Below the pieces are notes generated by a model, which was given only the letters and a program-made list of their open reading frames with translations, did no database searches and was not told the DNA's origin. A program made the position numbers and the translations under genes. A stretch of 22,011 nt of DNA from a virus (lineage: Duplodnaviria > Heunggongvirae > Uroviricota > Caudoviricetes), in the IMG/VR virus record IMGVR_UViG_2869947659_000001. The stretch is one strand, 5' to 3'. This document shows positions 1 to 22,011 of the stretch, piece by piece. Within the stretch, counting starts at the first letter, position 1; each line of letters starts with the position of its first letter.

Positions 1-1125
1 ATGTTAACCGATATTCCATACCTGCCGGAAAATTTAAGGAACGGTTATTTTGACATAAATCAGATAAGTCATATCCCGGAAAGCATTCTTAATCTGAGGA
101 ATGAATGTTCAATAGATATTAGTGATAACCCATTGTCATCCCATGCTCTGCAATCCCTGCAAAGATTAACCTCTTCGCCGGACTACCACGGCCCGCAGAT
201 TTACTTCTCCATGAGTGACGGACAACAGAATACACTCCATCGCCCCCTGGCTGATGCCGTGACAGCATGGTTCCCGGAAAACAAACAATCTGATGTATCA
301 CAGATATGGCATGCTTTTGAACATGAAGAGCACGCCAACACCTTTTCCGCGTTCCTTGACCGCCTTTCCGATACCGTCTCTGCACGCAATACCTCCGGAT
401 TCCGTGAACAGGTCGCTGCATGGCTGGAAAAACTCAGTGCCTCTGCGGAGCTTCGACAGCAGTCTTTCGCTGTTGCTGCTGATGCCACTGAGAGCTGTGA
501 GGACCGTGTCGCGCTCACATGGAACAATCTCCGGAAAACCCTCCTGGTCCATCAGGCATCAGAAGGCCTTTTCGATAATGATACCGGCGCTCTGCTCTCC
601 CTGGGCAGGGAAATGTTCCGCCTCGAAATTCTGGAGGACATTGCCCGGGATAAAGTCAGAACTCTCCATTTTGTGGATGAGATAGAAGTCTACCTGGCCT
701 TCCAGACCATGCTCGCAGAGAAACTTCAGCTCTCCACTGCCGTGAAGGAAATGCGTTTCTATGGCGTGTCGGGAGTGACAGCAAATGACCTCCGCACTGC
801 CGAAGCCATGGTCAGAAGCCGTGAAGAGAATGAATTTAAGGACTGGTTCTCCCTCTGGGGACCATGGCATGCTGTACTGAAGCGTACGGAAGCTGACCGC
901 TGGGCGCTGGCAGAAGAGCAGAAATATGAGATGCTGGAGAATGAGTACCCTCAGAGGGTCGCTGACCGGCTGAAAGCATCAGGTCTGAGCGGTGATGCGG
1001 ATGCGGAGAGGGAAGCCGGTGCACAGGTGATGCGTGAGACTGAACAGCAGATTTACCGTCAGCTGACTGACGAGGTACTGGCCCTGCGATTGTCTGAAAA
1101 CGGCTCACAACTGCACCATTCATAA
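1..1125 (+). CDS. ipaH: IpaH-family type III secreted E3 ubiquitin ligase, C-terminal part (last LRR repeats plus NEL domain); 5' end lies outside the window
   Basis: Frame open from base 1 to TAA at 1123-1125. Translation carries the NEL catalytic motif ...ATESCEDRVALTWNNL... (Cys codon TGT at 496-498) and other conserved NEL segments (FLDRLSDT, GREMFRLEILEDIARDKVRTL, DEIEVYLAFQ, EMRFYGVSGVT). The ATG at 1-3 is probably an internal Met codon. Which ipaH paralogue cannot be decided from the conserved C-terminus alone. Confidence 0.85.
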   Translation: MLTDIPYLPENLRNGYFDINQISHIPESILNLRNECSIDISDNPLSSHALQSLQRLTSSPDYHGPQIYFSMSDGQQNTLHRPLADAVTAWFPENKQSDVSQIWHAFEHEEHANTFSAFLDRLSDTVSARNTSGFREQVAAWLEKLSASAELRQQSFAVAADATESCEDRVALTWNNLRKTLLVHQASEGLFDNDTGALLSLGREMFRLEILEDIARDKVRTLHFVDEIEVYLAFQTMLAEKLQLSTAVKEMRFYGVSGVTANDLRTAEAMVRSREENEFKDWFSLWGPWHAVLKRTEADRWALAEEQKYEMLENEYPQRVADRLKASGLSGDADAEREAGAQVMRETEQQIYRQLTDEVLALRLSENGSQLHHS

Positions 1126-1146
1126 TCACATCGCATAAACCACAGA

Positions 1147-1188
1147 CCGGACTGACTCCGGAAAAACAGAGGCCCGCCCCCGGGCCTC
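1147..1188 (-). terminator. Intrinsic terminator-like hairpins in the convergent tfa/ipaH intergenic region
   Basis: Hairpin GAGGCCCG-CCCC-CGGGCCTC at 1169-1188 is followed on the minus strand by a U5 tract (A-run 1162-1166 on plus), then a second hairpin CCGGA-CTGAC-TCCGG at 1147-1161. It lies downstream of the tfa stop (1305-1307). On the plus strand, downstream of ipaH, it has no U tract. Confidence 0.5.
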
Positions 1189-1304
1189 CCCGGATTCATC
1201 CGTTTCCCTGTTCAGCCTGACAGCACGCCCCCGCGGCCGGATGACAGACTCCGCTTCGGTAAGCAAAGCGGTCTTCTGTGATTCCGCCAGTTGCGGCTTA
1301 TTCA

Positions 1305-1869
1305 TTACTCAACGTCAAACGCCCGAATTGAAGCCAAATCATCCAGACCGCTCAGCTCCTCTTTCATTTCACGCTGACGGCGATAAATCTCATCGTTGCG
1401 ATCGACCTGCGCCTGCACCATTGCTGCCGCCAGTTCTTCCAGTTCCGGCATCGACAGTTTCACCTGCTGATTATCGGCATCGCTCCACGCCATATGTGTT
1501 TGTGCTGTGACAGATTTTGCCAGCATGACTACCGGGGACAGGCGGCCCAGTGAGTCGGGACCAGCATTCCAGATACGACCGTTCCATTCAAACGTGAACG
1601 GCTTCGCCTCCTGTTCTGCGCGCCATGCTTCAATTTCCTGACGTCTGGCCTCTCTGGCCGCTTCCAGCATTTCTGGTGTCACAGTGAATGGGGCTATCTC
1701 ACCCCATTTGCCGCTTTGCAGTTCCTGCCAGATTTGCTGACCCGTCGGAGCGACATCATCAGCGGTGGCTGTGTAGGGGACTGCCTGGTCCCTGTCGTCA
1801 AAAAAAAACGTCACAGTCTACTGCGCCACTTTCGGTATAACGGGGATTAATGATTTTTTTAATTTCCAC
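1305..1869 (-). pseudogene. tfa: Tail fibre assembly protein Tfa, reading frame broken at an A9/T9 homopolymer
   Basis: Main ORF 1305-1814 (169 aa in the track, GTG start, no usable RBS). An upstream 23-codon ORF starts at GTG 1867-1869 with SD GAGGA 7 nt upstream, directly after the stf stop, and ends at TGA 1798-1800 inside the A9 run (1800-1808). Removing one A fuses the two into a single Tfa of about 187 aa. Confidence 0.6.
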
Positions 1870-1879
1870 GGTGCATTCC

Positions 1880-3295
1880 TCACGATGTGCGAATAAAAAG
1901 CCCGGGCATTGCGCCAGAGACATGTGCATCCGGCCCCCCGGACAGGGCGCAATATGACCCCGGTAATGAATGCTCTGAACATCCCGTAATGAAAAATTGT
2001 GGGGATGCTATATACGTTCCGGTGGGAGTACTGGGCACTGAAATCCCCACCGGTCCCAGTCGTGAGCCTCTGTATGACTGCCCCCTGACAAGTCTGATGA
2101 CTTTATCACCGTCAGCTTCTCCCTGGTACGCAGCAATAATCAGCCCGCCAATGTCAGGGTCTCCCCATCTGTTGCGGACAGAGCTCGCCACGATTCTGTA
2201 AATAATATCTTCTGTGGTTATATTTATTTTCACCCAGTCAGTCAGTCTGGATATGGGCCAGTAGCAGTAGCGGGTGTGATAAATGGGGCCGTTAATGCCG
2301 TAAAAAGTAAGGGATTTGGCTCTGTACCGCGGTTCTGTTGTCTCAGGGCGTGCATCAGTCCACCGGATGCTGAGCACCCCTTCAAACCGTGTGTCGGGTA
2401 TGATGATGTCGTAGGGGCCAGCAACGGAATATTCACCTGGCAGCGCATTCCTTACCCAGGCCAGGAAATCACTCTTAGTGTCAAAACGGATAACATCTTC
2501 AGGCAGAAAAGCACACCCAAAGCCGAATGCGCCGGGTATCGCCAGACGGCCTTTTGTCCGGTCGTAAATGTCGCTCTGTGCTTCCATCGTGGCCGCACTT
2601 TTCAGCCCCAGATTATCCCGGGACTTCTGTTGTGCCTTTTCGCCTGCTGCTGCGATTTCTGACAGATGGTTAGCCATTTTCAGAGTGCCGGTCAGCGCAG
2701 CATCAATGTCATTTTTGGCCTGTTCTGCTGCGCGGGCATAACCTGCGGCATCCTGTGCGCTCTGTCCGGCTGCGGCTGCATTTGCTCCTGTGCTTGTCAC
2801 ATCTTCCGCAGTGGCCTTTCTGTCCTCAGCTGTGACGGTTGCATCCTGTCGGGCTTTCTCCGCAAAACGTTGTGCATCATCACGGGCCGTTGCGGCTGCC
2901 GCCACATCCTGCGCCGTCTGCTGTGCGTTTCCGGCTGCAGCCCCGGCACTCTGCTGCGCCTGCGCCACCATTTCCTCAAAGCGCTTCATCACCTCCGGAC
3001 GTAAATCACCATCCTTTGGTGCATTCAGAAACGCGTTCAGTGTCCCCGGTGCATCAGTCGGTGCCACATCAATATCCCCGACACGGGTTGGCTGCCAGCC
3101 GTTACAGTGAAGCGCAACCTCGTAATACCCCGGCTCAGCCTCAATCACATAAGCACCGTTATTGTCCGTCACGCAAGTGGCAACAACGTGTGCCACAACG
3201 GTCGGACTGGTTCTTCTGGCCCGCAGTTCAATCGCACAATTTACGACAGGTTTACCCGCCCCATCTTTCAGTACACCTGAAATCTTTACTGCCAT
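1880..3295 (-). CDS. stf: Side tail fibre protein Stf (471 aa)
   Basis: N-terminus MAVKISGVLKDGAGKPV... matches the lambda Stf N-terminus, followed by an Ala/Gln-rich central region. ATG at 3293-3295 is preceded by GGGGTGAAT. The track ORF begins at an upstream ATG (3337) that lies inside the lom terminator hairpin and adds 14 non-homologous residues. Confidence 0.85.
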   Translation of the reverse strand: MAVKISGVLKDGAGKPVVNCAIELRARRTSPTVVAHVVATCVTDNNGAYVIEAEPGYYEVALHCNGWQPTRVGDIDVAPTDAPGTLNAFLNAPKDGDLRPEVMKRFEEMVAQAQQSAGAAAGNAQQTAQDVAAAATARDDAQRFAEKARQDATVTAEDRKATAEDVTSTGANAAAAGQSAQDAAGYARAAEQAKNDIDAALTGTLKMANHLSEIAAAGEKAQQKSRDNLGLKSAATMEAQSDIYDRTKGRLAIPGAFGFGCAFLPEDVIRFDTKSDFLAWVRNALPGEYSVAGPYDIIIPDTRFEGVLSIRWTDARPETTEPRYRAKSLTFYGINGPIYHTRYCYWPISRLTDWVKINITTEDIIYRIVASSVRNRWGDPDIGGLIIAAYQGEADGDKVIRLVRGQSYRGSRLGPVGISVPSTPTGTYIASPQFFITGCSEHSLPGSYCALSGGPDAHVSGAMPGLFIRTS

Positions 3296-3306
3296 ATTCA
3301 CCCCAC

Positions 3307-3332
3307 AAAAAGCCCGCCTGAACCAGCGGGCT
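3307..3332 (-). terminator. Intrinsic terminator downstream of lom
   Basis: Stem AGCCCGC (3311-3317) / GCGGGCT (3326-3332) with an 8-nt loop, followed on the minus strand by a U-tract (A-run 3307-3311 on plus). Sits between the lom stop (3359) and the stf start (3295). Confidence 0.55.
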
Positions 3333-3358
3333 GTCATAACACTGTGTTACCTGGCTAA

Positions 3359-3958
3359 TCAGAACTTATAACCGACACCCACGATGAAACCGTCAGTGCG
3401 CCAGTCGCCACTGCCGGAACCTTCATAAGCAAGGTCAATGGCCACGGATTCGGTCGGGTTAAACTGCACGCCAGCCCCCCACGCCAGAGACGTGTTGCTG
3501 TGGCGGTTGTCATCACTCCCGGTCAGCACATCGTGCGTTTTCCCCTTGTTGTCAGTTACGCGGAGATAATCCCCGGAGAAGGTCGACACACGGCTGTAAG
3601 CCACGCCCGCCATCGCATACGCGCTGAACCATTCATTCACGCGCACAGACGGCCCCGCCATCACGCTGAACCAGCGGTTACGCACGGAATCCTCATGCCA
3701 GCGGGTATCGCTGTAATGCGTTTTTTGCTCATCTTCAGCGTTGGCATAGCTGAATGACGTCACCAGCCCCAACGTGTCCGTAAACTCATAACGGTATTTC
3801 ACGTTAATGCCCTTCAGGTCATCGCTGCCTGGCATATCAGTATGGGGCTGAAGATACCCGGCGCTCAGCGTGGACTGATGTTCAGACGCCCATGCAGGCG
3901 CACCGGATACAGCCAGACAGATGGCTGCGGACAAAATGGCTGCACAAACTTTACGCAT
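3359..3958 (-). CDS. lom: Lom outer-membrane protein (Ail/PagC family), lambda-type lysogenic-conversion moron
   Basis: 199-aa ORF with signal peptide MRKVCAAILSAAICLAVSGAPAWA and near-identity over long stretches to recalled lambda Lom (SEHQSTLSAGYL..., WHEDSVRNRWFSVMAGPSVRVNEWFSAYAMAGVAYSRVSTFSGDYLRVTDNKGKTHDVLTGSDD..., DGFIVGVGYKF). SD GAGAGG 5 nt before the ATG at 3956-3958. Confidence 0.95.
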   Translation of the reverse strand: MRKVCAAILSAAICLAVSGAPAWASEHQSTLSAGYLQPHTDMPGSDDLKGINVKYRYEFTDTLGLVTSFSYANAEDEQKTHYSDTRWHEDSVRNRWFSVMAGPSVRVNEWFSAYAMAGVAYSRVSTFSGDYLRVTDNKGKTHDVLTGSDDNRHSNTSLAWGAGVQFNPTESVAIDLAYEGSGSGDWRTDGFIVGVGYKF

Positions 3959-3982
3959 AATTACCTCTCGCTTTTCTGCAAT

Positions 3983-4006
3983 AAAAAAGGCACCATTTCT
4001 GGTGCC
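3983..4006 (-). terminator. Intrinsic terminator downstream of J
   Basis: Stem GGCACCA (3989-3995) / TGGTGCC (4000-4006) with loop TTTC, followed on the minus strand by U6 (A-run 3983-3988 on plus). Lies between the J stop (4026) and the lom start (3958). Confidence 0.6.
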
Positions 4007-4025
4007 CGTATCTGGGTTATAAAAT

Positions 4026-7000
4026 TCAGCTAATCGTGATGCCTGCAGTGGCTTTCTTCATCACAACAACCAGCAAATCGCTGATACTTGCTGTGGGATA
4101 CCAGCCATTTACCAGCCATGCCGATACAGAAAACTCCAGCGTCATGTGACCGTGACCGGCAGGCATATCAATAACACCCGTATATATCAGCGTATTATCC
4201 AGGGTCGTTCGGTTATAAATTTCAGCACCGTTTTTCTTCACTATCAGGCTGCATGACGAATAAATATTGTTATTCTTCCGCTCATGTTTAGCACCGCGAA
4301 ACGCCACCGCGGGAATAACAATTTGCCGATCAAACGGCTGATCGTCATAAACCCTGACGGTAATGGTCCCTGATGGCCACCTCTCCGGTGCCCGGGAGTC
4401 CCGTGGGAAAGGTTTGCCCACTGTTTTAACGAGATCGCCTTCAATCTGGTTCGCGGACAATTTTCCCAGAACCCGACAGTTCTTATTAATCGTGACGTTG
4501 TTGAGCGTCCCGGAGTTCGCGTTCACGTTACCGCTGATATCGGCATTTTTCGCCGTCAGCCGTCCGCCAGGTGTCAGGGAAAATGCCGGAGGATTACCGC
4601 CGCTGGTAATGGTCGGAGCCGTCAGGCGTTTCAGGAACACGTCGTTCATGAATATCTGATCGCCCTGACCAACAAACATCGGCTTTGTGTTGCCATTCGC
4701 AGGATTAATCATCGCAATCCTGTCTGCCGCCAGCAGCACCTGACTCTGCATTCCTGCTGGCGTATTCTCAATACCGGCACCGATACCCGCAATATAAAGG
4801 CGTCCGTCCTTCATCTGTTGCAGCTTCACAGCCCACATGCTGTTCAGGTTATTATTTGTATCAACCTGAACTTTCTGTATCTGCTGGATTGCAGCACTCT
4901 GATTTTCCAGTTTTTTATTGACGGTTTGCGTGATTTCATTGCTGACATTCGTAATGGACGTCCTGATTTCAGTCAGGTCCGGCGCAAGCTGACCGTTATC
5001 AATCTGCGTCCACAACTCCTTGCCGAGATGCGTTTTATTGATCAACCCTTTATAAAAACTCAGATAACCTTCCGCATCATCGCTCGCCCGACCGACGGCC
5101 TCCACAAATGCCGATTTGCCAACGGTGTTCACACTGCGAACGTAAAAATAATAATCATGGCCCGGCCTGATATTGATACTGGCGGCTATCCAGTACAGCG
5201 CCGTGCCAAGATAGCGGGCGCTGGTTTCAACCTGCCTGATATCCGCAATCCGCTTTTCCGAAAACCAGAACTCAAACTGCACCGTCGGGTCGTATACAGC
5301 CAGTTTCGGGACCGCCGTTATCTGAAAATACCCCGGTATCAGTTCAATAGTGACAGGCGCTGCCGGTGCCGCAATCCGGAACGATACCGACGCCGGATCG
5401 CCCTGCTGCCCCCGGGCATTTACCGCCCGGACTGTCAGACTGTAATTCCCCAGCGCCAGCTGCCTGAAGCGGTATGTGGTTTCCGTCGTCCTGGCTGTGC
5501 TGACCAGCCGCTCACTGCCGTCGTCCGCTGCCACGGTCAGGCGAAGCAGGAAGCTCACACCCTTCACCACCTTCGGCGTGTCCCATCGCGCCAGCACCTG
5601 ATATTCCCCGCTGTCTGCGGTGACTTCGGCGGTCAGATGCTGCACCGCTGGCGGCGTGACACCATTCACCGTGCCGCGCCGGTCACCGTCAAAGTGTGCC
5701 CCGTTATCCACGATGGCCTCTTTTTCCGGCACATGCTGCACGGCGGTGATGGCATACGTGCCGTCGTCGTTCTCACGGATACTCACGCAGCGGAACAGGC
5801 GCTGGCGCAGCGTCGGCAGCTTCAGCCCCCACACGCTGTATTCTGCAACGCCGTCAGGAACCCGGCTCACTTTCACCTTCACGCCGTCGGTGACGGACTG
5901 AACCTCCACGCTGACCGGATTGCCATTTCCGTCAACCAGGCTTATCAGCGTGGTACCGGAGGACGGCAGCGTGATTTCACGGTCGAGCGTCAGCGTCCGG
6001 GTCTGGCTGTTCACCGCCAGTACGCGACCACCGGTGCTGATACCGGCATAATCATCATCGCAGATTTCAATGACATCACCCGGTACATGGCGAAGCCCTT
6101 CTGCGCCGACGCTGAAGTCCACGGTCTGCGTTTCCAGCAGTTCCGTTTTAATCAGCCACAGCCCGGCGCGGTGCGCCTGTCCCCGGCTGGTACAGCCAAA
6201 GGCATCCATCTTCGTGACGTTACGACCGTAACGGAGAATGGCCTGCGTGTCCTCCACAAGCTCTGTCGCCGTCTCATGACCGTTGTCCGGATCAATCCAG
6301 TTCACCTCAACGACATTATGGCGGTCCTTCAGGGCGCTGAAGCTGTAGCGGAACGGCGCGCCATCATCCGGCATCACCACATTACTGCGGTTATAGGTCC
6401 ACACTTTATCCGACGGTCGGTCCTGCACGAACGTCAGCGTCTGCCCGTTCCATACCGGCATACAGCGCATCGCCGAGCAGAAATCACTGAGAACATCCCA
6501 CGCCTTACGCTGTGTGGTCAGGTAAGCGTTACAGGTGATGCGCGGCTCCGTGCCGCCAAATCCGTCCGGCACTGACTGGTCGCAGTACTGGCCGATGACA
6601 TACAGCGCCCATTTGTCCACATCTGCCGCACCAAGACGTTTCCCCATGCCGTAGCGCGGATGAGTGAGCATGTCCCACCGACACCAGGCCATGTTGTTGC
6701 TGTATGCTGGCTTAAGCGTTCCGTCCCAGATACCGCTGTATTGCCGCGTCTGCGGGTTATAGTTCGACGGCACCTGCAGAATGCGCCCGCGAAGATGATA
6801 ATTGCGACTCACCTGCTGGTTACCGAACTGCTCTGAATCCACCTGCACGCCGACCAGCGCCGTGTTCGGGTAGCACTGTTTCACATCGATGATTTCGGTG
6901 TACGACGACCAGAGCGTTTTGTTCTGCAGCTGGTCTGTGGTGCTGTCCGGTGTCATCCTGCGCATCCGGATATTAAACGGGCGCGGCGGCAGGTTACCCA

Positions 7001-7505
7001 CCACCACCGAGGCCAGATACTGCGAAGTGGTTTTGCCCTTAATGGTGATGTCTTTTTCCGTCACCCAGCCACCGTTACGCTGTATCTGAACCAGCAGGCG
7101 GACTTCCGACGGATTCCGGTCCCCCTTTGAGGTGTTTTCCACCAGTGCCTGCACACCGAAGGTCAGGCGCAGACGATCAATGTTTGCCGACGTGATGGTC
7201 CGGGTGATCGGCGTGTCGTATTTCACTTCCGTACCCAGCACAGTCTCTGAGCCGGAAGATTCAAACCCCTCCGGCGGTGTCTGCTCCTGCTCGCCGGCGC
7301 GGAACACCACCGTAACACCGGAAAAGTTTGTCTTCCCCTCGCTGTCCAGGACCGGCGTACCGTTCAGCAGCACGCTTTTTAATCCATCCACCGGACCGTC
7401 AACCGGCCCTTCGCTGATGGCATCAATCACACTCAGCAACTGCGTGGATTTCAGGTTGTCCTTCGCTTCGCGCGGGGTATGCCCCTTACTGCTGCCTTTA
7501 CCCAT
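4026..7505 (-). CDS. J: Tail tip / host specificity protein J (1159 aa)
   Basis: N-terminus [34 protein letters not shown]... and most of the length are collinear with recalled lambda J; the C-terminal receptor-binding part diverges. ATG at 7503-7505 with SD TGAGGA. Confidence 0.95.
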
Positions 7506-7527
7506 TCCTCACGCTCCATAAACGACA

Positions 7528-7547
7528 AAACCGCCCGCAGGCGGTTT
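7528..7547 (-). terminator. Terminator-like hairpin between I and J (possible attenuator or RNA-stability element)
   Basis: Stem AAACCGCC (7528-7535) / GGCGGTTT (7540-7547) with loop CGCA. On the minus strand the stem ends in UUU followed by GUCGUUUAU, immediately upstream of the J RBS. Confidence 0.35.
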
Positions 7548-7565
7548 CACATGAAACATTTTGCA

Positions 7566-8207
7566 TCAGCGACCAATCACCACAACCTGACCACCATCCC
7601 CTTCGTCTGCCGTGCTGATCTCCTGAGATACCACCCGCGACCCCACGCGCATTTCACCGTACAGAACAGGCAGAACATTGCCCTGGGCAACCATGTTATC
7701 CAGTGAGGAGAAACAGGTGTTCTGTTTGCCGTTATCCGTTGTCTGTGTACGGGGAGTTCTGGCTTTCGGTGCCAGCATCTGTGCAACACCGCCAAGCGTC
7801 ATACTGGCACCGAGAGAAAACAGCAGATTACTCGCCATAATTCCTACCCCCGGCATCCATATAGCAACCGCCATAACAGCTGCCCCCAGCACCGCCTGAA
7901 ACACACCGCCACTTTTAGCTCCCACCAGACGCGGTACTATGTGGATCACTGCACCATTTGCCAGCGGCTCATTAAGACGGGCAGACAATTCGGTTTCACC
8001 TGCATCACGCCCGGCAATGCGCACCTGATACCAGCCGTCACTCAGTTTCTGACGAAACGCCGGGAGCTGTGTGGCCAGTGCGCGGATGGCTTCAGCCCCC
8101 GTTTTCACACGAAGGTCGATGCGGCGGCCAAATCGTTGCAAATCCCCGTAAAGGCAGATGCGTGCCATTCCCGGTGACGCCAGAGGGAGTGTGTGCGTCG
8201 CTGCCAT
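7566..8207 (-). CDS. I: Tail assembly protein I (213 aa)
   Basis: MAATHTLPLASPGMARICLYGDLQRFGRRIDLRVKTGAEAIRALATQLPAFRQKLSDGWYQVRIAGRD... and the C-terminal ...KQNT.FSSLDNMVAQGNVLPVLYGEMRVGSRVVSQEISTADEGDGGQVVVIGR match recalled lambda gpI. Overlaps the 3' end of K as in lambda. Confidence 0.95.
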   Translation of the reverse strand: MAATHTLPLASPGMARICLYGDLQRFGRRIDLRVKTGAEAIRALATQLPAFRQKLSDGWYQVRIAGRDAGETELSARLNEPLANGAVIHIVPRLVGAKSGGVFQAVLGAAVMAVAIWMPGVGIMASNLLFSLGASMTLGGVAQMLAPKARTPRTQTTDNGKQNTCFSSLDNMVAQGNVLPVLYGEMRVGSRVVSQEISTADEGDGGQVVVIGR

Positions 8208-8848
8208 TTGTCGGTATACCTCTCTCGTTTACTCAGTTGTTCAGGAATATGGTGCAGCAGCTCACCGTCGCCGCAGTAAATGGCGGCATGATTCGGCACC
8301 GATGAACCAAAACAGCACAGCAGCACATCGCCCGGTTGTGCTGATGACAACGGCACCTGATACAGCCCTGTGGCCTCCAGATTATCCAGATAGAGATTCT
8401 GACCGTGACGCCACCAGTCATCCCCGCGATGAAAATCCGGCATCTCAATCCCCGCCAGATGATAAGCATCCCGGAACAGCGTGTAACAGTCCGTCACCCC
8501 GTGCTCAAAGCGCCGCCCGGTGAGATGCGGCACACAGCGGAACTTGTGAATCGCCCCCCGGCAGACCAGCCACCACGGCAAATCACTCTGCACCTGCAGC
8601 CGCCGGTCAGCCTCACTCAGCCAGGGCAGACCACCGGGATGACTGTGGACCAGTGCCACAATCTCACCCTGCATTTGTGCCCGCAGCCAGTCCTCCGGAG
8701 CCATCCGGAACCGTTCCTCCGGCTCACCGGAGATATTCTCGCTGGGAAGATACCTGTCTCCCTCCGGCGTTCTCACCACGAAGCCACACGACTCCGCTGG
8801 CGCACATCGCCGGGCGTGCGCCAGAATCGCTGATTCTGTCTGTGTCAT
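8105..8848 (-). CDS. K: Tail assembly protein K (MPN/JAMM plus NlpC/P60 domains), 247 aa from ATG 8846-8848
   Basis: MTQTESAILAHARRCAPAESCGFVV... matches recalled lambda gpK. JAMM-like HSHPGG motif and NlpC/P60-type Cys (VTDCYTLFRDAYHLAG) are present. The track ORF starts further upstream inside L and is not used. Confidence 0.9.
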   Translation of the reverse strand: MTQTESAILAHARRCAPAESCGFVVRTPEGDRYLPSENISGEPEERFRMAPEDWLRAQMQGEIVALVHSHPGGLPWLSEADRRLQVQSDLPWWLVCRGAIHKFRCVPHLTGRRFEHGVTDCYTLFRDAYHLAGIEMPDFHRGDDWWRHGQNLYLDNLEATGLYQVPLSSAQPGDVLLCCFGSSVPNHAAIYCGDGELLHHIPEQLSKRERYTDKWQRRTHSLWRHREWHASAFTGICNDLAAASTFV

Positions 8849-8852
8849 GGAT

Positions 8853-9551
8853 TTACTGAGAAAGTTTATTGATGGAAAGGAAACCGCCGAAATTACCGGT
8901 ATTGTTGCGCAACTCACACCCGCGCATACACTTGCTGCATTTGTCCTTCCGGATATCCGTCGTTGGTTTGTCGAACTCGTCAGCCACTGCCCTGCCCGTG
9001 TAACCACACTCATCAGAACGGTAGGTCCACATACAGGTATTCGCCAGCATGATACGCCCCGGGAAAACCGCGCCATCCGTCTCCGTTGGTGTGGCCAGCA
9101 CAAAAGAGGCACTGACCGCGCTCAGTTCGCTGCACTGCTCGATGCGCCAGCGGCTGATCACCTCCTGCTCCGGATCGGCGTCACTGTTTCCGTTGACGAA
9201 GTTCACCGCATCCAGAAAACGGGCGTAAACCTTACGCCGGACCACCGTTCCGCCGACCAGACTCTGCAGATCTTCCGCCATCCCGGCGACCATACCGTAC
9301 AGGTTAGAAACCGTCAGCGTGGGGCGCGTACTGGTGCCTTTGCCATTCAGTTCAAAACCACTCCCCTGAATGGGATACGGCTGATACTGTCGCCCCTGCC
9401 AGGTGACCGGCTCACCTTTTTCGTTCTGCTCATTACAGAAAAAATAACGTTCTCCACCGACCTCTGTCAGGTCGATTTCCCAGAGCACCACGCTGGCCGA
9501 CTGCTCCGCACGGGTGCATTCATTCAGTGTTTCCTGCCGGATATCCTGCAT
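8853..9551 (-). CDS. L: Minor tail protein L (232 aa)
   Basis: MQDIRQETLNECTRAEQSASVVLWEIDLTEVGGERYFFCNEQNEKGEPVTWQGRQYQPYPIQGSGFELNGKG... collinear with recalled lambda gpL, including the C-terminal Cys cluster CSKCMRGCELRNN. Confidence 0.95.
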   Translation of the reverse strand: MQDIRQETLNECTRAEQSASVVLWEIDLTEVGGERYFFCNEQNEKGEPVTWQGRQYQPYPIQGSGFELNGKGTSTRPTLTVSNLYGMVAGMAEDLQSLVGGTVVRRKVYARFLDAVNFVNGNSDADPEQEVISRWRIEQCSELSAVSASFVLATPTETDGAVFPGRIMLANTCMWTYRSDECGYTGRAVADEFDKPTTDIRKDKCSKCMRGCELRNNTGNFGGFLSINKLSQ

Positions 9552-9880
9552 CAGTTCACCACCTGTTCAAAATCGGCCGTTACAGTCACCCATAACGCCC
9601 CCACGCTTGCCGACCATTTACGACAAACCACCCTGATCGGTTTCCAGTCATAAGGTGGTGTCCACTGAAATGCGCGGACGCCACCGTGCCGTTCCAGAAA
9701 GGCTTTTAAAGGTGGGTGTTCACCTTTACGAACACGTATCGTCACGCTGTAAGTCGACAGCAGATTATTCAGTCCCGCCGGGCGACGCTGTTCATAACCA
9801 TCACCCAGCTTCACTGCCACCACTTTTGGCTCTGATACCACATTCATATCCGGGCGCACCTTCCAGCGAAACGTCTCCAT
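9551..9880 (-). CDS. M: Minor tail protein M (109 aa)
   Basis: METFRWKVRPDMNVVSEPKVVAVKLGDGYEQRRPAGLNNLL... matches recalled lambda gpM in length and sequence. Confidence 0.95.
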   Translation of the reverse strand: METFRWKVRPDMNVVSEPKVVAVKLGDGYEQRRPAGLNNLLSTYSVTIRVRKGEHPPLKAFLERHGGVRAFQWTPPYDWKPIRVVCRKWSASVGALWVTVTADFEQVVN

Positions 9881-11034
9881 TACCGGTATGCTCCACTTAA
9901 CCGGCCACCATCACGGGCCTGCTGTTGCATAAAGTCCGCGGCCGCTTTTTTCCCGAGGTCATAAACCACCTTCAGTGCTGCCGGACCTATCTGCCCGTTC
10001 GTGCCGTCGTTATTGATCCCGATGTTGTACTGCGGGGCAAACATCACCATGCCTGAACCACCAGTATCCGCCACAACCCCCAGCTTACCATCAGCACCGC
10101 GACGCAGTGGCAGAATGGCTTCAGGTCCCGCTTCCCCCATCACACCCGCGCCTTTTGCAAAAGCAAAAAACGTCGGACGGTTAACCACCGTGCCACTGTA
10201 GCGACTCAAATCAGCAGACTGGTAAACACCGCCATCAGCATTAGTCGTGAAGCCGAATAAAGAGCCGACGCCCTTTACCGCCTGCATCATGGCCATCTGT
10301 GCCATAATTCTGGCCATATCTGACAACAGGGAAGAGGTGAAGGATTTAAAATTCAGCTTACCGGTGGTACAGAATGTCGCCAGTGCATTACCGGCACTGC
10401 TGAATGCCACTGTAAACATCTGTTCTGCCGTTCCCACCGCATTATCCGCATCCGCCGTAAAATTCTGAAACGCCCGCATGGCACCGTTTTTCCAGTCGCC
10501 CTGCGCCACTTCCAGTTCCTGCCAGTAGCGTTTGTTTTCATTCAGTTGTCGCTTCAGGCTCCCCTTCAGCACCTCCTCAGCCCTCCGGTAGTCCTCCGTC
10601 CCGTAAGTGCCTTTCTGGCGACTGTCATTCTCAAGCTGTTGCAACTGTTGCCGGTATTCCTGCCGGATGCGCAACTGTGCCTGGTAGCGCTGCCGCTGCT
10701 TATCCCCCATACCTGCAGTGGCAATATCCAGATTGTGCTGCTCACGCAGTGCACGTTCTTTGTCTGCCAGCTGGCTGGTCAGCTGAACCGTTTTTTTTCT
10801 CAGGTCGTTAAGCGCTGTCTGTTTCTGCAGCTCCTGCTGTTTCACATCCAGCAGCGTCAGCGCCTGAATCAGCTCATTCTTACGGGCCAGCACACTCTTT
10901 TCATCTGCCGTCAGCTTTTTCCCGTCCAGGTCGCTGATGCGCTGCTGCAGGGCCAGAAGCTGTTTATGCGCTTCAGTCATCCTTTCAGTGGCAATGCCTG
11001 CTGACTGTCTGGCAGCAGCAATCTGCCCTTCCAC
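9880..11034 (-). pseudogene. H: Tape measure protein H, C-terminal fragment (384 codons), separated from its 5' part by IS600::IS629
   Basis: C-terminus ...NNDGTNGQIGPAALKVVYDLGKKAAADFMQQQARDGGRLSGAYR matches the recalled lambda H C-terminus. The frame is open up to the IS600 end at 11035; the track 'start' at 11034 is an internal GTG Val codon. Confidence 0.85.
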
Positions 11035-11241
11035 TGAGGTAGCCTGAGTTTAACGGACACTCCTTCCTGAAATAGAATGGCATCAGAAGGAGCTAATAAT
11101 GAGCAGAAAAAACCAACGTTACTCTAAAGAGTTCAAAGCCGAAGCTGTCAGAACGGTTCTTGAAAATCAACTTTCGATCAGTGAAGGTGAACCGCCCCGG
11201 GAATCCTGGAGACTAAACTCCCTGAGAAAGAGGTAAACAGG

Positions 11242-11559
11242 ATGACTAAAAATACTCGTTTTTCCCCCGAAGTCCGTCAGAGGGCGATTCGTATGGTTCT
11301 GGAAAGTCAGGGCGAATATGACTCACAGTGGGCGGCAATTTGTTCCATTGCCCCAAAGATTGGCTGTACACCGGAGACTCTGCGTGTCTGGGTACGCCAG
11401 CATGAGCGGGATACCGGAGGCGGTGATGGCGGGCTCACCACCGCTGAACGTCAGCGTCTGAAAGAGCTGGAACGTGAAAATCGTGAACTGCGCCGCAGTA
11501 ACGATATCCTTCGCCAGGCTTCCGCTTATTTTGCGAAGGCGGAGTTCGACCGCCAGTGA
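11242..11559 (+). CDS. IS629 OrfA (105 aa, HTH/leucine-zipper transposase N-terminal protein)
   Basis: [105 protein letters not shown] matches recalled IS629 OrfA. Confidence 0.9.
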
Positions 11560-12446
11560 TGCCACTGCTGGATAAGCTGCGTAAGCTGTACGGGGTCGGA
11601 CCGGTATGCAGTGAACTACATATTGCCCCGTCAACGTATTACCACTGTCAGCAACAGCGACATCATCCTGATAAACGCAGTGCCCGTGCGCAGCGCGATG
11701 ACTGGCTGAAGAAAGAGATACTGCGCGTATACGATGGGAATCATCAGGTATACGGTGTGCGTAAAGTCTGGCGTCAGTTGTTACGGGAAGGCATCAGAGT
11801 GGCCAGATGCACTGTGGCACGTCTCATGGCGGTTATGGGACTTGCCGGTGTTCTCCGGGGTAAAAAGGTCCGTACGACCATCAGCCGGAAAACCGTTGCC
11901 GCAGGCGACCGCGTAAACCGTCAGTTCGTGGCAGAACGACCTGACCAGCTGTGGGTGGCTGATTTTACTTACGTCAGCACATGGCAGGGCTTCGTCTATG
12001 TGGCGTTCATTATTGATGTGTTTGCCGGATACATCGTGGGGTGGCGGGTCTCATCGTCCATGGAAACGACATTCGTGCTGGATGCTCTGGAGCAGGCGTT
12101 ATGGGCCCGTCGACCGTCCGGCACGGTCCATCACAGTGATAAAGGTTCTCAGTATGTATCGCTGGCCTACACACAGCGGCTTAAGGAAGCCGGATTACTG
12201 GCATCAACAGGAAGTACAGGCGACTCGTATGACAACGCGATGGCGGAGAGCATCAATGGTCTTTACAAAGCGGAGGTAATACACCGTAAGAGCTGGAAAA
12301 ACCGTGCAGAAGTGGAACTGGCCACACTCACGTGGGTGGACTGGTATAATAATCGACGATTGCTGGAAAGGCAGGGCCACATCCCTCCGGCAGAAGCAGA
12401 AAAAGCTTATTATGCTTCCATCGGAAACGATGATCTGGCAGCCTGA
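11556..12446 (+). CDS. IS629 OrfB (296 aa, DDE transposase catalytic domain), in the -1 frame relative to OrfA
   Basis: DDE motif context ([25 protein letters not shown]). ATGA overlap with the orfA stop. Confidence 0.9.
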
Positions 12447-12659
12447 GTTCACAGATAAAACACTCTCCAGGAAACTCGGGGCGGTTCAAGGGTTCAAGGC
12501 GCTTCCCGATTATCCCTTCCTGAAGGCACTTTAGGACAATGGGTTACCGCCGCCAGAAAAGGGCTCGGTACTCCTGGTTCCCGCACGGTGGCTGAACTGG
12601 AATCTGAAATTCTGCAACTGCGTAAGGCGTTAAATGAAGCTCGCCTTGAGCGAGATATA

Positions 12660-12668
12660 TTAAAAAAA
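12660..12668 (+). promoter_or_regulatory. IS600 programmed -1 ribosomal frameshift window (TTA AAA AAA G; A7 run) linking orfA to orfB
   Basis: orfA codons TTA AAA AAA GCA. A -1 slip on the A-run enters the orfB frame (...KKSNSVFCTGVAEKYALIEQWRQQFPIEAMCQVF...). IS3-family elements use A6G/A7 windows for OrfAB fusion. Confidence 0.6.
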
Positions 12669-12748
12669 GCAACAGCGTATTTTGCACAGGAGTCGCTGAA
12701 AAATACGCGTTAATCGAACAATGGCGACAACAATTTCCCATTGAAGCG

Positions 12749-13567
12749 ATGTGTCAGGTATTTGGTGTATCCAGGAGCGGTTATTACAACTGGGTACAGC
12801 ATGAACCCTCAGACAGAAAACAAAGTGATGAGCGGCTAAAACTGGAGATTAAGGTGGCACATATCCGCACTCGCGAAACATATGGAACCCGGCGGCTCCA
12901 GACGGAGCTGGCAGAGAATGGCATCATCGTTGGTCGTGACCGACTGGCACGTCTTCGTAAGGAGCTAAGGCTACGCTGTAAGCAGAAACGCAAGTTCAGA
13001 GCGACTACGAACCCGAACCACAATCTGCCAGTTGCGCCAAATCTGCTGAACCAGACGTTCGCTCCTACAGCACCAAATCAGGTCTGGGTGGCGGACCTGA
13101 CGTATGTTGCCACACAGGAGGGATGGTTGTACCTCGCTGGCATCAAAGATGTTTATACGTGCGAAATTGTCGGCTACGCCATGGGAGAGCGCATGACAAA
13201 AGAGCTGACAGGTAAAGCCCTGTTTATGGCGCTCAGGAGCCAGCGCCCACCTGCCGGGCTAATCCACCACTCTGATCGAGGTTCACAGTACTGCGCATAC
13301 GATTACCGGGTCATACAGGAGCAGTCTGGTCTGAAAACATCAATGTCGCGTAAAGGTCACTGTTACGACAACGCTCCGATGGAAAGCTTCTGGGGAACGC
13401 TGAAAAATGAGAGCCTGAGCCACTATCGTTTTAATAACCGGGATGAAGCCATCTCAGTAATACGGGAATACATTGAGATTTTCTACAATCGTCAGCGTCG
13501 TCACTCTCGTCTGGGGAATATCTCCCCGGCAGCCTTCAGGGAAAAATATCATCAGATGGCTGCTTAA
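12749..13567 (+). CDS. IS600 OrfB (copy A), DDE transposase catalytic domain (272 aa from first Met; frame open upstream to the frameshift window)
   Basis: Identical protein to the copy at 16367-17185. DDE context WVADLTYV, HHSDRGSQY, YDNAPMES. Confidence 0.85.
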   Translation: MCQVFGVSRSGYYNWVQHEPSDRKQSDERLKLEIKVAHIRTRETYGTRRLQTELAENGIIVGRDRLARLRKELRLRCKQKRKFRATTNPNHNLPVAPNLLNQTFAPTAPNQVWVADLTYVATQEGWLYLAGIKDVYTCEIVGYAMGERMTKELTGKALFMALRSQRPPAGLIHHSDRGSQYCAYDYRVIQEQSGLKTSMSRKGHCYDNAPMESFWGTLKNESLSHYRFNNRDEAISVIREYIEIFYNRQRRHSRLGNISPAAFREKYHQMAA

Positions 13568-13610
13568 AAAAAGAACAAATGGTAGTGTCCGCTATTGCCA
13601 GTACACCTCA

Positions 13611-15374
13611 GACAGCCTGGTCGGCGTACTGCATGGCATTAATACGCGCAATTTCCCGCTGATGTCGTGCAGCTTCCGTTTCATTCATCCGGTTCAGCGC
13701 GGCATTTTCAGCATTCCGGCGTTTCTGTTGCTCCTGGTAATTCCGTTCTGCCTGCGCTTTTGCATCCTGCAAATCCTTCCGGCGTTTTTTCTCCTGAAGA
13801 TCGTTAAGACGCTGCTGATCGTACTCCACCTGTGTGGAGGCGTTTGTCCACGGATATTTTTTCGCGCGCTGAATTTTTTCCTGTAACGCATCAATCTGCG
13901 CATCCAGCGAGTCTTCACGACCAATATTCATGGCCGCATCCCAGAACTGCTTCCACCAGTCAGACAAGGTTTGCAGCGTACTACCCAGCGCATTGAGATT
14001 ATTATCAATATCAGATGTGCGTTTACCGGTTTCCTCTGCCAGCGCAGACATGGCGATCCGGGCCGCATCACTGGACCGCCCCTGCTCCCCAAGGACGCGT
14101 ATCTGCTCAAGCTGAGTGGCAGTCAAAAAATGCAGCGCATTGTCCAGCGCCTTCGCGGCATTTACAGGATCATCCTTCAGCCGCTTAAACTGATTTATGG
14201 TATCGCTGACCGACTGGCCAACCGATCGCTCCATCTGTGCGGCAGCTTTCGCCACCATACCAATATCGTTTCCATGAAATGCCCCACTGCCCACCACCTG
14301 TGCCAGCGCACCGGCTGCCGCATGTTGCGTGATACCATTCCCGGATATGGCCCGGCTGAGTTTCCACAACTGCCCGACAGTGACACCGGCATAATGTCCC
14401 GTCAGCGCCAGCTGATGGTTAAATTCCTCGCCCTCCTTCCGGCCGTCATGCCAGGCTTTACCCAGACCCAGGACCGCCGCGACAAGTCCGCCAATAACGC
14501 CGCCAGTCATCATGCCTTTCGGCGACATCAGTGCGCCTGTCCATCCGGCACGGTTAGCCAGCGTTATCCCGGATCCCCTCAGCGCACCAAAATTGCCGCG
14601 CGCCATCTGACTGATTAACACCCCCAGCTCCCGCCGGGCTGCCGCACTTTTCAGCCCCAGCGAATGTGTGGCTTTTCCTGCCCGCTCCATTTTGCGGATA
14701 TACACTTCTGCAGCACTGCTTACCCCCAGCTGAGCCGCCCTGGCGCGAAGCAACTCAGAAGACGACAGATTCTGGCGGGTTGCCTGCTCTTTAAGCTGGC
14801 GGATAAACGCCGCTTTCTGCCGGGTGGCCTGTTCCTCTGCCTGCGTCAGGGCACGGGTTTTCGCCGTGATCTCCGAAATCAGCGCCAGATAATCCTGCTG
14901 ACCAACCCCGCCACTGTTTCTGGCCTGTCGGATCTGCTGCTGAATACGCTGTAATTCCTGAAGCCCCGCACCGGCCTGTTTCACACTGTCAATCTGGCGA
15001 TAAAAGGCGGCAGCCGCTTTATCCTGCGCCTCCGCCAGTGCCCTGGCCTGCGCCTGTTCCTCGCGCATTTTCTGATTCAGGGCATCCACGCGCAGACGGG
15101 TTTGTTCCACCTCACGGGCCATGCGTTCATGAGCCCGTGCATTCTTCTCCACCGTCTGCGCATGGGCTGATGCTGCTGTTGCAGCCGAAGAAGCCGCATG
15201 CATTGTCTGCCGGGCCGCCTGAGTCTGACGCTCCATAAAACGCTGCATACGGGCAGAAGACCGTTCTGCATCACCGGCTGCACCATTCAGAAGGTTTTTG
15301 ATACGGGGAATTTCATTTTTAAACTCTGCCGCATCAATCCCCAAATCAATGACCAAGTTGGCTATCTGGTCCAT
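13611..15374 (-). pseudogene. H: Tape measure protein H, N-terminal fragment (588 codons)
   Basis: ATG at 15372-15374 with SD GGAGGTG. N-terminus MDQIANLVIDLGIDAAEFKNEIPRIKNLL... resembles the recalled lambda H N-terminus. The frame runs into the IS600 end and stops at its terminal TGA (13608-13610). Joining to 9880-11034 after removing the IS and one flanking triplet gives an in-frame H of about 971 aa. Confidence 0.85.
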
Positions 15375-15689
15375 AACGCACACCTCCGGAAATACCTTCC
15401 CCAAGATGCATCAGTTCTTCGTCCGTTCGCTCCGGTATCCCGTTCTCTTCCGGTAAAAGGCTGAAATCAGCCACCGCAGCATCACTGCTGCCGGACACCA
15501 TTCTCACGATCAATGCCTTCAGCGAGGCAAACTGCGCATCCATCCACACATCACTGAAGCTCTGCATCCGGAAATAATCGCCCCCTCACCAAGCTCAGTG
15601 GCCGACATTTCCGACAGCATCCGCCGCCAGTCTGCCCGCCGGAACTCCCGGGCAAGCCGCATGACAAACTGCATTTCCCGCGTCAGGAC
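15346..15689 (-). pseudogene. T: T segment of the G-T tail assembly chaperone, apparently frame-broken
   Basis: Candidate shift site CCG GAA AAG at the end of G (15689-15697). The -1 frame is open from there to TGA at 15519-15521. A different frame is open from 15585 to stop 15346-15348, ending 29 nt inside H as T does relative to H in lambda. One extra C in the C5 run 15581-15585 would join them into a continuous T domain of about 114 codons. Confidence 0.4.
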
Positions 15690-16069
15690 TTTTCCGGCGT
15701 CAGCGCCTCATGATCATCATCCCCGGCATTCTCAATGGTCCCCATACCGCTCAGCGACAGAACCCTCTCCGCCCCCGCGCCCAGCGCATCATACGACCAT
15801 GTTGTCATAATGGATGCGCAAAGCGTCTCAACATCCTGAGACTGCTCAGCATTCCACAGTGAGCGGGAAACCAGCCAGGCATTGATATCCATTCCCATAC
15901 GCAGAAAAGCAATCTGTCGTTCAGCCTCCGGCAGTTCTCCCTCCTGTGCATCAAACTTTGCCGTTCGCTGCTGAACAAACGTCAGATATTCAATTCTCTG
16001 CAGCCCGGACAGCTCACTGAGCACCACGGACTGTTTTTCATAATTAAACGTATCCTGTTTCAGAAACAT
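15683..16069 (-). CDS. G: Tail assembly chaperone G (128 aa from ATG 16067-16069)
   Basis: MFLKQDTFNYEKQSVVLSELSGLQRIEYLTFVQQ... matches recalled lambda gpG (MFLKTESFEHNGVTVTLSELSALQRIEHLA...). SD GGAGAA upstream. The track ORF starts at an upstream TTG. Confidence 0.9.
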   Translation of the reverse strand: MFLKQDTFNYEKQSVVLSELSGLQRIEYLTFVQQRTAKFDAQEGELPEAERQIAFLRMGMDINAWLVSRSLWNAEQSQDVETLCASIMTTWSYDALGAGAERVLSLSGMGTIENAGDDDHEALTPEKS

Positions 16070-16085
16070 CATGTTCTCCGGATGC

Positions 16086-16108
16086 AAAAAGCCCCGGATA
16101 ACCGGGGC
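16086..16108 (-). terminator. Intrinsic terminator-like hairpin between V and G
   Basis: Stem GCCCCGG (16091-16097) / CCGGGGC (16102-16108) with loop ATAA, followed on the minus strand by U5 (A-run 16086-16090 on plus) and then the G RBS and ATG. Confidence 0.5.
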
Positions 16109-16127
16109 AATGATGAGTATCGTCCTG

Positions 16128-16320
16128 TTATGGTGCGCTGACGGTCACCGCAGCCACTGCCACAAACTCTCCGTCAGAGGTCATGCCCACGATGCTGACA
16201 CTGCCCTGCTTCACGCCTTTCACCGTGGCCACAAGCCCGCTCAGGGTCACCGAAGCAGTCTGAGGATCTGACGAATGCACACTGATCGCTTTGTCACTGG
16301 CCCCGTCAGGTTTTACTGTA
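16128..16320 (-). pseudogene. V: Major tail protein V, C-terminal fragment (Ig-like domain)
   Basis: ...FTVKPDGASDKAISVHSSDPQTASVTLSGLVATVKGVKQGSVSIVGMTSDGEFVAVAAVTVSAP resembles the recalled lambda gpV C-terminal domain. Separated from the N-terminal part by IS600. Confidence 0.85.
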
Positions 16321-16366
16321 AAGTGAGGTGTACTGGCAATAGCGGACACTACCATTTGTTCTTTTT

Positions 16367-17185
16367 TTAAGCAGCCATCTGATGATATTTTTCCCTGAAG
16401 GCTGCCGGGGAGATATTCCCCAGACGAGAGTGACGACGCTGACGATTGTAGAAAATCTCAATGTATTCCCGTATTACTGAGATGGCTTCATCCCGGTTAT
16501 TAAAACGATAGTGGCTCAGGCTCTCATTTTTCAGCGTTCCCCAGAAGCTTTCCATCGGAGCGTTGTCGTAACAGTGACCTTTACGCGACATTGATGTTTT
16601 CAGACCAGACTGCTCCTGTATGACCCGGTAATCGTATGCGCAGTACTGTGAACCTCGATCAGAGTGGTGGATTAGCCCGGCAGGTGGGCGCTGGCTCCTG
16701 AGCGCCATAAACAGGGCTTTACCTGTCAGCTCTTTTGTCATGCGCTCTCCCATGGCGTAGCCGACAATTTCGCACGTATAAACATCTTTGATGCCAGCGA
16801 GGTACAACCATCCCTCCTGTGTGGCAACATACGTCAGGTCCGCCACCCAGACCTGATTTGGTGCTGTAGGAGCGAACGTCTGGTTCAGCAGATTTGGCGC
16901 AACTGGCAGATTGTGGTTCGGGTTCGTAGTCGCTCTGAACTTGCGTTTCTGCTTACAGCGTAGCCTTAGCTCCTTACGAAGACGTGCCAGTCGGTCACGA
17001 CCAACGATGATGCCATTCTCTGCCAGCTCCGTCTGGAGCCGCCGGGTTCCATATGTTTCGCGAGTGCGGATATGTGCCACCTTAATCTCCAGTTTTAGCC
17101 GCTCATCACTTTGTTTTCTGTCTGAGGGTTCATGCTGTACCCAGTTGTAATAACCGCTCCTGGATACACCAAATACCTGACACAT
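16367..17185 (-). CDS. IS600 OrfB (copy B), DDE transposase catalytic domain (272 aa)
   Basis: Identical to the copy A OrfB. In this copy the orfB frame is +1, not -1, relative to orfA. Confidence 0.85.
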   Translation of the reverse strand: MCQVFGVSRSGYYNWVQHEPSDRKQSDERLKLEIKVAHIRTRETYGTRRLQTELAENGIIVGRDRLARLRKELRLRCKQKRKFRATTNPNHNLPVAPNLLNQTFAPTAPNQVWVADLTYVATQEGWLYLAGIKDVYTCEIVGYAMGERMTKELTGKALFMALRSQRPPAGLIHHSDRGSQYCAYDYRVIQEQSGLKTSMSRKGHCYDNAPMESFWGTLKNESLSHYRFNNRDEAISVIREYIEIFYNRQRRHSRLGNISPAAFREKYHQMAA

Positions 17186-17234
17186 CGCTTCAATGGGAAA
17201 TTGTTGTCGCCATTGTTCGATTAACGCGTATTTT

Positions 17235-17522
17235 TCAGCGACTCCTGTGCAAAATACGCTGTTGCTTTTTTAATATATCTCGCTCAAGGCGAGCTTCATT
17301 TAACGCCTTACGCAGTTGCAGAATTTCAGATTCCAGTTCAGCCACCGTGCGGGAACCAGGAGTACCGAGCCCTTTTCTGGCGGCGGTAACCCATTGTCCT
17401 AAAGTGCCTTCAGGAAGGGATAATCGGGAAGCGCCTTCACTGATCGAAAGTTGATTTTCAAGAACCGTTCTGACAGCTTCGGCTTTGAACTCTTTAGAGT
17501 AACGTTGGTTTTTTCTGCTCAT
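17235..17522 (-). CDS. IS600 OrfA variant (copy B), 95 aa with altered C-terminus
   Basis: MSRKNQRYSKEFKAEAVRTVLENQLSISEGASRLSLPEGTLGQWV...LERDILKKQQRILHRSR. After the A-run it diverges from the copy A reading (…KKATAYFAQESLKNTR) because the run is A6 rather than A7. Confidence 0.8.
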   Translation of the reverse strand: MSRKNQRYSKEFKAEAVRTVLENQLSISEGASRLSLPEGTLGQWVTAARKGLGTPGSRTVAELESEILQLRKALNEARLERDILKKQQRILHRSR

Positions 17523-17586
17523 TATTAGCTCCTTCTGATGCCATTCTATTTCAGGAAGGAGTGTCCGTTAAACTCAGGCTACCTCA

Positions 17587-18134
17587 AAGGTCAGTGTGGT
17601 GGTTGCTCCCGCTTTGACACTGACAGATGCCGGTGCCACCGTCAGTCCGGTAACACCCACGGTTTCAGCGCCCTCCTCTGCCAGATACGGACGCCCCACA
17701 CCGCTGATTTTTACAGTACGGGTCATCACCTCTTTTGAGGTAATGGTTTTACCCAGTGAACTCAGCCAGCCACGGAAAACATCAACCGTACCGTTGGGGT
17801 ATTTGATACGAAACGCGCAGACTTCACCGGAATCGAACAACTGAACCAGTTTTTTCTGCCCGCTGTCACCCGGACGCCAGGCCAGCGTCGCCAAAGTATC
17901 ACCGACGGATTTCTGCCCCTGGGTTGTCGTTTTCCAGTCTGCATCTTCATCATCGAGATAAGTGTCATCTTCTGCATCAGCGGTCATTTCGCCAAGTTGC
18001 AGATCCTTCACCATCGCAAGACGCAGCCAGTCAGTGTCCGACAAAGGGTTCGCAAACGCATCGCCCTTGCCGGTGTACATCCAGAACGTCGTTCCCGCAC
18101 CTTTCGTCTTTGCCAGTGGATTTGGTGTGGTCAT
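17587..18134 (-). pseudogene. V: Major tail protein V, N-terminal fragment
   Basis: ATG 18132-18134 with [46 protein letters not shown]... matches the recalled lambda gpV N-terminus. The frame runs 12 nt into IS600 to TGA 17574-17576. The track ORF starts at an upstream GTG. Confidence 0.85.
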
Positions 18135-18144
18135 TGCCACCTCC

Positions 18145-18546
18145 TTAATTCGTGTACGTGATCTGGTACGTGATTTCCGCCATCGCCCAGGTGGCCATCT
18201 CATTATCACGTTGATAGTTAAAACCGAGTGGGATCATGGTGTCGATGAGTCCGGAAAGCACCGGAATATCCTTCATGGCCGGAAATATGGTGTTCTCCAT
18301 CCACGTATCCAGCTCAGAATCCGGCGCCTGTGCACGGACGAAAACGGCAATATGCAGAACAGCCTGCCAGTCGTCCTCATCCGTCATTTTTCCGGTGTAC
18401 TGCGCATCACTCAGCCACACCGCCACGGCGGGCAGTTCCTGCGCATCAATAAATGCCGGAAGCCCGTCAAAAAGCACGACATTCCCCCCGCATTCGCCCT
18501 TCAGGCTTGCCAGTACTGCCTGGCGGATTTGTGTGTGCCTGTTCAT
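18145..18546 (-). CDS. U: Tail terminator / minor tail protein U (133 aa)
   Basis: [18 protein letters not shown]...[15 protein letters not shown]...[21 protein letters not shown]... resembles recalled lambda gpU. ATGA overlap with the Z stop. Confidence 0.9.
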
Positions 18547-19130
18547 CCCAAATGTATCCTCAGTTGCTGTTTCAGGGCATACCCCAGCTGTTTCGGCATT
18601 TCCGCGGCAATGATGCGGTCGCGGGCATCCTCAAATGCCTGTGTCAGCGGTCCGGCCAGCGGAATTTTCACAACCTCCACGGGCAGACGATTTTTTCTGG
18701 GCCGCCCCTTACTGTCCTTTCCTGTTTCAAAACACGCTTCAGGAAGACGCCTGAGAACATGCCAGCGACCGTTCGCCAGCTGCTGGATAAACGCACCACG
18801 AAAAAAGTATTTCCCCACCTTCAGTCCGTCACCGGCACGCCGGCATGTTGTGCCAAGCTTAATGGCGGGCAGATTGCCCCGGTTAACACGGATACGGGCA
18901 TACATTTTTCCTGCCGGACTGGCTTTAAATACCCGGACGCGCTGACGCACCAGTTTCAGGGGGCCCCCCTTCACCTGGTTATCTCCCGCAACGGTATTCC
19001 TGGCGACCTGCCGGGTGGCAACCGAGACAACTTTTGCAGCAACCCGGTTTACTGCCCATGCGCTGGCCTGCGGCACCATACGGGTATCAAGACTGTTCAG
19101 ATTGCGGATGGCATTCTCAAGCCCCCTCAT
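18543..19130 (-). CDS. Z: Tail completion protein Z (195 aa)
   Basis: MRGLENAIRNL...GAFIQQLANGRWHVLRRL...VVKIPLAGPLTQAF...[17 protein letters not shown] resembles recalled lambda gpZ. SD GGGGGA upstream of ATG 19128-19130. Confidence 0.9.
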   Translation of the reverse strand: MRGLENAIRNLNSLDTRMVPQASAWAVNRVAAKVVSVATRQVARNTVAGDNQVKGGPLKLVRQRVRVFKASPAGKMYARIRVNRGNLPAIKLGTTCRRAGDGLKVGKYFFRGAFIQQLANGRWHVLRRLPEACFETGKDSKGRPRKNRLPVEVVKIPLAGPLTQAFEDARDRIIAAEMPKQLGYALKQQLRIHLG

Positions 19131-19275
19131 AATATCCCCCTGCCCTTACGTTTCCTGCTCCTTCACGCCGCAACCGGATATAACTACATCCGCCGTCATC
19201 AGGAGTAATACGATCCACGCTGAAAGACTCCCGGCCAATCATCAGCGAATCATTGCGACACAGCTGTAAAATATC
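19117..19275 (-). pseudogene. FII: Tail attachment protein FII, 3' remnant (52 codons); 5' part removed at the IS66-family junction
   Basis: DILQLCRNDSLMIGRESFSVDRITPDDGGCSYIRLRREG... aligns with recalled lambda FII (...EVRQLRRGDTLTIGEENFWVDRVSPDDGGSCHLWLGRG). Homology stops exactly at 19275. Upstream in-frame residues (MRRSVYAY) are encoded by the IS terminal repeat. Confidence 0.7.
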
Positions 19276-19361
19276 GTAAGCGTAAACTGACCGCCGCATG
19301 TAGCCATTAAGCCTGTATTGGTAACGTAGGTGCCCACCTTTTCAACTAGTGGACACCTGTT

Positions 19362-19781
19362 ATGGAACAGAAAGCATTATCTGCAGAACCCCGCAGATCA
19401 TTTTCAAATGAGTTTAAACTTCAAATGGTTAAACTGGCTTCACAACCAGGAGCCTCTGTTGCCCGTATTGCCCGGGAACACGATATCAATGATAACCTGC
19501 TGTTCAAATGGCTCAGGCTCTGGCAGAACGAAGGGCGCATATCGCGGCGTCTTCCGGTAACAACCTCTTCTGACACTGGCGTTGAATTATTACCTGTGGA
19601 GATAACGCCGGATGAGCCGAAAGAACCTGTGGCTGCTCTTACTCCGTCTTTATCTACTCAGACTACAGTTAGTGCCAGCTCCTGCAAGGTGGAGTTCCGT
19701 CACGGTAACATGACGCTGGAAAATCCTTCACCAGAGCTGCTCACAGTGTTGATCCGTGAACTGACCGGGAGGGGACGATGA
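19362..19781 (+). CDS. IS66-family Orf1 (TnpA-like accessory protein, 139 aa)
   Basis: First of three co-oriented ORFs inside the inverted repeats. N-terminal HTH-like region (FSNEFKLQMVKLASQPGASVARIAREHDINDNLLFKWL). Confidence 0.85.
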   Translation: MEQKALSAEPRRSFSNEFKLQMVKLASQPGASVARIAREHDINDNLLFKWLRLWQNEGRISRRLPVTTSSDTGVELLPVEITPDEPKEPVAALTPSLSTQTTVSASSCKVEFRHGNMTLENPSPELLTVLIRELTGRGR

Positions 19782-20128
19782 TCTCACTCCCGTCAGGCAC
19801 CCGCATCTGGCTCGTTGCTGGGATAACCGATATGCGTAAGTCTTTCAACGGGCTGGGTGAACAGGTACAGCATGTGCTGAATGATAATCCCTTCTCCGGT
19901 CACCTGTTCATCTTCCGTGGCCGACGGGGTGACATGATTAAAATCCTGTGGGCTGATGCTGATGGTCTGTGCCTGTTCACCAGACGCCTGGAGGAAGGCC
20001 AGTTTATCTGGCCTGCTGTGCGTGACGGCAAGGTATCCATTACCCGCTCGCAACTGGCAATGCACCTCGATAAGCTGGACTGGCGTCAGCCAAAAACATC
20101 CCGCCTTAATGCACTGACAATGTTGTAA
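19778..20128 (+). CDS. IS66-family Orf2 (TnpB-like, 116 aa)
   Basis: ATGA overlap with orf1. Conserved IS66 Orf2 pattern (IWLVAGITDMRKSFNGL...HLFIFRGRRGDMIKILWADADGLCLF). Confidence 0.85.
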   Translation: MISLPSGTRIWLVAGITDMRKSFNGLGEQVQHVLNDNPFSGHLFIFRGRRGDMIKILWADADGLCLFTRRLEEGQFIWPAVRDGKVSITRSQLAMHLDKLDWRQPKTSRLNALTML

Positions 20129-20158
20129 AAATGTCATGGCCGGATTATAAAAACGGCC

Positions 20159-21751
20159 ATGAATCAAAAATACCTCATTCGCATTGCAGAACTGGAATGC
20201 CAGCTCCGTCAGAAAGACCAGCAACTGAGTCTGGTTGAAGAGACGGAGGCCTTCCTGCGCTCTGCACTGGCCCGCGCCGAAGAAAAGATCGAAGAAGATG
20301 AACGGGAAATAGAACATCTGCGGGCTCAGATAGAAAAACTGCGCCGGATGCTGTTCGGTACCCGTTCTGAAAAACTGCGTCGTGAAGTTGAACAGGCTGA
20401 GGCCCTGCTGAAACAACGCGAACAGGACAGTGATCGTTACAGTGGGCGGGAAGACGATCCGCAGGTTCCCCGCCAGTTGCGACAGTCTCGTCATCGTCGC
20501 CCGTTACCGGAGCATCTGCCCCGCGAAATAAATCGCCTGGAGCCAGAAGAAAGCTGTTGCCCGGAGTGTGGCGGTGAGCTGGATTATCTGGGGGAAGTCA
20601 GCGCAGAACAACTGGAACTGGTGAGCAGCGCTCTGAAAGTGATCCGCACAGAACGGGTAAAAAAAGCCTGTACAAAATGTGACTGCATCGTTGAAGCACC
20701 GGCACTATCCCGTCCGATAGAGCGTGGTATCGCGGGCCCGGGGTTACTTGCCCGCGTGTTAACGGGAAAATACTGCGAACACCTGCCACTGTATCGTCAG
20801 AGTGAAATTTTTGCCCGTCAGGGTGTCGAACTGAGCCGTGCATTACTCTCCAACTGGGTTGACGCGTGCTGCCAGTTAATGACGCCGCTGAATGATGCTC
20901 TGTACCGTTATGTAATGAACAGCCGCAAAGTTCACACTGATGACACACCAGTAAAAGTGCTGGCACCGGGCAGGAAGAAGGCGAAAACAGGATATATCTG
21001 GACGTATGTCCGGGATGACAGGAATGCCGGTTCGCCAGAGCCTCCGGCGGTCTGGTTCGCCTACTCACCGGACCATCAGGGTAAACATCCGGAGCAGCAC
21101 CTTAGTCCCTTCCGGGGTATCCTGCAGGCAGATGCGTTTAATGGTTACGATCGGCTGTTCAGTGCCGAACGAGAAGGCGGCGCGTTGACGGAAGCAGGAT
21201 GCTGGGCTCATGCGCGGCGCAAAGTCCACGATGTATATATCAGTACCAAAAGCGCGACAGCGGAAGAAGCCCTGAAACTAATCGGTGAGCTGTACGCCAT
21301 CGAGCACGAAATACGCGGGTTGCCGGTGTCTGAACGCCTGGCGGTCAGGCAAATGCAGAGTAAACCGCTACTGACTTCCCTGTATAAGCTGATGCAGGAG
21401 AAAGAACACACGTTATCGAAAAAATGCCGTCTGAGAGATGCGTTCCGGTATATCAGGAAGCACTGGGTTGCGTTGTGCAACTTCAGTGATGATGGTCTGG
21501 CTGAGGCGGATAATAATGCCGCGGAAAGAGCGCTTCGTGCAGTCTGTCTCGGAAAGAAAAACTTTATGTTCTTCGGCAGCGATCACGGTGGAGAGCGTGG
21601 TGCGCTACTGTACGGGCTGATCGGCACCTGCCGACTGAACGGTATCGATCCGGAAGCGTATCTGCGCTATATCCTGAGCGTACTGCCGGAATGGCCTTCC
21701 AACCGTGTTGACGAACTCCTGCTATGGAACGTAGCACTCACCAATAAATAA
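20159..21751 (+). CDS. IS66-family transposase Orf3 (TnpC, 530 aa)
   Basis: N-terminal coiled-coil / leucine-zipper region, Cys cluster CPECGGEL...CTKCDC (zinc-finger-like) and C-terminal DDE-type region. Stop TAA 21749-21751 lies just inside the right terminal repeat. Confidence 0.9.
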   Translation: MNQKYLIRIAELECQLRQKDQQLSLVEETEAFLRSALARAEEKIEEDEREIEHLRAQIEKLRRMLFGTRSEKLRREVEQAEALLKQREQDSDRYSGREDDPQVPRQLRQSRHRRPLPEHLPREINRLEPEESCCPECGGELDYLGEVSAEQLELVSSALKVIRTERVKKACTKCDCIVEAPALSRPIERGIAGPGLLARVLTGKYCEHLPLYRQSEIFARQGVELSRALLSNWVDACCQLMTPLNDALYRYVMNSRKVHTDDTPVKVLAPGRKKAKTGYIWTYVRDDRNAGSPEPPAVWFAYSPDHQGKHPEQHLSPFRGILQADAFNGYDRLFSAEREGGALTEAGCWAHARRKVHDVYISTKSATAEEALKLIGELYAIEHEIRGLPVSERLAVRQMQSKPLLTSLYKLMQEKEHTLSKKCRLRDAFRYIRKHWVALCNFSDDGLAEADNNAAERALRAVCLGKKNFMFFGSDHGGERGALLYGLIGTCRLNGIDPEAYLRYILSVLPEWPSNRVDELLLWNVALTNK

Positions 21752-21774
21752 GCGTCAATACGGTGCTCCGTTGA

Positions 21775-22011
<237 letters not shown>

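Follow-up and report, generated by a model that had tools for sequence, protein, structure and literature searches.

Probable T8-to-T9 replication slippage splits a decaying DUF4376 gene in an ipaH-carrying Shigella prophage remnant

In the 22,011-nucleotide stretch of Caudoviricetes DNA analysed here (IMGVR_UViG_2869947659_000001, referred to as the window), the gene behind the side tail fibre gene stf is broken by a homopolymer shortly after its start, which raises the question of whether the break reflects genuine decay, a slippage-prone contingency tract that controls a fibre chaperone or a homopolymer sequencing error. A sequence-only reading of the window had placed a 23-codon open reading frame (ORF) behind a GAGGA Shine-Dalgarno (SD) sequence and had it end at a TGA within an A9 run; every coordinate of this description was confirmed (Table 1). 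The gene starts 10 nt past the stf stop codon and, read on the minus strand, its premature TGA consists of the last T of the T9 run (1808-1800) plus GA. No other homopolymer of nine or more bases is found in the 22-kb window. Since 12 of 100 shuffled windows also contained at least one run of nine or more bases, the T9 run by itself is statistically unremarkable, and its significance comes from the comparison with intact T8 relatives. The sole other 8-base homopolymer in the window (10791-10798, T8 on the plus strand and A8 on the coding strand) lies within a tape-measure gene fragment at 9880-11034.

Table 1. Coordinates of the split DUF4376 gene and its neighbours in the window.
Feature	Position	Strand	Remarks
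stf stop codon TGA	1882-1880	-	read directly
Shine-Dalgarno sequence GAGGA	1877..1881	-	overlaps stf stop; 7-nt spacer to GTG; read directly
GTG start codon of DUF4376 gene	1867..1869	-	homologues start at equivalent position, M-E/Q-I-K
First fragment, 23 codons plus premature TGA	1798..1869	-	product VEIKKIINPRYTESGAVDCDVFF
Homopolymer, A9 on plus strand, T9 on coding strand	1800..1808		exactly nine bases; T8 + 1
Premature TGA from extra T	1798..1800	-	mRNA context UUU UGA C
Remainder, 164 codons plus TAA, +1 frame	1305..1799	-	holds whole DUF4376 domain
stf, side tail fibre gene (phage_tail_N)	1880..3337	-	Pfam PF08400, E 2e-48, from residue 15
59-codon ORF, weak Caudo_TAP fragment hit	1126..1305	-	E 1.3e-3, profile 66-98/131
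Convergent ipaH remnant, NEL E3-ligase half only	1..1125	+	Pfam NEL, E 5e-77

Beyond the run, the gene continues in the +1 frame, which is open from a GTG at 1814 to the TAA at 1307-1305 and encodes 169 aa. The length of this remainder, previously given as 166 codons, is corrected to 164 codons past the run (1799-1308), or 169 from GTG 1814. No SD-like sequence is present upstream of GTG 1814 on the minus strand, in agreement with the earlier remark that the remainder has no credible ribosome-binding site. When one T was deleted in silico, an uninterrupted product of 187 aa was obtained, and orthologues with T8 in enteroinvasive E. coli (EIEC) are intact; the expectation that a run of eight would give one continuous protein of about 187 aa was thus borne out. 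One frameshifted DUF4376 pseudogene comprises both ORFs, the 169-aa one and the 23-codon one (for which upstream ATGs give calls of 41 or 43 aa); several public records wrongly list the fragments as two proteins, one "hypothetical" and one "tail fiber assembly".

The joined protein matches Pfam PF14301 (DUF4376) over residues 70-175 with a score of 61.1 bits (cut-off 25). It also matches PHROG 1141 ("tail fiber protein") over residues 1-187, corresponding to profile positions 4-190 of 194, with an E value of 2e-88. No other Pfam family, including Caudo_TAP (PF02413, lambda Tfa), matched the 187-aa product at E ≤ 0.01, an NCBIfam profile search of it gave no match, and no usable solved structure was detectable by sequence when either the joined protein or a six-sequence profile was the query. 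The name tfa used in the sequence-only reading is imprecise: by its DUF4376 match and missing Caudo_TAP match, the gene does not belong with the lambda-type Tfa. The order of a fibre gene followed by a DUF4376 gene is shared with the Stx phage phiP27 (L56-L57), with Rac-SA53 (tail3-tail4) and with an E. coli SE11 prophage. Proteins of the DUF4376 type whose genes follow a fibre gene have been described as fibre chaperones; examples are gp27 of Alteromonas phage V22 (PMC7289586), gp9 of phage A5 (PMC10579305) and a protein from Campylobacter CJIE1 prophages, where the gene lies downstream of that for the H-fibre (PMC7882524). A need for the co-expressed DUF4376 protein in the folding or function of its cognate fibre is known only for the CJIE1 protein and V22 gp27 (PMC7289586, PMC7882524). 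The split gene resembles these three genes in its C-terminal DUF4376 domain and in its position directly downstream of a fibre gene, and differs from them in that the DUF4376 domain is the only part shared. Based on gene position and this published work, the fibre-chaperone label appears reasonable for the split gene.

Comparison with intact relatives indicates where the gene begins. EIEC orthologues with more than 99% DNA identity carry T8 and an annotated intact coding sequence, and the N-terminal 23 residues are likewise present in the more distant phiP27 L57 and Rac-SA53 tail4 proteins (75-77% protein identity). In an end-to-end alignment of the joined protein with five intact homologues (71-91% identity), 11 of the first 23 positions are invariant (I3, K4, I6, R10, Y11, E13, A16, D18, C19, V21 and F23). 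Together with the match of PHROG 1141 across residues 1-187, this alignment places homology on both sides of the junction. The opposite outcome, in which intact homologues would begin at the counterpart of 1814 with no N-terminal extension, was not encountered among them: all begin at the equivalent of GTG 1869. In addition, the GAGGA is kept ahead of the start codon where a fibre gene immediately precedes, as in the EIEC, L004, phiP27 and Rac-SA53 homologues (L numbers denote copies of the locus). No close relative (>90% identity) of the split-gene lineage was found in the phage collection. In PGAP/RefSeq annotations, the start of the intact orthologues is placed at an upstream ATG (equivalent to 1929-1927), which gives a 207-aa protein and a 50-nt overlap with stf. 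GTG 1869 has its counterpart in the start codons of the homologues from phiP27 and Rac-SA53, both with GAGGA ahead, and from SE11; the 207-aa model probably carries 20 residues too many.

These alignments also bear on the idea that the two-piece gene works as it stands. In that case, re-initiation at GTG 1814-1812 after termination at TGA 1800-1798 would yield a 169-aa protein with a complete DUF4376 domain. Re-initiation near a stop codon is established in bacteria, the GTG lies 12 nt upstream of the stop, and the 169-aa ORF is intact on every T9 haplotype examined, although a recent mutation would leave the downstream frame open just as well. Against this idea, GTG 1814 has no SD sequence ahead of it and the 169-aa product would be missing 18 N-terminal residues, including 8 of the invariant positions, from the part of such chaperones in which published work has placed fibre binding. 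A functional two-piece gene is consequently regarded as very unlikely.

The codons of the tract itself suggest how the run arose. In distant homologues, the equivalent positions read GTG CTG TTT, GTT TGG TTT or GTT TTA TTT, which encode Val-Leu/Trp-Phe without a homopolymer. Among the homologues compared, GTT TTT TTT occurs only in the Shigella/EIEC lineage. Because of this restriction, the T8 run is best read as recent, a side effect of a Leu/Trp-to-Phe change, rather than as a conserved element, with T9 derived from T8. In the protein collection, the exact T8 product of the window haplotype is present in 735 contigs (946 blocks), and T8 with otherwise identical flanks is found in L001-L003 and L038-L047.

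To count the alleles, an unbiased DNA search with a pattern that accepts any tract length was used, and 83 copies were recovered. T8 accounts for 67 of these (81%), followed by T7 (11), T9 (3), T6 (1) and T10 (1). An excess of T9 over T7 and T10, which could have pointed to selection for a leaky allele, had been considered; the census reversed it, with T9 in 3 of the 83 copies and T7 in 11. The apparent excess arose because loci had been retrieved through allele-specific protein look-ups. Exact look-ups of the predicted T7, T10 and T11 products gave no match, which is uninformative because gene callers pass over such ORFs in the overlap with stf.

Public data at this tract are error-prone, and the ninth base could be a consensus over-call in a strain that truly carries T8 and an intact gene. 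Of the 12 copies with T6 or T7, five also have a shortened A7 run (window 1854-1860, 45 nt upstream of the tract), which reads A6 or A5; these five copies are the IMG/VR contigs L070, L077, L081, L101 and L111, and such paired under-calls point to homopolymer sequencing errors rather than alleles. Three T7 loci come from source assemblies in which ipaH is split at differing, scattered places, and several of the long-contig T9 records appear, from their accession series and protein accession prefixes, to belong to long-read or 454-era projects. For the window locus, however, the evidence runs the other way. The window is 100% identical to CP026766.1 (L008) over 4814 nt, and an independent draft of the same locus, LPTL01000157.1 (L012), has T9 as well, with 9 SNPs relative to the window and zero gaps over 3721 nt. 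Two Logan read-set assemblies match at 100% identity over 686 nt with T9 included. The T9-specific 41-aa ORF is found in 119 contigs and 192 blocks from NCBI, ENA and Logan, and 97 of these blocks consist solely of contigs shorter than 2 kb. A systematic over-call is also at odds with the T8 tracts read at other copies (L015, L018, L023 and L024) in the same accession series as the T9 assemblies, and with CP178302.1, in which one genome holds six T8 copies and one T9 copy. The T9 at the window locus is very probably real, and an artefactual ninth base is improbable. More generally, the tract-length differences seen in public data at this position mix true alleles with homopolymer errors, and read-level support is needed before phase variation is claimed.

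When the copies are sorted by locus, tract length is constant within each group of orthologous loci. At the ipaH-587 locus, T9 is present in four assemblies (L006, L007, L009 and L010), and at the window locus in two (L008 and L012). Ten full-length EIEC hits span 750/751 bases; T8 was read directly in three of these (L001-L003) and inferred from match length in the others. At one orthologous locus, two strains differ in the tract, L006 having T9 and L043 having T8, with 99.72% identity over 5625 nt. Constancy within locus groups combined with differences between strains is the pattern that inherited mutations, rather than rapid switching, would give. At least six haplotypes of the downstream sequence, with 0-30 differences per 498 nt, carry T9, and the 169-aa ORF is open on all of those examined. 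T9 also occurs with both the ATC and the ACC variant of codon 6, the latter of which is found with T8 too. This distribution calls either for slippage that has recurred at a hot spot or for short conversion events between the many paralogous prophage remnants. In individual Shigella-type genomes, the stf-DUF4376-ipaH module is present in four to seven copies at different loci and with different ipaH paralogues, as in L120-L132 (CP182556.1, CP178302.1) and L040-L043 (CP162080.1). The module appears to behave as a dispersed repeat, for which gene conversion between copies is plausible. Many database proteins are marked "partial" because the dispersed repeat breaks short-read assemblies at this point.

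Elsewhere in Shigella, copies of the same gene have been lost in other ways. Codon 2 is changed from GAA to TAA in three copies (L015, L018 and L024), a C4 run is shortened to C3 in L023, and the gene is truncated by an insertion sequence (IS) in L016, L017 and L021. In L049, which represents the same ydfI-IS1-ipaH locus in another strain, a deletion of ~244 bp (3976-3980; equivalent to window ~1840-2085) removes the 3′ end of stf and the first ~30 codons of the DUF4376 gene, T tract included, and creates a 594-aa stf::DUF4376 fusion ORF. The junction of this fusion, at which …FQCPVL is followed by PYTATADD…, is also present in a UniRef entry. Such a range of independent lesions is what relaxed selection would produce.

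The surroundings of the gene show a similar state. On the minus strand, the tail genes M, L, I and J are followed by lom, stf and the split gene, and the convergent ipaH comes next. The tape-measure gene is in two pieces (9880-11034 and 13608-15404, minus strand) that are parted by IS3-family insertions. Three IS3-family ORFs (11556-12446, 12749-13567 and 16367-17185) are present in the window, including two identical 272-aa transposase ORFs in opposite orientation, and an IS66-family element of three ORFs occupies its right end (19362-21751). Ahead of this element, the phage genes end with the tail tube gene (17574-18209), and no head genes are found within the 22-kb window. The ipaH gene is itself frameshifted: a 374-aa NEL half is in frame, whereas the LRR half lies upstream in another frame (CP026766.1, L008 4815-5500). 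The break is located near ...PEIP, before PGIKSIN, and a second strain (L049) has the same 374-aa remnant at this locus. Based on this gene content, the element is interpreted as a defective lambdoid prophage remnant of Shigella that is retained around the effector gene ipaH, the cargo gene that marks this prophage type. Of the three explanations offered at the outset, genuine decay is supported by the independent lesions in sister copies and by the remnant state of the prophage. The contingency-tract and sequencing-error options are disfavoured, the former by locus-constant alleles in a defective prophage and the latter by the recurrence of T9 in independent assemblies.

Two further observations concern the genes on either side of the split gene. 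Orthologues of stf are annotated as 470 aa, whereas the mechanically called ORF has 485 aa from ATG 3337. A terminator-like hairpin at 3311-3332, after lom, falls inside the first 14 codons of this longer ORF, and the true stf start is probably ATG 3295-3293. On the other side, the ATG of the 59-codon ORF overlaps the DUF4376 stop codon (TAATG), and the ORF contains a strong terminator-like hairpin (1168-1189) followed by a T-run. Its match to Caudo_TAP is sub-threshold at 19.4 bits (cut-off 22.1). This ORF is probably the scar of a lambda-type tfa, and 1126-1305 now looks like a shared terminator region for the tail genes and the convergent ipaH. Public annotations label the ORF as a protein of 59 or 30 aa.

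Taken together, these findings are likely to reflect replication slippage from T8 to T9 in the decaying DUF4376 gene of an ipaH-carrying Shigella prophage remnant, with no regulatory device involved. Indel rates climb steeply with homopolymer length, as documented in E. coli mutation-accumulation studies. In the proposed sequence of events, strand slippage during DNA replication on the GTT TTT TTT run would have added one T. The extra T brings a TGA into frame after codon 23 and leaves 164 codons, including the whole DUF4376 domain, in the +1 frame with no ribosome-binding site, so that standard decoding would yield only a 23-residue peptide. The T9 allele would then persist as a neutral loss, one step of ongoing decay; neutrality is expected because the prophage makes no particles, given a tape-measure gene split by IS and no head genes in the window. 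Some leakiness is conceivable: exactly the wild-type 187-aa protein would come from a minority of transcripts short of one U, or from a +1 ribosomal shift at UUU UGA C. T9 may for this reason be a leaky allele instead of a complete null.

Directly before the T9 run, a weak 5-bp hairpin (CGCAG-TAGA-CTGTG, 1812-1825, minus strand) was flagged as terminator-like in a consensus scan. The hairpin (1825-1812) and the run were considered as a functional attenuator, which was rejected: the five-pair stem includes one G-T pair, and the run encodes V-F-F in every close relative. A longer U tract behind the hairpin could slightly raise pausing or termination; the hairpin is probably meaningless.

The leakiness described above leads to the remaining alternative, in which the run is a functional slippery tract that switches or throttles the chaperone by phase variation, by transcriptional slippage of the mxiE type or by a prfB-like +1 shift. 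Nine A or T residues are the length at which slippage of bacterial RNA polymerase becomes appreciable (PMC1088944), and Shigella employs such runs in mxiE and spa33. The UUU UGA C sequence forms a shifty stop with the fourth-position C found in prfB, and a +1 shift there would give the wild-type protein. In addition, lengths from T6 to T10 are present in databases and T9 is found on several haplotypes. These points are countered by the conservation pattern: the interrupted layout is not conserved, with T8 in 81% of copies and no homopolymer in distant homologues, and the allele is constant in orthologous-locus groups across strains. The upstream sequence GACUGUGACGUUUUUU holds no SD-like stimulator. 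Furthermore, sister copies have been destroyed by nonsense mutations, deletions and IS elements, so the gene is not under selection, and the prophage is defective. A functional tract is, like re-initiation, highly improbable. A milder form, in which low-level production of the wild-type chaperone makes the allele tolerated or favoured in Shigella ipaH prophages, would explain both the presence of T9 on at least six haplotypes and the open downstream frame; this form is more doubtful still. Slippage, a +1 shift or re-initiation is in no case backed by conservation, and each is of little consequence in a dead prophage. Replication slippage in a gene already under decay remains the preferred reading.

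The split gene can be compared with several known systems. In prfB (RF2), +1 frameshifting uses the shifty stop CUU UGA C together with an SD-like stimulator ~3 nt upstream (PMC13245932). The split gene has a similar UUU UGA C at 1803-1797 (minus strand), at which the P-site tRNA would re-pair perfectly in the +1 frame (UUU to UUU). Unlike prfB, it has no SD-like stimulator, no UAU spacer, no conservation and no autoregulatory logic: the upstream sequence contains no AGGGGG- or GGAGG-like element, and homologues read through in frame where prfB has a conserved in-frame stop. Phase-variable contingency loci of Campylobacter, Neisseria and Haemophilus share with the split gene a coding homopolymer whose length sets the frame and the occurrence of several lengths in public assemblies. 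The tract examined here differs in being short, lineage-specific and stable within locus groups, and in that its length variation is partly error. Whereas contingency loci are otherwise kept by selection, this gene exists in nonsense, deletion, IS and fusion alleles within a defective prophage.

Within the same organism group, mxiE and spa33 of Shigella flexneri contain nine T or A residues in a coding region, through which two overlapping frames are joined in the RNA. The resemblance to mxiE stops at the T9 run and the organism. The mxiE activator depends on its two-ORF layout, which is normal and conserved. Here, in contrast, T9 is a minority allele (3/83) and the in-frame T8 is ancestral, with neither the run nor the two-ORF layout conserved among homologues (T8 in 67/83 copies; no run in distant homologues). 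The split gene comes nearest to the "pseudo pseudogenes" in which a run of eight has been lengthened by mutation to nine and become prone to slippage (Baranov, Hammer, Zhou, Gesteland & Atkins 2005, Genome Biol 6:R25; PMC1088944). As in that class, an A/T run of 8 nt has become 9 at the frame break, orthologues elsewhere keep an uninterrupted ORF, and a fraction of the mRNA could regain the frame through slippage of RNA polymerase. The differences are that the frame would be restored by one U lost (or two gained) and that the host is a dead prophage, in which rescue may be irrelevant. The gene is absent from the supplementary table of that study, where the one S. flexneri 301 gene is a different one (PMC1088944). 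If the allele were leaky, it would represent a phage-derived 8-to-9 "pseudo pseudogene" in an organism where mxiE and spa33 already rely on T9/A9 slippage, and its biological consequence would still be small given the defective prophage. The split gene is best described as an ordinary 8-to-9 homopolymer frameshift pseudogene.

Follow-up and report, generated by a model that had tools for sequence, protein, structure and literature searches.

A nested IS600::IS629 insertion at the site of a 123-bp deletion in the tape-measure gene of a decayed Shigella boydii prophage

Introduction

In a viral DNA of 22,011 nucleotides (IMG/VR record IMGVR_UViG_2869947659_000001; this whole stretch is called the window), the tape-measure gene H is interrupted by a copy of IS600 that itself contains IS629. 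The letters of the window had been read as a clean insertion of IS600 into H, in which the flanking triplets CAC and GAC represented a target duplication altered at one base after the insertion. We asked whether the two sides of H were contiguous before IS600 was present, and in which order and by which route the two elements came to lie there. We conclude with high confidence that the nested IS600::IS629 occupies a place in a 1013-aa tape-measure gene from which 123 bp have been lost in an IS-associated deletion.

Results

The window matched the Shigella boydii chromosome CP026766.1 (GCA_002949475.1) with 100% identity over 18.4 kb, and its minus strand was found to carry a lambda-type tail module whose genes run J-I-K-L-M-H-T-G-V-U-Z. 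The locus is a decayed lambda-like prophage tail module of Shigella boydii, and the prophage is defective. Tape-measure genes of the lambda gpH type were recognized by TMP_2, TMP_4 or Tape_meas_lam_C domains and by their place in a lambda-type tail module, with G/T on one side and M on the other. Pfam families were found on both pieces of H, the genes stood in the order V-G-T-H-M-L-K-I-J, and TIGR01541 (tape_meas_lam_C) matched the C-terminal piece with 284 bits. The intact H of EIEC CFSAN029787 (L001) is 3042 nt long and encodes 1013 aa; the 3' part of H in the window gave a 99% alignment with it, up to L001 position 12400. H and the element that interrupts it are arranged in the window as follows:

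9880-11034, minus strand: 3' part of H, codons 630-1013 of the intact 1013-aa gene (ORF call)
11035-11187, plus strand: left 153 nt of IS600 copy A, comprising the left inverted repeat and codons 1-29 of orfA (ATG at 11100)
12500-13610, plus strand: right 1111 nt of IS600 copy A, with the rest of orfA (to 12713), orfB and the right inverted repeat
12662-12668 and 12749-13567, plus strand: A7 run and orfB of IS600 copy A
13608-15374, minus strand: 5' part of H, codons 1-588, ending ...YADQAV (translation; Pfam TMP_2)
11034/13611, no strand: deletion point, at which 123 nt of H (L001 12401-12523) are missing and the IS600::IS629 composite stands in their place

The 3' part starts at GTG (Val630), the reverse complement of the CAC triplet, and the TGA stop codon of the 5' part comes from the end of IS600. 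The nesting itself was real: IS629 lies in orfA of an IS600 that lies in H. The outer element spans exactly 11035-13610, as had been predicted, and has the IS600-type inverted ends TGAGGTAGCC...GTACACCTCA. We took as the marks of IS600 a length of about 1264 bp, imperfect inverted repeats TGAGG...CCTCA, an HTH-encoding orfA and a DDE/rve-encoding orfB in the -1 frame, and a 3-bp duplication. In-silico excision of 11188-12499 (1312 nt) left an IS600 of 1264 nt with an intact orfA of 100 aa. Its identity was 99.9% to the full-length copy in L030 and 99.6% to that in L020, and a second copy in the window (copy B) differed from it only by one A in a homopolymer run; the left part showed 100% identity to the corresponding stretch of copy B. 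The size, the inverted repeats and the -1 arrangement of orfA and orfB were those of IS600. The gene tables listed Pfam HTH_Tnp_1 and rve for orfA/orfB, and the 272-aa orfB product matched the IS3-family transposase model NF033516 with 333 bits. Places that matched the IS600/IS629 part of the query overlay PGAP features named 'IS3-like element IS600 family transposase'. The 3-bp duplication was absent; copy A is flanked by CAC (11032-11034) and GAC (13611-13613), and its observed junctions read CTTCCAC/TGAGGTAG and CCTCA/GACAGCC.

Copy B and further full-length copies served as controls.

16324-17586, minus strand: IS600 copy B (control), 1263 nt, with A6 instead of A7

Copy B interrupts the tail-tube gene V as a simple insertion: AAG is perfectly duplicated at 16321-16323 and 17587-17589, and in L001, L018 and L025, where this site is unoccupied, the two flanks are contiguous and overlap by 3 nt. 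The control copies in L030 and L020 are bordered by target duplications of CTG and GCT, respectively. The copy in L020, in another genome, is an independent IS600 insertion in the same H gene. Judging from their reading frames, neither IS600 copy of the window looks able to produce its own transposase: in copy A, IS629 splits orfA, and in copy B, the A run between orfA and orfB has lost 1 nt. We also considered whether copies A and B, which are inverted relative to each other, had given copy A its mismatched flanks by inversion or recombination; this was rejected, since the intervening segment is collinear with the relatives and copy B keeps its perfect duplication.

We compared the window with EIEC CFSAN029787 (L001), with ten Shigella and E. 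coli loci that encode an identical M protein (L017-L026), in which the gap was measured between the same two 60-nt flanks, and with contig L034 (Logan SRR5504024). The flanks of copy A were separated by exactly 123 nt (41 codons) in 11/11 related prophages and also in L034. Positions 178-11034 of the window aligned with L001 1548-12400 and positions 13611-16323 with L001 12524-15237; the 123 nt at L001 12401-12523 had no counterpart in the window, and the gap fell exactly at the IS ends. Elsewhere in the window these 123 nt were not found, with chance matches of 9-20 nt only. They encode RDAAIQRENERYEKAIKKNTRATRNDEATRLLLQYSQQQAQ, residues 589-629 of H, between ...YADQAV and VEGQIA.... Because they lie between the flanks in all relatives, CAC and GAC are two native codons; GAC (coding GTC) is Val588 and CAC (coding GTG) is Val630 of the 1013-aa protein. 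Contig L034 has an unoccupied H site, with the 123 nt present and no IS. On either side of these 123 nt it matches the window without a mismatch, over 2713 nt from 16323 down to 13611 and over 501 nt from 11034 down to 10534, i.e., 3,214 nt at 100% identity. The contig begins exactly at the boundary of copy B, suggesting that its isolate already carried copy B.

These comparisons bear directly on the original prediction, which held that a single clean IS600 insertion had made a 3-bp duplication (CAC or GAC) that mutated later, and that excision restores the ancestral gene of 971 aa. Removing IS600 and one triplet does leave H in frame and open over 971 aa, and the two triplets, rightly identified as the flanks, differ at one base. 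However, the ancestral gene encodes 1013 aa, and the in-frame outcome is an arithmetic coincidence, since the deletion comprises 41 whole codons. The triplets are not a duplication with a one-base mismatch but native codons 123 nt apart. A point change after the insertion is very improbable, as 0 substitutions were found in the 3,214 flanking nt compared with L034. A clean insertion implies contiguous flanks at the unoccupied site of relatives, and non-contiguous flanks had been named beforehand as the result that would speak against it; the 123 nt were present in every relative examined, i.e., L001, L017-L026 and L034, the last with flanks 100% identical to those of the window. The account of a simple insertion with a mutated duplication is thereby refuted, and we leave it practically no probability. 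The unoccupied sites point instead to an IS600-associated deletion, and copy A lacks a target duplication because of that deletion, not because of the identity of the element.

An identical 588-aa truncated H product was present on 17 contigs, and the 384-aa H product together with its IS600 junction on 5 contigs from other samples. Both H/IS600 junctions thus recur in independent assemblies, indicating that the configuration is not an assembly artefact but real and lineage-wide. Cases in which the H site is occupied include ERR5888545, SRR14635761, GCA_001906295 and GCA_013972985. Among complete E. coli RefSeq genomes, 0 records covered the H/IS600/IS629 junction block at >=80%; by this coverage criterion, the configuration is absent from them.

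We then considered how 123 bp could be lost flush with both ends of an IS that stayed in place. A deletion that preceded the IS600 insertion was excluded, because a later insertion would have given matching triplets. Recombination between two directly repeated copies is the classical explanation of unmatched IS flanks. Applied to this locus, IS600 would have inserted into H at both the Val630 and the Val588 codon, with the two copies in one orientation, and homologous recombination between them would have left a single copy and removed the intervening 123 bp. The remaining IS600 would then have its left flank from one insertion and its right flank from the other. We give this route about an even chance. 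The other candidate starts from one IS600 inserted at Val630 or Val588, followed by an IS-end-associated deletion of 126 nt (one copy of the duplication plus the 123 nt) with the IS kept. Its end product would be identical, with a deletion flush with the IS ends and no duplication left, and we regard it as possible, at rather less than an even chance.

The preference for two insertions with recombination is a judgement, made because IS3-family elements transpose by copy-out-paste-in, which does not in itself delete flanking DNA while the donor stays, and because the IEE-linked deletions accompany loss of the IS. Deletions adjacent to IS3-family elements have been reported in EHEC, which favours the single-copy route, but in those cases the IS itself is lost (PMC9943667). 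Only 1-2 nt of microhomology were present at the break points that the single-copy route would require, which speaks against it. Intermediates were not found, either as IS600 at one of the codons with the 123 nt retained or as two copies together. Four scans of genome_contigs and metagenome_contigs looked for the hypothetical intermediate junctions, which would read CCTCA/CACCTGTGCC (right end of IS600, CAC and the start of the 123 nt) and ATCCCTGAC/TGAGGTAG (end of the 123 nt, GAC and the left end of IS600), and all gave 0 hits; with few Shigella isolates in these collections, the negative result weighs little.

The inner element and its right-hand junction have the following features:

11188-12488, plus strand: IS629, 1301-nt variant, with orfA 11242-11559, orfB 11556/11559-12446 and ALIL pseudoknot 11523-11630
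12489-12491, plus strand: second copy of the AGG duplication, abutting the right end of IS629 and equal to 11185-11187
12492-12499, plus strand: 8 additional nt, GTTCAAGG, which belong to neither element and repeat 12484-12491 in tandem (the 5 terminal nt of IS629 followed by AGG)

IS629 had been placed at 11188-12496. The start is correct, but the right end lies at 12488, as shown by the inverted repeat, by canonical copies and by six sibling copies. A 25-nt terminal inverted repeat pairs 11188-11212 with 12464-12488, whereas no inverted repeat was found with the right end placed at 12496 or 12497. The ends TGAACCGCCCCGGG...CGGGGCGGTTCA and near-identity to deposited elements identify IS629: a canonical 1310-bp IS629 from an STEC genome aligned with 11188-12488 with one 9-nt gap, and 1310-nt elements deposited as IS629 (AJ556162.1 from phage BP-4795; LC567824.1; Stx phages) were 96.3-96.9% identical end to end (1-1301). 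Its transposase matched the IS3-family model NF033516. The six sibling 1301-nt copies in the CP026766 genome, of which five are on the chromosome and one is on the virulence plasmid, share the end ...CGGGGCGGTTCA (...GGTTCA) and are bordered by perfect abutting 3-nt duplications (CTC, CGT, GAC, TAT, CCC and GTC). For IS629, a duplication of 3 bp (sometimes 4 bp) was expected. The perfect AGG duplication that had been predicted is real, at 11185-11187 and 12489-12491, abutting the true ends of IS629; the first AGG is the last 3 nt of the left part of IS600 and was the target. The 1301-nt IS629 entered orfA of an IS600 by ordinary IS3-family transposition, duplicating AGG. In other places, IS629 abuts IS600 in an STEC genome (L011), and a second IS629-in-IS600 nest exists in the CP026766 genome (L028).

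The RF01497 (ALIL) model matched along its whole length (1-117) with 101.3 bits, the gathering score being 50, and the 9-nt gap fell in an unpaired spacer; a programmed -1 frameshift signal is thus predicted between orfA and orfB of IS629. The idea that the 9-nt deletion removed the slippery site and inactivated IS629 was rejected, because the shift site lies 5' of ALIL stem 1 (PMC5009743), the ALIL model still scores 101 bits, and the variant occurs in at least 7 copies, the six others each having a perfect duplication. From these copies the 1301-nt variant appears active, and its multiplicity in the CP026766 genome implies that the 9-nt shortening of the frameshift spacer is apparently tolerated. 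The six siblings are nearly identical among themselves, and the nested IS629 differs from them at 4 positions. Set against 0 differences in the 3,214 nt of flanking sequence (L034), these 4 differences suggest that the nested IS629 probably derives from another donor copy and did not decay in place.

Relative to IS600 copy B, the insert measures 1312 nt, i.e., 1301 + 3 + 8. Removing only IS629 and one AGG left an 8-nt scar and a frameshifted orfA. The extra 8 nt were absent from 6/6 other IS629 copies; the junction of the IS629 end and AGG was duplicated in tandem after the insertion. The 8-nt repeat and the IS600/IS629 junction (11188-12499) are covered by a single complete assembly, CP026766, so the repeat, and possibly the nest too, might be an assembly error. 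This is highly unlikely: excising exactly 1312 nt restores a perfect IS600, a SKESA contig from a second isolate breaks off 2 nt ahead of the IS629 junction, and long-read errors do not typically take the form of an 8-nt tandem duplication. The repeat at 12484-12499 may also be the footprint of an aborted or misrepaired IS629 end cleavage, and/or the flush deletion in H may be a one-step product of copy-out-paste-in; we consider this unlikely, though it is somewhat less so than an assembly error. If true, either would be a little-documented by-product of an IS3-family transposase, not plain slippage or homologous recombination.

The nesting had also been taken to fix the order of events. It does establish that IS629 entered an IS600 and not the reverse; that IS600 was in H first is the most parsimonious order but is not fixed by nesting alone. 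IS629 likely arrived after IS600 had entered H, because this H locus is the single place recorded for the chimeric 45-aa orfA'::IS629 product, and because an IS600 with a split orfA is without its own transposase. A pre-formed IS600::IS629 composite could instead have entered H as a unit, using the IS600 ends and transposase supplied in trans, in which case IS629 was not later. Nesting alone is compatible with such a transfer, and the genome has full-length IS600 copies with intact reading frames (L030) as well as the other nest (L028). The restriction of the 45-aa product to the H locus argues against it, as does the preference of IS3-family transposases for acting in cis, and we hold the transfer of a composite to be quite unlikely. 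The later arrival of IS629 is nevertheless not strictly fixed, as no H::IS600 isolate without IS629 was seen. In GCA_013972985.1, the SKESA contig ends 2 nt before the IS600/IS629 junction, as expected at an assembly fork made by the nest; this is only suggestive of the nest being present in that isolate too.

Discussion

The H locus illustrates that an in-frame excision product and near-matching flanking triplets are not proof of a clean insertion, and that the unoccupied site of a relative must be checked. Together with the 123-bp loss, the H::IS600 junctions provide a stable marker for an S. boydii sub-lineage. The finding is real but ordinary, and it matters little beyond correct annotation; the whole case is standard IS3-family biology combined with standard Shigella prophage decay, of a kind already known.

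Three known systems and the canonical element invite comparison. Recombination between two direct IS repeats likewise leaves one IS whose flanks are two native sequences, with the interval lost; the difference is that the two-copy intermediate was not found here by the junction scans. In EHEC O157, small structural polymorphisms, adjacent deletions and IEE-promoted excision are associated with IS629 (PMC9943667). The likeness to this IEE pathway is that an IS3-family element is tied to the loss of flanking DNA. However, the pathway excises the IS, whereas in H the IS stays and flanking DNA is lost, and the element adjacent to the deletion is IS600, not IS629.

The nested IS629 shares with the canonical 1310-bp element (BP-4795, Stx phages) its ends, the -1 arrangement of orfA and orfB, the ALIL, the 3-nt duplication and 96-97% identity. 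It differs in being 9 nt shorter, between ALIL stem 1 and stem-loop 2, with an OrfA of 105 instead of 108 aa, and in that this 1301-nt variant has at least 7 copies in the CP026766 genome. The closest general likeness is to IS-driven pseudogenization and prophage decay in Shigella, in which IS1, IS2, IS600, IS629 and others are expanding; H and V are disrupted by IS in the same way. Several IS within 22 kb, nested IS and copies without target duplications are traits shared with that decay. There is no difference in kind, and the 123-bp in-frame loss from H marks an S. boydii sub-lineage within it.

A 1301-nt IS629 variant

The IS629 nested in IS600 copy A, which interrupts the tape-measure gene H, belongs to a variant present in at least seven copies in S. 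boydii (CP026766/CP026767).

Window 11188-12488: IS629 variant, 1301 nt, gap at about 11554/11555
L027-L032, 2447-3747 in each locus: sibling IS629 copies

In the variant, the ALIL frameshift signal has a spacer shortened by 9 nt, and OrfA is 105 aa. The nested copy is separated from the six others by four differences. Each of these six is flanked by a perfect 3-nt duplication; therefore, the variant seems mobile.

At the right junction of the nested copy (window 12484-12499), the 8-nt unit GTTCAAGG is followed directly by a second GTTCAAGG, a tandem duplication in a stretch covered by one assembly. The repeated unit consists of the final 5 nt of IS629 and the AGG target duplication, and none of the six sibling copies carries such a repeat. 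Slippage or an aborted transposase event may have produced it, both being candidates.

IS600 copies and repeated insertion into H

IS600 was compared in the tail-tube gene V (copy B), in a second nest of the same genome and in gene H of a related prophage.

Window 16324-17586, minus strand: IS600 copy B, 1263 nt
L028 2084-4650 (CP026766, about 3.50 Mb): second IS629-in-IS600 nest of the genome
L020 3765-5028 (UGBG01000002.1): IS600 in H, at a site other than that in the window

In copy B, the A run between orfA and orfB is A6, compared with A7 in the equivalent run of copy A (window 12662-12668), and orfA is cut to 95 aa; these changes probably disable normal OrfAB production. The IS600 of the second nest likewise shows a 1-nt gap in the A-run region and a truncated orfA of 95 aa. 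Its IS629 lies at nt 365 of the IS600 and is flanked by a CGT duplication; the IS600 itself has no target duplication (flanks CTT and GTG) and is therefore another rearranged copy. A perfect GCT duplication flanks the IS600 in L020, where the 123 nt of H missing from the window are intact. This insertion is independent, and gene H has been struck more than once.

Decay and boundaries of the prophage

Window 1-1125: 374-aa ORF
Window 15346-15567: tail assembly gene T, called as 73 aa
Window 19276-21751: region holding an IS66-family element whose ORFs (139, 116 and 530 aa) lie at 19362-21751

The end of the 374-aa ORF, carried over by alignment of the window with the EIEC CFSAN029787 prophage locus, matches the 3' end of ipaHe. 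This gene, which encodes an E3 ligase effector of type III secretion, adjoins the same prophage in EIEC and is annotated there as frameshifted. Homology to related prophages ends at about 19275, within or beside gene Z. The window lacks the head and terminase genes that the EIEC locus carries, and the prophage is therefore a remnant. The gene call for T gives 73 aa in the window, L018, L025 and L026, compared with 109 aa in other relatives, and 231 nt of gene U (window 18128-18358) are kept in the window and gone from L018 and L025. These differences are further lineage-specific marks of decay.

Follow-up and report, generated by a model that had tools for sequence, protein, structure and literature searches.

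A one-base deletion in T has very probably made a pseudogene of the G-T tail chaperone cassette in an IS-riddled lambdoid prophage remnant

The window, as we call the whole stretch of 22,011 nucleotides analysed here (virus record IMGVR_UViG_2869947659_000001), carries on its minus strand a series of tail genes in the order V-G-T-H. V is present as two fragments (17586-18134 and 16128-16323), G lies at 15683-16069, T spans 15346-15695 and H starts at 15374. G itself (16069..15683, minus strand) encodes an intact tail assembly chaperone of 128 amino acids that matches Pfam PF06894 (Phage_TAC_2) with an E-value of 2.7e-40, and exactly the same protein sequence is encoded by many NCBI genomes. 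Its 3' end reads ACG CCG GAA AAG TCC TGA, with the stop codon TGA at 15685..15683. The putative -1 shift heptamer GGAAAAG (15695..15689, minus strand) stands in the register G_GAA_AAG at the last-but-one codon pair of the gene.

The -1 frame relative to G is open from 15707, runs across the G stop and ends at TGA 15521..15519. The N-terminal part of the T domain is found in this frame (15586..15692, minus strand); it reads KVLTREMQFVMRLAREFRRADWRRMLSEMSATELGE and has the same sequence as in intact relatives. The C-terminal 79 codons of T (15346..15585, minus strand; Pfam PF06223, E-value 1.2e-10) are placed one more frame back, in a third frame that opens at 15585, straight after TGA 15588..15586, and closes at TGA 15348..15346. 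A run of five C residues occupies 15581-15585 on the plus strand. On recheck, every coordinate given in the initial annotation was correct.

Several properties of a lambda-type cassette can be recognized here: two overlapping frames between V and H, an upstream ORF of the gpG type, a downstream -1 frame that is open over the G stop, and a slippery site within the short overlap. Two others are lacking. The heptamer is not of the canonical X_XXY_YYZ form, G_GAA_AAG entailing a second-position mismatch for the P-site tRNA, and a continuous Phage_tail_T domain in a single -1 frame is obtained only after restoring one base. In the T of 114 amino acids repaired in this way, Phage_tail_T matches residues 29-104 (profile positions 1-73) and the break falls at residue 35. 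The third-frame piece alone covers profile positions 11-73, and the -1-frame piece on its own has zero Pfam matches. Since the match crosses the break and only the third-frame piece scores, the homology to gpT is divided between two frames, contrary to the alternative, considered at the outset, that it would reside in one existing frame. The proposed repair is also borne out by alignment, as the product of a -1 shift with one base restored matches lambda G-T over the full length.

Similarities to lambda G/G-T comprise the V-G-T-H order, a Phage_TAC_2 domain in G and a Phage_tail_T domain in T, the location of T in the -1 frame of G, and the overlap of T with H. Furthermore, the shift sites share one alignment column, in which lambda has ...SAGK|VFDGELSF... 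and the window ...TPEK|VLTREMQF..., both with a Lys|Val junction. The lambda genes reportedly use a programmed -1 frameshift, which is said to have been described by Levin, Hendrix and Casjens in 1993 and by Xu, Hendrix and Duda in 2004, 2013 and 2014. Differences concern the heptamer (G_GGA_AAG in lambda against G_GAA_AAG in the window), the sequence identity (35% for G and about 38% for T) and the break in the window's T, which is due to a 1-nt deletion. The third-frame stop lies 29 nt beyond the H start codon ATG at 15374. The end of T inside H was thus correctly placed by the initial annotation. The T/H overlap measures 8 nt in lambda, and 29 nt is the overlap of the mEp460/cdtI group.

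Much closer relatives are available. Phages mEp460, cdtI, Tritos, Ayreon and HannyBb, together with prophages in 1847 of 5426 complete E. coli genomes, show 96-99.7% DNA identity to the window over G-T. The mEp460/cdtI-type phages have the same shift region, and in T they differ from the window only by the deletion and a single C-to-T change. They differ in reading GAG TGG GGC and in encoding a continuous T of 114 amino acids, whereas the T of TGG is lost in the window, in Shigella boydii 602068 and in the IMG/VR contig L024. A layout with T in two frames, which if seen in intact phages would have spoken against a lesion, is therefore absent from the intact relatives. Three of these were aligned base by base: the E. 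coli prophage of FDAARGOS_943 (99.7% identical), phage mEp460 and E. coli 219 (both 96-97%). In this alignment the deletion is the sole indel in 761 nt. Between the end of G and the beginning of H only two differences are seen, namely the deletion and a T in the window for C within the T/H overlap.

The alignment places the deletion, which changes GAG-TGG-GGC into GAG-GGG-GC, at 15581..15585 (minus strand). The three intact relatives read GGTGAG-T-GGGGCG, with Glu-Trp-Gly encoded by GAG-TGG-GGC, and the window reads GGTGAGGGGGCG. The lost base is the T of the TGG Trp codon, corresponding to a plus-strand A between 15584 and 15585. At this site the deleted form is GAGGGGGCG, and the undeleted form would read GAGTGGGG at 15581-15586; the string GAGCTTGGTGAGGGGGCGATTATTTCC marks the deletion. 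Loss of this T from the Trp codon created the G5/C5 run, which consequently is not a C6 run contracted to C5. The initial annotation had suggested that one additional C in the C5 run would join both frames: such an insertion does restore the frame, but what was actually lost is the T, and the run arose from the deletion. The Trp at the break is conserved in the T domains of lambda, Gifsy-2, mEp213, Providencia phage and Stx phages.

A separate observation concerns the uneven distribution of differences. Over the segment from the shift site to the H start (15346-15700, minus strand) the window, the E. coli prophage, mEp460 and E. coli 219 are the same at every base bar the deletion, and the adjacent G differs at about 25 positions among the same four sequences. 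This could mean that T evolves at an unusually low rate or, alternatively, that the G/T junction is a mosaic boundary. Annotation practice differs as well: in intact E. coli relatives RefSeq/PGAP lists T as a free-standing CDS of 109 amino acids from an internal ATG (3427-3756 in locus L001, 1928-2257 in locus L003) and does not mark it as a -1 extension of G, whereas the N15 and Gifsy-2 records do mark a frameshift product.

To what extent the deletion affects the product becomes clear when a -1 shift at G_GAA_AAG is simulated. This gives a GT protein of 241 amino acids in 90 of 93 relatives and one of 183 amino acids in the window, contig L024 and S. boydii 602068. The initial claim that a single -1 shift cannot make G-T from the sequence as written is thereby confirmed. 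The window's product ends in ...ELGEGAIISGCRASVMCGWMRSLPR*, the final 22 residues of which are out of frame; this tail (15519..15580, minus strand) reads AIISGCRASVMCGWMRSLPR and is followed by TGA 15521..15519. The invariant Trp codon (GAG TGG GGC) that lost its T is situated 105 nt past the shift site. In the window, shifted ribosomes would accordingly continue out of frame past ...ATELGE, add 22 wrong residues and stop at 15521..15519, leaving the protein without the C-terminal 79 residues of T and hence most of its Phage_tail_T domain. Because one base is lost in T, a single -1 shift would yield this dead-end product of 183 amino acids instead of the 241-aa GT. In lambda, the T domain recruits the major tail protein (PMC5009743). 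Given that an indel disrupts the frame and that intact orthologues are nearly identical in all other respects, we consider it very probable that the G-T cassette of this mEp460/cdtI-type lambdoid prophage has turned into a pseudogene.

Whether the break is carried by the genome or was introduced by sequencing can be judged from its recurrence. A 71-nt query centred on the site found 2000 matching places in 1836 complete E. coli records (from the 5426 genomes), none of them identical, and all best E. coli matches show the one-base gap. When GTDB species-representative genomes were scanned for an exact match to the deleted sequence, no hit was obtained, but this carries no information, as a close relative of the strain is probably not included there. 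A look-up of the exact G protein in public assemblies gave ten loci, one of which has the deletion: S. boydii 602068 (clade 3; L013, CP049285.1), a genome assembled from 118x Illumina plus PacBio data (PMC7545283). This locus is 99.8-100% identical to the window, has the same IS66-family element next to Z, and contains intact V and H. The deletion is also present in contig L024, whose V is free of IS600; of the 1838 positions aligned between this contig and the window (C-terminal part of V, G, T and the start of H), 6 are different.

A homopolymer error in sequencing or assembly, with an intact T in the real genome, would be compatible with the position of the break in a 5-base run and with its absence from all 1836 E. 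coli records. It is nevertheless very improbable, and we reject it. The relatives read G-T-GGGG, so that the missing T adjoins the run and is no G inside it, which makes this no miscall of run length; moreover, the same deletion has been reproduced in the hybrid Illumina/PacBio genome of S. boydii and in L024. The presence of the deletion in these two independent assemblies of related strains indicates an inherited mutation rather than a read error. As judged from the comparison of assemblies, then, a lineage of the Shigella boydii type acquired the deletion as a genuine mutation and passed it on, an error in the window's own assembly being excluded only through the two others. Since V is intact in S. 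boydii 602068 and L024, and H in the former, the deletion is older than the IS600 insertions of the window. It can be used as a lineage marker in common with S. boydii 602068.

The heptamer calls for a different interpretation. The initial annotation by implication treated its non-canonical form as part of the defect, which would mean that G_GAA_AAG is a decayed G_GGA_AAG and that G-T expression had already been lost at the shift site. It is indeed one base off the site of lambda and slips poorly in vitro. However, three IMG/VR scans, seeded with the G proteins of the window, Gifsy-2 and mEp213, returned 189 loci from three G clades, and G_GAA_AAG is present in register inside the overlap in every one (189/189), even where G proteins are just 35-38% identical to the Gifsy-2 query. 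Around it, 34 distinct flanking contexts are seen in these loci and the reference phages, so the flanking codons vary, but the synonymous codons GAG and AAA are never used at the heptamer. This suggests that selection acts on the nucleotides themselves.

Isolated phages point in the same direction. The sequence CCGGAAAAGTCCTGA recurs unchanged in 17 phage records, among them mEp460, cdtI, Tritos, Ayreon and HannyBb, and in more than 1800 E. coli prophages; the 30 E. coli prophage matches that were listed all have the annotation gpG, T and tape measure. The shift region is identical as well in the three relatives aligned base by base. Thus intact relatives have the very heptamer that was thought to be defective. 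More distant lineages, whose T is 41-52% identical to that of the window, retain it as well: Gifsy-2 (52%) has CCG GAA AAG TCC TGA, mEp213 (44%) and Enterobacter phage MStein-2023a (Ravinvirus; 43%) both have GCG GAA AAG CCC, and Providencia phage PSTCR8lys (41%) has CTG GAA AAG TAG. Other sites are found in lambda and some Stx phages (G_GGA_AAG; T identity 31.5-38%) and in other Stx phages (A_AAA_AAG; 36-41%). Within the 8 codons that form the possible shift region, G_GAA_AAG is the sole motif common to all lineages. The heptamer of the Providencia phage is directly followed by the G stop codon.

Phage N15 provides an annotated example. Its genes 14/15 (NC_001901) agree with the window in the heptamer, its register and its position close to where the G homologue ends, and the heptamer is also in common with its relatives mEp213 and Enterobacter phage MStein. 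N15 differs in belonging to another clade (the T of its close relative mEp213 is about 44% identical to that of the window), in the flanks of the heptamer (GCG before and CCC after), in a G stop 5 codons further downstream and in an intact T. The RefSeq record of N15 annotates GGAAAAG at 10027-10033 as "slippery sequence for -1 translational frameshift". A literature search for GGAAAAG as a tail-gene shift site returned no phage paper. Taken together, occurrence in isolated phages, invariance across three clades and the N15 annotation make a decayed heptamer hardly credible. On comparative grounds GGAAAAG is the known and normal G-T shift site of this phage group and not damage, and at the end of a gpG homologue it should be read as such.

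Regarding the mechanism, a minority of ribosomes in intact relatives would slip by -1 on G_GAA_AAG. The A-site tRNA-Lys could then re-pair cognately from AAG to AAA, and the P-site tRNA-Glu, moving off GAA, would face GGA. Slipped ribosomes would produce the 241-aa G-T fusion ending 29 nt inside H. A -1 shift on A_AAG with a 5' codon that cannot re-pair is established for G_CGA_AAG in IS1222 and A_CGA_AAG in B. subtilis cdd, where likewise only the A-site tRNA-Lys re-pairs cognately (PMC5009743). The window differs from these sites in its 5' codon, GAA, with tRNA-Glu facing GGA, and in that no downstream structure was found by folding: the 99 nt past the heptamer gave a z-score of -1.1, which is not significant, against -1.55 for the equivalent region of lambda.

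Published efficiencies are less encouraging. Among tetramers in E. coli, A_AA.G is the one most prone to shifting. A pseudoknot can raise it to as much as 5.6%, but without a stimulator A_AAG remains barely over background in vivo, and the known tetramer sites need a pseudoknot or a comparable stimulator to attain useful levels (PMC4066793). When G GAA AAG served as an intentionally weak slippery sequence in reconstituted E. coli translation, the product was mainly 0-frame, and the sequence was termed unfavourable for slippage (PMC6924986). Located 9-10 nt upstream of the heptamer is an SD-like GAGG(A) in both the mEp460/cdtI clade (window 15705-15712, minus strand) and the Gifsy-2 clade, and it is not seen in the N15/mEp213 clade; this and the directly following G stop codon of the Providencia phage are candidate clade-specific stimulators.

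For lambda the GT:G ratio is roughly 1:30. One could speculate that phages with the poorly slippery yet conserved G_GAA_AAG (N15-like, mEp213-like, mEp460/cdtI-like, Gifsy-2-like and Providencia phages) either depend on an unrecognised stimulator, for which GAGG is a candidate, or make do with a ratio far below that of lambda, although we regard this as rather unlikely. That a poor slipper in vitro should be the conserved G-T shift site of many viable phages is a loose end of a general nature and not specific to the window, which itself adds nothing to the question of slippage, its T being broken.

Two ways in which some T function might survive the deletion were weighed. The first is a second -1 slip on the new G_GGG_G run, a "savior" frameshift that would restore the T frame and give a full-length GT with Trp replaced by Gly. 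The tRNA-Gly on GGG 15584..15582 could re-pair perfectly at GGG 15585..15583, the target frame opens exactly at 15585, and the product would read ...ELGEGGDYF.... Against this, G_GG.G is not a genuine E. coli shift motif, its signal having been put down to SD-like internal initiation (PMC4066793). Both slips would moreover be rare events whose frequencies multiply to give the yield, the Trp to be replaced is invariant in all homologues compared, and with V and H disrupted by IS elements no tail is possible anyway. We therefore consider a rescue of this kind highly unlikely and reject it, mainly for the absence of a genuine motif and the replacement of the invariant Trp.

The second is that the stranded C-terminal part of T is made on its own from ATG 15567 and keeps some function. 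An ATG-initiated ORF of 73 amino acids (15346-15567) does exist and contains most of the Phage_tail_T domain. However, no Shine-Dalgarno sequence precedes this ATG (the upstream sequence is GATTATTTCCGG) and no gene is called at that place in S. boydii 602068; independent initiation was rejected on these two grounds. In lambda, T reportedly acts only as a portion of the G-T fusion, by which H and V are bridged; this is attributed to the work of Levin, Hendrix and Casjens in 1993 and of Xu and colleagues in 2013-2014, as cited in PMC5009743. We give this possibility next to no credence, and loss of the G-T fusion by the one-base deletion is retained as the preferred reading.

The remainder of the tail module is interrupted by insertion sequences. 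V is split into an N-terminal (17586-18134) and a C-terminal part (16128-16323) by a 1262-bp element (16324..17585, minus strand), named IS600 after plasmid annotation. It is missing from the near-identical S. boydii 602068 locus and from L024, which makes it a recent, strain-specific insertion. In H (tape measure), an N-terminal fragment (13611..15374, minus strand; Pfam TMP_2, and BLAST against the intact S. boydii locus) is separated from a C-terminal one (9880..11034, minus strand; Pfam Tape_meas_lam_C and TMP_4, 100% identical to S. boydii 602068) by a second IS600 copy (11036..13610, plus strand), again named from plasmid annotation. Nested inside this copy is an IS3-family element of 1308 bp (11188-12495) with ORFs of 105 and 296 amino acids, and at the junction 123 bp of H are gone relative to S. 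boydii 602068. Immediately upstream of Z is the IS66-family element (19362-21751, plus strand) with ORFs of 139, 116 and 530 amino acids; as it is common to the S. boydii locus (L013 1-975), it predates the IS600 insertions. The head genes that precede Z in intact relatives are not seen inside the window.

With IS elements in V and H no tail could be built, whatever the state of G-T. Other essential genes of the element have thus been inactivated besides T. As far as can be judged from its gene content, the prophage is a non-functional, IS-riddled lambdoid remnant of a Shigella-type chromosome. In a prophage that is decaying, such a pseudogene is nothing out of the ordinary: this kind of feature is already known, and the finding matters little by itself. 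For annotation, the cassette would best be described as a G-T pseudogene in a defective, ipaH-carrying prophage remnant with no working chaperone pair.

The ORF behind this last designation is cut by the start of the window (1-1125, plus strand) and has a C-terminal NEL E3-ligase domain (Pfam PF14496, E-value 4.7e-77), which is typical of IpaH effectors. It adjoins the genes for the tail fibre (1880-3337), Lom (3359-3958) and J (4026-7505), an arrangement that fits a Shigella chromosomal prophage remnant. This effector cargo gene looks intact while the tail module decays.

Follow-up and report, generated by a model that had tools for sequence, protein, structure and literature searches.

IS600 belongs to the IS3 group of the IS3 family, and -1 frameshifting, stimulated by a stem-loop, is described for it as proven (Sharma et al. 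2014, PMC4066793). The supplement to that paper lists it in cluster A_AAA_AAA_1, with the shift at codon 86, an OrfA of 100 aa and an OrfAB of 385 aa, and the same authors describe runs of seven A (A7) as prone to indels. In the normal element, ribosomes translating orfA slip by -1 on A_AAA_AAA, assisted by a stem-loop 6 nt downstream, to produce the 385-aa OrfAB, and those that do not slip produce the 100-aa OrfA. An E. coli copy annotated by NCBI as 'IS3-like element IS600 family transposase, programmed frameshift' measures 1264 bp and carries the A7 run in the sequence TTAAAAAAAG. This copy and PMC4066793 agree with the original prediction, which had given the reference IS600 as a 1264-bp element with a 100-aa OrfA; a reference with a run of only six A, which would have refuted that prediction, is not the case. 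Shigella chromosomes contain 20-54 IS600 copies each and hundreds of IS elements, and show widespread pseudogenisation (PMC7373316).

The window analysed here (the whole 22,011-nt stretch of IMG/VR record IMGVR_UViG_2869947659_000001, assigned to the Caudoviricetes) contains two IS600 copies, termed A and B, of which copy B has six A in place of seven (A6). The preferred reading, to which a probability of about 0.75 is given, is that copy B is an authentic IS600 copy that has lost one A from its slippery run (A7 to A6), with slippage during replication of this mutation-prone homopolymer as the most likely cause.

Two IS600 copies in a decayed lambdoid prophage

Over 12.4 kb the window is 100% identical to GenBank CP026766.1. 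It covers that half of a decayed lambdoid prophage in which the tail genes lie (Z, U, V, G/T, H, M, L, K, I, J, lom, a tail fibre gene and a gene encoding a NEL domain), and the prophage is of the type that carries ipaH in Shigella. A 374-aa ORF on the left border of the window (positions 1-1125) matches the ipaH-type NEL-domain gene of related loci. A Shigella context was assigned because of this gene, the IS load and the matching Shigella assemblies. Decay of the prophage is heavy, with the ipaH-type ORF at one end and, at the other, an IS66-family element (19362-21751, with ORFs of 139, 116 and 530 aa) in place of the head genes. A run of nine A in the gap that separates the tail-fibre gene from the following ORF (about 1800-1808) is a run of eight in four related prophages (L014, L015, L017 and L018). 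The two IS600 copies are inverted relative to each other and spaced 2.7 kb apart. An inversion between them was ruled out, because the tail genes all have one orientation and the target-site duplication of copy B is still matched.

Copy A lies on the plus strand within the tape-measure gene and is interrupted by a nested element. Its left part (11035-11187) consists of the left inverted repeat and the first 29 or so codons of orfA. This is followed by an apparently intact IS629-type element of 1309 bp (11188-12496, plus strand), which splits orfA at about codon 30 and is flanked by AGG duplications at 11185-11187 and 12497-12499. The right part (12500-13610, plus strand) carries the A7 run at 12662-12668 and orfB at 12749-13567; the plus strand from 12650 to 12680 reads GCGAGATATATT-AAAAAAA-GCAACAGCG. 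When rejoined without IS629 (11188-12496) and the AGG duplication, copy A measures 1264 bp. The IS629-type element has ORFs of 105 and 296 aa, for which the NCBI call is a 401-aa frameshift-fusion transposase (L022, 13689-14893). Its right end holds the near-repeat GGTTCAAGGGTTCA, which superficially resembles an 8-nt tandem duplication; a description as a 1301-bp element with such a duplication was dropped, since the sequence reads better as an ordinary 1309-bp element flanked by AGG duplications. Copy A itself has no target-site duplication (flanks CAC and GAC, 11034/13611). The tape-measure gene beside it is short of exactly 123 bp, or 41 codons, when compared with related prophages (L014, 8724-8846), and the deletion of this adjoining segment accounts for the missing duplication. 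The 123-bp loss could be an IS-mediated adjacent deletion or the product of recombination between two neighbouring IS600 copies.

Copy B is a complete element of 1263 bp on the minus strand (16324-17586), inserted within the lambdoid major tail gene V. Both copies start with TGAGGTAGCCTGAG and end with ...CAGTACACCTCA, the ends of copy B reading TGAGGTAGCC...CACCTCA, and their 5'-TG...CA-3' termini are those of the annotated E. coli IS600. Nucleotide identity of copy B to that annotated copy (L001) is 99.6% over 1263 bp, above the 95% to a reference that is expected of an isoform. The insertion is bounded by a 3-bp target-site duplication, as is characteristic of the IS3 family, with CTT at 17587-17589 (the left copy on the element strand) and again at 16321-16323 (the right copy), so that the flanks read ...ACCTT before the element and CTTTAC after it; in related prophages CTT is present once at this site. 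The coding content is likewise that of an IS3-family element. orfA (17235-17522, minus strand) encodes a 95-aa variant with a HTH_Tnp_1 domain (Pfam PF01527), and orfB (16367-17185, minus strand) encodes 272 aa from its first ATG, with HTH_21 and an rve DDE integrase among four Pfam domains (PF13276, PF00665, PF13683 and PF13333). A stem-loop, presumed to be the stimulator of -1 frameshifting, is predicted 3' of the slippery run (17223-17263, minus strand), its 9-bp core stem beginning 6 nt past the run. The predicted RNA fold has an energy of -24 kcal/mol and a z-score of about -2.4 to -2.6, the hairpin is identical in copies A and B, and as modelled its spacing and type are those that stimulate -1 frameshifting in the IS3 family. 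A second, non-coding run of A lies directly after the orfB stop and is a full A7 in both copies (16362-16368 in copy B and 13566-13572 in copy A).

Consequences of the missing base for the reading frames

When copies A and B were aligned, with the IS629 insert and the AGG duplication removed, the sole difference between them was one A. The plus strand from 17255 to 17285 reads TACGCTGTTGC-TTTTTT-AATATATCTCGCTC, which places the six T at 17266-17271; on the minus strand this is the shortened slippery sequence, now A_AAA_AAG in the orfA frame. Direct reading of both runs thus confirmed the claim that copy B has A6 and copy A has A7. Under random substitution, the chance that a single difference in 1.26 kb falls in the 7-nt slippery run is 0.6%; the run is the expected place for an indel, because homopolymer runs are indel hotspots.

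With A7, frame 0 encodes the 100-aa OrfA (...ILKKATAYFAQESLKNTR), and an OrfAB of 385 aa results from slipping by -1 on A_AAA_AAA. With A6, frame 0 ends at 95 aa (...ILKKQQRILHRSR) with a new tail of nine residues, QQRILHRSR. The -1 frame of the A6 copy ends after 14 further codons and yields the normal 100-aa OrfA again, since the slip offsets the missing base. In this copy orfB lies in the +1 frame with a TAA two codons upstream, and the fusion would be 384 aa if orfB were reached. Translation therefore agrees with the frames originally given for both run lengths, namely the 95-aa OrfA and the displacement of orfB to +1. The combination of a -1-frame orfB, A_AAA_AAA and a downstream hairpin, leading to a 385-aa OrfAB, was found at the frameshift site of copy A and not in copy B. 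Copy B is IS600 by descent (>99.9% identity) without the functional hallmark of the element.

The expected outcome for the A6 copy is as follows. With the sequence past the run shifted by one base, normal decoding would give the 95-aa OrfA variant. The motif now in phase, A_AAA_AAG, promotes -1 slippage very efficiently in E. coli, and a slip on it would be expected only to restore the native 100-aa OrfA. With orfB in the +1 frame behind a TAA, OrfAB would be essentially absent. On this reading of the frames, copy B is predicted to have lost expression of OrfAB and to be non-autonomous because that protein is essentially not made. The earlier view that neither copy in the window could make OrfAB alone by the normal route holds, given the frames of copy B and the IS629 in orfA of copy A. 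Copy B is nevertheless probably still mobilisable in trans if A7 copies at other genomic sites supply OrfAB, because its inverted repeats and CTT duplication, and orfB too, are intact. One-base expansion of the run or gene conversion might return it to activity.

Autonomy could also have been kept through another form of recoding, which might be slippage of RNA polymerase (A6 to A7 restoring the mRNA, or A6 to A5 or A8 fusing the frames) or a +1/-2 ribosomal shift as in the IS1447 group. The position of orfB is compatible with this, in that a +1 shift on AAA_AAG would generate a 384-aa OrfAB lacking one Lys, and IS1447 demonstrates that +1 transcriptional slippage is usable by the IS3 family. 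In IS1447, however, no slippage product was detectable with six A or fewer, seven being needed. Furthermore, the A-site codon AAG is not slow, so nothing stimulates a +1 shift. The distribution of A6 copies, described below, also bears on this alternative.

Authenticity, distribution and instability of the A6 run

A short homopolymer in a single assembly may be an error, in which case the true sequence at 17266-17271 would be T7, a base would have been dropped in the homopolymer consensus, and copy B would be a normal active IS600. CP026766.1 is the only full assembly of the copy B locus and is 100% identical to the window. A search with the truncated V protein taken from its natural ATG recovered the V::IS600 junction from two sources alone, CP026766.1 and a short-read contig that breaks off at the IS end; the same protein taken as the longest ORF had no match on record, and a 30-mer across the junction was absent from IMG/VR and from all retrieved related loci. 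A sister assembly whose accession belongs to the same series as CP026766.1 (CP026823.1, L020) shows eight deletions of one base each, all in runs of C or G, across the 6 kb compared with window positions 5130-11034. Homopolymer errors may also affect some recent plasmid assemblies, in which A6 matches are clustered with several per record, and one pair of loci that differ in the length of the slippery run (L002 and L030) also differ at an unrelated homopolymer in the flank. Against an error at copy B, copy A was called as A7 in the same sequence context only 4 kb away, and no homopolymer under-calls were found elsewhere in the window over about 14 kb compared with its closest relatives, the long genes being intact. 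The same A6 allele is also found in S. boydii Sb227 and other assemblies, on elements of identical sequence, and is repeated at one orthologous locus in two of them. An assembly error at the copy B locus is therefore considered unlikely. The deletions in CP026823.1 break several tail genes, a pattern that resembles homopolymer under-calling rather than biology.

The A6 allele exists in nature and is already in public records. The exact 95-aa OrfA of copy B is on record on 122 contigs and has been named 'IS600 ORF1 [Shigella boydii Sb227]' (CP000036). At least six genes for it are present in Sb227 (four accessions and loci at 2.64 and 4.2 Mb), a strain with 20 IS600 copies (Hawkey et al. 2020, S1 Table). 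Full A6 copies of 1263 bp, identical or nearly so to copy B, were found at different chromosomal sites with 3-bp duplications of their own (TTC, CGC, GAC and ATA, compared with CTT here), and one orthologous IS600 copy has A6 in both L005 and L009, which are separate assemblies. The literature searches made for this analysis found no paper discussing the A6 allele of IS600. The exact IS600 frameshift window was also encountered on a low-coverage contig of Streptomyces sp. UG1 (L179, NZ_JBNGGG010000135.1, 1380 bp, coverage 1.3), where it almost certainly represents contamination from E. coli or Shigella DNA.

The frequency of A6 was estimated in several collections. Across 5,426 complete E. coli genomes, the exact A6 46-mer was found at 19 places, compared with 5,590 places for the 46-mer just upstream of the run, a neighbouring sequence that serves as the denominator in place of the A7 46-mer itself. 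In S. flexneri SFBU1023 and 'E. coli' ECMA0423, species-representative genomes that are rich in IS600, all 42 matches were A7. A scan of IMG/VR for runs of any length returned 139 matches, comprising 126 with A7, ten with A6, two with A8 and one with A4GA2. The allele is thus unevenly distributed: Sb227 has it in at least 6 of its 20 copies, and SFBU1023 and ECMA0423 combined have it in 0 of 42 matches (Fisher p = 0.0007 for a table of 6/20 against 0/41). Because of this unevenness, independent mutation alone is insufficient, and the excess in Sb227 suggests additional spread, whether through gene conversion or through mobilisation in trans.

These data bear in both directions on an A6 element that is still autonomous through other recoding. 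The presence of A6 copies at many different sites, each with its own target duplication, and their share of about 30% or more of the IS600 copies in Sb227 are what active elements could produce. On the other hand, A6 is rare overall, at 19 of about 5590 places in E. coli and none of 42 in the two IS600-rich genomes, and is no commoner than contraction of a neutral A7 run; polymorphism for A6 and A7 at orthologous sites indicates that the change can arise after insertion. Autonomy by such a route is considered highly improbable.

Instability of the run was evident from comparisons among copies. At least five IS600 haplotypes include copies with A6. Two orthologous sites are split between A6 and A7, one between Sb227 and CP026807.1 and the other between GCA_000815645.1 and CP026807.1, with A7 in CP026807.1 at both. 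These two cases of tract-length polymorphism between close relatives at the same locus are the pairs L006 (A6) and L029 (A7), and L002 (A6) and L030 (A7), with flanks aligned over 1659 bp. At both polymorphic sites the CP026807.1 copies have a private G-to-A change at IS position 1241, where the A6 counterparts in the other strains have G. Such linked differences in the run and at 1241, seen at two loci, suggest gene conversion, or concerted evolution, among IS600 copies. Private SNP counts were used as a proxy for age in a small sample of four A6 copies and 54 A7 copies.

A set of 93 distinct IMG/VR copies, taken without selection for run length, provided an internal control in the form of the 3' non-coding A7 run. 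The slippery run was A6 in 6/93 and A8 in 1/93, and the non-coding run was contracted in 9/93, with contraction to A6 in several IMG/VR haplotypes. As the frequency at the slippery run is about that of the non-coding run, A6 can be ascribed to ordinary homopolymer instability. The simplest reading is that A6 is a recurrent, essentially neutral homopolymer contraction, and its origin is accordingly taken to be mutational. The A8 run was seen in two IS600 copies, L113 (6435-6475) and L138 (about 9269). By its frames, A8 would fuse orfA and orfB and so give constitutive OrfAB. The orthologue of L138, L093, has A7; the pair differs by four indels in 2.7 kb, and a sequencing error is possible.

A functional role for the length change was also weighed. 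The run could be a selected on/off switch, or A6 copies could be putative OrfA-only regulators, which would produce OrfA by a -1 slip along with the 95-aa variant but no transposase and thereby damp IS600 in IS-laden Shigella genomes, in either case revertible by one-base expansion or gene conversion. Several observations are compatible with this proposal, namely the unlike run lengths at orthologous sites between strains, the linked differences at two sites that suggest gene conversion between copies, the regeneration of native OrfA by a -1 slip in A6, and the enrichment of A6 in the Sb227 lineage. The frequency of A6 contraction is, however, that of the non-coding A7 run in the same element, which makes selection needless. 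Tracts of 6-7 bases also switch far more slowly than classical contingency loci. The same-order contraction of the neutral A7 run argues against a special status for the slippery run as a phase-variable switch, and a selected role is considered quite unlikely. In its widest form, the proposal would be that A6 and A7 make up a reversible switch, in which A6 copies, silent and making only OrfA, are maintained and propagated in certain Shigella lineages (in Sb227 they are at least 30% of the copies) through gene conversion or trans mobilisation and are re-armed by one-base expansion, modulating bursts of transposition; this too is considered quite unlikely.

Significance and comparison with related IS3-family elements

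Taken as an IS600 with a contracted run, copy B is most probably non-autonomous and an ordinary representative of a known mobile element. It carries little weight in itself, being one more decayed copy of a well-known IS in an IS-ridden Shigella prophage, and A6 is the most predictable kind of inactivating mutation in a known IS. Its wider relevance concerns annotation and the stability of the recoding site. The NCBI gene call on a 1156-nt A6 copy (L022, 8613-9768), which is the same DNA as copy B, is a 385-aa transposase, as if produced by a programmed frameshift, and an A6 copy with the same 1156-nt span (L034, 1270-2425) has a protein accession as 'IS3-like element IS600 family transposase'. 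Such calls hide the defect, and counts of 'intact' IS600 may be inflated as a result. The slippery run that is needed for IS600 expression is also the most fragile site of the element, about 5-7% of copies having lost or gained a base there. If the unevenness of A6 reflects gene conversion or trans mobilisation, it would bear on what sustains or damps the expansion of IS elements in Shigella.

Compared with canonical IS600, copy B has 99.6-100% nucleotide identity over its full length and shares the inverted repeats, the 3-bp duplication, orfA with its HTH, orfB with its DDE (rve) domain and the stem-loop. It differs in having A6 in place of A7, 1263 bp in place of 1264 bp, an OrfA of 95 aa in place of 100 aa, and orfB in the +1 rather than the -1 frame. 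Other defective IS copies in Shigella provide a second comparison; the window itself also shows IS629 nested in copy A, a deletion next to an IS and decay of the prophage. The defect of copy B is distinct in that it lies exactly in the recoding signal and that a single-base change could in principle reverse it.

With IS911, IS3 and IS150, the A6 copy shares A_AAA_AAG followed by a hairpin, the classical efficient signal of the IS3 family, which the lost base has brought into phase (PMC4066793). In those elements the signal leads to transposase, whereas in A6 IS600 the -1 frame past A_AAA_AAG is the native orfA tail and not orfB, so that a slip would give OrfA. The IS1447 subgroup, which uses +1 transcriptional slippage, resembles the A6 copy in having orfB in the +1 frame relative to orfA and an A-run at the junction. 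In that subgroup the run is conserved at 7-9 A and six A gave no product, whereas in IS600 only a minority of copies have orfB in +1, which is not the conserved state. An element of IS1447 type would be expected to have a conserved run of at least seven A at the junction with orfB in +1; copy B has A6, and the great majority of its relatives have A7 and a -1-frame orfB.
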